Shown: positions 1 through 64,000 of the stretch, one piece after another
How the letters are laid out: the number at the start of each line of letters is the position of its first letter
Position numbering within the stretch: the first letter of the stretch is position 1
Assembly (NCBI GenBank): GCA_964187785.1
Contig: OZ076409.1
Coordinates: forward strand, 29,886,001 to 29,950,000
DNA from: Amphiscolops sp. MND2022
Lineage: Eukaryota
Direction of reading: 5' to 3'
Length of the DNA stretch: 64,000 bases
Made by a program: the position numbers and the translations under genes
The notes under the pieces: generated by a model
The model's database searches: none
What the model saw: the letters and a program-made list of their open reading frames with translations, nothing else
What the model was told of the DNA's origin: nothing

Positions 1-837
1 GGCAAAATTACAGTGTTTGCTTGTTTCCGGTGATAGTTTCATTTGTCCATAAGCATAGTCTAAATCTATGACTGATATCCAGATTGGGTCTAGCTCGTTT
101 TTTGATAGTTCGGAAGAGATTTAGGTTTAGTAAATCGTCCATATTTGGCATGTGCGGTCTTTTCTTTAAGCAACTGTCGTTGAGTTTCCGTGCATCAAGT
201 GCGATTTTGAGCGTTTTGTCCTTTTTTACCGTAATTACAACGGGGGATACGAAACAGTCTTCTTCGATTGTTTCTAATCTTTGTAAATGTCCGGATTTTA
301 ATAATCGGTCTAATTCGTTTTTTACGTCGTCTTGTAGATGGTACGGTATTGGTCGTGCTTTTTGTTGTATTGGGTATCACCCCGGTTTTATCTGTATTTT
401 CACCTCCGCGTTCTGGATATTGTGGTTTGTTTCGAATACAGTTCCTCGGGTGTTTCATTATCTTCTTGCTTGGGCCAGAAGAAATCTCCACGGCTGTGGT
501 ATGTGTTTCTTTTGGGCATGTAGTATTCCCGGAATAGTTGAATTAACTTGTCGGTTCTGATTGTGTCAGGGTCCGTGTTAAATTCTCCTTTTGTGATGAT
601 TTCAATTGCCGACGGTCCGGCGCCCCAGATGAAATCTTGTCTGATTTCCGGTTCTTTTGTGTCCCATGGGTCACCAGTGGGTGCCGTATCATCGGTTATT
701 ATCGGTTTGATATCTATATTGTAGATTCTTTTTATGTAGTGTCGAAATCTCTCGGTCCATTCTTTTGGTGTATATATTTTCCCGTCGAGTCCGGTATCTT
801 CTAAGTATGGTAGTTGTACCTTTGTTGCCACGGCCAT
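1..837 (-). pseudogene. gag N-terminus (837-~441) fused to RT fragment (~440-1)
   Basis: ORF 400..837 is Gag up to ETPEE; a different frame then gives RT motifs, with an in-frame TGA. Confidence 0.85.
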
Positions 838-900
838 TTTTGATATTTGTTGGTTGGTAAAAATGTTTCGTGTTTTAGTAAGAAAATTTGATAAAATAAT

Positions 901-917
901 ATCTTGCTACTGCGCCA
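901..917 (-). promoter_or_regulatory. Primer-binding site, tRNA-Ser-like
   Basis: TGGCGCAGTAGCAAGAT next to the LTR end; complementary to the ...ACUGCG-CCA 3' end typical of animal tRNA-Ser. Confidence 0.65.
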
Positions 918-1144
918 TGTTAAGATCTCTTGATTTACTTTAAAACAATGTTGGTGGCAAAGAGTTTTCTTTCGACTATTCTGTATCAATGTATCCAAAT
1001 GTAATAAGATCTAGGTAAAGTAGTATAGTAACATAAATGTGACAGAAATTACAGTTTTCTATGACCTCTACATTCCACAGATCCCCAGAATTTAGTTTGT
1101 TGCTAAACTGATTCAGGGTGGTAATATCCGGGCGTCTCATTACA
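918..1144 (-). repeat. 5' LTR of Gypsy element A
   Basis: Ends in CA directly before the PBS. The 5' boundary is inferred from TGTAATG; the partner LTR is outside the window. Confidence 0.6.
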
Positions 1145-2274
1145 TAGCTGTAACTACATGTTAGCTTCAATAATCGAAAAATAACTTACAGCTGCATTGA
1201 TCATCAGCCTAATAAAAATTTTACCGGTTGCATTGAGAAACGGTTCTGATTTTTATGCAACTAAAATATCAATTTTACCACCATTTCATGGCAAAATAAC
1301 TTCAGTCACGTTGTAAACTTTTGAACCATTCATTTGAATTATCAAGAGATTTCAATTCAAAAACGGGTTGAAAACAAAGATAGAATCTAGTTGTGTAAAA
1401 TACTCAGTCAAAAGCGTTCAACTCAGAGACAAATGATCTTATATGAGCTTTCAGAAGTCTCATCTTTTTCGATTTGCTAAGCTTTCTTGAAAAAATGTTT
1501 GGATTTATGTTCTTCCCATTTCAAAACTGCAGAAAAAATGTTTAACATATAATTCCCCAAAAACCAATAGGATAAAAAATCAATGTAAAAAATCTTCAAG
1601 AGGAAGTTGTTCAGAAAGAAAGAAATAAAGAGGAACGATAAAAAGGTAAGCGCTTTGAATACATTTTTAAAATGCTTTGATTATGAGTGTTTTGAAAGTA
1701 GAGGCCGAAATCAAACATTTTAAAACAATTTACAGCACAGTACCATTGACCGTTGTAACCTCAAGCAAAAGAAGTAACTTACGAGCTGGTTTTGCAGAGC
1801 CTAAAACAGGAGCGGGAACAATCACTTTTTAAACCGAAAGTCACACGCATGCACCAGAAAAACAAGGTCCAGTCTTCGATGTTGGAGTTGCCTCACAGCG
1901 GTGGGATGGAAAATGTTACTGCAATAGTAATGCCCGTGTGATGAAAGACAATCGACGCTTAAAAGAATAGAAGGACCCTCCAGAATATTGAACTGAGGCA
2001 TTTGTTCGCCCCCCTGTTACGTCACATTCAACATCGCGTCTATAATTAGAAACTAAATAAAAAATACCTCTTAGACTGAAAATCAAAAATGACATTGTCG
2101 TTTTTGTCAAATTTTGTTTTCTTTGCTGATTTTGGGTCTCTAGTAGTTATCAAAGACACACTTGCACGTTGACCAATGTTCTAAAACAGTCTGATGGAGT
2201 TTTTGGTTCCGGTGCAAAACTTAAACCAGTAGAATTAAGTTGAAAGGTGACATTGATCAGCATTGATGTTTCAG

Positions 2275-2752
2275 GGCAGACATTGAAGCGCAGAGACCTG
2301 CAGCCAAGTTCCAGCCACTCAGCGAGGAGCCAGTGGAGCCGACATTTTGTCCATGTTGCTCGCAGCATTTGACTACCCTGGAAAAACTGTGTCTAGTTTT
2401 CAACGAATTGAATGACCACTGGACTGTAAATATCATCTCAGACTCGCAGACCACAGAAGAAGTTCTTTCTCGCATGATTCTACAATATTTCGACACCACC
2501 CAGATTGAAAGTGGGAAGCAACTGGTGGTAGTCAAACCAGATGCACCGTTGCAACCAGTGGTGATCATCTCAATAAACAAGAAAACTGTGGAAAATTATT
2601 GTCAAATGCAAATATTAGGTGAATGTTTGCTAACACATCTCTGTGAGGAACTTTATGAACCAATGCTATCAAGAAGTAATGAAAATAGCAAAACTATCGT
2701 TTTAGAAGAGTTAAATTCATCGCAAAAAGAAACTGCCTGGATTCAAAACTAG
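2275..2752 (+). CDS. Probable host coding exon (terminal), unknown product
   Basis: Acceptor tgatgtttcAG at 2273-2274, then a 159-codon open frame (ADIEAQRPAAKFQPLSEEPVEPTFCPCC...AWIQN*) with no stops and no TE motifs. Confidence 0.4.
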
Positions 2753-2810
2753 CAGCGCACTTTTTTTTAGAAAAAAATGATACATGAATAACCGTTTTAG
2801 GGGTGATCTA

Positions 2811-3021
2811 TGATATACGGATCAACTGTCAAATATCGGACTAGACATTTAACCTCTACCCAGTTTCAGTCATAGACAATTACCTACCGTTATTTACAAA
2901 CAATAGATATCTGATATAAAACTTTATTATATCACATTATGTTTTGTTACCTACTATACGTTTGATATAGAAAGAAGCTATTTTAGAAAACTGTTTTATC
3001 TTAGAAGTCTAGAATACAACT
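2811..3021 (+). repeat. 5' LTR of element B
   Basis: Direct repeat of 8346-8550, visibly diverged; begins TG. Confidence 0.95.
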
Positions 3022-3037
3022 TGGCGCAATCAGCAAG
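3022..3037 (+). promoter_or_regulatory. Primer-binding site, tRNA-Ser-like
   Basis: TGGCGCAATCAGCAAG immediately after the 5' LTR; same type as element A. Confidence 0.7.
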
Positions 3038-3072
3038 TTTTTAAACAAACCGAAATTTAATAAACCGGAACT

Positions 3073-6000
3073 ATGACAGAAAAACATCGTTGCGAACCTA
3101 GAAGCGAAAGCATCAGACGGAAACCCGATATTTACACCGACATATTCGTTAGAAAGATTCCGACCGCTTACGAAACGGGAACATAAAATTGACATCACAC
3201 CACTGCTAAACGGAGAATATATTACGGATACCGAATGAACCGGAAAAGAAACAGCAATCCAAGAAGATTTTATTTGGGGAGTGGGACCGGAAGCCCTCTA
3301 CCAAATAACTCGAGCCGAATATAAAACGGAACCGGATTGCATATAAATAAAAGACCTAATCCTGTTATACACCGAAAACTACCTACCGATGCGCAATACA
3401 TACCATAACCGAGGAGATTTCTTTTGGGCCAAACAATCGAAAGACGAGAAACCGGAAGAATTATGGAGAAGATTAATCGAAAATGAGAAAGAATGCATTT
3501 TCAACGCCTATCAACCGAAGAACTATCGATTTCAAAATATATGACGGCAATCACCGATAAAAAAACTACGGGAAAAGATGATGAAGGAGAAGACCCTCGA
3601 AATGAAGAAAGCTATTGAATTTATGAAACAGAATACACATGAGAAAAAGAACAAAAAGAAAACAATACCGGAAGCCTTGATTACAACAAAAGGAAAACAA
3701 CTGATCAAAGAAGAACCGATACAAAAATGAAAGATTCGGTACCAGATCAAAAACGAAAATTACCGGAACCCGATCGTGCAGATTTTGCATCAACCCGACT
3801 TAGAGCTCGTTACATAAATGTCCCGCACTGGAGTCAAACTGTAACAACTACGGAAAAAAAGGGACTCTACGCAAGGGCATGCCGACAGAAACACAACAAC
3901 CGAACAATTAAAAAAACTTACCGAAGAAGTAGTGAATGAACCAAAGGAATCCCTCAGCGAATCGGACGAAAGTATACACCATATAGAAGAAATAAAGAAT
4001 TTGAAGAAAAACAAAAACATTGAACAGCGGAAATAAAAACAAACGGGATCCAAAAAGAATTCATATTTGATACCGGATCGCCGGTAATGATAGTTCTCTT
4101 TGATGAACGCATAGTGGACCAAACCGAAATACAGAAAATAACGAATCGATACCTAGACGTCAACAAAAATGAATTGAAATTCCGGGGGATGATACCGGTA
4201 AACATATAATACGAAAACAACAAACAGAAATTGGAAATTCTGATTACCAAAACAACGGACAAAACACTACTACTGGGAATGAACTGGATGAAAAGATTTG
4301 GACTAACAATCTGGAAAAAATCCAACTGAACGAAATTAATGAATCAGAAAAAAAACAACAAACTTCCGGACTTGTTTGAGAATAACCAAACAATAAAAGA
4401 CAACGAAATAAATATACAATTGAAGCCCGGACACTACCCGGTAAAACAAAAAGCTAGACCCATCCCGCTGCACCTACAAGAAGATGTAGAGAGAGAACTG
4501 GAGAAGCAAATAAAAGCCGGACACCTCGAAAAGGTAATTAAGGTGGATGAGGAGGACTGTTTCGTTTCACCGGTGGTAATAACAGTAAAAAACGATAAAT
4601 CGGTGAAAATAGCACTGTTCTCCCAAAAATCAAAAGGTAGCTGCAAAAAACGGAGACCACACATGCCAAACATGGAGGAAATATTGAACCACATATCGGT
4701 AGAAAACAGCCGAGACCGAACAGCCCAATTTTTCATTTCAAAAATAGATACGGGCAACAAAATTATCAAACACAAGGTGACAGTGCGTGTTTGCCATCAC
4801 CGCGGCAACTTTTAGGGGATAATTTCAATTTGGAAAAAGGTTTTACGGATTGGCCGATATACCCATGAAATTCGAAGAAAAAAGTGAACGAACATTAGAA
4901 TAATGTACACCGGTTTGGCTAGACATAAATGGTAACACGCGGAGACAGACAAGAACATGAGAAAAAATTGTCCGACGTGATAAACAAGCCAGAGAAAGCC
5001 GGTTACCGGGCAAGTAAAAAGAAATTGGAATTCTTCATGAAACAAACAAAATGACTGGAACACGAAATCGATGAGAACGGAATAAAACCGAATAACGAAA
5101 AAGTGGAAGCAATAATAAAACAAAACCGCCGAACAACACGAAGGAACTGAAGTCGATTCCTCGGCTCAATACATTATCTGGCAAAATGTTTACCGAAGTT
5201 TTCGGAAAATACCGATAGACTCAAAATACTATTGAAGAAAAATGAACCACGAAAGTGAGAAGAAGACCAAGAAGATGAATTCATGCGAATAAATTGGATG
5301 CTAATCGAAAACCATGCCTGAGACATTATGCAAAAGATAATAAAAACTTGGTCACAACCGACGCAAGTAAAACAGGACTTGGTATCAATCTTCGGCAGAA
5401 ACAAGACAGCGGAGACATGAAGCCGATCGCGTTCCGCAGTAAAGATTTCAACGATACCGAAAAGAAGTATTCTAACGGAGAGTTAGAACTGCTAGCAGTA
5501 GTTTGGGGACTGGAAAAATTCCGATACTATCATTACGGAAAAAAAGTACATCGTACACAGATCACCAAGCTTTAGAACCATTAATAAAACGCAACCGAAG
5601 CAACCAACAATATAGCGCAAGGCTAAGTCGGTGGTTGAACAGATTGGCACATTTTGACATTGCAGTTCAACATATCGCCGGCATTAACTTGAAATTCACC
5701 GATTTCTCAGCAAAAATCCGGTAGGGGGAACCGCGATAAAAAGACAGATACGACGAGGAATATGTAAATACCATCCTTACCAATTACGCAGCATTGAACG
5801 CAAAATACGGCTCGCTATTCAACAGCCAATGAAATTCGAGAACAGAAGAGACCTAAAAGGAACGAAGACAAAGCTGAAATGAAATTGAGCAAAAGAAGAA
5901 CCAATCACAAACAAACAGAACATTCCAGAACAAAAATCACGTGAACAAACTCTACACAAAAAAGAATACTACACCCGGGCAGTCCGATAATAGCACAGTG

Positions 6001-8170
6001 AAAAACAGTTTAAATTCAAAACCTATTTCAATTGAAAATGAATTGAACCGAGAGAACTTATACCACTGGGGAGCTTCCCGTGAGATAATGGAAATTATAC
6101 GAGAATAAATAAAAGCCCAAAGACCAGGAGATTGGTAAGGGAGGAGAGAAACGCTTGCTAGACCGGGAACTGTGCGGAGAGGATACGGTTCACAATCACA
6201 AAGAACAATATTTACACTTTCAAGACCGAATAAGGGGAGCCGAGAAGAAATTGCGGGAATTGACGCAGAGCTAACACACACAGCGAACCGAATATGCGGA
6301 GGCTACCAACCGATAGAAATCAAAGAAGGATCTCCGTAAGAAGGAGAAAAGGAGAAGTGCAAGCCGATCAAAATACGGTGGATACCGAAGAAAGCAGCGT
6401 GATAATGAGGGGCAATAACTTGCCCATTATTGATCTGAGAAAGTACCATATCGACGGAAAAGAAGCCCTCTATATACAAACTAACCACATAGTGGGCAAA
6501 ATAACGGAGAACAAAAAGCTACCCGAAGACAACATAAAGAACGCAGAATTCATTTTAATGTTGGACTCAAAAACCCTCATATCAAAAACCTCAATCGATC
6601 CGGAAATGACAAGAGTCCGAGCAAGCATGCGGAGAGAAGAAAAAGATACAGCGCCGGAAGGATATAGACGGGTCTTCGCCAAATTATCAATCCAGCGGGG
6701 TCTAGTCTTCGTGGACCACCAAATCGCCTTACCCATTGACCTGAGAAGAAGACTGATCGACGTATTACGTTTCGGTCACTCCTGCATAACAAAGATGTTA
6801 TCGGATGCAAAAACCTTCACGTGGCCGGAAATGCAGAAGGATATAGAACAGAAAGTTAAAGACTGTACTGCATGCCTCGCCACAGTTGAGAACGATCAAA
6901 ACTAAATTCCAAAACACCAACAAGGAAAGTTAAAAAAAATAGATTTTACCGGAAATTTACACAACAAACATTTAATTGGAGAATCTGTAATTTTAATAGC
7001 AATAGATCGGTTTAGCAAATGGCCGACAGCGAAAAATCGTAAAACAGCGGAAACAAAAGAAGTTTTAAATTTTCTGACAAACCATTTTACCTTATACGGA
7101 ATCACACAGAAGATAAAATCCGGCAAAGGGGGGATTTCGTATTGTCCAAATACAAAGCATTTTGTAAATCCCGGAAAATAGAAATTCAATACTGCCCACC
7201 ACGAATGCATACCGGAAACGGTACAGCGAAAAGAGCAATACAAACTATGAAAAATTTACTGTTGGCAAACATGGAAGACGGAAAGAAATAACTTAACCGA
7301 AAGCGTAAACCGAGCATAACAATTAATGGGATTTACAAGACAATCGTGACTGAGAAAAAACACATTCGATTTGCACCACGGTAGAAAACCGAGAACGAAA
7401 TTAACAAATATAAAAAAAGACGGAAAGGCTTTTCTATCAGATTGGTCAGATTTATTTGTCCACTTTAGCACCAAACAAGCCAAAAACACCGATATATGTC
7501 GAAAGGCACGCCGAAGGAGAGATCACCAATCATATGGTAATGGCCCGCACAAAGACCGAAGAACGGCAACTGGTTTCGGAAACCAAATCACCGAAGAAGA
7601 AAATACCGGTTAGATATCCTTTCAACTTCGTTGAAAAGAGACACAACCGAAAATCCTTAGAAAGGAGATTTCAATCAAAAATACAAATCGCAATAAGCGG
7701 GACTGAAAATACCGTAAAAACAGATATGACAAAGATAATACACCGAAAACTAATTTCGGGGCCCTGTTTCAGAGCGAAAAAAGACACCGAAAAGAGACGG
7801 TAACAGCAGTATCCGCAGAATTAACCCCAAAGAAATGTCACTGTCTGAGAGGAATAGACGGGAAATACGGGAAGTGTGACGCGATTCCGCGCGATATACT
7901 CAACGGGAAACTCCGAATCGAACAAAACAAAAAGCGCACCGAGTCAGATTCGGAAGACGATGAGGATGATGACGATGAAGAAGAGAAAACCGCAAGAGTG
8001 TACGACACGTCCGAGAGAGACGGCCGATACGAACCGATCCGGACTGATCCCGAGAATGACTCTCTACAAATACACACCGACGGAAAAATACCGCAGGGTG
8101 AGAATTCAATTTATATTAGACGGTCAAACCGAAACATAAATAAACCGAATAGATACGGTAGTGTACCAGG
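3073..8170 (+). pseudogene. gag-pol of element B (many stops and frameshifts)
   Basis: Gag RNTYHNRGDFFW; degenerate Zn knuckles ~3775-3885; protease FIFDTGSP ~4060; RT QKARPIPLHLQ/CFVSPVVI; RNase H VTTDASKTGLG and ELELLAVVWGLEKF; integrase FGH...WPEMQKDIEQKVKDCTAC and IAIDRFSKWP. Confidence 0.93.
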
Positions 8171-8331
8171 GAAGCTTTTATATGTGACTAACACATTTTC
8201 GTTACAGGACCAAATTGGAGCCGTTCAAAGGGCACCCCACAACCAATGTGCGAGCTGGTGCAGAAGCCGCAGGACTTTCTCCTGGGCGACATGACACCAA
8301 CTGGCCCCTCAACACAATTCTGAAGAAGCCC

Positions 8332-8345
8332 GAGAGAAGAGGAAA
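8332..8345 (+). promoter_or_regulatory. Polypurine tract of element B
   Basis: GAGAGAAGAGGAAA directly before the TG of the 3' LTR. Confidence 0.85.
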
Positions 8346-8550
8346 TGTTATACGGTTCAACTGTCAAATACCGGAGTCATTTAACCTCTACCGAGTTTCG
8401 GTCATAGACAATTACCTGCCGTTATTTACAAACAATAGATATCTGATATAAAACTTATTATATTCCTTTGTTTTGTTACCTACTATAAGTTTGTTATAGA
8501 AAGAAGCTATTTTAAAAAACTGTTTTATCTTACAAGTCTAGAATACAACA
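8346..8550 (+). repeat. 3' LTR of element B
   Basis: TG...CA; direct repeat of 2811-3021; followed by TSD ATCTA. Confidence 0.95.
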
Positions 8551-8612
8551 ATCTATGCGTCTTCAGACAGTGCTTAATTTGAAGTGATGATCATCTCTTT
8601 CATTCGTTGCAG

Positions 8613-9266
8613 CCAACACAGGATTCACAGGTAACCTCAAACGTATCATATGACTTCGATCCCTTCACTCAACCACGCAGCTCTCAACCCTGCGATTTTG
8701 TTCACTACATCGCAGCAAGTTTCGCTGCTCTATCGGTTGCTGTTCTAATCTGGCATTACTTCGAAATATCATTCCTCGCCAACAAACGATTCACCATGGA
8801 CAGTTTCGACCACTCTTCAGTATGCAGAAGATTCGCTCCTATTCTTATATTGCTGCTCTTGAGTACTCAAATCAACGTGATAATTACATTCCTAAAGTTA
8901 TCAGGAAAGTTGGAATTGCCTAATTCTGAAGCTTTGTGTCCCGATTCGGTCTGTTTTTCATGGACCGTGGGATGTATGTTGGCAGCATGGGCTCTTTTGG
9001 GGGCTAGTTATTGCGCAATTTCCCTGAAGCTGACGACATCATTGCTGAAAAGAAGACAAAGCCGAAAGTTGGCTCTTCTCGTGGCTCAAGTAGCTCAAGA
9101 GCCCAAAGGAAAGAAGGGAGACAACCTTTTAAACTTGAACGTGATCAATAACCCAATCGGACTGAACAATTCTAACTTCAAGCCCACTCCTCTCAGAATC
9201 CAGGAGAGCCAACAGCCAGTGTACCGGAAACCAGACCCGGAATTGATGAAAAGCAGTAGAGTGTAG
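8613..9266 (+). CDS. Probable host terminal exon encoding a multi-pass membrane protein (3 hydrophobic helices)
   Basis: Acceptor ctctttcattcgttgcAG at 8611-8612 in phase 0; 217-codon intact frame. TM-like segments YIAASFAALSVAVLIWHYF, FAPILILLLLSTQINVIITFL and WTVGCMLAAWALLGASYCAISL, then a basic/polar tail. Confidence 0.65.
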   Translation, partial: PTQDSQVTSNVSYDFDPFTQPRSSQPCDFVHYIAASFAALSVAVLIWHYFEISFLANKRFTMDSFDHSSVCRRFAPILILLLLSTQINVIITFLKLSGKLELPNSEALCPDSVCFSWTVGCMLAAWALLGASYCAISLKLTTSLLKRRQSRKLALLVAQVAQEPKGKKGDNLLNLNVINNPIGLNNSNFKPTPLRIQESQQPVYRKPDPELMKSSRV

Positions 9267-11345
9267 AATACAACAGAAACCTAGAGTATCAAAAATATAA
9301 TTTATGGATTCTGAAGTGTTATCGTAGTCGTAGATGTTGTAAATCGCAAACCCTATCTCAAAATAGAAATCTCACCCAGTCTTCTTTAAGCATGCTGGCT
9401 TTTTCCATAATATAATTCCCATAAGTTTCGAATCGCCGTGCCAGCCTCATCTGGCGTTGTTGAACGAAATTGAGCAGTTTGGTATAGTATCAGTTGAAGA
9501 TATAAGATTTCTGAGCTCTGGGAATTTTCCGCACTGTGACAGCATGTTTTTTGGTCGTGGGCATAGCCTAATATACTTCGAAACTTCAACAAAAGTTCTA
9601 AGAATTTGAAAAATTTTCCGTTTTTTGGAGTTTTTGGTTCATATAACCTCGTCAGCACACCGAGAAGCCGAAAAATTGACAAAAAACTGGCAATATTTTT
9701 TCAAAGCTTAATATCTACGAATAATAGCTACAGCTCAAATAAATCTGTTTTCTGCTCCTGAAAGCCCTTTAACCAAGCTTTCAAATGCATACTAGTTAAG
9801 ATGGGAGCTGGTTTCGCCGGGCCTATTAAATGGCGGTCGAACTCTTAGCTGAAGCGTCATCGAAAAAACTATATACGTTTTCATTGGTGGCAAACTGTTA
9901 CTAGAGTGTGACAGTAACTTAGCAAACAGTTCGTAACTTATTCGTAATTTTTTATTGATTGTGAAAAAAAGTGCTGTCCTCATTTGAGGACGAAATCACT
10001 AACGAGGTTAAGGCATTTTATTTTTTAAAAAAGCTCGAGATTTTTCCATGAGAAAATTTGCAATATATATTTGTTTTGCCGGTGAACTCTGTGGATTTTC
10101 ATGGAAATTATCTACAATTGTTCCGAAACTGCGCGAAGAGGTTAAAATATGGAAAAAAAGCTACACGCTTATGAGGCTTTTCGGGACTCATTTTAAACTG
10201 ATACCGTGAAAATTCATATACTGGAAAATTTTCAAAAATTAAAAACTTCCTAATTATTAGTAAGAAAAATTTTAAAAGTTTTGGCAATACATGTTACTTC
10301 CAGCCAATCTATTTTGGGCATTTTTTTGAAACTTCTAGTTTGGTGGATGAAGTTTTTGGATGAATTCTGAGGGAGGGGATTTGGATAAACGTAACATCAC
10401 ACTTATATCATCATACTTATACCGAATGTGTATATCATACTCATACAGAATAAGCATGCATATTCACCGTGAAAATTGGAAAACGAAATGAAAACGAGTC
10501 ATCTGACATCGAAGCATTGGTCGTACGGTGCTAACTATAAGACAGCATTTGTGGGACGACCTGCGTAAAACTGGCTGGTGTGTCAGCCCCCACCTCGATG
10601 GTATACCTTTGGTGCTGATGGTGGTTTCATTTTAGAAACTTCCGGAAGGGTCCACGGTACTTTGGGGTCACCTAATTCAATCTTCCAATATAGTGCTGCA
10701 GTGTTGCTACTCAGATAGTTTCAATAAATCCATTTTTCAATATTTTGGCTCTCTGACAATTGTAAAAACTGTAAGAGAAATGTTCAACAGTCTCCCCACT
10801 TCTACTGCATAAGTGACTCAGCCTGCCAGCCAGTTTCTAAAGCATATTCATATAAAACAAAAGGTTTTTCACTATCAAACGTTGTTGGATTTGTACCTTT
10901 GATGGGTGAGTAAGGGCGATGACGTGTTTCAGATGGCAGGGCTTTAGTAAAACAGTCCAGTATGGCTGAGTTGAAGTAAGCGTCAATTGTTCAATGAACT
11001 GAAGGTTTTAAACTACAAACACCGTTAGAATTTCAAATTTCAACGAATCTCCCACACAAACGTCTCCAGAACCTCGCTGACGTATATCGATGAAAGTTAT
11101 CGCAGTATTTCCGAATGGCGATTCACAACTGTATACTTCCACCAGAGTTCTGAATATGTAAAAAGTCTTTTCTTTGTCCTGTCGAAGCTGTCATCCAACA
11201 TTTTCTTGCCACAAAATCACAGTCTCGGTGTCAAGGTGTTTTCCAGACACTGTATTGTCGGTTTTTGGTCAGAAGTGCATGACACTAACATCATAAAACT
11301 TCTACATTAGGGCATTGCACAGTTTCATTGGGAGAAAACAGTTTC

Positions 11346-11815
11346 CGTGTCCGTTTAAGTTCGCCACTTTTAAGTTCGCCACATATAAGTTAGCCCGTAA
11401 ATCTTAGCCATATTTAATTTAGCCACCATATATGTTCGCCACATACAAGTTCGCCACATTTTCGGTCAATCAAATTCGAGCATTCAAAATTACGATAACG
11501 TAGTCAGATATGTTCACATACCCCTAGTGCCCTAAATACAGGAGCGAAGCGAAGCGGAGCGACGTGCCATATGGCCATGCCTCAATGTGGCTACTTGGCG
11601 AAGGGAGCGAAGCGACCGAGCCATACAACAAGTATGCTAATCGCCACTAAATATAACCAAATGAAAATAATCGCTGATATGGAATTCTTTCATTAGCTGA
11701 AATGTGGCGAAAATAAACGTGGCTATCTTATATGGTGGCTAACTTAAACGTGGCTAAGTTTTACGGGCTAACTTATACGTGGCGAACTTAAATATGGCGA
11801 ACTTACAACGGCACC
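11346..11815. mobile_element. Mutator/foldback-type MITE with tandem-repeat TIRs
   Basis: 9-bp TSD AACAGTTTC (11337-11345 / 11816-11824). Inverted arms of ~120 bp are built from ~15-bp units (TAAGTTCGCCAC / GTGGCGAACTTA). Confidence 0.88.
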
Positions 11816-13606
11816 AACAGTTTCATTGATGCACAAAAGTATGATATTTTTCTGAACTCATTCGATAGGTTGATAGTTATGTGAGTTTTAATGTGTTTCC
11901 ATTTGAACGAGAGCAGCCAGTTTTCACTCGGTGTTTCACATAGCACCGAAATCATCTGGGTCAGCAGAAATAACTGATCAGAAGAGTTTTAAAGTTTTCG
12001 AAGGTTTTCGATGTCACACTGATGAACATTGAAGAAATTTTTGAGACAGACCAAAGGTGTTTTCCATTCCACCCCCCGTTTTTCAACAACCCCTTTTTTG
12101 ATCATTTTTTTATAGAACAAAGAATCTGAGTTCTAGCAAGAGCGTTTTTCAGTCGGCGCGTATTAGCTGAGTCTTTTGTCAGATGATAATCTCACACTGA
12201 ATGGTTCAGTTTGTACAATCACCAACAGACACTCTTGCGGCGGCCGTGGCCCAGCACGATGTATCGACGCTACTTTTGAGGTCCAGAATAAATTGCTTTC
12301 CACTACAGAGGAGGTGGGTTTGAAATTATTGCGCTATATTTGAATTTTTGGCGTAATCGCCAAATTAAATTGCCTTTTTACTAAGGAGGAAGCGGATGTT
12401 CGAAATTGATGCGCTGTGCGAAAATATTTTTTAAGACCAGCGAACTGACTGCTTTCTATGAATTCCTGTAGTTGTTGGTTAGTCACTCGTAACTTTTAAT
12501 TGCCACGTGGCGTAGAGGGGAGACCACTCCCCGTGTGTTTTTTTTTCAGAATTTTACGACCTTCCCTGGTTGGAACTGCTTGAACTTTTTACATGTTTTT
12601 GTAGGTTACCAAGCTAATTTTCCATGATCTTATAAAATTCTCAAAGAAATGTCCATGCATTAAATCTTCACTGATTCGATTTAATTTTATCAAGCTGCCT
12701 ATAAACTGCATCTTAAAATTGGCGGCAATTCTGCGCCGAGACGTTTTGCAGGTTTCATAAAGACGCCGTTCTAATTTTGAAAGCAGCTGAGACCTTAATC
12801 AATTTTACCGCTTTCAATGCAAATAATTTTCAGTCACATTATAAGTTTCAAAGTAGCGTCATAGTCAGCGTGCTATTTGACTAATGGTGTTTACACAAGG
12901 TAGTTGCTTGAGAAACTTACGCGTGAAAACAAAGTGATCGCTGCGGCGAAGAAGTGAAATTGTTTTCAGTTTTAATTCAAATAGTGAAGGCTGCATTGTA
13001 ATCCTACAAAATGTTTCCATGCACGGTCCCGGAATTTTCCATGTTTTATAAAAAATTAGCCTGCATGTTTCCATGCAGCATGTAAAAAGTTCAAGCAATC
13101 TCGACCAGGGTTTTTCTGGAGTCTTTGCAACGAATTTGTTCCTTTTTGATTTTCAGCAGAAACTAAACCTTTTGCGGGAAAAGATCCACTTTAGGTTTTT
13201 TACGCACAAAGCGATTCTTACAAATGTGGTCGAAATTTTTTCGTCCAAATTTTGGTCTTTTGAGGTTTTTTTAAAACATCAATTTGGAGTCCCTAGGGTA
13301 ACCTTTTAGATCATTTTTTGATCCAGTGGGACTGATGAGAGCTTGATCAATAATTGCGGAAAAGACTTACGGTATTTTCAGCACTACGACTGTTTCCCAA
13401 AAAATATTCATCTGGTCAAAGTGTACCCCCATCACTTTCATAATTGTTTTCAGCTTGAAAAAAACGTTTTGCAAACTTAAAGCTCCCGTTTAAGTACTTA
13501 TTTTCGACAAGTACGTTCACAACGCGAACCGCATGTGCGGTAAAGGAGTCGTAAACAGATTAAAATATTGGTAAACAATTTACCCGCTTTATTGTCGTTT
13601 GCTCAT

Positions 13607-14220
13607 TTTTGGACATATTTTGGCTGTTCCGCAGATCCCAGTTATACAATTTATATGTCCTTGCACATTAAGGACCCTAACATATTGTAGAATGGTTGTA
13701 AAAATTCGTTCGAATCATATGGACAGTTTTTGAAAAAAAATCAAAAAAGTCCAAAAACTGCCGTTTTCGGTCATTTTTGGACTCATTTTGGATTTGCTTA
13801 TCAAATCGCTGTCATAAAATTTTGATGCAATTGCACACATTTCACTCTAATAACTTCAAGAATAATTGTTAAAAATTTCATACGAATCGTATGGACAGTT
13901 TATAAAATCGAAAAAGTCCAAAATTGGCCGTTTTTTATCCTTTTTGGACTAGTTATGGTATGTTCATCAAATCCCAGTCATACAACTTTGATGTCATTGC
14001 ACACATAGCACCCTAATATGTTAAAGAATGATTGTTAAAAGTTTCGTTCGAATCATATGGACAGTTGATAAAATCAAAAATTCCAAAAATGGCTGTTTTT
14101 GGCTCTTTCTCAGATCCCAGTCATACGGTTTAGATGTCATTCCGCACGCAAGAACACCTTTAGTTGTACAATGAATGCTAGATCTTATAGAAATTGTAGA
14201 GACAGTTTTTGAGAAATTTG
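13607..14220. repeat. Diverged tandem array, ~167-bp unit, ~4 copies
   Basis: Recurring TTTTGGAC...ATCCCAGTCATAC...TTGCACAC...CGAATCATATGGACAGTT...AAAGTCCAAAA; unit starts near 13607, 13775, 13941 and 14098. Confidence 0.85.
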
Positions 14221-14289
14221 AATTGAAAGTTCGGGAAAAAAAGGTACGTTAGTAGTTTAAAAAATTCCGACTTCTGAAAATAATTTTGA

Positions 14290-14452
14290 AAAATGTTTTT
14301 TTTTGTTTCCAGTTGGAGAAAAAGTGGTTTTCGAGTCTCACGCGTATTCATTGAGGTATTTTTGCGCCTGAGAAATTGATAAACTTCTAAAATATTCTCC
14401 TTGGTGTTTTTAAATTGAGCGGGATTCGAACTCTGGCCGTTCCCGATTGCTA
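14290..14452 (+). mobile_element. Degenerate 3' end of a Helentron-type (HINE) element
   Basis: Similar to 15670-15841 (TTTTTTGTTTCC...TTTTCGAGT...TGAGC...GGCCGTTCCCG). Confidence 0.45.
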
Positions 14453-15100
14453 TGAATTTTCAAATTGCTAGTAAATGATTGCCTATCAAAATCAAAAAAA
14501 AATCCGTTTGGCCAGGGGTTAACTCAATTTTTAAATGTGAGTAAGATTCTGCATGTACGTGAGTTCGAATCTCGCACTACACCAAAAACTGCTTGCAAAG
14601 TTAAACGAAAATCTAAAGGGTCTTCGTCTTTGGGTTTTTTCAGCAATATTTTTCAATCTTTTTTTCATTTTTTGTTTCAGGAGGAACGGAAAATAATCGT
14701 CCGAGCTAATCTCTTGCAATCGTTTTTTTGCAACGTGCGATTGCTGAATTTCCTGCATATATGTTCATGAGCTTCTCAATAAACCTTGGTCGATTTCTGA
14801 ATTAGGAGGGTCGCCATATGAACTGTTCCCCGAATGTGCCTGTTGGGAAAATGTGCTTCTCAAAGTAAAGAGGATATCTTTGTTTTTTTTCTTCTGTGCG
14901 ACTTTTTTAGTTTAAAAACTTGGAGACAAAAGTGTTTTCAAACTTTTTTGGTTTCATCATTTTAGTAATTTATGAAAAATCCAATGTTGACCTGAGATCT
15001 TAAAAACACTCAGGTGTGCAAAAAGCTCGGTTCGATGGTTTCACATTTCAATTAGCTGACAATCTGTTGAAAAGTTTTATCCGTCTCTCCTTGATCTCCT

Positions 15101-15841
15101 TTTTAGTCAGCACTTTTGAAGAAAAGTGCCCGACTCTTACAGTGAATAATTTTTTAGACGCGTAAGGTCCACTTTTTTGTTCAACAACTTGAATGTTCAA
15201 AACCTTTTTTGATTTCACCAAAGGTTCCCGCTTCAATTTTATGATATTTTGCAACAAAATGAATGTCAAAAAATCCCAAGTTGTTACCCTTTTACATTTT
15301 TTGGCGCTGTGAGACTATTCAAAATTCTTATTTTTTGATTTTTCTCGAAAAAATTTTTAATGTCTCCAAAGGGTCCCCCCTTCACTTTTTTTGATATTTT
15401 TCAACAAACTGGATCTTCAAAAATTCCAAACGGTCCGAGATATTTCAAAATGATCATTTTTTGTCTTAAAGTTAGTTGTATTAGCACCCTATAGCTGAAT
15501 TTTGTTTTCTTAAGACAAGCGTTTTTTCCATGTAATTTTTCTAATTTGCTTGTATGAATGTCCCCCAACGTTTACTTGGAACGAAACGTTTTGCGAGCAC
15601 AAATGACTCCTGGGGTTTTCGGCACTATGCGACGTTTTCCGAAAGAAAAAAAATCCGTTTTTCAAAAATTTTTTTGTTTCCGGAAAAGTAGTTTCCGAGT
15701 TTTATCGTGCATGAAAGGCACCCTTTGGGTGTCTCCAAACTTTTTTCGAAGCTTTTCATAAAAAAGTCCTAGCGTATTTTAGAAACTTTGCGCTTTTTGA
15801 GCTTTAGATATAGCGCCGACTTTGGTCGTTCCCGGCTTGTT
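15101..15841 (+). mobile_element. Helentron-associated non-autonomous element (HINE/DINE-1-like), variant
   Basis: 5' TTTTAGTCAGCAC with adjacent partial inverted repeat (CCCGACT). 3' GCGCCGACT, then hairpin GGTCG-TTCC-CGGCT and TGTT. Internal AAAGGGTCCCCC repeats shared with 31784-32259. Confidence 0.75.
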
Positions 15842-16252
15842 ATTTTCTAGATGTTTATCATGTAGAAAATGCGTTCTTCATGACTGACTGAGAGTTCCTT
15901 TTCCGGAGAGAACACTAGAATAAGATCCAACGCCTATTACCGACGAGTGGAAATTCTTGATCGCAAAGTTTGTAAATTAGTAAAACTGACTTAGATCGAT
16001 TTTTCAAATTTTACAAAAGAAATACTCGTTAGCTAATGCCTCGCGGACACCTTGAAAAGAAAGGTCGACTATGAGAAAAGACCAAGCGGGAGCGTCGATC
16101 GCAAAACTGGCCGGTGTTGTCAACGACGAGAGCGTACGTATACAACAGCTATGCCAATGCCTTCACCGAGGAAGACGTTATGTAGAGCCTTCATGCCTTC
16201 TGAGCTGTGCTCTGAATAAATTTGGTTTCAAATTGAAACCAAATTTTAAAAA

Positions 16253-16718
16253 ACTCAACCGGTTACATAATTGAAAAACTATTCTATGAAGGATTTAAAA
16301 CTTGTTGCAAAATATCCGAGGCTGTAAGAGCCCCCGATGGAAACGCACATTCGTTCTCTAACGTATTCAAAGCTGGAATAATTTCCTACCAATGGACTTT
16401 CGGTGGAAACAACAGAAAATTTGAGCAATGTCGAGGAACACGCATAATTGCACCATATTTGTATCGTTGGAGTCCAAAAAACGGACGGTCCAAATGGACT
16501 CCAACGATACAAATATGGTGCAATTATGCGTGTTCCTCGACATTGCTCAAATTTTTTGTTGTTTCCACCGGAAGTCCATTAGTAGGAAATAATTCCAGCT
16601 TTGAATACGTTAGAGAACGAATGTGCGTTTCCATCGGGGGCTCTTACAGCCTCGGATATTTTGCAACAAGTTTTAAATCCTTCATAGAATAGTTTTTCCA
16701 TTATGTAACGGGTTGAGT
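16253..16718. mobile_element. Near-perfect foldback element (224-bp arms, 18-bp loop)
   Basis: Arms 16253-16476 and 16495-16718 are reverse complements with few mismatches; flanked by 9-bp TTTTAAAAA on both sides. This explains the mirror ORFs 16279(-) and 16459(+). Confidence 0.92.
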
Positions 16719-16849
16719 TTTTAAAAACTTTTGGGAGACGTGATTTAGGCTTCTCTTGTAATTCTTGTAATAAACAAAATAAATTTATTTATGAGTTATT
16801 TATGAGGTTATCACGTGGTTTCAGCCTAAGAGAAAAATATCATCCTCAA

Positions 16850-18900
16850 AGGGCATTTAACAGCTGTTCCAAAACATAGTATCAACCCTCATCAGCAAAA
16901 TCCGAAACAGCGATTGCAATTTTTACTGAACAACGACGAAACGTTGAGAAAACACCCGTCTCTCGCGAATAACAGCTCTAATCTTCGCTTCTTCAAACAA
17001 CGTGTCTCTGCGATTCTGCAATGCCAGCGCGATACAGCTACGAGTATAACAGGTATTCAGCTACGCGAAACAAGTTTCAAATGATCGATGTCGCCAAAAA
17101 ACCGTCGATATCCCATGCAAAAAAAATCGATCCCAATGTACGAATTGAAGTCGGCAAAGTATTTTCGAACCTTGAATCCCAGTAACAATTCGTTTCAACT
17201 ATAATCGACAACTATCCAAACCTTGAGGATATGTGTAGAGATAGGCGAAAGATGACAACGTACCGCAACTGAATAAATTTGTTCTTGACCTTAGCAGCTT
17301 TCAATAGCTCAGATCAAAAGTGAAATATTGAGTTACGAAAAAAGACGATCAATTGAATTGTATTTCAAAACGAATCAAAATCTCTGGTGCTGTCTCGTTG
17401 CTTTTGTCTTATGGGCAGTGGAATTTTTTCATTGACAATATGGACAACTGACGTCATACGCAAAAAATGTCACGAATCACACGCTGGAAAAACTCAAAGG
17501 ATGAATACTCAAAAAGTGACACTAGTTTCGAAAATGATATCTCGACCGGCCTAACCCAGGAATGCAAGAGCTGTCAATTACCACGCTTTGCATGGAACCG
17601 AGCAGACTTATGATCGACAAATACCTAACAAAAGATACTATCGGAGAATTGATGAAACTTACGAGAAAACAGTCCTTCGGGAAAAAACCGTTAAGCTAAA
17701 CCACGCCAGTCGAACTGCAATAAATAGCTTGCCAAACAGGTTCTAAAAGTCGGGATGACAGCAGCAGTGAATGAATGTCACTAAAAAAACCAAAATTTAC
17801 TCCGGAAAAAATCAGGGATCACCACTGCGCGATAACCTAATTGTCTTCCGAAATAAGCCATTCCGAAAAAGATCTACTGGGCCCAGTTGTCACGTGGTTG
17901 TGAAACTCTAACGAATGGCATTTTCGATCAACGTCAAACGAGTTAGTAAAATCGTTCGCCCGACAGTGTTCGAATATGTCAGAAAAATAGGTCGCTGAAA
18001 ATTTGATTCGATGACGCATCAGACTTTCACCGCGTGTAGAACTATCGCATTGCTTAAGGATGGTGAAGACGCTGTAAGGTCGATTGACCTTTAAGTCTTA
18101 AGAAGACACAGGGACAAAATATACCGAAGCTTCGGGAAGCTGCTGTATGCGAAGCTGTCAAACTCGAAGCAGTTGGCTTCCGTTAAACTTCTGGTTGCCT
18201 CGAAGGTCGCATCGTAAGCTGTTTCCACACGTCGAAAAAATCTACGGTCTCTTTTCAAGTGAATACATTCTTCAGACACACGCATTAGCTGCTTTCAATC
18301 ATATGAACCGAGAATGTTCGCTCCAAAAAGCACAATGCATATGTCTCGATCTAGCAGTTCCATTGCTATCCATTGAACAAAAATCAGAAAGCAGCGCGCA
18401 TGTTCATCTGAAAAGGCATAGTACTTGACTCGTAAGTAGGCACTACACAAGGGGACAACATGCAGTGTCCCAATATACGATTGGCTGAGTGAAAGTTTGC
18501 CTAAAGGTGATGGGCTCAGATGTGCCACTTTGGCCCAAAGGATTGTTTCTTTCACAAGGCATATAAATGTTTGCGAGCCTAAGAGAGTGCAACTGGAGCT
18601 AAAAAAGTTTTCAAAAACACCGGAAGCTGCACATAAACATGGGTTCGTTACAGGCAAATTCGGTTCTTGTCCAATGTTTACGGAGTGAAAGACAAGGACT
18701 TTGAGGAATCACGTTGGAGACGTGTCAAAAGTAGCACAGCCTGATTTCAACTCCTCAGCTGCCTCGTCTATTTGAAGCGTGCCCTTGACAAAGTAAGCCA
18801 TCTTTCCTTGATAGAAATCTCAGAAGAGAGAGAAACTCAGTTTCATACAGATTATCACCAGACGTCAGATCCATTCTGATGCGAAAAATGAATATCGCTA
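16850..18900 (+). pseudogene. Highly decayed Penelope-like retroelement RT
   Basis: Scattered motif remnants in the expected order: GSPLR ~17815 (PLRPI-like), AV..NFWL ~18170-18200, WVRY ~18640, PSFLD..RR...FHTDY ~18800. Boundaries uncertain. Confidence 0.45.
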
Positions 18901-20171
18901 ACTACTCGTCACGGAGAACGAGGGATTTCAAATCGATCTCTGCAAGGCCGGCAACAAAACCGCCAATCCGAATTTCCGAACGAAGAAATGAAAAAAATCA
19001 TATCTGGTGACAGTTTATTGAAAAATTGAACAAACAGCAATGACTCCTTGATTGAAGAACAAAACAATTAAAAATAGAAACATTTAGAGCAAATGCGAAC
19101 ACAACTGAACTAGATACGGCTGATATCTTTTCAATTCTTATGAATTTTATTGATGACTCATTTCCTTATTTGAAACATCTGATGATGATTAATCCGCGTT
19201 TTCAATAGTCATTGTTGTTGAAACCTCAGCAAGTAAAATGATTCAAATATAGTTCTTTCACAAAGAACTAAGCACCTACACATCTGTTTTGGTGCTGTAC
19301 ATTTTGGTCCGCCAGGAAAAAACGAGACAATGAACAATAGAAAGGAAGGGAGTGTACATTCTGCGATTCCTAGTTTCACTCAGAAAGCTGTTGATTTGTT
19401 CCAATTTTTGATGATACACATCGTGGGAGCAAGTTGCCTCAGTTGCGACTTTCGACAAAAAGCTGGAAACGTACCTCACCGGTAAAACTACTGCAATTTC
19501 TTCTTTGTCCTTGAACCCAAAATGTTTCCATGAATCAAGGCTCGTTAGGTAACAAAAACAATCTGATTTTGTGGCACGATGTCATTAATAACTCTTCGTC
19601 TTGCAATATACTCGTATCTTGCGGGCTTTATTTAAAATTACTCGACGCTTCAACCAAAATTATTCTAGCGTAAAAGACGCTTGTTAAAGAAATGAACCCG
19701 TTTAGAAAGTGTAAACTGAACACGAGACAGCTGTTCGTTTCTTTGTGGTGTAGTGTGGTCTCTAGACGTTAGTTTGTCGCTTCCGTCAAAACAACTAACT
19801 AAAATTTCTGTTGATCGCAGTTATTCATTGCCGAACTTTTGAAAAACAAGAAGCAACAATTAACCATGTCTGAAGACCATAAACAAGATGTTAAGAAACT
19901 CATACGAGTTCGTTGTGGATATAAAGTTGCCTTCATGCGTCTGGAAAGACAGTTAGATGAATTCTTCGTCATCTAAGAGATGAATCTGAACGTTTATGTG
20001 AAACCGAAGCCGAAGTACTTTAAAAACGAGCCATCAGATAATCATGGTTGGGATCGTGAAAAAAATTAGTAATTGAAGATGAAAACGAACTCATAGCTGA
20101 AATGAAAACGACTACTGATTTTGATCAGAACGCTAGTATCACTGTAGCTAGTCTTTCAGCTCTGATTAGAT

Positions 20172-20593
20172 GTCCTTGAAAAGTATGAATAATCCTCCCT
20201 GCTATGAATCGTTCGGTTGCAAAACGAGTAAACTCAGACTACTCAAATTGGAGCTAACAACTTCCACAGGCTCCTACACGGAATAGATGTCCTCATTGAT
20301 TTGTTCAAGGCGTCCGTTGATTCCATTTCACAATTGACCAAAGTTGGGAAATTTAATTTCTCCGTTCTGGTGTGAAATTATCATAAGTCCTTGAAAAGTA
20401 TGAATAATCCTCCCTGCTATGAATCGTTCTTTTGCAAAACGAGTAAACTCAGACTACTCAAATTGGAGCTAACAACTTCCACAGGCTCCTACACGGAATA
20501 GATGTTCTTCATTGATTTGTTCAAGGCGTCCGTTGATTCCATTTCACAATTGACCAAAGTTGGGAAATTTAATTTCTCCGTTCTTGTGTGAAA
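20172..20593 (+). repeat. Near-identical ~206-bp tandem duplication inside BEL gag
   Basis: 20172-20377 is repeated at 20387-20593, separated by 9-bp filler TTATCATAA. Confidence 0.93.
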
Positions 20594-22502
20594 AGGCGCG
20601 CCGCAAACTTGATCCGTTCCATCACGATAACAGATTCCATTTATACAATTGCAATGCAACTGTAACAGAAACGTTACAAAAACAAACGCAGCGTCGTTAA
20701 AGCAAATTTGCAAAAAAAATGGTCGCAACAATCAAAGAAAATAGAGTTATCTTGTCTGCAGAAGATTTTGGAAACAACATATGCCCACCTAAGACCTTTG
20801 GCTGATTTTTCAACCTGTTGAACACTGATATGAACTTCTAGTTTTTTGGATAGTTGAAAAGTTGAAAATTCAATCAAGCAAGCAATGGCAATTAGATCAC
20901 CCAGGAACTGATTTACTTACCTGGGCCGAATTAGCAAAACTTCTTGATACAAGAATATGGGCTTTGAAAACTGGTGCTGATGTTCACAGACGCAATCCGA
21001 ACCACACCAATCAGCCTCTTTCGAAAGGAAAAAGATTTGCGAATCCGAGAAGAATCCACATGTATGCTCCGAATTTAAGAGACTGTCTGTGAGGGAACGT
21101 TTCCAGATTGCAAAAAGCAAACAAAGTTGTTTCAAATGCTTGCAACAAGATAACAACGCTACCTCGTGTTCTTCGAAATTCAAATGTAAAGAGTGTGAAC
21201 AAAAGCATCACTTGCTTCTCCATTAACCACAAAAACAAAACAAGACGATTGGACGCGAGATGATCAGATGAATTCATTAAAAAAACCCATTGTAGTACTC
21301 AAATTCGTCCCACTTCTGTTCGTCTTGACACCGCTTCAGTGTCTCAGTGTCTATTCGAGATTCTAAAGGAAATCCTGTTCCAATGGCAGGTATACTGGGT
21401 TCCGGATCACAAGTCACCAGTGATAAAGCTCGTGCACTCATGTTGCCTACCAAATAGACAAGCAGTACATTGACCCGACTCTGCTGGTTACACTTAAAGA
21501 GTCAATCAGTTGCTAACCACAAAGCCAAGCGATTCAATTGAGATTAAAAAGTTTGTATCACCGAATATCACAAACCACATTCCATAAAAAAAAATCGACG
21601 TTTCGTAAATACGGAATATCAAAAACTTGAACATGGCTGAACCCCAATTCAACGTGCCCAGCACTATTATTGACCTTCTTGGAGCAGACGTCATTGGAGA
21701 AGTCATGTTGTACAACCTTACAAGGGATAACGGAGTATACCAGCGGGAATCAATATTGGGTTGAATTTTGCCTGGCCCCGTCAAAACGACGACAGCTGAT
21801 TTTGAAGTCAATTCTTTCTCTTGTCATGTTACAACAACACCAACCACTGATTCACCTAAAAGTAAGTGTCTGGCGCGAAGAGACGTCCCGAACGTTTGAC
21901 TCTCGAAGAAACCTTTTCAGGAACACTTTTCGTCTACAACAAGACGCAATCACGAAGATCGATTTGTCGTTCAAATGCCTTTCAAAGGCGAAGAGCTCAA
22001 TCTGCATTGCTGCATAAAAATTGCTATAGGACGGTTTTCAAACTTGGAAAGAAGATCTATACGTGACACCGAGTTGCACAAAAGGTACTCAGACACATGG
22101 AGGATGTACCAAATAGCGAGACTACCAATCCTCAGATATTTTATCCTCCTCATTATTGTGTATTCAAGGAAGACAGTTCCACAACGAAACTGCGAGTTGA
22201 AAAACAACAAATGGGTTTCTCTTTGAAAGGTTGCCTAACGACACTCCTGAAACTAGAAGACGTTTTCAAATCGATTTCGTTTTTTCAAGAGAGCGATTTC
22301 TAGCAGACATAGCTAAAATGTATAGTCAAGTCGAATTACAGAAATGTGAACGAGACTTTCATCATATACTCTGGCGATGCTCAGACCAAAACGAGGTTGA
22401 CACTTTTAGAATAACCCGTGTAACCCATGGTGTAGCCAGGTCATCTATTTTTTCCATTCGATCTTTATGTGTGGAAACTTCGAAACAACTCACAAAGAGG
22501 TC

Positions 22503-23075
22503 AAACAAGCCGGGACCGGCCCAAGTCGGCGCCATATCCAAGGCTCAAAAATAGCAAAAAGACTTCCAAGTGTCAAGTATTCGTTTACGGCAGTCGAAAA
22601 TCGAAAATTTTTCGAAAAATTTTTTCTTTGAAAAAATTACATACTAAAAAAATTGGACCGAGTGGCGCGCCGGGGCTCGCTAGCGCGAGCCCCTGGCGCG
22701 CTAACGTCTCACAATGCCGAAAAACTGAAAGGGGGGTTACTTTGGGATTTTCCAACATCCATTCTGTCGCAAAACATCAAAAAAATGCAGGGGGGACCCT
22801 TTGAGGAAAAAAACTTCGAAAAAAAATCCGAAAAAAAATGTCTCGCAGTGCCGAAAAAAATTGAAAGGGGGGACTCTTTGGTCTCGCCCGGTATGATATG
22901 TTACGCGGAAAAACAGGTAAAACCATTTTGGTTCAGTTCGCTAGGCCAAATGGTGCTATTTGACACCATAATATTTTGTAGAACTTTCAAGAACTATTTT
23001 GGTCAGTTCGTGTGGATAGAAAAAAAAAGAGTCACTATAATAGTCGCGTTTCACTTCATGAAGCGCCGACTAAAA
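22503..23075 (-). mobile_element. Helentron-associated non-autonomous element (HINE-like), young copy inserted in the BEL RT
   Basis: Near-identical to 48090-48648; subterminal IRs AGTCGGCGC/GCGCCGACT; terminal hairpin; inserted in an A-run (GAGGTC|AAAAAGAAC) with no distinct TSD. Confidence 0.85.
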
Positions 23076-26000
23076 AGAACTTCAGTGTGAGTATTACGTC
23101 GATGAATGTTTTGACTGGCGCTAGTTTTTCCTCAAAGGTCTGATCAAATTCTAATCTAAAGCAAGCTCAATTGGATTTGAGGAAATGGACGAGTAGTGAC
23201 CCAGTCTCCCACCTGAGTACTTCGAGCAAATGAAAATTTCAAATTTCTAGACGAAGAACACACAATAAAGACTTTCGGGAACTCTTTGAAACCTGTCCTC
23301 TGATAGGTTTCGCTTCACCATCATTTTTAGTCCAAATTCCTTGGAGGCAAAATCAATCATTGAACGCCAAATGCGTGACTGATATTGCTCAAACATTTGA
23401 CCATCTTGATTGGTTAACACCGGTCATAACGTCCCTGAAGTGTCTGGTGCAGAAAGTTTGGATTGCAAAACTTCGAGCATATGAAATAAGCACTGAAACA
23501 AAACAATTTTATTTAACGTGTTCCAAGTTGCAAATCCGAAGATATTTTTGGTTTATCAGCACAACGTTCCCCAAAAAGACCTCTAAGAAATGCTGCGTAT
23601 GTCCAGAAATTTATCTCTATCTCATAATTCAAAACCAGTTATCCTAACTTCATTACAGTCAGCGAGCTAACCGAAGCCATAAACAGTCTCCAAGTACAGG
23701 AACAGAAAAAAAAATCGTCTATGAAATGAAAACGCTTCAAACTAGTCCCTAAGTGAAGCAGTCGAGTGTATACAAATTGCTGTATCCTTTCTCGAATGAT
23801 AAACTTTACAGCGTTGGAGCACCCTTAGCTATCTGTAAATACAACGATGAAGCGAAATACCAACGTCTCCTTTCGCAACAAAACCATTTTAGCCAGCTTT
23901 TTTGTCCTGGACTCTCACCATGCTACATTACATGGTGGACCAAATCAAATTTTAGTTCTTGTCAGAACTAAATTCAGGATTCCCAGTTTTCGATTGTTGA
24001 CACAAAAAGTAGTCAGAGCCTCTGTGTCATGCTGTGGCTTTCAAACTAGAGAAATTAGTCCCAAACCAGCGACGGAAAGAATAGATTGCAATTCGAGCTG
24101 TTCAAGATGATGGCAATGATTTCGGAGGACCATTTCTTGGTGAATTTGTAGGCTCGATGGAGGCTCAAATTTACATGGCACTTTTTGTTTGCGTTGCCAG
24201 TCGTGCTGTGCACCTGGAGGTTTTGACCCACGTGACTTCACAAGCCTTCATTGCTGCATTAGAACGATTTGTTTCACGTTGAGGCTTTTAAGATGATATT
24301 TAGCGATAACGGAGAAACTCCACTCGAGCGCAAATTGAGCTGAAAGAACTACAAAAGCTACCTGGTGACAATCATAGCAATTCTTTGCAGGCTTTTGTAG
24401 CATGATCGTCAGTTTAGACATTTCTTCCTGCCAGGGCTCATCATTTCGATGGTTTGTGGGAAGCGGTCAAAAAGGGCTAAAAAGCACCTGCGACGTCTCA
24501 TGGGCAAATGTGTCCTAAACTACGAAGAACTGCAGACACGTTTTCGTCAGATTGAATTGGTCTTGAATTCGCCCCATCAGTTTTCTGTCTGATGATCCCT
24601 AATAGGAACTGTCATTCACTCTAGCAGATTTGTGTATGGGTACTAAGTTGAAAGCCTTGCCATCAACAGTAGAAGTTAGTCAGTATGCAAACTTAGGTTC
24701 GCATTGAAACTCAACAAAAAAGAAGGGCTCGTATCCAATCAAAATTGACATTATTCTGGAAGCGATGGAGTAAAGAGTACGTCACCAGACTACCAGAAAG
24801 AAACAAATGGAGGAATGAGGTCCCCAACCTAAAAGTTGGAGATCTAGTGTACATAACTGATGATAATGTTCCACCTCTAAGACGTGTGAAGCAACTGCCA
24901 TTGGATTCCAGTGGGCGCGATTCCATTTTGAAAGTTGTTTAAAAAAGGGAGTGGAGATTGTAACCAAGCTGTTCATAAGTGGATAAAGCTTCCACTACCT
25001 GTTTGCTGACTTGCAATTCGATTGATTTGCGTGAAGGCAGATGATTTGTTCAAAACCGATGAAATTTTTTGTAGATTCATTTCCTCCTCATTTTGCATAT
25101 GGAGTATCTAATGATAACTTTACCTGCGTTTTTATTAGTCTTTGTTGTTGGAACCTCCAAGAAGTAAAATGGTTCAAAAATAGCATCTGTTTTGGTGCTG
25201 TACAAAATCATTACTAACGAAACAACACGAAACATACAACAGAAAAGAGTTCAAAGATACAATTTCAGGTACGTTTGAGGATGCAAGTTTCACGCATGGT
25301 TGCACTATTGACAGCAATGATCACGCGATGGCATGCTAACATTGAGAACTTGTTTTCCAGGGACATTTTTAAGCGGAGTTACTATCGAACTTGTGTCAAG
25401 ACGTCCAATTCGAACCGATTCTGATGATCTTACAATCACAAGTTGTTCTCCCTCGCACAGCCTAAACGAAAACGCGAAGTTTCTTGAAACCTCTGAAAGA
25501 ATCGTTTTTTGACCGCTAGAGTACCAATTCAAACTATCATAGGCACGTGATTAAACCCCAAAGAGCAATCCTGAAACAAAATAAAACAAATCAAAGGACC
25601 CACTACAACGATGTGTGCGTGAAATTGAAAACGCTTGTTTCACCCCACTTGTCTAAAGAACAAACGAAATCACTGGTTAACAGCCAACTCAATGCCACAA
25701 AGCTCCGGCTGAGAAAATGAATAAAATGACAAAATCTTCATACGTCGAAGCAATGCTGGTCTTTAGAAAACAGAAAATATTACTATTGACAATTCTATAA
25801 TAATTCATAGCCTTACAAGTTTCATGAGGTGACCATCAATTATTGTGCATCAATTATTGTTTTGTGCTTGCAGATCCTGGGTTTTAAGCGTTTATAACCA
25901 AAAACCACAAAATTCACTTTTTACCCACTCAGGTGCAGGTTAAACTCAGTTTACTTCCTCAACGTGGTTTGCGAAAAACATTCTCTCATCGCTTGGTTTG

Positions 26001-27729
26001 ATATGTTGTTATTCTTTGATATGAAGTCATTTCTGCGACGTTCTTCACATTTTTTGCTTTCTTTGCTGTGCCAGCTTTTACCTCCGTGTTGCGAGAAACC
26101 TTCTCATAGAGCCTTTTCATTTATTAGAAGTTGCAAGCCTTGTTAATGACTGGATTTTCTGCCATTTGGTAGGCTGCACATTCCGACGGTCTCCTACTTT
26201 CTCCTCCCGACGGATCAACTTTTGTGTCAAAAGGTTACAGTAATTGAAATTGCTGTTGATTCAGATCCTGACGCGTCTTTCATTGCCTGTAATCAATATT
26301 GGAGTGTTCGTAAAAGCTCTTCCATCGTCAAGGTCTCATTGAGTTGTATGCGTCTTGAAATTTACGTTTTTTCTTCGTACTTCAAACATACCAGAAGTTG
26401 CAATATAAGCAGGTCCGCGTCGAAATCTGCAGTTATTTTGAGAATTTCAGCTTTCCATGATTGAGCAGTTTCTCTGAGTCTAGTTGAAGGGTCAGTTTCG
26501 GTTTTTCTCCTTTAGCGGTGGAGATGAACAATGTTTTTTGTAATTGACCAAGCTTTCTTGTGGCATCAAGTAATGCTTTTGCGTTAATGTGATGGAATGT
26601 CATGTCTTTAGATTTGGGAGCAAATATGTTGTTAGTTTTCATCAGTGCTTCAAGGCCACATCAGCTGGTTATGGAGGTGATAATTTTCAATCTTTCTCCC
26701 GTCCACTTGTTGAATCGGCTGCTAAAGACCGCTTGATTCCTACCCTCGCCAACCCTTTGAAAAAGTGAACCAGGGCGTCTTCTGGATCTTGGGCATTCAA
26801 CAGGATGCGATTCATTGTGATTTTCACTCAACACTTGTTCTGCTAAAATATGGAGACCTTGAAGTGAATAGAAGTTTTATTTATCAACATGAGATGAATG
26901 TAAATTCGACTACAGTTGGTTGAGTTTTTTTACCATCCGATATGTTCTTACATTTTTGGGTTCCTTTTTTGACCATGCAACTGAGAACAGATGAAGTTTC
27001 AACTTGTTTTCTGGATATATGTTCTAGTTCCAACATTATTGAACTTTTTCTGTCTGTTGTGTTGATATCCGTTTTCCACATGTATAATTTTTATTTTCTG
27101 TTGACTTGAATGAAAAGCCTCTTTTTGCTGTATTCTGTTCCCTGATTAACAGTCTTTGTGAAAAAGTGATTTCGTTGATGGTACTGTCTAACCAAGGAGC
27201 ACCCAGGAAGAGAAACATGTTGGATCTGAACGAAGTTTTCAAACGTTGAGGCATTTCTGATCTTTCCAAAACAGATTTTGTTTAACGTACAACAGTTATT
27301 GGTTTGAAAGACATAAAGTAAAATTTCCAGGTGAACGAAACCAATAAACGAACCTAACTTCAGAACTTAGCAGCCGCTCATTTCACTGCAGTCAGGAAAA
27401 AATTTCTCAAGATAACCCTAATACAGCTGTCAGGCCCAAACAAATTTCTGGATACTCACATTTGATGTTAGAATTTTCTGGAAGTAGAACAAGTTTTAAT
27501 CGTTTATGTTCATTCAATGTTTTCTGTCAAGCAATTGTACTTTGACACTAGACCCCAGGTTTCATGGTAGTTCAAATATTTTCTCTGGATCACCTAATGA
27601 ACCACTATGGGTAAAATGTTGCTGTGATTTTTGAAACTTTGCTAGTCTGAAATATTTTTGAACATAAGTTGCATTCTACTGAAATTTACCAAATTGACTT
27701 CCTGAAACACTTCCTGAAAGCAAGGCCAC

Positions 27730-28007
27730 TGTGCTGCTTTAAAGAGTCTTTTATTTTTAGTGGTGGTGGTCTTTTCTCTAGATGTTACAGAGCTAAGTTA
27801 TTAGAAGGATGCTAGCTAGCTGGCTGACTCTACTAAAGCTTGGAGGTCTGAAAAGAGGAATTAAAAGGAAGTCGACTAAACTCTGATCATTAGTTTTCTC
27901 TCTCTGAAGGAGTAGAGTTTTACAGTCATTCAATATTAAATAAATGTACATTCTAGAACATTCTACAAACATCTAAATACTATTGGTTATTAATGTAGGT
28001 CAGTACA
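27730..28007 (-). repeat. 3' LTR of element C
   Basis: Direct repeat of 46344-46621; TG...CA. Confidence 0.96.
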
Positions 28008-28829
28008 TCCATCCCGGTTTTAAATAAAATTAAAATTTTACTTTATATCAAATGAATAAAACAAAGTGAAGTTTTTTGTTTGAATGTTTTTAGCGTTTCA
28101 GCTAGTTCAAATTTTCATTTGATGGATGATTGGCAGAAGTCTTTTTTAAGTTGGTGAGAGTTCGACTCAATGGTAGACATCGAGTTGTCTGTCAAAATAT
28201 GTGACAACTTCATTAGACCTCATATGTGCGACTATAGTTCAAAGGTATCAAAGTGATCTGTTCCACTATGCTTTCGGGCCTATGATTTTGAACTGGTAGC
28301 GGCTCGGTTCTATGCCTTTGTTGAAGCTATTGAATTGGCTTCGCATTTGACAAATCGTGAGCAAACATCATACGAGTTAAAGGTCAAAGAGTCAATGAGA
28401 ATTCTTGTTAAAAAATTTTTGCATCAAGTATGAAAACTGTCTGAAAATATTTCAGGTTGTTTTCAACTTTGGCGGGTTTGTTATATAGAAAATGTTGAAA
28501 TCTTTGCGAAAATGGGCTTCTCATTATTCGAATTGAAATTGAACAGTGTGCTTTATCAATTTTTTAGCTGGTTTTGTTGAAATTTTGAAAAAAATGTTTG
28601 TTAACATTTGATTGAATTCTTTTGTTCTGTGGGATAGAATAGCACCAAAAATAATAAAGAAATATTCTTTAAAAAGTGGGCAAATAAATATCAGTATGGG
28701 ATAAATATCATTGTAAATTAGGGCAAATAAAAACGGGGGGGTTAATTCACTTATTGTATATATAAATACAATAAAGTAGAAATTATCATAATTGAATTTT
28801 GAAAGTTTTTTAAGTTTCATCAAGTACAA

Positions 28830-29561
28830 TGCTTTTTGTCTTGCTTCTGTTCTTTGTTGCTGTTGGTATTATCTGCTTATTGGATCGTCTTGGGTGGTTG
28901 TCGGAATCACTGGGTCGATAGTGGGATCAGCTTGGAAGGATCGATGGGCGGATCGTCTATGGCATTCTTCACTATGGATGTGGAGTCGTCTACTGCAACT
29001 TCTCAGATGATCATTGTTGAGGGGTCCAGATGGTCAATGTTGAGGGGTTCAGACAGCTGATGTTGTGCTGTAACAATCGGAATCTGTTGATGAATGATGG
29101 CTTCAAAATGCAATGTAGGTATAAGTTTTGTATGGAGAATTTTGGTCAAGAAATGTTTCGGGAGGGTCCTCTTGAAGTTCATCATCGGTGGAATCATTAT
29201 CATCCAATGGCCAATAGTGTACGAGATTTTTCTTTTCTAGTGGAGTACGCATTCTATTGGATAGGTTTTTGAGGAAGGGTTTTGGTCGAATAGTGGTATA
29301 ATCCGTCTGGGTTGTAGCATCACACTTTTGAATGAAAGTATCAGGGTGTTTACGCAATTTAAGGTATTGCTCAAAATTTATTTTGTTGATCTGAAAGATT
29401 TGAAACAAATTGAAGAGGAGCATTCGTGTTAGAATGGGGTCTGCTGTTTTCTCTTGTGTAAGCTGGGTATATAATGTTGCAATATGTTTCTTCAGAATAA
29501 GAGATCGGAGTCGAGTGGAAGCAATTGGGAATTCTACTACAGATGTATCATCTGAAGTCAT
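28830..29561 (-). pseudogene. Accessory ORF (3'-most) of element C, unknown product with TQT motif
   Basis: ORF 29103..29561 plus a frameshifted Pro/Asp-rich continuation; same strand as gag-pol-env. Confidence 0.55.
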
Positions 29562-30074
29562 CGTGGTTGAAATGGAGGAATTGAAATGATTAATCTTTGA
29601 AGAATTGTCGTTGTGGAGAGACGTTGAATCGGCGAGTTGAAGGAAGAAGGAAGTTTGACAATTTTCACCTAAAAGAGATTAGTTTGTTCACATTGAAATT
29701 TCCTTTTTAAATAAATTTGTATTGTTGACATTTTTGTGATGTATTTTATTGTATTCTATCTTTTTAATTTTAGGAATTAGGATGGTGTATTTTGGAAATC
29801 TTTCGAAGAATATTTGAACATCTTTCGTTTGAGGTCTCATTTGTTAAATTCGGTTCGTTAAAAGTTGGAAAATTTGAGGAGTTTTGTTGAAAATTTTCAT
29901 GTCCGTTATGAACATTTATGTCATACTGGTATACAAATGTATTCTAATGATTAACATAAACTATGACCATGCATAGCAAGCATAAGTAGGTAAATTCAAG
30001 TTTATTTGACAGGTTGTTAAAGGATTAGGAGATAAATGTTAAAATTCTTAAAGCTTACATCCCATAATTACCAG

Positions 30075-30275
30075 TTAAGATTGTTGGATCTTTTCAAATG
30101 TGTAGTTGATTTCATCTAAGGATGTGCGTATACACGAAGCTGAAGGGCTAACTCTTGTCGTATCAAATGCAAAATTTTGCATTAGATCTCGGGCTTGTTT
30201 AAGTGTATTTACAATATCAGCAATAGTAATGAGTGTATCCTTTTTTGGGTTATGATACCGTTTTAAAATTTCCAT
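30075..30275 (-). CDS. Small accessory ORF (66 aa) of element C
   Basis: Its ATG overlaps the upstream stop (TAATG); intact, helical-looking sequence. Confidence 0.5.
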   Translation of the reverse strand: MEILKRYHNPKKDTLITIADIVNTLKQARDLMQNFAFDTTRVSPSASCIRTSLDEINYTFEKIQQS

Positions 30276-31353
30276 TAATTCTTTATATTTTTGTATTTCT
30301 TCAGTGGGGGGAAAACGTTCTGGTTTAGGAGTGTCAATTGTCTCTTTGGAGGTTCTTGATTTGTCTTTTTGTGTTCTTTGGTATTTCTTTTTGTAAGAAT
30401 TGAGATAAGATGAGAAATAATGAATAATATTTCATTATGGGAGTATCCCGTTTTTGCTATGGCGTAATAATAAGGTTTTTCACAAACTCCAAGAGGTTGG
30501 AAGGCTATGGGATGAATTGGAGGAAGATGGTCTGATATACATTGAGGTATATCTTGTAATAGCGAGTCATCATTCAAGATGAGGTATTCTTGTTTTACTA
30601 TGATTGGTCATTTTGGTTTCTCATTTGGAAGGAAGAGAAAGCTTTGTCATTAATTCTGAGTTTTCCTTTTATTTTGGTATGGTCTATTAGATATTCTGAG
30701 TTGAAAATGAAAGGTGAAGTATATTTCCAGTTGAAGAAGATATAGTTTTCAGGTTCTTTGTATTGGAGGAATTTCTGGTATGTAATATGATGAGCTTTCT
30801 TTATTTGGTTTGGCAAGAAATTAGCATCGTTCTTTTCGGTTCTAAGATCATATGGAGTTGGTCTTAGGAAATTGTATTGAAGTGAGAAAATTTTCACTTT
30901 ATTATTTAACCACCAATCCTATGGGGTGATTAATTTTGATGCAATTGAGGTATGGTAATCATTTTTGAATTCTCTGATGATGAATTTGTATTTCGTTGGC
31001 ATCATATACAAAGAGGTTAGATGGGATTGAAATGTGAATTGGCTTGATGATAAGATGGGAATTAGATCACAATCTCGATCTTCATCTTGTTTTGATGGCT
31101 TTATGAAAAGAGGGCAGGCGCCAGATTCTATAAAAGGTTTATCAGCGGTTATATCTGGATATTTTCTTTTTTGAAATTTTGCGTTTATATGGTCAATTTG
31201 TTCTACTGGAATAGTTCCCATGGGTTCTTGAGTTTGTGGTGAAGATGAATTATTATCTTCGTTAACATTTTGTTGTATAATTATATTCAAAAGGAATGCA
31301 AGCAATTCGGAAGAACTAGAGTTAACTACATCAATTTCAGGCAAGGATTCCAT
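30275..31353 (-). pseudogene. Accessory ORF (~360 aa reconstructed) of element C
   Basis: ORFs 30919..31353 and 30598..30897 share a frame across one TAG; one frameshift joins them to 30275..30577. Confidence 0.6.
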
Positions 31354-31783
31354 TATTTTAACTTGCTTGAATTTGTAGCGCTGAAATAATAATTTTGTTT
31401 ACCAAATAATAAAAATAAGTTAGAACAAATTGGAACGTTAATTTTTAAGGTATTTGTGTTCATTAGTTAAGAGTTTTTTTGAAAATAAAAGTTTAAATTG
31501 TACTTACAATATTGGAATGTCAGTTGTGGCTCAGAAAATCAACAATCACAGTGGCATCTATTCCCGGAATAGAAACTTCTGTGATTTCTAGGATTCGTGG
31601 TTTACAGGGAGTGAAGTATTTTTCCATGTGGGGTATGATGTTCCAAGTGAAGTCGTTTGGTTGGGTTGAGGTAGGCAGCTTGTCCAAGTGAGAATTTTTG
31701 GGTAGAATGAAAGTTGAATTGTGGAGTTATTTGTTGTTGAATTTTTGAAATTTGCGTTTACTTTATTTTATTTGGTTATTACA

Positions 31784-32259
31784 TTTTAGTCGGCGCTTTT
31801 CTTAAGAAAAGAACCCGACTATTAGTCACTCGTTTTTTTTTATTTAAGTCAGACTCGAAGCGACGAACGTTAAAATTAACGTTCAACTACTAAAAACAGT
31901 ACTAAACTACTGGAACGGTAAAGGCAAACGGGGAGCGCATTCATTTACTTTTTAAACGTTACCTACAAGCCCGGACGGGACTAAAGGGTCCCCCTTTTCG
32001 AGTTTTTTTGGCACTGTGAGACTTTTTTTCGAAATTTTTTTAATGTCCCCAAAGAGTCCCCCCTTTGAGTTTTTTGTTATTTTGCTACAGAATGCGTGTT
32101 TATAAATCAAAAAGGGTCCCCCTTTTACATTTTTCGGCACTGTGCGACATTTTCCGAAAAGAATTTTTTTTCGAAAATTTCAAGTTTTTTTCCAAAAAAA
32201 TGTTTTGCGATTTTTGAGCCTTGGATACAGCGCCGACTTGAGACGTTCCCGTCTTGTTT
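31784..32259 (+). mobile_element. Helentron-associated non-autonomous element (HINE-like) nested in element C
   Basis: 5' TTTTAGTCGGCGC with partial IR CCCGACT; 3' GCGCCGACT, then hairpin AGACG-TTCC-CGTCT and TGTTT. Confidence 0.85.
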
Positions 32260-32262
32260 CTG

Positions 32263-34802
32263 TTAGGAGGAGTTATATTTTATGAAGACTTTAGCGGGGC
32301 TTTCCGGTAAAGCTATTACATTTTGTACTATGGGGTCATAGTCCTGAGAAATTTGAGGTGAACTAATATCGTTAATATTCCTTGGGCGTGTCTTTTTTGG
32401 TGATTGAAGTGTCGAATTCTTGCTTGTATATTTAGGAGCTAAACAAGGGGAGTCACTATTGGAGTATCTTCTCATTTTCTTTTGTGTTCCTTTGTCGGAC
32501 AACAGGATATTATCAGTTTCACTTGTGGTAATTTTGTGTTTAGTATATATCCGTTTGCGTTTTCCAGTATTATTTAAATCAGTAAACATTTCCGATGTAA
32601 CTGTATTTAAAAATCCATGGGTTATTGAATTCAAAATGTAAAAGTTGCTTTGTTGATTATATTTTATAGTAATTGGTCAGTAGAATTTAAGTAGGAACGT
32701 TAAAACTTCTCTAATTAAAAAAAAGGTGGAGAAATAAATTCCACATTGTGTTGAAACATAACATGGATACCCAAAAAAATTTATGAAAGCTTGACTAAAC
32801 CAGTCAGGGTCGAAAAGTGGTAAAAAGTTTAACAGGTGATCATGTTCTCCAATCCCTAAATGATTATAAGGATTTGATCCTGTGTGGGAGTGTTGTTCAT
32901 TATGTACTGTAATGATATCATAACTTAATGATTTTCCGAGTAATTGGAGAGTTGTATCTGAGTGTTTTGCGAATAATACTCTATTCCAGAATTGATCTAA
33001 TTCTGCATTCGAGTATATACCGGCATCTTGAGCGGTAAATGTATTGGGTGTTATTGTTGTCTTAATTTGTGTAGGTTTGAACATTTGTGGTGCTTCTCTT
33101 TTGAGCGGGTCTGGTGTTAACACATAAAAATCTCCGTCATCTGTATCTGGATCTAATTCAAAAATGTTTTGCGGGTTATTTCCACTTTCTATTGGTGTTA
33201 CATACTTAAACGTTTGTCTTGTTATGGGCTCTACATACATTATAGTTTCTCTATAGTGTATGGGGATTCTATCAAAGCATTTATCTGCTTTGTATAGAAG
33301 TGATATAAAATGAGGGCAATCATACAGCCATGCTGTAGATCCTTCAACATAGAGGAAGTTACTGCGATTTCCAGTTAAATGGAAACCGGCTAATTTAGGG
33401 TTCTTAACTGACATAGCTAAGATTGTTAACAATTGTGTTCTTTCTAATTCACATACTGTGTGAAGAGTATTTAATTCTTGTACTGTCATAGATTTAAATA
33501 CATGATTTATTGTGAAGTCAATTTTTGTATTGATATGAGCATCATAGTCTAGAGTGGCGAAATTGTTTGATACATTTAGTGCGGGGAATTTATATTTCTG
33601 ATTAGAGGTATCAAATTGTATTCTTCCACTAATGTTTTGATCTATTATTGAGTGTGGTCTCGGTTGTCCATTATTCATATCAAAACCAAATAGGTATGTA
33701 ACAAAGATGTCATCATTTTGTGTTGAATATAATGGTTCTGGTTTTTCACAAAAGGTTTGTGCAATTGGGTATATCTCAAATCGAGAAGAATTTGGGTTGT
33801 CTACGGTTGATTGTGGTGTTTTGACATTGGAATTTTTTGTTCCTTGGATTCCTTCGCTTTGAAGGTTTTGTGTAATATTTGAGGGTTCGATAAAGTTTTC
33901 AGTTTCTATCCAATATCGGTCATTCTTCCAATTAATTCTTGTAATCGAAAAATGAGACAAAATTTTTCATCAAATCATATTATTGTGTATGGGGTTCTTG
34001 TTGTTGGTTTACAAAATCCGTCTGAGTGGTAACACGGTAGCATGTATCCATCGTGAATCATTTGGTTGTTTTTATCAACATATGTTATTTCAGCATTATT
34101 TATTCTGAGTTTCCAACTTTTTCGAGTGATTAAATGTTCTCTGTCACTTCTACTTCTTGAATAAGTATTTTGTCTGAAGTTAACTATCCAGTCTAGTGTG
34201 GATAATGTTCATCATACACGAACGTTCCGATATGCCAAGCATTTAGTTTTTTTACTCTGAATGGTTGTTGAACTTGTTCAATTTTTTTGGTAATCACTAT
34301 CATCAAAAAATGAGAAGGAACTTTGTATATTGTAATTGTTCAATTCGTTACTACCGGTCGCGTTTAAATATCTTATCATATTTTTGCATTCAAAAGGGTC
34401 AAGTATTTTTAGAATTTCTAATGTATTTTGTCCCCATTGTAAACGATCATATCGTCTACTAGATGAAAAAGTTTGTGAACACCAAAGTTTTTCAGTTTTT
34501 ATATATGCTTCACATTTGAAGGCTTTGATTTTTTTGCATTTGCTCTGACGTATACTGTTGCTTGGGTCTTTGTGTTGTATATCTGAGGGTGCTCGTTTAC
34601 ATGGTTCAACATTTAGTAAGCTAAATTGTCTTAAGTTATTTTGTTTTGCACAATCATAAAGGGATACCATAAGGTTCAAGATATTTGGATCTTGTTCTGA
34701 AATTTGATTTTCTGAATTTGTTGTATCAACTTTAGGAACTGATGTAGAGTTAACAATGTGTATTATATATGCAATATTTGCATTGAAAAATATGCTTTTC
34801 GT
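32263..34802 (-). pseudogene. env: env: class III-like (herpes gB / chuvirus G-type) fusion glycoprotein
   Basis: Mutated start (ACG) and leader; LYDC near the N-terminus; CELER..L...A....NP..AG..LTG....F....G...WLYDC; KCFDRIPIHY....MYVEPITR; C-terminal TM (GIYFSTFFLIREVLTFLL) and tail. Broken by frameshifts. Confidence 0.75.
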
Positions 34803-34804
34803 GG

Positions 34805-36240
34805 TTAAAATGTAGTTCTATAGTAAAGTCCTGAGAAGGGATTAAAGAAGTTTATATGACCTGTTCTAATTTCTGGTAATTCAGCGTCACAAAGATAAGA
34901 TATTGATGTGACTAAAAACGGTGAGGGAGTTGTTTTATGTGCTACTCTTGTTGAAAGAGAAAATGGATGGGGTTTTAAGGAGTTGATTGTAACTTCAACT
35001 TCGAAGTTCAATACTAATTGATCTTCTTGTAATAATCGTAGTTCTCTTTGTTTTCTTGGGTTTGAAAGAGAACTATTGTTTATAAATCTATCTGAGAGTA
35101 CAGTGTATCGAGGATCTTCGTTAAGACTACGAATAATCTTTGAGTTAACACCAATAGGATATTCGTGTGGCATTGGTGTAGGAGGTCTCGAATATTCTTC
35201 TAGAAAATATTCGGGTTTTGTATGGATGAATCAGATAGTTTTGAACTAGGTGAATAAACTCGTGAAACGTTTGCTGCACTATCTGATATAGTTTGAGGAT
35301 CTTCTGAAAGGAGGGATGCTGTTTCAAATTCTGATGTGACTTGAAATGGTAATGATAGAGAAGATGGTATAGTGGGGTGGGATGAGGAAAGAGAAGAAGT
35401 TTCTGATCTGGGTTGTGCTTGTTGTCTAACTAGTCTTTAATTTGTACTGGAACTAGTTAAAGGTTGTAATTGTTTAGAATTTCTTCGTGATTGGGATCTG
35501 AGGTTATAACTATGTCGCGGTACTCTGGTACTAGCAGTTGAATCAGAGTCTTTATCTTTGTAATATAGGTCTGTTAAGGAAGAAGTAGTGTTTGATTGTA
35601 GGCGGTCTAATTCTAGTCTTGGGTGTACTTGAGAAAATGTAAATGAACTTAGTTCAGATGGTGAACTAACTATATGTTCTGGTATAGTTTTTATTGGGGA
35701 TTGACTTGTTGATGGTAGAGCAAGGTTCTTTGGTAATGTTGGTATAGGAGTTTTTCTAGGTAATTTGGTTGCAGTCGGTATTCTATGTGGACAAGAATGA
35801 ACGTATTGAAGAACTGAGCTAGGATCAGGGATATGAGGAGTACGAGTGGTAGGAATTGGTGGAAGAGGGGGTCTGTTTAGGATACTTGAAGTATCTTGTA
35901 CATTGTTTTGGGTTGTAAGTGATTCATCACAAGAATCACTTGTAGTTGAACTTATTTCTAAAATGGTAGGTTTTGTTGAGTGTATTGTGGTTGAGTTGTT
36001 ATAATATTTTGTGATTGAATTGTTATTACTGGTGTTTGAGTTTGAAGTATGGGTGTATTATTGGGCGTTACTGTTGCTCTATCAGGAGAATATGGAGCAG
36101 ATGGGCTATGATTTGAGGATGAGGAATCCAGTATGTCTGTATCTGAATTTAGGTATGCGGTATATTCAGGTAGTGTTTGGAATGAATGGGTTGAACTAGA
36201 TGATGAGTTGTTTCTGTTTGATGGAGGTGAGTGTCTATGT
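34805..36240 (-). pseudogene. Ser/Thr/Pro-rich extra ORF (or Pol extension) between integrase and env
   Basis: Low-complexity coding-like sequence with a YNLRS motif, ending in the ordered-looking ORF 34805..35173, which stops 2 nt before the env start. Confidence 0.5.
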
Positions 36241-36399
36241 CTATCAGTCTTGAAGTCTTTTTAATTTTAAATTTCAGTTTATGTTTCAGTTTCAATTTCT
36301 TTTACTTTTCTTTTTATAGTATCTTTATTCAGATTACTATCTATAACTATTCAGCTCAAACTTTTTTTCAGCAGGGTTTTTGAGAAAACGAAATTATAT

Positions 36400-39300
36400 C
36401 CTTTTCACCGAGGAAATGTCGATAGTCTTTTCGTGGTTGTGGGCGGAAATTGTATTTGTTATAGATGTGTCTTCGGGGATTATTATAGTGGTCGTAGTCA
36501 TGAATATTAGATTGGTTTTCTGGGTTGGTATTATTGGTATTTGTTAATTTTGTTGGTACGGAAATAGGGAGTATTGGTTGAATGATTCTGGTTGAAAATC
36601 AATTGTAAATGGTATATCCGTTTCTTTACTGGAATTTGTAAATGTGTGGTCTTCGTCTTCAACTGATTGTTCTTCATCGGAAAAAGAATCAGAAGGCTCT
36701 ATTGAGTCATTTATATTCGAGTCATTATCAATATTATCATCTTTATTTGAATATGGATTATATTGTTGTATGAAAGGAAAATTGATGGGTTCCTGTGGAA
36801 ATACGGAACTAAATGGTTTCTGTGAATATGAGAAGTGTAACCATCTTGATTAACAATTTCAGATGTAATATCAGAAAATTTATTAATGATTTTAAATGGT
36901 CCAATTCTGAGAGGTTTCAATTTATCTGAAAAATGAACATGGAGAAAATTCCTTTTTAGTACAAATGTACCAATGTCTAAGGGTCTTGGATTATTGTATG
37001 TTTTATTGAAATAAGCAAATGAAATAATTTTTTTTGTGTTTTCGTAGACTGTGTGATATATTTGTATCATAGCAGTGCAATTTCAGTAGCCAAAATCCCT
37101 TGTGGAATTGGTTTCGATAAGATTTTATGGAAGACAGGGTTTAAATTTGATTTGTCATAATGTGTATGAAGTGGTAAGTCCTGACAGTATTGAGAAATGC
37201 AGTTTCTATAAGTATCTTTTTGAAGATTGAGTTCAACGTTTATTGGGATTCTTGGTATAGTATGAAATAATACTTCGTATGGTGAAAGTTTTATTTCAGG
37301 AAGTGGTTGTGAATTATGTGCATAAGCGTACATATGGACTTGGGTAGACCAGTTTTCTGGTGTGTTATGTAGAAAAAGTCTGAGATGGGTTACAAGGTCT
37401 TTGTTTTGATTCTCTACTAAACCTTTTGTCCATGGTGCGTAAGGAGTTCTTGGTGAATGCCTGATTCCCATTGTGGTACAAAGGTTTGTAAGTTCAGAAT
37501 TAAAGTATTCTGAACCACGGTCTGTAACAGAAAATATGGGAGGTCCAAATTTAGTAATCCAATGAGGTAGTAGGGAATTGACAGCATTTTGAGCATTGTT
37601 TTGTTTAACAGGTACTGTTACTACAAAGTGGCTGAAAGCGTCAACTGTCACATGAATGTATGAGTTTTGTTTTGATGGTGGATTTTTAGGTCCTTTTGTA
37701 TCTATTTATATTCGGTAATTGAAATTTGAAGCATTTTCTGAAAATGTTTGTTTTGTTGCAGTTTGAATTTTTCGATTATTGTGTTTGTTTTGTTGACATT
37801 CAATACAATCGTGAATGAATATTGACATCCATTTATATAAATAAGGTGGAAAATAAAATAGAATAAAAGTTTTGATGGATATTTTAACTCCAGAGTGTCC
37901 ACGTGCATGAAATTTATTGAAAGCTGCATGAAAGAGTTTAAATGGTAAACATACTTTGTCTTCTTGATTTGGGTTTGAATCATGAACGTTAGGGTAATCT
38001 ATATGAATGATTTTTGTATCATGGTTGATGTACAGTTGATTGAAGAAATTGTAGTAAACCGATGTGAGGAATTACTTGCTATTGTTGCTTTTGTTGGATC
38101 TATTTTTAAAGGTCTTTCATTAGTCTTTAATCAATGGTAAACCTTTTATAATACAAGGTCTTGTTTTTGTTGAGATTCTATAGTTTCAATTGTTATTTGA
38201 GTGTCTTCTGGTAGGAAGAAATAATGAAAATATTTTTTGTACTTGAAGAAAGATGGATCAAAAAATGGAACTTGTTGATTACAGTAATCAGATTCAGTGG
38301 GGTACTGTATTGCTAGTGTTTGTTCTTTTGATGTGTTTGTGTTTTGATTCTTCGTATTTTGTGATTGATTTGGCCCGTCTTCATCACGAAGAATATCTGT
38401 GTCATTGAGGAAAGTTGATTGTTGTACGAGTGATTTTACTCGAGTCTTTGTAGGTCTAATGTATTTGGATTCAAGTGGAACAATGGATTGAAAAGAAAAT
38501 GAATCTAATGGTTTCATATGAATGTCTTCTCCTTTGTTGTTTATGCGAATGGAAAATTGGTCTTCGCCATAGTCAGCGAGAATTGGGTGGCAATCATTTT
38601 TTTGATGATGTTTGATTTCTTCATGTTTTACTAAAAAGTGTACGGGTTTGAGTTGGTACACTTTTCATGATAGAGAAATCTTTTTGAGGTGGCAATTGTT
38701 TGTGTCGTAATCGATGTATTTGAAGTTGGTCTTTTGTGAAAGTTCTAGAAAGCATGTCTGCTACAGTTAAATTTTTTCCAGGAGTATGAATCATTTTTAG
38801 TTTAGAAAATTTTGTTAGTTGCATTTGTGCTTTATGAAATCTTGGGCTAAGGTTTCCTTTTTTTGCAAAACAGTGTAATAAAGGTTTGTGGTCCGTGAAG
38901 ATGTACATCGGATGAGGGGATCCAATCATGAGAAATTTATATATTTGTAATGCATAAACTATTGCGAGGAGTTCTCTGTCTAGTGTTGAAAGTTTTTGTT
39001 CTTGTGTATTAAGGATTTGTCAATTGTAAGAAAAAACTCTCATTTTATTTTTTTCATTCATTTGGAATAGGACTGCGCCTATACCAACTAAGGAAGCATC
39101 AACTGTTATGAAAAATGGATGTTTTGTATTGGGTATGGTTAATTCAGTTTCTGCTGTCAGTGTGTTATTAACGTCGTGAAATATTCTTTCTATTTCGGGT
39201 GTCCATTGAAATTTAACATCATCAAATAACAAGGTATATAATGGTTTGAGATTTATATGTAGTTTTTCAATGAATTTTGAATAAAAGTTTACACTGCCTA

Positions 39301-41280
39301 AAAATTGCATAACATTTTTCTTTTCTTTTGGTGATGGGATTCTTTTGATGGCTTCATTTTTATTGGGAATGGTTTAATTGTGTTGTTCCCTATTTCATGT
39401 CCAAGGAATTGTACTTTGAGTAACATATAAAAAGATTTTTCAGGTGCAGGTTTGAGATTTTTTTGTTGCTATTTTATGGAGTTTTCTGATAAGTTCAATT
39501 ATTTCTTGTTTTTCGTCTGCTAATTGTAATATAACATCAATATATACTAATGCAGAACGTTTGTCTATAAGTGGTCGAAAGAAAGTTGACATTTGTTTTG
39601 TAAAAAAAAGTAGGAGTCTTTTTATTCCATAGAATCCACGGATAAAGGTATATAAATTATCTCCGGATGAAAATCCTGTAAGTTTGATTGTTTCTTCGTC
39701 TAATGGAGTATGAGCGTATGCAAACAACAAATCAATAGTTGATTTGTATTTTTTGTTAGCTCTAGCTAATTGAGGGGCTAAAGGTTCTTGAAGGGCTGAA
39801 GGTTCAATGGGCCAAGATTCAAGTTCTTGATTAGTGTTTGAGTTTAAATGTCTAGCATCTAAAACAATTTTTATTGCGGCTCCTTTTGGGATAATGAATA
39901 AAAGAATTTAAAATGTTGTTCCAATAGTGTGTTTTTTATCTGGCGTGGAGCCAATTTGTTTTATTATGTTATATCTTTCAAGTTCTACTAAGAGTTTGTT
40001 AGTCTATCTCTGTAATGAATTGGTACTTTAGAGGGTCTTTGTGTTTGAAGATAACAATTTACTTTAATTCTAATTCTGAATGGAGTAGAAATTTTTCCTA
40101 CGTCATTTCGACGTTCAGCGTTGAATTGATTAATAATAAGGATATTGCAGAGGCTTACATATTCTGTATCAGTTAAATCTGAATATTCAAAGTTGAACTA
40201 TTTTCTGAATTGTTGACTTTCTGCAGTATATGGTAGTGAAGGAAAATCTTTTCTAATTTTATCTGAGGGTCGAAGATTTCCTGTGACAGAAGGTATGGGT
40301 AATTGAAGTGTTTTATGATTTATTTCTATTTTGTTGATTTCTAATAAGGACTGTGGGATTACTCGAGTACATAAATTCATATCGGTAATATCATTTTGTC
40401 TAATTGGAATGGTAGTATCAGGATGCTAGGCATGTATTACTGAATGAATAAACGAGTTTATATCATGAACGCTATAATGAGGAGGTGTTGTTTGAGTAAT
40501 AGTGATTTCTATATATCCAATAATTCCTTTTGGTAGTGTAGCTGGATGAGATGTAAAATTTTGAATTACTGTTTAGCAGGACTCTTTGCTTTTGTCGTTG
40601 ACTGTCATGTCTAAGAAGTGAAAAATATCTTTAAATTTTTGTAGGAAATATGTATATGGAATTGATGGACAAAATTTGGTATTATCTTCCAGTTCAAAGT
40701 GCAAGTTAGGATAATTTTTGATTGGGAAATGTATAGTCTTTCCTGATCTTGGTTTGAAGTGATTTGGCTCTTTACATTTAATAGTATAAATGTATGAGAT
40801 ATATGGGTAATCCTTTTCTGTAAATGTTGAGAAATGTGTTTTTGTAGGAAGTTTTGGATGTTGTTCTTTATTAGTCATGATATTTTGTTGAAAGTCTATA
40901 TATTGAATATTTTTCTTGAAAAAAGGTGTTCCAAGAATAATATATTTAATAGTTGCTACTGCAAATTCGATATTGAAAGATCGATTTTGATGATTTACTT
41001 CAGTAAAACATGTCATTGAAATAAAGTGTATTATTGGTACTTCAGTTTGATTGGCAACTGTGAGAGTTTTAGCTCTTTTGTTTTCAATATTTTTGGAACA
41101 TTGTGATTTAATTGTTTTGCAATTACATGAAGTGTCGGTAAGTTCAAATTTGATATGGAAGCTCCAGTATCTAAGAGGAATAGGATTTCTAATTTTGAAG
41201 GTAATATGTTGTCTTTTCGATCAAAAGCATGTACATATAGTGGATATAAACCAACTATAAGGAGTAATTGTTTTTGCAAT
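36400..41280 (-). pseudogene. pol: pol (protease, RT, RNase H, integrase) of element C
   Basis: FLLDTGASIS; RT FAYAHTPL/ALVYIDVIL; FLGSVNFY; ITVDASLVGIGAVL; IFTDHKPL...ADMLSR; integrase VDAFSHF...VTDRGSEY...GLVENQN; GPF module. Confidence 0.93.
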
Positions 41281-41299
41281 TTCAGTTATTAGGCATATA

Positions 41300-44200
41300 T
41301 GAATTTCAAATTTAGTACTATCGCATGTATGAATTTCAAATTTAGTAGTATCTTTGTCGTTGGTAGATTTAACATCTACTTGTTTTTTTTATATTTTGTT
41401 GTCTGTTTCGTGATGATCGTCTAGATCATGATCTGTAATCTCTTGGTCTAGATGGAGATCTATACGGGTAAGTGTATCGTCTAAAAGAGTTTCCTTGTGA
41501 TTGAGAACGAGATCTATATCTTGATCGTGAATTATATCTATAATTGGAGTTGTTTCTCTATGGTGATCTAAATGGAGATCTGGATGGATTTCTTCTTTGA
41601 TAATGATTGTCATATCGGGATCTAGATGGGTATGGACTTGGAGATCTATTGTAATATCTTTGTCGAGAATTAGATCGATAATTATTTTGTGAATAATCTC
41701 TACTGTTGCTTCGGTATCTGTCGTTATTTCTACAACGGTCATTGTAGTAGGGGTAGTTATTTTGATTATATCTGTTACGGTCGTTATCTCTAGAAAAATA
41801 ACCATTTTTATTTTTATTTCGATTTTCTTGTGAATTACTAGGTTTACTACGGAAGTATTGTACAAAGGATTGTTGAGGAGTTCTTGATCTCTGATTTTTA
41901 TATCTTTGATATTCTTAATCACGTTGTTTTTGATAACAATTTGAAATACTATGATTGTTTTTGTGACAATAAGAACATTTTTTTGTAGGCTGGTTTGCTT
42001 TTGTTATTTGGGTCTCCAAATTAATTGAGTAACCATTGTATGGTCATATTCTGATTCTTTGTTGTTAGTATCATCTTCAATTGATACTTCGTTTAATTCT
42101 AAAGCTAGATCATTTGTTCTTATTTTTCCTTTAGCGATATCGTCAGATCAACATGTCGAACAACTGTGTGAAATGGTATTGATGGTTCAAGTAATGTTGG
42201 TCTGCTGTGAGCAAAATCTTTTATTTTTTAGGTAATCTTTTTGTGCAATTATCATTGTTTTTGAGATTTATGGTAGATGCACTTTCACTGCACCATCCCT
42301 TTTTAACTAATTGTTGTACTCTAAGAGCAAAATGGCGTACTGTTTCATTATCTTTTTTCATGAGTGACATAGCTTCTACTAGTGCGTAATAAGCTGTTTT
42401 TTGAGATGAAAATTGTTTTTTAAATAGTTGTACAAATGAAGTCCATTGTTGTTTATATGATATATGGAGATTAGTGTACCAATCAAGAGCTGTTCCAATT
42501 AAAGAACATTGTATATATGCCATGCGTCTATTATGCCATGACCTACATTTTATAGGATTATATTGAGCTTCTTCACCTATAGCAAAGGTTAGTCTTGCTT
42601 CAACTTGTTGTAAAGATTCTTCTGGGGTGTATGAAAAGTCTAAATCGTCAAAAGGTTTCATAGGTTCTGGTATTGAAGCTGAAGTATTTATGAATGTATT
42701 TTGTTGTATTGGCATATACTGAGGTGGAGGAACTACAGGTTGTATCTTGTTTACGGGTGGTGAAATTGTAGTAGGGTTGGAAGTTTTATGTTGATTCATT
42801 TGATATAGAGAGTCAGTAGATATATGCGAAAGTGGAGGATTTTGGGATCTTCTTTGAGAGGGTTGTAAAATGTTTGAATAAGATGTTCTTTGGTTTTGTA
42901 AAGGAAAACTACTTTGTGAGGAAATAGTTTGTGATAAATGTGCGTATGGGTGTTGTGTCCTTGGATTGTTATTAGGTTGAGAAATATTTTGAGTATTGTT
43001 TGTTTGAATATTTGTATTAGATGGTGGAACAAAGGAATTATTAAATGGATCATAGTGTTGACTAGAAAATTGTTGGTTACTTTTACGATTAATTTCTGAT
43101 TGAATTGTTTTATTCGACTGCTGAAAAGCAGAACAAATTGGTGGAGGATCATATATAAATCGAGTTGTATTTCGTGTATTATTAGAAATAGACCTTGTAG
43201 GTGCTAAAACAAAAACAAAAGTATCACGGGTTGAAGTTATATTTTGAGTTTCATCTTGTACTATATCATCTGGGTGAGTTGGAAGAGTAAAGGTGTTATT
43301 ACGATGTGGAGATGTATCTAAGTATGATTGCGGTTCATGTGTATTTTGTCTTGGGCTAACAACCCTAGTTGGAATTCTAACAAATTGAGAGATTGCTGAT
43401 GTCTCAGTTTGTGATGCATTTTGTGCTGAAGTTGTAGATTCTGAAGTGGTATACTCACTTGCATTGTTTTCATTTATGTGGAGTAAAATATCTTCGTTAC
43501 GAATTTCAATTTGATTTTCAAATATGTATTCTTCATTATTATTGTCGTCTTCTTCATTGTTATTGTCATTGTTGGTAAATAGGTTTTGTTGTTTTGAATA
43601 TTCTGTTCATACCGATACGGTCTATCATCATCTTGAAAATTGTTTTCTTTAATTAAACGAGGATCAAAAGATATGAGATCCATGGTTTGTTGTGTTACTT
43701 TATCTGGTTTGAAAAAGTAAGGATGTTCATTTTGTTCGTTCATGATGAGTGGTAAACATTCATCAGCTGTAAAATGATTGTGAAATGTTGCGAAAGCAGG
43801 TTGATCTTGTTCTGACCATAATAGTTGATAATTGAATCTGAAATAATTTCTAAGAAAGAAGGATATCACTTTAGTTTGAGGTATTGTTTGTTCGTCTAAT
43901 GTTATATCTTTGAAAGAATGATACAGGAAATGTTGTATTCGTAGTATATCTGCTTGTGACCAATGATGATGAATTTTTTGAGTTGTAATTATTCTTTCTA
44001 TGTCTTCTACTTCGAAATTGTGTATTCATATCGTTCAAGTTCTTCAAGTGCATTTGGGCTAAATTTTGGGTTTTCAAGTGCTAAGTTGTATTCTTTCATT
44101 GGGGACTATTGGTATTATTGTTCTTCTATATGTTTGAAAAGAGGAGGTTTCTTGTTGCGGAAAAGTAATTTGGAAAGATTGATATTCCGTAGAGGCAGTT

Positions 44201-44600
44201 GTAGATCTATGTCTAATATAGAAGAGGTATGTATCCAGATGTTCTCTAATAAGAGGAATTGTTTCAAGGCTGTAGGGTTCATTTTCAATTGAAAGTGGTT
44301 GAGTATAATTGTAAACAATGTTATGTAAAAATGGTTTTTATTTCAGTTTTTACTATTTTTGCATTTTTAATGTAAGGTATCTCAAAAGGTGAAGGGAAGA
44401 TACTGAGGAGTTCATGTTAGAGATTACTTCTTATTGTTGTAAGTATCTTTTCCAACAGGATGCAAAATAAGAATAAAACAGAAAATGTATAAGTGGTGAT
44501 AAGTATTATTGTGGTAACTTTTTCCCACAATATAGATTGTCTAGATTCAATGTTGAGAGTTTGTTATAATTATAACATTAGTTGCAACCGTTGTGACAAT
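41300..44600 (-). pseudogene. gag: gag of element C with long N-terminal extension and RS-rich C-terminus
   Basis: Capsid-like PFD...YTPE..LQQVEARL...L.GTALDWY...W..FVQLFKKQF...ETVRHFALRV; CCHC knuckle CSYCHKNNHSISNC ~41930-41980; RS/Y/N-rich tail. The 5' boundary is approximate. Confidence 0.8.
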
Positions 44601-46343
44601 GATTGTTTCTATTGTGTGTATGGTAGTGGTCAAAAAGATTAATAAGTATAATCTATTTTGTTAATATGTATGAAGTTAAAATTTTGTTAGAAGTTTTAAG
44701 TTGGTGATCTTGGGTAATTTCGTTGTTGGTCTAAAAGATAGGAAAAGAATTGTGCGTATTGTTGACTTAGTCTTTCAAAGTCTGCAGCTGAAGGGTTAAA
44801 GATTGTACTGAGTTGATGTACAACTAAATGCGTAGGAACAGTTAGTGAAGGAGTAGAGAAAGGTGAATTGTCGGAAGTTTGGTTATGTGTGTTTGAGTTA
44901 ATATTTTTTAAAATATGAAATAAATATGAAATTGTCTGGAGTTTTGGTATTGTTAGGGATAGAGAAGAAAGAAGCGGATGCAATAGAATCTGTATTCAAC
45001 CTCAAAAGATTGCTAACAGAATCTGAGTTGTGATTTAATTCTGGAATAAATTAAAGTGTCTGACATAAGGCCACTGACACGTCCAGTAAGAGTTGTATTT
45101 TAGAGCTGGACTTCAATTGAAGTGTCTAACATAAGGTTACTGACACGTCCAGAAAAGCTGAGAGAATTTTAATTTTAAGTGGGTTGTGTGTTTTAAGACT
45201 GACGGAGCGGAACTCTGACCAATCAACGTCCACTATCCAAAGTCGGATCAATACTGATCAAGATCAAAGTTTGATCTTTTGTGTGTTTTACTTTTTACTT
45301 TTACTTCCTGAGAATTTCGAAGATTCGAACGTAGTTCGGTGTCCTCAAGATTCTCCTTGATGACGTTTAAACTTAACTAAGGTGTTTAGTCAGCTTAGAA
45401 TCAGACTACGCAAGTTAAAATAAGGTAGGGTCTGATTGTTTAAGTCTTACGGGAGGGAATAGGAATTGTGGGTGCCTGAAAGTATAAAACTACCTTTACA
45501 GTGTGTTTTTTATTTTTATCTCCTATTTTAGATTTTAGGGCAAAAGAGTTGTGTTAAAATTTTATGTGTGGCTTTGTTAAAATTAAATGTTTTGTGAGGA
45601 TGGGTTAAAATGATTGACTAGATTGGGAATTTTGTCGACAGAAGATTGATAACGAGAGTTTTGGTTGCTTTTTATGGATTTCTGATTCTAATTCAGAGGG
45701 TCTTTTTTTGAAGTTTTTTATTAGAAAATGGATCCAAAACGAAAGAATAGAAAGTCAGGTTTTCTGCCAACACGAAGTTGATCTTGAAACGTATATGCTT
45801 ATAGGTGAGATGAGTCTAGTATGCACTCAGTCAACTATTACACCAGGAGTCCACCTGACGTTCAAGATAGCAGGATTGAAGAATTTATTGCCGTGTCAAA
45901 GGTGTTAGAAAACCTTGATAAACCGGACAAAACTGTTTCAACAAGCTTTCGGATAACTGTGATAAATCAGTATGGAGAACAGAACTTTGTCACTGTGGAT
46001 AAATCAGTCTGAAAATGTACTGTGTCAACGTGTAAGAAAACGTGATAAACCGGCAAAGCAAGAAGAACAAAAGAAGAACCGTGTCAACGTTTATAGAAAA
46101 ACGTGACAAACCGGAATTGGAGGAAATTTTGTTATTTTTCAGATGAAGAAATTTTTTGTCTAACAATGATGTATTTATTGAAGAAATTCAAAAAGTCACA
46201 GACTAGATTTTCTAGGAAATCTAGAACAATTTCACTGCAATCCAAAAGAATTTCAAAGACAAGTAGTGGTAGGTGTTGTATTGATGAGAAAAGAGAAAGC
46301 ATTCAGCTGAGAAAAGAAAGAATTTTTGCAAGTCGCACCAAAT

Positions 46344-46621
46344 TGTGCTGCTTTAAAGAGTCTTTTATTTTTAGTGGTGGTGGTCTTTTCTTCAGAAGTT
46401 ACAGAGCTAAGTTATTAGAAGGATGCTAGCTAGATGGCTGACTCTTATAAAACTTGGAAGTCTGAAAAGAGAAATAAAAAGGAAGTCGACTAAACTCTGA
46501 TTATTAGTTTTCTCTCTCTGAAGGAGTAGAGTTTTACAGTCATTCAATATTAAATAAATGTACATTCTAGAACATTCTATAAACATTTAAATACTTTCGG
46601 TTATTAATGTAGGTCAGTAAA
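46344..46621 (-). repeat. 5' LTR of element C
   Basis: Direct repeat of 27730-28007; PBS-like TGGTGCGAC at 46340-46332. Confidence 0.96.
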
Positions 46622-46899
46622 CCACCAAAACACAACAAGTAATACTAGCAGAAAAATTACTGATGAGGAAATATCCCCTCAAAGTTGATCGCTACCGTTC
46701 AGTTGTTTTCACAGATGTAAGTGCTGGTAAACAAAACAGTGTAAAACTACTGCGACTCGACAGGATAGTATACGTAGGGGTAATTTTTTGCCAAACTTTG
46801 TTTTTCGGATATTCCAATGTCCAGAATCTATCAATGCTCACGTGCTAATGATTTGTTCAATTTGATTGTTTAATTTCTATCAAGTGCCGTGGAAAAACA

Positions 46900-48089
46900 A
46901 GCTGCACTAAAACTAAAAAGTCCACGAACAAATGTTTTTAGGAAACAATTCCCGAAACTTTTGAGTGATACTTGGTTCGATGAAAAATGCAAAATCACAT
47001 TACGTTAACGATAACTAGCCTATAGGGGATGCTCCGAAATATCATCATCCGGAAACGATTGTTATCATGTTTTGAAAATCTAGCAGAGTACTTGCGTGGG
47101 CACTTATCGACGGCAAACGAAATAAGTCCATGGACACTCGTTTTGAATGAATGCATTAAAAATGTGTGTTCCCTTCAATGAAAGAAAGGTTGTAATAACG
47201 CTGACTTTTCGAAATGATGACATCTTGAACCCGTTGAAAGATCGCTTCATTTCATTTAGTGCTCCGTGCTCCAAAACCTTCGAGAATTGTTTGCATAAAC
47301 AAACAACACCCAGAGGATCGAGGGAACTTCACATCGTTTCAATTTTGTTTTTCACCAAACGTCTCTGCGCAAGTGCCCTTTTGTAGAATAATAATTTAAT
47401 CGAAAACGAACTTGCAAATGGTAATATAGTACATGCAGTCCTTGTTGATATAACAGAAGACTTTGACTCACTATCACATAAAACTTTTTTTTATTAAACT
47501 CCAGTGGTTACATTTTTTGTTTTCAGCAATACAAATAGTGGAAAAAGCTTCAACAGGTCAATTGAAACAAGTCTCTGTGGATGGTGTTGAACTCTCTTTC
47601 AGAGCTATTGAGCAAAACTGCTGATGCCTTACAGTAAGCTGAAGATTGTTTACTTTTTGTAGTGATAAAAGGTATGAGATTTCTCTTGAAGTGTTATATG
47701 ACGAATTATATCAGTTAGAAAAACATCTTTGTCTGAATAAACATTTTTTCAATCGAAGGAACACGACCTTCACTACCTCAAAAAGAAGCTTTCGGAAACT
47801 AGTTGATGTTGTTTACAGCAACCTATCAATATCTTTGGATTAAGTCATCTTTATGGGTTATTGTTCGTGTTTCAAATCTTTCCTCGATGGTTTCAATGTT
47901 TTTCACTGAAATGGAATTCACTGCTGCTACCTTTGCGAGATCTCAGTGTGAAAAAACAGGTATTCAAAAGTCGATTGAAAATTCATCAATAAAAGTAGTC
48001 AAATGCAATTGCTATCCAAGCAGCGATTACATAGCGTGATTTCCTCCGCAATTAATCCCGTGCCATTTTTTAAATTCCTTTGTAAGTTC
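46900..48089 (+). pseudogene. Decayed non-LTR (CR1/L2-like) RT fragment
   Basis: RFISF...SKTFENCLHKQ (YRPIS..SK.FE-like); GNIVHAVLVDITEDFDSLSH (D..KAFD motif); later LN..T and QYLW (KYLG-like) remnants. Confidence 0.65.
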
Positions 48090-48648
48090 AACAAGCCGGG
48101 ACCGGCCCAAGTCGGCGCCATATCCAAGGCTCAAAAATAGCAAAAAGACTTCCAAGTGTCAAGTATTCTTTTACAGAAGTCGAAAATCGAAAATTTTTCG
48201 AAAAATTTTTTTTTGAAAAAATTACATACTAAAAAAATTGGACCGAGTGGCGCGCCGGGGCTCGCTAGCGCGAGCCCCTGGCGCGCTAACGTCTCACAAT
48301 GCCGAAAAACTGAAAGGAGGAACCCTTTGGGATTTTCAAACATCCATTCTGTCGCAAAACATCAAAAAAATGCAGGAAAAAAGATTTCGAAAAAAAAATT
48401 CCGAAAAAAAAATGTCTCGCAGTGCCGAAAAAAATTAAAAGGGGGCCTCTTTGGTCTCTCCCGGTATGGTATGTTACGCGGAAAAACAGGTAAAACCATT
48501 TTGGTCCAGTTCGCTAGGCCAAATGGTGCAATTTGACACCATAATATTTTGTAGAACTTTTAAGAACTATTTTGGTCAGTTCGTGTGGATAGAAAAAAAA
48601 GAGTCACTATAATAGTCGCGTTTCACTTCATGAAGCGCCGACTAAAAA
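48090..48648 (-). mobile_element. Helentron-associated non-autonomous element (HINE-like), young copy
   Basis: Near-identical to 22503-23075, with the same termini and internal GC hairpin. Confidence 0.85.
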
Positions 48649-48649
48649 C

Positions 48650-49700
48650 ACTACATATGCTTTTGCATTCGTCATTTACACGAAGAGACAATGAGCGTCA
48701 GCTTTTCCTATGCAAGTGTGAAGCAACTAGAAGTTGACAACTCCAGTTTTGAGACGTTATTGAGACTGGTGGTCTTTTTGTTTTTGTGTCAAACGCGAAG
48801 TGGAACATCTAGGTGAAAAGATTGGCAATGAAACCTGCACTATCAGTCATTCCAGTGAACAATTGGATGGGGAGTTGAGAGGACCGCATCTCACTGGACA
48901 TCATCTCTCAAACACCAGATGATTCATCGTCAACGAATTGTCCCTGTGGAAAGTCCAACAAAAACGAAGGGAACGCGAGCTACTCAATTTGCTGTAACAT
49001 GCGTCCGCTGGTATAACAGAAATTGCACCACATTGACGATCCAAGATATGAAACAGGCAGTGAATTTGTCTGGGACGTGTCATTGTCGCTCAGCTCCCCC
49101 TAAAGTTCGACGTTTTCCGCCAGTTATATGGATAGCATTTTCAAAGCAGTTGAAACCTAAGATGTCAAGTTAGCTTCAAAAGCAGTATACAAAGTCCATA
49201 ACATTCTCGTGTTCACTTTCGAAGAAGAACATAAAAACTCGCCTACTTTCTTGGATACGTTGGTTAGGAGATGAGCAAATCAGATTCCAACAACCTCATG
49301 TTCTGCCAAGGCGACAAAGACAAAACCAAGCGACACTGGAGATGATTTCGTTCCGCAGTGTGTCCCTGAAAAGGTACAAAAGAAAAATTGTCAAGGGAAC
49401 TGTTCGGTTGATCAAGCAGGCAACATCTTACTGGCAAAGGTTCTTTGGTCGCACAGAAAAAGCGAAGTAAACTTGGGAATTAGAATCCGCAATCTTTCTA
49501 CCATCTACCATGATATAGTCGCGAGATACCGGACAAGTCAATCAAGAAATCACAGAGCCAACATTCACGTACCAGTAGTGGAGGTCGAGAAAGTAATTTT
49601 TTTGGAAAAATTACAATCGAAGGAGTTCCGTTTTTACAACGAAAAAGTCAAATCGTGTCTCCCAAGTATGAAAGTTAATTTTCGGCAAGTGCCGAAAGGG
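48650..49700 (+). pseudogene. Penelope-like retroelement RT fragment with internal PHD finger
   Basis: KWNI*VKRLAMKPALSVIPVNNWM (motif B'); Cys-rich insert; SYMDSIF (motif C); VHNILVFTFEEEH....TFLDTLVRR; KPSDTG; YKRKIVKGTV...ATSYW (thumb). Confidence 0.8.
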
Positions 49701-51274
49701 CCGCAAGGTCCGATTCCAAGGGTTATACGCCGATTGCGCCAAAGTCGAACCTATTGCTGACGTACATTTATTCTGTAACTTGCAGCGTGCAGCGTGAATG
49801 TTCATTTTGTTCACATAGCCATCACTTTCAGAATTATTTACAAGATTTATCATTTTTTAGTTATCACTCAGGCTATTTAGTCGCCTATATGTATTTTTCA
49901 CCAGGGATTGAAAATCATGTATTGCATTTTTTTGTCTCCCTAGCACTCATTTAATGTTACTCAAAAACAATGTCGTTCATTTAATGCTTTCATTGTCATT
50001 AATTGTTGAAATCGAAATAAATGCTACACGTTATTGTCAATAGCCTTTGGGACTATTTATGTTCAAAAACAGCTGATATTCAAATTGTTCAGGTCTACGC
50101 CACTGTCGAAATTCTTCAAGGAAGAACTTTGCTTTACTAAAAACGCCGCGTTCCAAGATGACTTTCCGCATTCAGAGGAGGTTCGTCAATAGGTATTACT
50201 TTGGGTAGTGTAACTTATTGTTGAACAATAAATGCATTTAATGAAATACACAATACATTACTTTCAATCCCTGGTTTTCACTGCAAAATATGCCTAAATC
50301 GGAACATCCTCGCAGCTGCAAGAACTGCAGTATCACAACACAAATTATTGAAATTTTTAAAACTATAAAACAACAAACTGCACATCCTATGCAGTTATTG
50401 TACTAGCTCTTTTAAGTGCAGTGAAACGAATCATGTTAGGCACCATGTTAATGCAGATATTCACGAGAAAAATGTGTCAACAAAAGTGCAGCAAAAAGTC
50501 ATTTATTCATGATCGACCAAATTGTCATGACTCTACTGTTAAAAAGCTTATGTTCATTAAGTATAAGGAATCTCTTTGAGCAATAAAAAGTTGTTTCGCC
50601 AAAAAACAATGTTTTCCTAGCCAAAAGAGCAAAAACTGGGCCGATTTCGGAGCCAAAAATTAATTTTACAGGCCGAAATTTAAAGTTTTTATTCCTAAGC
50701 CACAATATTTCTTCCAAAAAATGCTTTGAAAGTCGAGTCGCCTACGATGTAATGTCCCTGTTGGAACGCCTGCTATGTCAGATAAATTATCCGTCATTTG
50801 ATGACTAGACTCTCGGTACATTTGAAGAATTTTTCACCAATTAGACAACATTTTGAAAGTTGCGGCGTGGGTTAATGGTCACTTGGTTTAGTCAATTGGC
50901 CTAAATTCATTTCAATTGAAATCGTTTGACTTAACGTCATTTTCGTTATGAATTTAGTCACTTGCTCAATTGTTTTGAACCAAATGTCTCAGCTACATGG
51001 TCACGTGATCTAAAACCATTTGGCTGAAAATTTCTGAGCTGGAAACGCGTCGCAGATTGTGTCGAAATTTTTATTATGAGGTAGTCAGCTATGTTCTCAG
51101 ATCCCTAAAGCCCTAAAGGCAGGAGCGAATTGAAGCGGAGCCATATCCAATGCCTCAGTGTTGCCACTTGGCGGTGGGTGGCAAAGCGACCGCGCCATAC
51201 AACAAATATGTCAACCATTTCAAAAATATTCAAAGCTCTTCTGCTGTTTGAGACCTATTTTGTAAATTTGGCTT

Positions 51275-52044
51275 TGTCGTAAGCACGCAGATTAGGTTGA
51301 CTACCATATTAGTAATCAAGATGTTAGTCACATCTAGTATTTTTCTTAGTTTTCTCACCATAAGTTTTTTCGGGATTAATTTCTGGTCCCTCAGACGGAA
51401 CATTCCACCTATTTTGTGTCAAATGGCCTGATCCGGCATTCAGGGCAGTTTGGATTTGAGGCAATATCTGATTACTTATTGCGTCACTGATAGCCTTTTG
51501 GATCTGGGTATTAACGCTTCCCATCATCTCGTCTAATTCTCTTGATTACCTTGAGTTCAATTCGCTTGACAGTTTATTTATCTCATCACTGGAATTCCCA
51601 CTTGCGGAATTTTGCCCATAATCTGCACTAGCACCTATGTTACGGTTTGAACACATTTCCCCATTGTCATTTTCAAAATTATTGCTAAGATACTGTTCAG
51701 GTTTTCCTCTCTATCTACATCACTAAAGTGATTTCCCCCAAACATCACGTTAAGATTCTCAATGTCCGAGAGCATCTCAAGTCCTCTAGACTTTCTAGCT
51801 TTCTTCTGTTTTCTAGTAGTAGGCATTGAAGAGAATCCAAGCAAAAGAATGAATTGTCTTGATTGGAAAACGTAATTTTTACGGTGTACTTCTAATGAAT
51901 ATTTTAACAAACTAAACAGCAGATAGCAAAACTCAGAATTAATTCCTCTCAGGAAAACGCCGGTATATATACCCCTGAGAGGGTGACAATCACATTTTTT
52001 ACAAATTACGCGGGTAAATAACATACTAAAGGCATAATATTACA
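51275..52044 (-). repeat. Putative 3' LTR of element D, containing a TATA box and a decayed ORF start
   Basis: TGTAAT...TACGACA; preceded by a purine tract; TATATATA at ~51965; ATG at 51826 (MPTTRKQKKARKSR...), with coding-like sequence running to the CA end. No matching TSD, so not a solo LTR. Confidence 0.55.
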
Positions 52045-52834
52045 CATTCCCTTTAGGTCACACATTCCTTGGGAATCACAACATCAACATTACACTGAAC
52101 ATCAAAGTATTAGCTGCAACTTCAAACAGATTAACCTACATCAACAAATCTACTTATTTCAAAAGTAGAAACAAAGATTTCATACTGCAAGAATGCAACA
52201 TTGGCACGTGTCCCCACGTGCCCCTTATCAAATCGAGCTAAGCCCAAAACGAATGGTAATTTGCATGCGTCTTTATAAGGCCCCAGTTCATCGGACTAGG
52301 TTTAATACTGCGCTGGACAAAATAGATTAGTACAAAGCATCTTAGCATAGAAAATGCAGCATTCTGTACAGTTGAGCCCGAATAGGCCAATAACCTCAAG
52401 GTCAAGTAAGCATCATCAAAGACAGGTCAATTGTCCTTAATTGTCTCAAAGTATCAAATCCAAGACAATGAAAGTTAACCTTTCATTAGAGTGACTACAT
52501 AGTACTAGCACATTAGTTTTAATCAATCAAACAAATAACTGGTATTAAAGCACCGAACACATGAAGTGGCCGGAATTGCCCGTTTGACTAAAATACTAGC
52601 TACGCGCCGTGTGATTGTGTCAAAGGGCCTCATTAGGCCATTATTTAAATATGTTCCAATACAACAAACACTGCACCCTGATTGGTTAAGGCTACGCGCT
52701 CAAGTGAGGCTTCCGGAACAGTGCGTCGCATCACTTGAACTCGTTTCTTCCTCTACTGCCGTATAGTTGTATTTGCTAACGTCGCATTGATTCATACACA
52801 GCATCTTATTACTAAACTTTAACAATTTGTTTAG

Positions 52835-53263
52835 CTAATCGAACAGTACTTTTAACAGACTAATAATAATAACCGTACATAAAACAAAACTTGATAATAT
52901 TAAAAGCAAGTGTTTATCCTTCATGTTAGTTTTAAAACATAGGTAAAGTGCCCGGTACGGCTTCTTGCCCGGACGTCGTAGTTGTAACCCTAGTGCCATC
53001 ACAGGCGGCAGCCTGCGACACTGCGGATGCCAAGAAAAGTAAGCTGCCGGCGTTGAGCCCATGTAAGCTACTCGTCTGATGTTTGTGATATAAGCAGGCT
53101 CTCCTCGTGGCGTAGCCCTATCCATATACCATTTTGTTTTTTGTTCTTTAATCTCGTCCACAGACATGCCGCACACCATACAATTGAGGCATCTCTGACT
53201 GCTTAAGTCCGCGTACGGCTGCGAGCTTTGTATGTGGTAGGACGCACGGAAACCATAATCCAT
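52835..53263 (-). pseudogene. Sense-strand accessory ORF of element D with CxxCxxC motif
   Basis: MDYGFRASY...CLNCMVCG...; one apparent frameshift near AY.G. Confidence 0.45.
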
Positions 53264-53960
53264 AGGTTGTGGCAGCGAGACGTCCTTTGAAGGTCCCCTC
53301 TCGAGATCAGGGGAAACAAGGGTGATTCTTTGACAGGCAATAGAGTTTTATATAGCTCTATCTTGGTTTTATTCTCTTTTTTCCTGGGGGACGCATAGCA
53401 CAGCTTTTTATCGAAATACTTTGGCCCCAACTTTGGGGTAAAAGACGGCTCCAGCTGAGAGTTGCTCGGCCTGGCGACCACTTCATCGTCAAGTCCTTCC
53501 ACGGTCATGGCACGTCCCCCAACGAGTATTGGGCTTGGTTTAACTTCGTGCTCTATTCTCTTGATTAGCTCTCTGTGTCTGTTGACCAGTTTCTTCATCA
53601 CTATCACTGGATATGGATAGATATGACCGAATCAGATGAATGGTCGGAGTGTTGTTACTCGAAGTCGATGAGCTTTCTATCCAAGTTGAACTTTTGCAAT
53701 ATTATCTTTTCGGCAATTTTGAAGGTTCAAGATGCGACTGCGTTATCCAACGCCTCAAGGCAGAATGAAATCACAGTAATTCGAGAGTCAAGCCGAATTG
53801 GCTTTTTTCCGGCAGTCCTAATTCGGCTGCTAAAACTTCGGTTGATCGTGCTGATTCGACGTAAACTTTCCTGAATAGAATTCCATCCGCTGTCGGCATT
53901 TTTTATGCGTCGATATTCATCCTTCATCAACATCATCACATAGAGAGGGGTGAACGACAC
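53203..53960 (-). pseudogene. Sense-strand accessory ORF of element D, unknown
   Basis: ORFs 53727..53960 and 53203..53607 are separated by stops or a shift; coding-like composition. Confidence 0.45.
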
Positions 53961-54726
53961 TCAAGTTGTTGTCATCAAATACACTCGTCTCAAGTGAGTA
54001 ATTAGCGGGTTGCTTGAGGCCACTTCACATAAAGCGTCGCTGGTCCCTCTGAAAATGGCTTCAGCCAATCAGAATTAAGCGTCGATAAAATCGAAAAATA
54101 AATAATAAAATGGCGTAAAGTATTTTTTCTAAAAAATTCAAAATGGCGAAAATTCTAACTAAGGGTAACAGGGATAACTGAACAAAACGACAAAACGAAA
54201 TAAGGTGAGCCGCCATAATTGGGCACTAACTTATCAAACTGTAAATGATGAAGAATCTCTCGTACACTTCGCTGGCAGACTCAAATGCACAAATTTGAAT
54301 ATGTAGATAACCTCAAAACATTAGTCTGGTAAAATCTTCAGTCACGAATTCCAACTTTTAATTTTCAATTGATTTACCCATTTCCAATTCCGCCATCACT
54401 TGTATTTGTAACCATTTGCAATTGTATTGATATCCTTGTCTTTTATCATCCGACTTCTGCTTCCGTTTGCTGGTATCACCCTTCTCTTCCTCGATCTGGA
54501 CTCAGTCCGCGTCATCTGAGGCCTCGCTAGTAATTTCACCCAGCAGTCAAACCGACAAAAGCATGTCTTCAAACACAGGGTTGGTCTGGATTTGATTTTG
54601 AACTGAATCAACTTGATCAAGGTTGAATTTGTTCACTTTCGCTTCCTGTTTCCATCGTAAGACACGTGTCATCACGTTTCAATCATTCTTTTAAGACACT
54701 TCCGGAAAATTTCAAAAGCGGTAAAA

Positions 54727-57159
54727 ATGGATTTCTTTCAAGGAAGCACACCGCTAAGGTTTATCCCCTTTCGTTTAGATAACATTCCCGAGGAAATTGA
54801 ACAGATACCAGAGTCTACTAGTGTTAGGACTACTGACAGTTGTGCTAATCAGCCGCCAGTTACTACTACTGAAGGTGAACCCCAAGAATTTCCTCTGAGC
54901 GTAGACAGTGAGACTGATGTGAACTCTTTCACTGAAGCAATGATCCAAATCATGGAGAAGGTTCAGTCTCCCATCCAAGAGGAATCCATCATAGCGCACC
55001 CAAGCACCAGCGGGCAAATCAATGACCGAGAACTGGAGATTGACCCAACCTTGCCTGAAGTTCGCAATCGAACGAGTACTCCCGTACCCGAGGAATACAC
55101 TGGCGGGAGGGATAGAGGTTCCACCTCTCTTGAAACCAATCTCCAGGTTGCTCCCACATCTAGGACCCAATTAACAGAAACTCCCAGACCAAGCCAATGA
55201 TGATGTAAAAACAAGGGAAGAACAGCAAGCGTCAGGGGAAGGTACTTCCTCCTCCCTTCATGATGCTCCCCCTTTGCCTGATGGTGTCAGCATTGTAAGA
55301 TACCTCACTGATCCAAGTGAATGAGAATTGCCCGAACGGAATGAAGACTCAAGCGTACCACTTCTGTGCACAGAAATCCCGCAGGGGGTTGAGTCTGGAA
55401 CTGAAGGTGGGGATGAGTCCAGCGCCTACCAGGTCGATCCAGCAATACCCAGTACTTCCACAGGCCAAACCCGTTTCAGGCTAAACGAATTGTTAGGGCG
55501 GAGCCGAGCTCTTCTAAAAGAGTATTTTGAGACTACGGAGGCTTTTCGTCTTCCACTCGGACATCCAACAGTGGCCTTTTCAGAGACTCAATTATATCAC
55601 TTTCTAATGATTCTCACTAATGAGACTATGAGCCTTACTAATACCACTATGGAAAAGATGATTTTAGATGCTTTGAGAGGACAGCCAACTACCAGTCAAC
55701 CCCGACCTGATCAATTCCCCGATTGAGGACCAGAGTGCAAACACCTGCAGGAGTGGACTCTAGTGACTCTAGTTTTGGGTCTGAGTCAGGTTCGGAGTTC
55801 CCTGAACGTTCTACTCCCGGGCAAATCCCTGAGGATATCACGAGTTGCGAGGAAAGCGATGGCGCCAATGAAATGGCACTCGTTTGAGCTTCGTTTGCAA
55901 AGCCGATCACGGCCGAGCCCCCACCTCGGCGAGTGCTACTATGCCTACTGTAAGTTCTACAGACGAAGTGAGATCGACTGGTTTTACTAGGCAGGATGTT
56001 ACCTTATCTGAGATTCGCGATCAGACTCGGGTTGGGAAATCCCAGGAAGAGCCTCCTTCCAAGAAGGTGAAGAAAACCAGGAAGGTGTCAGATAGAAGGG
56101 TGCCAATGCGCGAAGAATTTTTCCGAAAAATTAGTTGCACCAGGTCCTTCATTTCGGGATTCGCTGATCCGGTACACAATCCACTCATGGTTTGGTGCCA
56201 TATCTGCAAGCGCAATTTCTCAATTAAGACGAAAGGAACCCTCGAGATATTACGCCATCATCGAGGTGAAAAGCATCTGCGCCGAGACCAGAGGTGGCGT
56301 TATGAGCACCTCAAGGCAGCGGACCCCATAACGGGAAAGGTCCAGCATCGGGTAAGTGGTCGAGATGGGAAACTTCTCAATAAACTGAAGCCGGCTGATA
56401 AGCAGCCCAAGTTTTTCCACGCAGAACTTGTGGACATCGAGGAAAGATTCCTCTTTTACGACGACTTCATGAAGGGGCACACTACCGACGAACAGGTCAC
56501 TCCTGAGGCCCGAGCCAAAACGCAGATCTGCATTATAGCAGATTTCATAAAGACACAGGGAGACCTTTCCTCCTCCGAAATCTGTGAGCCCTAGCCAGTT
56601 CCTTCACAAACTACCAGGCTTCTTTATGTGACTTTGATTCGGGGGAAGAGAGACTCCTCACCGTAAGTATTCATTCTACTAGACCTTGAACTGCGTCCCA
56701 TGTTCGTTTCTGAGCTTACTGTTTTCTGTTTAGGTCATCTTTCAGCACTATTTCAACCGAGCAATGAAAGACATCGCTGAACAGATCACTAGCCAGCAAT
56801 GCTTTTCCGTTGAGTTCGAGAAGAAGAAGACCTTCAGATTCATGTCGGTACAATTATGGAAAGGCAATGCGCCATGCCGGGTCTTTGTGGGGCGCAGTGC
56901 CCTATCATCTGTAGATTCGACTGGTGAATTGGGCTGCCTGGCCTGACTGCTTTCTGTCACGTCTACACGGGTTCACATCGTTGCCTGTTCAGGGGATCCT
57001 GTTGGTCTGATCCAGACTCTCAATCAATCCTCTTTCTTCAACCGAGGAATCCAGACCTGTTTCCGATTCGACGGCTTGGACCTCCCCACTTTGATGCATA
57101 AGCTGAGCTATTCTGTGTTTGGAAAGATTGGATTCTTTTCGGTCCTCCAAGCTCTAATG

Positions 57160-57192
<33 letters not shown>

Positions 57193-58881
57193 ACTCACAT
57201 GGAGAACCATGGGCCCTGAAGTCCGCTAACCTCAGCCGAGTAAGTAAATCACTTTATAATTGGGTTATGGGACTAGATGGGCTAAGAGTGGAGGTTGGCG
57301 ACGTTTTGAGCCCCGTGCTTAACTAGGTTTGTCCTTTTCAGGCTATAGCCGCCAGCAAGTTGAACTTGCAGGAGATACCTGAGCTCTGTCGCGAATTAAT
57401 CGCCCATTGGAAATAAATTGCTCAGTACTTGACGAAATATTCTCCCAGGCAGGAAGGACAAGGAGTGCCGGGGTGAGTGGTTCATTTGAGTTTGGTTCTC
57501 TTTTAATCTCTTGTATATGGTTCAATTTCCTTATCTCGGGATCTGTCATAGCAAGATTTTCAGGACGTAGTTTTTGCTGCACGTGCAAAGTTTCGAGTGG
57601 TCACTTATTTGCGACGAGTTCTTTGTGGCCAAGTTGGAGTTTTTAGTAGTCTCCTCGTTAGTGATTGTTAGTAGACTCTGAATTACCTATGAGGCCAGTT
57701 GTATGTCCGAGTTTGGACATTTCCTTGTGTTTTCAGATGTAATCAGTTTCACAGTCAATCTGAGCCAGAGGCGAGACGCATCATTTTTCCTGTGTGGAGG
57801 GGTATGTCGCTTCATCCACAAATTGTGTTTTCGATGCTACACCCCTGATACCGCGCCTCTAGAGAATGCTTGGTTCGTCCTTCTTGCCTTCGAACCTTCG
57901 GAAGGGAAATACATGGGAGTGGATGAACTCCTCATTCGGTAAAAACTCACCAGCAGGATCAATACTGCCAGCAATCAGAAAGCCGAAGGGATCCACTCTG
58001 GGACACATGCTCCCCAGACCGTCATTCAGAAAACTGTTGAAACAGTAAAGACGAACTTTGTAACTAGCGCGTTCCAGTACATTGGCTACCTCATTGATGC
58101 TACCCTTCATCAGTCCGGTCTGATCTCAGATATTGTTAATGGTCTTGCTGCCTTTGATCGCTTTATTCTACATAAACGACCAACCGAAGTTGCTCATCGT
58201 CACATTGAGGCTTTGTACACTACCTTCCTCTTGCGTTCTTGGGTGACCAACGCAGACGAGTCCATTTACCGTACTGATTACTTTGAGCTTCTGGAATACC
58301 TCCGATCTACATATCCTCCCACTTTTGATTTTACAGAGACACAAGATCTGATTGGATTCCTGATGGGCCTTGAGTTTTTGCAAGATCGACCTCGCCTTTT
58401 GTATTTGTTCAAGCTTTGTTGTCTTTGCATTACTACTAGCAGCCCTCATTACCAGCCGTCGTTATCGGGGACATCAATACTTTCAATTTTAAAGGGCGTT
58501 TGACTGATGTAGCGCTCCCATCGCAGAGCTACATGGTTGGGGTGCCCGATTCGGTTGCCAGTTGCAGCAGTGACGATAGTATGGCTAAGTTTTCTCTTCT
58601 ATTGGTCGACTTTCGACGAGCCGCATTTGCCAACGACTACAACACATGGACTTTTGTTGATTCAGTTGGACGGTCTAGAATCTATAAGTCTCTGTTGTCT
58701 TCTTACAAGGCTGCTTCTGTTGTGTCAGGACTATGGAAGAAACTACGTCATCGAGTGCCCTAAGCAAGCAACCTGCTTTGGGTATCCCTAGTAGTACGAA
58801 GAGGAAGCGTTCTGGGAGTGCCGAAACTGGGTCCACAACTTCCTCTGTAAGAGGCGTCTCTGGGCAGGATTCGTCAAAGTA
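54727..58881 (+). pseudogene. Intron-containing antisense gene, BED-like zinc finger / hAT-transposase-like
   Basis: Acidic/ST-rich N-terminus; basic PPSKKVKK; WCHICKRNFSIKTKG..EILRHH..EKH finger; GT-AG introns 56663-56733, 57240-57341 and 57473-57736; C-terminal RPRLLYLFKLCCLCITTSS resembles the hAT dimerisation region. Confidence 0.7.
57160..57188. repeat. (CT)n microsatellite
   Basis: About 14 CT units. Confidence 0.95.
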
Positions 58882-59048
58882 GTTGTTTGGACATGTGTAT
58901 TTATGTACTTTCCGGACTCAAGCCCTGTATTTATTCGTCTGAAAAGGGGTCATTCATTCGTCCCATTGTTTATTCAAAAGATACCGTTATGGGACCATTA
59001 AAAAAGAAGAAGATAGAAGAAAAGAAAGTCCTGGGCTCGTCTCTGAGC

Positions 59049-62000
59049 TTAATTTAGTCTTTTCTGGTATCTAAAGTCTTCTGAGTAGTTTGGGTTAGGG
59101 TTAGGCCTGAGGTTATATTTCCCTCCTCTAGGACTCAGACTTTCATATCTGTCGTCATTTTGCGATATTTCGGGCACGGTAAAATCATCCCCTCTTTTGG
59201 GAGAATTTTGTGCATCGTTTTTGTTAGCCGAATTTTCTTCTGAAAAATTTGCATCGTTTTCTTGTCTCTCAGACAGATCCGGAAAAGATTTTTCTTGATA
59301 TTTGTTGTTAACGGCCGAATCCGGCCAATAAGAGTTTTCATTTTTGTCAGCTTCATTAGCTTCATTTCTATTGGTGACGTCACATTTCATTTTTTAGTTT
59401 TGACTTTGCGCTGCATCGTTGACGTCATTTGGACTATCAGTCGTGATTATATAATCCGCTTCATTCTCGTGTGCGTCATTTGAATCCGCTTCTGCCGTAA
59501 CCGGCTGTTCGCCATTCGGCAAGTTAGTCGGAATCGGCTCGTTGCCTCGTGCAGCTAGCTGGTCATCGAAGTTTGTTTCCCACGTTAGTGTATAGAAGTC
59601 GTCTTGCGGAATGACAATTTCTTCGTCTAGGAAGTTGTCATCAAGCGGTTGAGTGGGAACGAATTTTTTAGGGCAAAATCGATGCAAGATATCTGTTTCG
59701 TTTGTATTTAGCCTGCCGACGATGTAATTCTCATTGAATAGAACTTTCTGGACTATAAATGGTCCAACCCAACGATAATCTCTGAACGGGATCTTTGATC
59801 CTTGGTGATCAGCTTTTGGCTGCAGTACAAAACAGTAATCGTTTTCTTTGAGTGGTTCCGCTTTTGCTTTGCGGTCATAATATTCCTTGTATTTAATGTA
59901 GGATTGCATGATATTCTGCTTCGTTTTATCAATCAGGAGTTTTGTCCGGTTCTGGATTTCTTCCGCGAATTCACTTGTGTGAGTGATTTTGTCGTTTGGA
60001 TTATATCCAAGCTTGTGATCCAAGATATTGTATGGAACTCGTCCATGGAATACTTTTGTTGGTTCACAACCGATACTTGCGTGATAACTCGTGTTGTGGT
60101 TCAGAACTGCTAATGGCAAGTATTTATGCCATTGTCGGCGACACTCTCCACATGCCCATTTTAGGTTCGTCTTCAATGAGGCATGGGTACGCTCCAGTTT
60201 TCCGATCGTTTGCGGGTGTTTTTCGTCGCACATTTGAGAGTAATTCCCAAACTTTGCGTAATCTCCGCAAAAATCGTAGATGTGAATGCAGTTCTTTTAT
60301 CCGCAATGAGCGTCGTTGATAGGTACGCTTGTTTCGTCATCATGTCGCTGAGCACTTTTGGTACATTGATCGCTGAGGCATCCGTAAGAGGATAGGCGAA
60401 CAGATATCAAGAAAAGACATCAATTGAAGTTAGAACATTTTCATATCCTCCACTTGGGGGAAGATTCGGCAATAAGTCAATCTGCATGACATTTTCGGGT
60501 CCAAGGTCCCATTCCGGCAAGTTAAGTAGTTCAGGCGTAATTGTTGCGTTTGGGACGCGCTTGTCCCTCGCGCATTGTTCGCACCCTTCTACCCACGTTT
60601 TAACATACTTTGCCATGTTAGGGAAGTAATGCCTCTGTCTGATCTCCTGTAACATCTTTGATATGCCAAGGTGCTTGTTAGCAGTCCCGTAAAAAGACTG
60701 GAGCAGTTCTTGGAGTAGAGTGAGTGCTGCGGGAGCAGAATTTGATGGTACTTTACGTTCCCCGTTTCATCGAAGTATTGCCTGGTCAGGACTTCAATTC
60801 GTTCTAATTTGCTTGCATAAAGTCGGTATCGAGCATCTTGCGTGATGGAGTTTTGCGTTCAATTGCTGAAGTACTGTATCCTTGGATTGTTCGATGATTA
60901 TTTGGTTCGTTTTCCGTAATCGGTCTTGTATTTCAGGTTGTTGTTTAACCAGATTTGTGGAGAGTGTTTGGATTGTTACAGCAGGTTCTGCTATGGCGAG
61001 ATTTTTCCCGATTGCTTCTTTCCTCGCCCAGTATTGTTCTTCTGTGTCATCGTCATCAATAGTGTAGAAGATTTGCTCTTCCTGTGAGACCCCTGTTGAT
61101 TGGACAATGATTTCGATTGGTAGGGTTTGTACATCTTCACGGATTTTCATGACTAATTTGTCTTTTGGGTCGGCTCTCAATCGGGACAGGTAATCCGGTG
61201 CCGTATTCTGTGCTCCTGGTCCTGGGATGTGTGCTATGACAAAATTGAACTGAATGACAGTCACAAGCGTTCCACAGGGCTTGGGGTACGATTTTGGTTT
61301 GAAAAAAATGTGTGACGGCTTTGTTGTCTGTTAGGATGGTGACCGGTTTCGGCGCGCCCCAGAAAATATGCCCAAATACTTTGAACGCGAAATAAATTGC
61401 GAGGAATTCTTTTGCATAAATGTACATTTTTATATGGGCGGAGTTGAAAGTATTTGAGCCGTAGGCGACCAGTGCATTTGCGGATTCCGTAGCATTTGCG
61501 GATTGAAGTGAGTTTCTGACTTGGGTCATCTTCTATGAGTAGTGCGTATCCAGCAGCACTAAAACTTGCATCTGTCATCAGTGCGATTTGTTTGTTCGGA
61601 ATCGGTTGTTGTAGGGCTAAGTTGCTGCATTTGTCTAGTGCTCGATTGATTTCTTCAAATTGTTGAACCAATTCTTTTGATACTAGGACAATTTCGTCAC
61701 TTTTCAGCATATTGTTGAATGGAGCAAGGCGTTCGGAAATTCTTGGGACGTAGTTTCTGTAATAGTTCAAGAATCCCAAATACTATTGTAAAGCCTTTTC
61801 CGACTTCGGAAATTTGGTTTTTTCAAGAATGTTCTGAACGTTCTGTCTTTGGGGTTTGACACCTTGTGGGGTAATCGTTCGTCCAAAAAAATCACTTTCT
61901 GTGGCACCGAAATGACATTTGTGCATTGTCAATGTAAAGCCTGCTTCCTGGATGCATTTGAATATTGCTCTCAGGTTAGCGATGAGATGATCAGCGTCGT

Positions 62001-64000
62001 TGGATGCCGATATCGTCGACGTACTGGGCACACTGGTCCGCTTTGATAACTTTATCAAGGTATTCTCGCATGAAACCGGAAAATGCGGACAGAGCCCGAC
62101 TGAGGCCTTGTGCTAAACGTCTGTACGCAAAAATGCAACTTGCAAAGTTGAAGGCTAACATTTCAATAGATCGTTGGTCAACCATCTGGAAGCAATGGTA
62201 TGCCTCTGAGCAGTCTAATTTGCAAAAAAGACTTTTGCCTGCCATATGTTGGGCGGCATCAACTAGGGTACTGACGGGATGATTATTGTTTATATAGTCA
62301 TCGGGAATTAGGTTGTTGATTTTTCTCAAGTCAACCAGGAGTCGGAGTTTTCCATTCGGTTTCTTTTGCGCAAATATCGGGCTGGCGTTTTTCGAAAATG
62401 GTAGGGTAGTGATAATTCCATATCTATGCAACATGGCCAGTTCGACATGGATGTCTTCCTATAAGTTTATTGGTGCTGGGAGACTCTGACTATAGGCTGG
62501 GGAGTCGTCCTTAGGTGTCAATTTCACCTTGAATTCTTCATTCATGCCTATATCAAATCTGTGTCTGGCGAAAATATGGAATTCCACTAGTAGTTCTTCA
62601 ATCTTTGCTTTTTCGTCGGTAGTCAAAGTGGAATCTTTCCAATCGATATCTTCTAGGAATTTCGCACTGGATTCCTCAACTTTGGTAGGGTCTAGAGTCT
62701 CCAGGTCCTGTAGGGCCTGTAGTTACCGTCGTATTCGTTTCTGGGTTGGTGTGTGCTCCTCCGGGTTACCTGGGTGTTCCGGAGTTGGGAATTAAAAATT
62801 TTCTGTATTCTGTGAATTTTTATTGGTCTTGATGAGACTGCTGACATAATGGGTTTCCTGCTTTTGGTCGTTTCTTAAGAGATGTCAGGTCAATGCCGGG
62901 TCAACCGTTTTGACGTACTTCATTTGTTCTGGCGTCATGACAGAGAAACTGGCACAATGGAGTCCTTTCTTGAGTTTATCGGGGTGATCTGTGAAGTTGT
63001 TCACAGGAATCGATATATTGTCATCGTTCAGAGTGACCAAAGCTGGGCAAAAGGTAGTGTCGCCTTCTTCATGTAGAAGGTCGCTTGGTTGCAGTATGTC
63101 AGTGCAAAGTTCTCAGGGTAGAGTAAGGAATTTGTCTTGATTAGGACTGTGTCATTTGGTGGAATGGTGATGTCAGTCGGGTTGAGGATTGGTTCTAGTA
63201 CGTTGGAGTACTTGTGGTCAGCTGTTTTGAGCTGCATCGAAAAAAAAAACACGAAATTGAGGATTCCTTGTCTCATGTCCAGAACTGTATGATTTCTCTG
63301 AAGGAACATTAGTCCAATAATTGGTACTGTCAAATGCTCCATTACGATAAAAATTTCATGGAACTCAATATCACCAACTTCAAATTTGAGCTCTATAGTA
63401 CCCTTGGAGGTCTCTAGTTGCCCATTTGCAACCATGATTTGAAAATTGGGAGGCGGACAACAGATAACGGATAACAGATTGTGGAGATAAGAGTAGGATT
63501 TTTTAGAGGTCCATTTCTGGAATTGCAATGGATAGTGCCCCAGTGTCAATTAGTTCATCTATGGTCAGTTCCTCAAAATCCATTTGGAAATAGAGCATGC
63601 GTTTTTTGCATTTAAAATTATTGTTGGTTGACAGGGGTATACAGTCTGGCTCACCTTCTTTGGTGATGAGTACATTCTGGAACTGTTTTTCATCTAGTAG
63701 CGATTGTTGAATTGATTCGGCAAAATTTTCAGTATTCTCGGTGCCCGAGGGGTTGGGAACACCGGATGGTTCGTACCATCATTCATTTGCCAATTTTCGA
63801 TTAGCGCTCTCGTTTTCTTGTTATGGGTGATTGGAGGATTCTCGTGGACTGTCTTGTTGTAATGCTCGATGTCGTCTATGACATATTGAAACTGCAATAG
63901 ATCCTGGTTGTACATCTCAGTATCCCAATAGGGATCTCTTTCAAAGTCTGAGGCGATGTATGTCGGATTGTAGTCATCTATCAAGGGAATGGGCCTGAAT
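59049..64000 (-). pseudogene. pol: pol of element D (protease, RT, RNase H, integrase)
   Basis: LIDTGA ~63545; RT SPIFAQKKPNGKLRLLVDLRKIN, KLDCSEAYH, QYVDDI ~62015; RNase H LMTDASF..AGY, ILTDNK; integrase CEQC, IDVFS, GKLERTH, WVGPF. Confidence 0.95.

Follow-up and report, generated by a model that had tools for sequence, protein, structure and literature searches.

The window analysed here, a 64-kb stretch of contig OZ076409.1 from Amphiscolops sp. MND2022, contains an LTR element 18,892 bp long, which shrinks to about 18.4 kb when a nested HINE-like insert of 475 bp is discounted. As the initial annotation had proposed for an element of this size, it is enclosed by matched 278-bp LTRs, which differ at 16 positions (94.2% identity), and by CCAC at both ends; the 5′ LTR starts with TT and not TG. 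Ty3/gypsy LTRs are recognized by TG...CA ends, a 4-6 bp TSD and a PBS, and both a 4-bp TSD and a TGG-type PBS were found. The 3′ end of the PBS matched no row of the errantivirus element table in the portion of PMC13524379 used here. The internal region of about 17.9 kb holds six supported genes in the order gag - pol - A - env - B - C (Table 1), and consensus-like splice sites are present in the element. Nearly all genes of this copy are interrupted by stops and frameshifts, ORF C being the sole unbroken one among the five compared with long natural proteins. Rfam gave no matches within 27500-46800, and no tRNA genes were detected in the 64-kb window.

Table 1. Features of the LTR element, by position in the window
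Feature	Position	Strand	Remarks
TSD CCAC, 5′ side of element	46622..46625	.	
5′ LTR	46344..46621	-	278 bp; TT...CA; AATAAA at position 252
PBS-like TGGTGCG...	46329..46340	-	3 nt after LTR
Leader	44416..46343	-	1.93 kb; four ATGs; 66-bp-spaced duplication at 45049-45155
Leader open frame	44696..44983	-	95 codons; no ATG in studied copy
Extended gag	41558..44415	-	Broken; 3′ end approximate
pol	36544..41557	-	Broken; ends approximate
Accessory ORF A, S/T/P-rich	34805..36260	-	Broken in studied copy
env, chuvirus/gB-type fusion protein (PF24664)	32263..34817	-	Broken in studied copy
Nested HINE-like non-autonomous repeat	31785..32259	-	475 bp; ends approximate
Accessory ORF B	30075..31353	-	430-435 aa in relatives; broken in studied copy
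Accessory ORF C	29103..29561	-	152 aa; unbroken in studied copy
98-aa hydrophobic ORF	28524..28820	-	Self-match only (1/121 matches)
3′ LTR	27730..28007	-	278 bp; TG...CA; weak purine-rich tract just before
TSD CCAC, 3′ side of element	27726..27729	.	

The long leader, gag, pol and env content and extended gag of the initial annotation were all confirmed, the domains by Pfam matches to gag, RT, RNase H, integrase and env pieces, and the extension by natural gag copies, which begin at 44415 and are at least 937 aa long. The upstream ORF reported in the leader is indeed an open frame, but it lacks the ATG start; gene calls for this frame in relatives are mostly of 68 aa and start at 44902, and no Pfam family scored above cut-off. 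Gag consists of a conserved N-terminal region of about 290 aa, an N/Q/S/T-rich linker, capsid PF03732, a CCHC knuckle and an RS-rich tail, and its profile gave a single match against PDB sequences, at E 3.6. Pol comprises protease (DTG), RT, gypsy-type RNase H, a bridge region and integrase (H2C2, core and SH3/GPY-F-like parts); Pfam families occurred in the order PF00078, PF17919, PF17917, PF17921 and PF00665, giving the PR-RT-RH-IN arrangement with a single gypsy-type RNase H. The RNase H directly after RT retains the DAS, RE, TDH and ADxLSR motifs. No second RNase H was found by Pfam, bridge included; the bridge piece 38146-38664, the region in which HSV/gB-type errantiviruses have a 'mini' domain, had no Pfam match. 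When the broken pieces were compared with solved structures, Ty3 was the best match for the RT thumb/connection (E 9e-13, versus 6e-7 for MLV), whereas HTLV and foamy virus were best for the integrase core (E 3e-13 to 3e-11, versus 7e-5 for Ty3-G) and foamy RT was the weak best match of the RT palm piece (E 0.02); the placement of pol by best matches was thus mixed.

ORF A, proposed earlier as an extra ST/P-rich ORF, is found in other copies as proteins of about 490 aa and up to 504 aa, with the C-terminal 135 aa better conserved. It represented 35 of the 120 matches listed, 23 of which terminate at one shared codon ahead of env, and one cluster had 488 members; known relatives are limited to the range of 62-90% identity. 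Their N-termini scatter around 36260, an internal Met was absent in 9 of 12 proteins, and the ORF shares about 12 nt at its stop with the beginning of the env frame. A PSAPY motif was present in 17 of the 67 proteins examined. ORF A had no Pfam family above cut-off, its profile had no PDB sequence match, and its C-terminus had no Atlas match.

The env gene matched PF24664 above cut-off (E 1.6e-25) and is represented in relatives by whole proteins of 857-858 aa; 572 homologs were detected, the largest cluster holding 1,585 members (unnamed ENA entries). It contains 16 Cys residues and a modest top hydrophobic stretch at about 704-722 (KD 1.59). The location after pol, a predicted class III ectodomain, the cysteines and a putative TM anchor agree with an env of the HSV/gB-type errantiviruses. 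A furin-type R-x-K/R-R site was absent, and the env profile had no PDB sequence match. The frame at 32263-32676 is the env tail and not a separate gene. In relatives this tail is long and cytoplasmic, with a PPxY motif in 38 of the 45 long tails, spread over three tiers in which the tails are 24-37% identical; the tail of the studied copy has no PPxY. A 1,323-aa env cluster member was considered as an A-env fusion and rejected, as it is a tandem duplication of env. Queries with a single env and with an env alignment retrieved no related DNA locus from metagenome, viral or prokaryote collections.

Instead of the four or more same-strand ORFs counted at first after env, two genes, B and C, are supported; the count had been raised by fragments of ORF B, the env tail and the 98-aa frame, which appears unsupported as a gene. 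The frames at 30919-31353, 30598-30918, 30275-30607 and 30075-30431 are fragments of one 430-aa ORF B, a putatively soluble protein in which a basic patch precedes a conserved core and C-terminal helices are predicted. We identified 448 homologs (one cluster with 705 members); 28 of the 134 examined were at least 419 aa long and 26 finish at the same residue, and ORF B made up 83 of 121 matches among 50%-identity representatives. A 447-aa relative is open at 33% identity over 390 columns, with 260 differences, and under neutrality 5-6% of amino-acid-changing base changes are expected to be stops. The basic patch was found in 7 of 16 proteins examined, 5 of them in diverged tiers. ORF B had no Atlas match and no detectable relatedness to gag or ORF C, and its AlphaFold model (mean pLDDT 38) was moderately confident at residues ~355-429 alone.

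ORF C accounted for 32 of the 121 matches, and relatives at 56-62% identity share its start region and stop. It is predicted to form a helical hairpin (AlphaFold mean pLDDT 58) and has a D-x-x-TQT-D/E motif and an acidic tail; TQT[DEN] occurred in 23 of the 32 proteins. For B and C alike, no Pfam family scored above cut-off, profiles had no PDB sequence match, and fold searches either came back empty or retrieved helices of a generic kind (best Z 4.3; 0 matches at E 0.001). Such blank fold searches do not demonstrate a new fold.

Other members of the repeat family to which the nested insert belongs lie at 22.5k, 48.1k and 15.2-15.9k of the window. The insert has subterminal inverted repeats (GTCGGCGC/GCGCCGAC) and a 3′ hairpin (z -3.3); HINEs are described, in the part of PMC4067079 used, as having subterminal inverted repeats, a 3′ stem-loop, a T-rich target and no TSD.

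Evidence on the family comes from proteins of other copies (unnamed ENA entries) in a database of open frames only, which favours surviving copies, and linkage was read from fusion proteins of rearranged copies. Deletions have joined IN to A (P0361, P0382), A to env (P0360) and env to B (P0495, P0506), and a rearranged protein combines C and env (P0531). P0506 joins a diverged env tier to a diverged ORF B tier, and env, B and C show parallel identity tiers. At the level of protein sequences, A, B and C recur in other copies and are linked there, and B and C are deeply conserved. Because they are found in proteins of many other copies, the extra segments are a property of the family. A BLOSUM conservativeness test barely separated ORF B (0.27-0.34, neutral 0.36) or the env control (0.36-0.38, neutral 0.32) from neutrality. 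Linkage of env and ORF B through length-matched contigs (14, from 152 env and 145 ORF B contigs) was indistinguishable from chance and given no weight.

Taken together, the locus very probably holds a decayed copy of a high-copy, env-bearing Ty3/gypsy family with a native length of about 18 kb and three selected accessory genes, in the layout gag-pol-A-env-B-C. With similar confidence, the family can be placed among the errantiviruses in the broad sense, with a gB/chuvirus-type env. By analogy with the known biology of LTR elements, it would have spread via reverse transcription and integration, and Env would have given particles entry to other cells. Since neither has a consistent 5′ AUG, A and Env might be made from spliced or non-canonical messages, and B and C from subgenomic RNAs with their own starts, a weaker proposal that we see as evenly balanced.

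The PSAP, PPxY, basic patch and TQT motifs are suggestive of roles in budding, in the nucleus and in LC8 binding; chance occurrence of short motifs was estimated at 0.015-0.09 each. As the likeliest, though tentative, functions, ORF A (PSAP) and the Env tail (PPxY) might recruit ESCRT/NEDD4 for budding. It is conceivable, if somewhat doubtful, that ORF B is a nuclear regulator of element transcription or RNA export, and ORF C is a possible but uncertain candidate for a small adaptor binding the dynein light chain LC8. According to the sections of PMC6607443 used, Ala is unfavourable at position -3 of the LC8 motif and many peptides with TQT fail to bind; both points count against the adaptor reading of ORF C.

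A serious competitor, to which we assign somewhat less than an even chance, is that selection has kept B and C as cargo that does not regulate expression of the element itself (host-silencing antagonists or host-derived modules, like rotifer ORF3s), the likeness to complex retroviruses being positional only. LTR elements have often picked up ORFs, either between pol and env or 3′ of env (parts of PMC6431247 and PMC5408684), and B and C have no sequence tie to Tat, Rev or Tas. However, no cellular homolog emerged: among 1.84 billion representatives, 120 of the 121 matches of a mixed profile of reduced sensitivity map to the element and the remaining one is its own ORF, and the basic patch of ORF B is retained in diverged tiers. 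We give limited credence to the proposal that a genuine complex-retrovirus programme evolved independently in an invertebrate lineage of Metaviridae. The element would then be an ~18-kb gB-type enveloped virus, with ORF B as a Tas/Rev-like nuclear regulator, ORF A as an adaptor for late-domain budding and ORF C as a trafficking adaptor bound to LC8, positioned as in foamy-like fish retroviruses.

It is rather unlikely that ORF A continues pol at its C-terminus, by read-through or frameshifting, or extends env at its N-terminus, in which case long polyproteins would be made, as in Burro, and the accessory genes would number two. The lack of a consistent AUG, the overlap with the env frame and the in-frame joining of IN to ORF A in two deletion derivatives are in line with this idea. 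Yet none of the 120 proteins listed out of 144 matches runs from the end of IN across the 36260-36540 gap and on into ORF A (the search covered proteins of 362-2000 aa, so that a full pol-A protein above 2000 aa would fall outside it), and the scattered N-termini and the common stop before env also argue against it.

Far less plausible is a lineage nearer to Retroviridae (Odin/loki/foamy-like) than to ordinary Metaviridae, with an inherited FLERV-like layout. The best matches of the integrase core and RT palm piece lean this way. However, the RT thumb/connection is nearest to Ty3, gag carries PF03732 and a CCHC knuckle, and the Env fusion protein is PF24664. Retroviridae pol is characterized by a degenerate tether and a newly acquired RNase H (PMC12440569, in part), whereas here gypsy-type RNase H motifs are intact after RT and Pfam found no second RNase H in the bridge; the element is most probably gypsy-type and not a retrovirus. 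Finally, the possibility raised at the outset, that unrelated nested insertions found in this copy alone have enlarged an ordinary gypsy/errantivirus of 8-10 kb, is highly improbable and largely refuted: one genuine nested repeat, the lack of outside support for the 98-aa 3′ ORF and the fact that this is the only full-length copy seen speak for it, but tens to hundreds of other proteins contain A, B, C or the gag extension, A, B and C are fused to IN or env elsewhere, and the tiers of env, B and C are parallel.

Retroviruses of the complex type, with several accessory genes whose products act as regulators and come from spliced or internal-promoter RNAs, are considered a vertebrate innovation, and invertebrate errantiviruses are described as three-gene elements. 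Our preferred reading, a decayed copy of an env-bearing Ty3/gypsy family with three accessory genes, can be compared with the HSV/gB-type 'ancient errantiviruses' (Chary & Hayashi 2026, PMC13524379, in part), which are multicopy gag-pol-env elements with a class III env, often with no furin site. The Ty3/gypsy gene order, chuvirus/gB-like class III env and multicopy state are shared, whereas the studied element is 18.4 kb long and has three accessory ORFs. In the sections of PMC13524379 used, candidate regions >10 kb and LTR pairs >14 kb apart were excluded, and the first pass limited pol-env gaps to 500-1,000 nt; the main text, as far as available, does not contain the word 'accessory'. This points to a survey blind spot, the size of metazoan errantivirus elements having been capped at 10-14 kb.

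The element is no size record among LTR retrotransposons, since Burro (>30 kb) and Ogre (16-25 kb) are longer or comparable (PMC6431247, in part, also for what follows). These too are very large Ty3/gypsy elements with extra ORFs, and Burro, present in thousands of copies, has homology to env. However, the recognizable domains and env of Burro lie in one polyprotein of ~4,900 aa, whereas env and the orphan ORFs are separate here, and Ogre owes its size mostly to its LTRs (internal region 11-13 kb), in contrast to 278-bp LTRs and an interior of ~17.9 kb.

Small extra non-env ORFs are reportedly carried by Drosophila MDG1-group elements. Rotifer ORF3s are likewise non-env extra ORFs in invertebrate gypsy elements (PMC5408684, in part). 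Such ORFs replace env or are small or enzymatic, whereas the studied element has three ORFs of 150-490 aa beside a full env, none with a Pfam match. A precedent for regulation is the C. elegans Cer1 CERV, an invertebrate LTR retrotransposon in which a Rev-like nuclear regulator is made from spliced RNA (PMC10309623, in part); the candidates here are stand-alone ORFs 3′ of env, likened to it by description only. Of the three orphan proteins, two are conserved across subfamilies; all three are candidates for novel proteins that regulate the expression of retroelements, budding or host defence.

The closest layout is that of fish FLERVs (PMC5512871, in part): AliFLERV (17,490 nt; gag, pol, acc3, env, acc1, acc2) has a gene order and count identical to those of the studied element, and AciFLERV (17,409 nt; 8 ORFs) has a 465-aa acc3 between pol and env. 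One feature of complex retroviruses (Retroviridae) was counted as present in the studied element on the basis of ORFs A, B and C. A size and gene count comparable to those of complex vertebrate retroviruses, as claimed in the initial annotation, therefore stood (18.4 kb and six genes versus 17.4-17.5 kb and 6-8 ORFs), while the larger gene count did not, having been inflated by fragments of broken genes. FLERVs belong to Retroviridae, whereas gag, RNase H and the PF24664 env are of other types here (the first two gypsy-type), and the acc genes are likened by position only. The FLERV-like layout is most likely convergent, suggesting a separate origin of the gag-pol-acc-env-acc-acc arrangement in Ty3/gypsy, where it is combined with a fusogen of another class.

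We identified the element as, very probably, a broken copy of an abundant Ty3/gypsy-type family of ~18 kb that carries three accessory genes besides an env of chuvirus/gB type; judging from the family's proteins, the large size is native to it. The LTRs and CCAC flanks described in the initial annotation were located: the two LTRs (46344-46621 and 27730-28007, minus strand; 278 bp each) differ at 16 positions, of which 9 are transitions, and CCAC stands at both element ends. A TGG-type primer site was present 3 nt past the 5′ LTR. A nested 475-bp repeat, without which the element is ~18.4 kb, directly followed the env stop; its inverted subterminal ends and 3′ hairpin resemble traits described for HINEs (PMC4067079), and it had relatives elsewhere in the window (22503-23076, 48090-48648 and 15200-15860). 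GC skew was 0.16-0.45 in all 1-kb bins between 28001 and 46000 and mostly below 0.15 outside, a strong strand bias that fits a single long transcription unit. In the 1.1-kb 3′ region (29102-28008), tandem repeats of 23 bp (29004-29065) occur together with a frame that is open in part, and a few relatives' proteins extended into it.

Pfam searches with 35 stop-to-stop pieces detected a Monjiviricetes fusion glycoprotein (E 1.8e-19) as well as gag, RT, RNase H and integrase. The element passed Ty3/gypsy structural tests, and when the integrase core, a broken piece, was compared with solved structures, HTLV and foamy virus scored above Ty3. It failed the retroviral RNase H test and was therefore kept out of Retroviridae. 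Given its anatomy and established LTR-element biology, it would replicate by reverse transcription and integration.

Family evidence consisted of proteins called from other copies (all listed matches of the env, A and B searches were ENA entries); cluster sizes include fragments and could draw on more than one haplotype or assembly. A mixed profile searched against 1.84 billion representatives yielded 121 matches: 83 to B, 32 to C and 4 to the leader ORF; of the other two, one was an env-B fusion and one a 98-aa ORF (28524-28820) matching itself. Five proteins from other copies (P0155, P0408, P0108, P0591 and P0026) came from contigs 17.8-19.3 kb long, close to the length of one element; these contigs might represent circular or collapsed assemblies of the element.

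If the additional segments were unrelated insertions unique to the window copy, they should not be joined to core genes elsewhere. Rearranged copies, however, encoded natural fusion proteins (IN-A, A-env, env-B twice and C-env), indirectly suggesting that A, B and C belong to the family. One fusion united a diverged env type with a diverged B type, implying that B diverged along with env.

Accessory ORFs of the element and other features of the window
Feature	Position	Strand	Observation
ORF A	36260-34805	-	35 of 120 listed matches; proteins up to 504 aa
ORF B	31353-30075	-	448 matches; 28 of 134 examined at least 419 aa
ORF C	29561-29103	-	unbroken in window copy
Second, unrelated decayed gypsy-type pol	59394-63549	-	RT and RNase H Pfam matches; runs off window end
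Decayed LTR element	~2843-8549		LTR-like repeats 2843-3020 and 8375-8549, ~5.5 kb apart; integrase zinc-finger match 6264-6905
Gag-like ORF	400-906		near the decayed LTR element, opposite strand
GC-richer region	54661-58503	+	broken ORFs; C2H2-like motif (55872-56594); no Pfam match; possibly DNA-transposon remnant
Inverted repeat	16241-16730		236 bp, near-perfect (97%), 18-nt loop
Degenerate repeats; tandem duplication	13616-14147, 20165-20593		degenerate repeats with period ~167 bp; tandem duplication of 215 bp

The env search gave 572 matches; identity among the 120 listed was mostly 80-90% or 60-70%, with a few at 50-60%. Whole env proteins (857-858 aa) spanned about 34770-32266, which identifies the 32263-32676 ORF as the tail of env. 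The count of four or more ORFs past env was thus too high, the more so as the 98-aa ORF matched only itself in the profile search, where any close relatives may be concealed within the cluster it represents; as a gene, it is unsupported, yet short of disproved. By its Pfam match, env appears to be a class III-type fusogen, with 16 cysteines and a tail of 130-200 aa; no furin-like site was found in it. Late domains recruit host factors: PSAP binds TSG101 and PPxY binds NEDD4. PPxY was kept in 38 of 45 long-tailed env relatives, whose tails were 24-37% identical across three tiers, and was lost from the window copy.

ORF A is the additional ST/P-rich ORF already noticed from the sequence. Its stop was common to 23 of the 35 listed relatives; identity was 76-89% over the last 135 aa where fully covered, and mostly 62-86% in the S/T/P-rich part. 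Of 67 proteins examined, 17 carried PSAPY; many that lacked it started downstream of the motif. Because A mostly lacked an internal Met (absent from 9 of 12 proteins), the first Met of env was downstream of its hydrophobic N-terminus, and an acceptor-like site (one of 8 from a simple scan) was present at the A/env junction (34830), spliced expression of A and env is plausible. Gene-caller starts may be non-AUG codons.

The extended gag was likewise borne out: many relatives started at 44415, the longest among the matches listed reaching at least 937 aa. Its conserved N-terminal region of 290 aa is followed by a low-complexity linker, the capsid, a CCHC knuckle and an RS-rich tail. A strong donor-like site (AA|GTGAGT, 43458), just past the conserved region, could give spliced gag-fusion products. 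The proposed 95-aa leader ORF stood as a frame (44696-44983), but it had no ATG in the window copy and relatives' calls were mostly 68 aa; on small counts, its differences looked neutral-like, so it is a putative ORF at most.

ORF B is soluble; its N-terminus is variable, its core conserved, and helices are predicted at the C-terminal end. Identity went down to 33% across 390 columns in a 447-aa open protein. A basic patch was present in 7 of 16 proteins examined. B is a tentative candidate nuclear regulator. ORF C shared its start region and stop with relatives down to 56% identity, and a predicted helical hairpin was followed by D-x-x-TQT-D/E in 23 of 32 proteins. This motif fits 5 of the 6 positions specified for the LC8 motif (PMC3078936); however, LC8 disfavours alanine at -3 and leaves many peptides with TQT unbound (PMC6607443), and the motif was conserved no better than other blocks of the protein.

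The element would work like a gB-type errantivirus. In total length, Burro exceeds it and Ogre is similar (PMC6431247). Cer1 CERV shows that an invertebrate LTR element can encode a Rev-like protein (PMC10309623). With its limits of 10 kb and 14 kb, a metazoan errantivirus survey would probably have missed this family (PMC13524379). No description of an env-bearing gypsy element with this layout was found in the literature searched, which covered few subscription journals and not Repbase. That the element is a convergent, true complex retrovirus within Metaviridae seems rather unlikely. The comparison with complex retroviruses made in the initial annotation is partly supported: its gene count was too high, and the layout is the same as in AliFLERV (17,490 nt; PMC5512871).

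Follow-up and report, generated by a model that had tools for sequence, protein, structure and literature searches.

Endonuclease-bearing (EN+) Penelope-like elements (PLEs) of the Penelope/Poseidon kind, such as Poseidon of Anolis carolinensis (PMC11167929), have a single ORF of about 850 aa with a DKG motif and a reverse transcriptase (RT) resembling telomerase. They end in a C-terminal GIY-YIG endonuclease (EN) with CxxC..H..H and without a CX2-5CxxC linker, and are found as tandem and inverted truncated copies with tails and a minimal hammerhead core in the pLTR. The elements described here share all of these features. They differ by a 60-90-aa insert bearing a PHD finger, which sets RT motifs B' and C 95-126 aa apart instead of 32-39 aa, and by an N-terminal GPKH in place of GxKF/Y.

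PHD fingers are also carried within the polyproteins of five Chlamys PLE families of Chlamydomonas, at RT2a-RT3(A) or inside the EN, three of the five lying within the RT (Craig et al. 2021, PMC8557442). An initial sequence-only reading of our locus, which knew of no PHD inside the RT palm, therefore has to be amended. Unlike the Chlamys elements, which belong to green algae and have an N-terminal EN, ours are animal elements with a C-terminal EN and the PHD at the RT4(B')-RT5(C) site, so that the domain was captured independently.

The nearest PHD sequences are of the kind carried by the CR1/Crack LINEs, whose ORF2 is described as having the layout 2A-like(NPGP)-PHD-APE (PMC3708506); a VT[YFW]RG.S[IV].C loop is shared in some cases (P0241, P0252, P0261). 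That layout, however, places the PHD on the N-terminal side of the APE endonuclease, outside the RT. The best solved match, by sequence and by fold, is the Pygopus PHD (PDB 2vpb, 2vpe, 4up0; PF27108), whose W366, V350, A356 and I357 equivalents are kept here. The acidic EVND loop of Pygopus is replaced by a mostly basic one, the D352 and Y341 equivalents are mostly absent, and 16 of our 28 aligned rows end in CxC, not CxxC.

We searched the literature on PLEs with PHDs and on acoel PLEs, with subscription papers, Repbase notes and bioRxiv supplements outside the scope, and among the papers listed none pointed to a B'-C PHD or to such a finger in an animal PLE with a C-terminal EN. In bioRxiv 10.64898/2026.07.22.740005, the sole occurrence of 'PhD' is a fellowship. 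Within the literature covered, the B'-C site and the animal, C-terminal-EN PHD clade are new and were undescribed before.

A decayed PHD-bearing element in the window

The window, that is, the whole stretch of 64,000 nucleotides analyzed from Amphiscolops sp. MND2022 (contig OZ076409.1), contains a dead, decayed, 5'-truncated PLE on the + strand. The copy is alignable to its sister copy L002 from 48710 onwards (67% DNA identity, 397 nt), and the DNA match, profile match and codon check assign its truncated 5' end together with RT motif B' to 48710..48878. The motif B' region covers 48780-48875, with the peptide KWNI*VKRLAMKPALSVIPVNNWM at about 48798-48869. Six-frame translation and codon check located the RT and PHD peptides at the place first proposed, on the + strand. 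The earlier count of one stop ahead of the PHD has to be raised to two, a TAG at 48810 and a TGA at 48876.

An N-terminal linker, variable between families according to linker identity among the 28 rows (48879..48944, + strand), leads from the B' helix to a decayed C4HC3 PHD finger at 48945..49086 (+ strand; profile, codon check, and Pfam PF00628 in intact relatives). On the + strand, the finger is read as NCPCGKSNKNEGNASYSICCN at 48936-48998 and, past a frameshift at about 48999, as CVRWYNRNC...GTCHC at 49000-49086. Its positions are C48945, S48954, C48993, C49000, W49009, N49015, C49024, C49078 and C49084. The domain had been recognized correctly as a PHD finger from its pattern; the first pair, given as 'C-x-C', is in fact C48945 with the mutated S48954, where relatives have CxxC. 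Two ligands are mutated, as first counted: C2 has become S (48954) and H5 has become N (49015), with C and H in relatives. The usual W ahead of C7 is also lost.

The C-terminal linker (49087..49121, + strand; six-frame translation, codon check) holds a second frameshift, at about 49115-49121, which restores the B' frame. There are therefore two frameshifts around the PHD, cancelling each other, and not the single one initially described. Motif C (SYMDS, 49122-49136; RY[VM]DD in relatives) lies in the same frame as B', 101 codons off. It begins the stretch of motifs C, D and E and the thumb start (49122..49490, + strand; profile positions 437-671), with a further frameshift near 49340. A B'-PHD-E profile built from 28 related segments matched the B'/motif C frame with E=5e-16 and the shifted PHD half with E=1e-4, so the likeness to RT and PHD is not due to chance. 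Pfam detected neither PHD nor RVT_1 in the decayed copy. The subfamily is old and decayed, with at least part of the insert in seven sister loci (L002, L004-6, L015, L029, L031).

Downstream, a GIY-YIG endonuclease remnant of the same copy (CxxC..Y...RH.....H; 50747..50872, + strand; iE 3e-7) shows 76% DNA identity to L002 over 87 nt. Between RT and endonuclease, the repeat search identified a MITE-like stretch of 376 bp with 32-nt terminal inverted repeats (84%) at 49900..50275. The truncated 5' end is abutted by common dispersed repeats outside the PLE (48090..48650, edges approximate and set by eye), where the PLE profile gives no match; similar sequence lies beside the unrelated PLE copies L064 and L068. 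Secondary DNA insertion of the PHD block was rejected, since no TSD/TIR pair brackets the insert, which is in-frame and length-variable in all intact frames.

Elsewhere in the window, a strongly skewed 18 kb on the - strand (28000-45500) was taken by eye, from the standard-code ORF list, for the decayed remains of a large LTR retroelement, its frames resembling gag, pol, integrase and env. A mitochondrial insert was tested for this skewed region (28-46 kb) and rejected. Further LTR-element integrase-region fragments were noted by eye at 6264-6905 and 59394-60296.

Intact PHD-bearing families in the same genome

When the element's own genome was searched with the peptide from the window, 49 of 89 candidates matched, and an 853-codon frame was present in 4 of 30 loci examined. 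The locus L016:172-2721 (P0001) is an unbroken 850-aa frame, in which Pfam places RVT_1 at 335-480, PHD at 494-543 (29 bits, cut-off 24) and GIY-YIG at 757-833; its motif C is RYVDD (555-559). Two further families have intact frames, of 890-905 and 895 codons, and several others are nearly intact. In the three intact families (850-905 codons), an RT with the PHD between B' and C is followed by a C-terminal GIY-YIG. We are almost certain that this architecture, namely an N-terminal domain, an RT with PHD, a thumb and, at the C-terminus, a GIY-YIG domain, is real. The lineage that the sequence-only reading had postulated from one dead copy thus exists as intact ORFs with the PHD in frame, in many copies and in more than one genome, and an intact relative passes the Pfam PHD cut-off.

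Among 11 long frames, all contain the DKG motif and 10 have GPKH as the N-terminal motif (clade motif: GxKF/Y). In 10 of the 11 the EN shows the CCHH pattern, its two Cys lying between GIY and YIG; in L076 the pattern was seen by eye. The stretch from thumb to EN has 0-2 Cys in 10 frames (L076 unparsed) and hence no CX2-5CxxC linker, which excludes Neptune and Nematis. Splicing of the PHD as an intron was unsupported: the RefSeq model XP_063728136.1 skips motif B' along with the PHD, so the splice is not PHD-specific.

PHD-less PLE families (L121-L135) with intact 817-818-codon frames occur in the same genome and provide a ready internal control. Because intact PHD-less PLEs share the genome, PLEs can survive in it without the domain.

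Recent activity and copy structure

The PHD-bearing family is large and recently active. Its copies, both those arrayed head-to-tail and those dispersed over ten large contigs, match the L016 unit at 98.5-99.6% identity. Many of the dispersed ones lack the 5' end, have an inverted partner and carry a tail on one side. Loci L019, L038, L039 and L160-L163 show partial tandems, 5'-truncated copies in inverted orientation and a tail of 30-40 bp. Insertion sites are of varied sequence and often lie in other repeats. About 14 head-to-tail units of 2743 bp make up contig C1820 (G000:C1820:1-39181; L034-L036).

This 39-kb contig is, over its whole length, a tandem of full-length units with several intact ORFs, which is unusually long for a PLE. 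A second kind of array was seen in L094 (G000:C533:1-7656) and L095 (G000:C1:26598556-26608500), where a 216-nt in-frame piece is repeated head-to-tail 18 and 28 times. The piece corresponds to motif C to thumb start of the intact family; the arrays run into a normal 3' end and stay open over 1198 and 2152 codons. They look like the product of repeated template jumping or of a rolling circle, and L094 and L095 may represent a single locus that entered the assembly twice.

By pattern search, a putative hammerhead core (CTGATGA-stem-GAAA plus a 4-nt palindrome) was found in 6 of 7 PHD-bearing pLTRs and in both PHD-less UTRs searched. An Rfam scan of six loci returned no hammerhead. The core, with its palindromic 4-nt loop, resembles the minimal PLE ribozymes described in PMC4209133. 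We also observed a T-rich run ending in AG, like a splice acceptor, 1-12 nt upstream of each hammerhead core, in the pLTRs of L016, L064, L076, L060, L068, L073, L121 and L125. The end of the Penelope intron is described likewise, as a T-rich/AG run upstream of the hammerhead (PMC4209133).

A single gain of the insert in the RT tree

To determine how widely the insert occurs, we turned to protein databases. Ten full-coverage relatives at 41-98% were recovered, along with dozens of 50%-clusters having both RT and PHD, many of which are decayed fragments. With the RT upstream of the insert as the sole query, ten more PHD proteins were found. The B'-C spacing proved bimodal: of 131 parsable proteins, 31 set the motifs 97-124 aa apart, and 98 of the remaining 100 set them 32-39 aa apart. 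Among 113 new proteins, 10 have the PHD, 2 a Cys-free insert and 79 a spacing of 33-34 aa; 22 were unparsed. The insert is absent from all matches named as corals, rotifers or tapeworm. A scan of JGI metagenomes yielded 7 loci of 62 pattern matches, nearly all to the PHD part alone, and aligning against longer proteins gave one hit among 4623 candidates.

In the RT tree, computed with the insert columns removed and with 12 distant PLEs as its root, the 28 rows that have a PHD group as one clade (support 100/99) nested among 46 PHD-less PLEs. Its sister is a PHD-less marine clade, and the PHD-less families of the host and the 12 distant PLEs fall outside. Tree rows are unnamed or host-named database proteins, without Repbase references; the frameshifted row L077 and the gappy row L062a were left out of the final tree. 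Since the PHD rows form a single nested clade, we infer one gain of the PHD, with no loss seen.

Two PHD families are absent from the element's own genome, where their best matches reach 58% and 56%. One of them has members in Symsagittifera roscoffensis, with XP_063722202.1 in its 90% cluster, and XP_063728136.1 of the same species retains the C-terminal end of the PHD. The clade is therefore present in more than one genome, including that of the acoel S. roscoffensis.

The PHD-less sister PLEs P0367 and P0368 have an independent, low-complexity insert of 38 aa without Cys in the same B'-C loop. Group II intron RTs carry an insertion named '4a' near this loop; our literature search for 'RT4a' insertion found nothing.

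Conservation, fold and origin of the PHD

We then compared the conservation of the PHD with that of its surroundings. Each zinc ligand is kept in 26-28 of the 28 rows, and all eight are kept in 23. Mean identity is 39% for the PHD (27% without the ligands), 9-10% for the linkers and 49-56% for the flanking RT. In the closest pair, the PHD is identical at 41/50 positions, against 42/49 and 40/53 in the RT. Judged from these sequences, the PHD domain is under selection.

The finger could also be a passenger tolerated in a permissive loop, its ligands being kept since a misfolded insert would harm the RT. Indeed, the loop takes other inserts (38 aa in P0367 and P0368, about 18 aa in P0016), and the identity of only 27% outside the ligands would suit such a role. 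Yet no clean loss is seen across the deep branches of the 28 rows, though a deletion would restore the ancestral 33-aa loop, and the PHD of the closest pair is conserved as much as the RT. We regard a passenger as highly improbable.

AlphaFold2 gave a pLDDT of 90.4 overall, with 79-89 in the PHD and 63 and 68 in the linker blocks, and the B' helix and motif C hairpin are intact in the model. RT and PHD are predicted to fold as separate modules, with two low-confidence linkers between them. The predicted RT is nearest to telomerase, the top three Foldseek hits and the top ten VIA-align hits (Z 14.9-16.1) all being TERT. The predicted PHD superimposes on Pygo PHDs with an rmsd of 0.8-1.1 Å over 54-57 residues. 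Atlas searches offered no more than leads, with best scores of 0.80 and 0.78; PF27108 is the family PHD_Pygo.

The likeness to Pygo bears on another possible role, as a module for protein contact that would dimerize the PLE protein or recruit a host factor. The nearest solved PHDs are those of Pygo, where the back face of the PHD is reported to bind BCL9/Legless (PMC2726290), and the Poseidon protein is predicted to dimerize (PMC11167929). Against such contacts, the surface formed by the helix and loop 2 is poorly conserved here and no partner is known, which makes this role improbable.

As to the donor, NPGP lies at most 15 residues upstream in 8 of the 15 best non-PLE PHD domains and is present in 16 of 38 control proteins. 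Because the nearest non-PLE PHDs often follow this 2A-like motif, as in CR1/Crack ORF2, the sequences point to a LINE donor, and a single capture of the PHD from such a protein is likely.

The putative histone pocket and the surface charge

Fingers of the PHD type are frequently histone readers. In Pygo, the cage for K4me2 is described as having W366, Y341 and D352 as walls and V350 and A356 as base, and with the substitutions W366E, V350E and A356E H3K4me binding is lost altogether or nearly so (PMC2726290). The equivalents of W366 and V350 are invariant in our PHDs (28/28 each), and the A356 position is S, G or A in 26 of 28. The other two walls are mostly gone: of 26 PLE PHDs parsed, one has D at the D352 position, where 15 of 51 control PHDs have D or E, and four have an aromatic residue at the Y341 position, compared with 18 of the 51 controls. 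Control PHDs have the W in 45/51, V or I in 42/51 and the small residue in 44/51. Being this common in controls, the pattern may be partly structural and is no proof of selection for histone reading. A predicted complex of the PHD with host H3(1-30) and two Zn scored 0.02, in a run made without controls, and weighs neither for nor against binding.

The surface also departs from that of Pygo, which is acidic. Net charge averages +2.8 and reaches +10, with a basic T-R-R-G loop, while control PHDs average +1.2. We therefore considered that the PHD may serve as a nucleic-acid-binding module, in which the basic loop and the helix would grip template RNA or target DNA beside the palm and so raise processivity or template capture, with histones uninvolved. 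A net charge of +4 to +10 in most CGC-ending families, an R at position 504 in 17 of 28, the loss of the acidic and aromatic cage walls and the location of the domain inside a polymerase all fit this explanation, as does the report that VEL PHDs bind negatively charged polymers and not H3 (PMC9640981). It fits less well that the PHD of some families is neutral or acidic (L073 -8, P0116 -6, L084 -3), which sits poorly with a shared role, that the pocket divider and floor are invariant, and that control PHDs are slightly basic too. Nucleic-acid binding is a possible role of the PHD, if a somewhat unlikely one.

The reading we prefer is that the PHD tethers the element to chromatin through the H3 tail, and we consider the chances that it is right to be about even. 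The PHD would hang off the outside of the palm, a position that we presume from RT structures, and would bind the histone H3 tail, probably with K4 methylated to a low degree. Bound to H3, it would hold the RNP on the nucleosome, and the GIY-YIG domain would then nick nearby AT-rich DNA, at which the RT would prime. Target-primed nicking and priming are reported in vitro for Poseidon of the anole (PMC11167929). The outcome would probably be a broad bias or a gain in efficiency, without a fixed target site. Counting against this reading are the mostly lost Y341 and D352 walls, the basic charge of many of the PHDs, the intact PHD-less families in the same genome and a comparison of insertion flanks. 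In this crude test with 45 PHD-bearing and 14 PHD-less 3' flanks, some counted twice, the two groups did not differ in GC (0.389 vs 0.389, P=0.96) or in CpG o/e (1.01 vs 0.92, P=0.55).

Meaning for retroelement biology

Transposons have long been known to carry PHDs, whose roles have only been guessed, and chromatin choice by target-primed retroelements is largely open. The present system offers a clean test, since young, intact families with the PHD share one genome with intact families that lack it, and since the PHD is a self-contained domain in a loop of known ancestral form. The B'-C loop of a telomerase-like RT, moreover, proves able to carry a folded domain of 50 residues through a deep radiation, a point of interest for engineering fusions into retroelement RTs. 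RT annotation is affected as well, as Pfam RVT_1 ends at the insert with a score below the cut-off. Together with the algal Chlamys cases, PHDs have been captured by PLEs at three different sites.

The PHDs vary between families: the first Cys is preceded by D, by Y/F or by another residue, and the surfaces range from acidic to strongly basic. A further idea, which we rate as unlikely, is that the families have retuned a palm-borne reader of histone marks for different chromatin states, partitioning the host genome by mark. Chromoviruses have integrases with chromodomains. If true, the clade of retuned readers would be the counterpart of these chromodomain integrases in a target-primed, telomerase-related RT.

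Follow-up and report, generated by a model that had tools for sequence, protein, structure and literature searches.

Why should a retrotransposon carry, on the strand opposite to its own genes, a spliced gene that in parts resembles a DNA transposase? The question is raised by a Gypsy element of Amphiscolops sp. MND2022 that lies partly in the 64,000-nucleotide stretch of contig OZ076409.1 analyzed here (positions 29,886,001 to 29,950,000 of the forward strand), called the window in the following. Why LTR retrotransposons have antisense accessory genes has long been a puzzle, and the clade to which this element belongs appears to supply a case of a nested-transposon origin.

The host element and the structure of its antisense gene

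The element enclosing the gene (Table 1) is 15,848 bp long and lies on the minus strand. It displays the hallmarks of Ty3/Gypsy elements: paired TG..CA LTRs, a 5-bp TSD and the domain order PR-RT-RH-INT, with Pfam matches to protease, RT, RNase H and the integrase finger on the open reading frames of the window. LTRs were found in all eight elements analyzed, and the 5-bp TSD was resolved in seven of them, the window's copy included. The two LTRs of the window's element are 91.6% identical, those of the seven sister elements examined are 98.5-99.8% identical, and LTR identities within the clade reach 99.9%. The window's copy is old, and both its pol and its antisense gene are broken. The latter is a pseudogene, with stops and frameshifts in its exons, a CT-repeat expansion in exon 2 and no canonical acceptor at intron 3.

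The element has a PBS-like site starting with TGG. None of the four copies scanned has a purine tract directly adjoining the 3' LTR, and plus-strand priming in this clade may be unusual. At the 3' LTR boundary (window 53021-53045, and in the sisters shown), a pyrimidine tract ending in CAG resembles a splice acceptor.

Table 1. Positions of the element's parts and of the exons and introns of the antisense gene (window coordinates unless another locus is named; row counts refer to the 30-row alignment)
Feature	Position	Strand	Description
3' LTR	51275..53020	-	1746 bp, TG..CA
Second accessory ORF	52932..53699	-	~260 aa, sense to the element, broken here; ends ~90 bp inside the 3' LTR
Non-coding gap	53700..54726	.	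~1 kb between two head-to-head start codons; short conserved blocks and palindromes
Exon 1	54727..56662	+	~460-aa acidic S/T/P-rich N-terminus, two conserved islands, basic patch, C2H2 finger, helical region
C-x2-C-x16-H-x5-H zinc finger	56196..56276	+	resembles the LPHSNA-type hAT transposase finger
Intron 1	56663..56733	+	GT-AG, phase 0; 67-249 nt in sister copies
Exon 2	56734..57239	+	486 nt in 23/30 rows; predicted RNase H-like core, without D2 and CxxH
FSVEFE motif	56803-56820	+	within exon 2
Intron 2	57240..57341	+	phase 0; precisely absent in L104
Exon 3	57342..57472	+	135 nt in 25/30 rows; aligned with the hAT helix that follows the RW motif
Intron 3	57473..57582	+	phase 0, bounds approximate; precisely absent in six sister loci
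Exon 4 (mini-exon)	57583..57666	+	82 nt (27 codons) in 26/30 rows
Intron 4	57667..57736	+	phase 1; precisely absent in four sister loci
Exon 5	57737..58881	+	~386 aa in sisters; insertion-domain-like helices, degenerate dimerisation-like C-terminus without ERxFS, Ser/Lys-rich tail
Gypsy gag-pol (protease, RT, RNase H, integrase)	59049..64000	-	broken here; runs beyond the window end
5' LTR	L001:1350-3122		just past the window end

A preliminary description of the window had placed a gene between pol and the 3' LTR, on the opposite strand and with a stop near 58881 converging on pol, and this arrangement holds. The gene starts with the ATG at 54727, and its stop codon (58879-58881) and the stop of pol (59049, minus strand) converge within about 170 bp. 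The 3' LTR, thought to lie directly beside the gene, is separated from it by a second accessory ORF. Aligned with 29 sister copies (five others were excluded as deleted or fragmentary), the window's gene resolves into five exons and four introns. The three introns first described become four, as the supposed third consists of two introns around an 82-nt exon that had been missed; the phase of introns 1 and 2 and the FSVEFE motif were given correctly. The predicted product is about 1270 aa long, and the finger is the best-conserved stretch of exon 1. The basic patch upstream of it is NLS-like.

The donor GT is present in 29 of the 30 rows for each of the four introns, and the acceptor AG in 30, 29, 28 and 30 of 30 rows for introns 1 to 4, respectively. 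Intron lengths vary freely across all three phases. Sister lineages that lack an intron read straight through the predicted junction, and the outside proteins P0172 and P0199 read through junctions 3 and 4; both support the view that the splicing is real. Introns in antisense orientation are not recognized in the genomic RNA, which has the sense of gag-pol, and therefore survive reverse transcription. The occasional precise absence of an intron would reflect recombination with cDNA copied from the spliced mRNA. The clade would be a natural counterpart of antisense-intron retrotransposition reporters, its lineages differing by the precise presence or absence of introns.

The second accessory ORF is conserved, stands head-to-head with the hAT-like gene and is present in 18 of 20 elements picked by their RT. 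In the window as in sisters such as L057, L014 and L041 it carries a CxxC and has no Pfam match; its hydrophobic/acidic motif we take to be SUMO-interaction-like. In L032 this ORF resembles another subfamily than the antisense gene does, hinting at module exchange between the two. The gap between the two start codons is a putative bidirectional promoter. Conserved palindromic motifs just 5' of the start codon of the antisense gene (window 54610-54712) recur across clades, in 16-21 of the 28 promoter gaps, and are candidate binding sites for a host factor or a dimer. A motif scan of five LTRs gave no enriched repeated motif.

Distribution, selection and history

The preliminary description called for a comparison of position and orientation across copies. 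Loci were picked by RT alone, 20 of them at steps down the best 150 of 22,762 candidates, and matches to exons 1, 2 and 5 lie antisense to pol in 20 of 20; the sister elements thus retain the region in a fixed antisense position. When loci were picked by the antisense gene instead, pol converges on the gene in 29 of 30 and, in a second sample, in 39 of 44. The remaining five lie in a large repeated unit, and they derive from Gypsy, since those examined retain the pol end beside the gene. Among 20 loci picked by the integrase finger, 19 are unrelated Gypsy elements from a few families (22-29% integrase identity), with no antisense gene within about 9 kb; at the twentieth locus, which has the gene, one integrase belongs to the gene-carrying clade. 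Unrelated Gypsy clades are abundant in the same genome without it. The antisense gene is a real, selected and clade-defining gene, fixed between pol and the 3' LTR.

The gene-carrying clade is very abundant and recently active. An exon 5 query returned 7928 first-look candidates in the genome, a figure that should not be read as a copy number. In the 50% library, 582 relatives were found by profile. The two relatives tested, P0199 and P0131, match this genome at best at 31% and 40%, and because these matches are so weak, related genomes probably carry the gene.

The repeated unit (L107-L110 and L125, with flanks L134-L142) is at least 23 kb long; three of the loci are 98-99.8% identical and share one sharply defined right end. 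Besides a remnant of pol, the unit holds a captured copy of the antisense gene whose exon frames are open. These pol-less loci were considered as a free-standing ancestor of the gene and rejected, as L107 and L110 match the clade's pol end beside the gene. A different rearrangement, at L006-L007 (G000:C3, about 57.889-57.897 Mb), is a 4.2-kb tandem duplication of the antisense gene and the pol end, 99.3% identical, inside one element.

The second comparison called for was dN/dS. Among 17 loci, 134 of 136 pairs are synonymously saturated. In the two unsaturated pairs, which lie between subfamilies, dN/dS is 0.05, with 0.03-0.07 per exon; six near-identical pairs gave 0.15-0.42. No sign of positive selection was seen at the level tested. 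These values support purifying selection on the antisense gene. In trees of the integrase and of exon 5 (25 loci), the same three clades appear with good support, in agreement with a single old capture. Groupings within the largest clade differ between the two trees and suggest that the cassette may have been exchanged there. By branch length, exon 5 evolves about ten times faster than the integrase.

Probable hAT ancestry and catalytic state

The evidence for ancestry comes from profile comparisons. The finger, described earlier as a BED-like C2H2 finger, matches that of LPHSNA-group hAT transposases with P=1.3e-5, and the insertion-domain segment matches the same hAT group with P=0.0025. The two matches are collinear, with order and spacing preserved, and there is no match to Ac-type hATs. 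The RNase H exon lies in the position expected relative to a hAT, with an alignment that is not significant. The cysteines and the second histidine of the finger are invariant in the 30 rows; Pfam zf-BED gives only E 0.19, in 3 of 30 members. A hAT-type finger and a helical insertion domain thus appear to be present. The hAT-dimerisation-like C-terminus fared less well: ERxFS is indeed missing from the exon-5 rows shown, and PF05699, the C-terminal hAT domain, scores above its cut-off in 0 of 41 members, so that the resemblance is positional only. Taken together, these data make it very probable that the gene descends from a hAT transposase.

The catalytic state is read from mappings by non-significant alignments, in which the hAT D2 column holds S or T (30 of 31 rows), that of the catalytic E holds P (62 of 70 rows), and the CxxH and RW motifs are absent. 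At the D1 position there is a conserved E, placed by strand spacing. The protein is likely to be catalytically dead, and this can be called only likely because the RNase H alignments are non-significant and exon 2 retains other conserved acidic residues. The domesticated, non-catalytic transposase proposed at the outset is thereby backed in its ancestry by the two profile matches, and its loss of catalysis is probable.

Other searches added little. Pfam scans of the exons gave nothing above cut-off, PDB sequence searches with the gene gave no match, and HHalign against Ac-type and other hATs of the same genome was not significant. Structure comparison, suggested earlier for the hAT question, gave nothing confident: the AlphaFold models of exons 2 and 5 are of low confidence, fold searches from them were uninformative, and so was ESM Atlas on exon 2 (score 0.75). 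Among 3158 ORFs of 42 hAT loci, HMM scans identified no convincing match, no longer homologues of exon 5 were found, and the best 120 of the 239 matches to exon 1 were all single-exon relatives. Scans of viral and metagenome contigs with the finger exon gave no relatives. PF14291 and PF18658 have no match in the genome, where the controls were likewise silent.

Like the LPHSNA/ERxFS-group hAT transposases (L229, L202, L233), the gene has the C-x2-C-x16-H-x5-H finger, the insertion-domain segment and the same domain order and spacing. Unlike them, it is without D2, CxxH, RW and ERxFS, has an additional 460-aa acidic N-terminus and moves by retrotransposition. It also has no TIR or 8-bp TSD, as had been noted earlier: in 10 of 10 copies the longest inverted repeats around it are 9-11 nt, within the shuffled range, and no matching 8-mers flank it. 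Most simply, a hAT would have inserted antisense into the ancestral element and then lost its ends. The L229/L202/L233 group presumably resembles ZNF862-like hATs. One of its members (L233:260-2959), a metagenomic hAT transposase, has an N-terminal OTU-like protease domain.

The genome is rich in hAT elements; only one locus with the LPHSNA motif was found, and it is fragmentary. The multicopy segment L167-L171, in which two convergent Gypsy pol ends and a long inverted repeat accompany a deleted hAT, was considered as a second Gypsy carrying a hAT gene and rejected, as the hAT is internally deleted and lies between two pol ends.

Known counterparts and possible functions

In host-domesticated hAT genes (ZBED, GTF2IRD2 and the FAM200 family), the hAT scaffold is kept as a DNA-binding factor. 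Here the domesticator is a multicopy retrotransposon and not a host genome; transposase domestication would thereby reach beyond hosts to other transposons and cross the divide between class I and class II. The mRNA of HBZ, a bZIP protein, is spliced. HTLV-1 HBZ and HTLV-2 APH-2 are, like the present gene, antisense regulatory genes near the 3' LTR of a retroelement (PMC11963269); unlike it, they are retroviral, encode unrelated proteins and have their promoter in the LTR, while the promoter here would lie in the internal gap.

The antisense aORFs of the plant Tat/Retand, Grande and RIRE2 elements (TRP28/PF04195), whose origin is given as not known in the sections of PMC11963269 and PMC7264820 drawn on here, share with the Amphiscolops gene a long region between pol and the 3' LTR, antisense orientation, lineage-wide conservation and a proposed DNA-binding regulatory role. 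According to section 6 of the review PMC7264820, sequence support for a nested-TE origin of the aORFs is lacking, and the word 'intron' appears in neither paper. Unlike the plant aORFs, the Amphiscolops gene has four introns, encodes about 1270 aa, has no match to PF04195 and can likely be traced to a hAT transposase. Transposases can activate cognate copies, and TnpA of Spm/CACTA derives from a transposase (bioRxiv 10.64898/2026.08.24.746577, in which the term LTR does not appear). The present gene would likewise be an element-encoded regulator made from the DNA-binding module of a transposase that has lost its catalytic residues. TnpA arose in its own DNA-transposon family and is a DNA-binding domain only (bioRxiv 10.64898/2026.08.24.746577), whereas here a class I element holds a nearly full-length class II transposase scaffold. 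VANC of the VANDAL elements has been traced to a cellular protein (PMC13547354), and accessory genes of DNA transposons are treated in PMC12477816. The literature searched, which lay outside Repbase and subscription journals, yielded no account of an LTR element with a spliced antisense gene derived from a hAT. The gene belongs to a known kind of accessory gene, and its probable cross-class origin is unusual.

By combining these observations, it is possible to outline what the gene might do. That it is a clade-wide, hAT-derived antisense accessory gene, stripped of its cutting residues and encoding a nuclear regulator that binds DNA and sustains transcription of the elements, has in our judgment an even chance of being correct. 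The mRNA would start from the integrated element, within the internal gap close to the 3' LTR. Its product would dimerise via the hAT scaffold and bind element DNA through the C2H2 finger, and its acidic N-terminus would recruit host chromatin factors. It would act in trans, as an activator or anti-silencing factor comparable to TnpA or VANC. This promoter and mechanism, taken jointly, we place just short of an even chance. More tentative is the fuller proposal that an active Gypsy clade domesticated a hAT transposase as a trans-acting anti-silencing factor, with introns shielded by antisense orientation, a SUMO-interacting partner head-to-head with it, and an exchangeable 3' cassette. With thousands of candidate copies and many subfamilies, the role of dead transposases as element-encoded regulators is directly testable.

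The protein might instead serve integration, binding cDNA or chromatin and tethering or importing the pre-integration complex. Transposase scaffolds are known to bind DNA ends and to oligomerize, the NLS-like patch lies just before the finger, the gene tracks the integrase lineage, and a role in nuclear import has been proposed for the plant antisense aORFs (PMC7264820). This is nevertheless unlikely: the seven TSDs resolved among the eight elements all differ from each other, so there is no obvious sequence-specific target, the antisense mRNA would be produced separately from the particle proteins, and the unrelated Gypsy clades of the genome are abundant without the gene.

The closeness of the two converging stops would favor interference or dsRNA, and retroviral antisense proteins act as regulators (PMC11963269). 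An HBZ-like self-limiting repressor, in which the protein, the convergent antisense transcript or both dampen gag-pol expression, is nonetheless quite unlikely in view of the great abundance and recent activity of the clade; the acidic N-terminus also suits an activator somewhat better, though this argument is weak.

It is improbable that the protein still acts as a nuclease, through a non-canonical acidic triad, or is a non-hAT protein with a generic finger and helices, since two independent segments match one hAT group in the right order and spacing, with no Ac-type match, and the canonical motifs are all missing. The conserved acidic residues of exon 2, the non-significance of the RNase H segments and the lack of support from Pfam, PDB and fold searches speak for these two readings.

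Very doubtful is a decoy or poison, that is, a dead transposase that sequesters host factors directed against transposons or, by forming mixed oligomers, disables rival hAT transposases. Retention of the entire scaffold and not of the finger alone, the fast evolution of exon 5 and the plentiful hATs of the genome would agree with it, but dN/dS is low, positive selection was not seen at the level tested, and the single LPHSNA-motif locus is a fragment. Lastly, nested insertions are common in this repeat-rich genome, but a nested hAT that is still mobile or merely passive can practically be dismissed given the missing TIR and TSD in the 10 copies tested, the gene's presence in 20 of 20 clade members, purifying selection, the deep clades common to gene and integrase, and the pol end kept by the pol-less loci examined.

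Elsewhere in the window, an 18-kb stretch (28000-46000) combines strong positive GC skew with low GC. A 236-bp inverted repeat at 16241-16730, 97% complementary and with an 18-nt spacer, is probably a foldback or MITE element.
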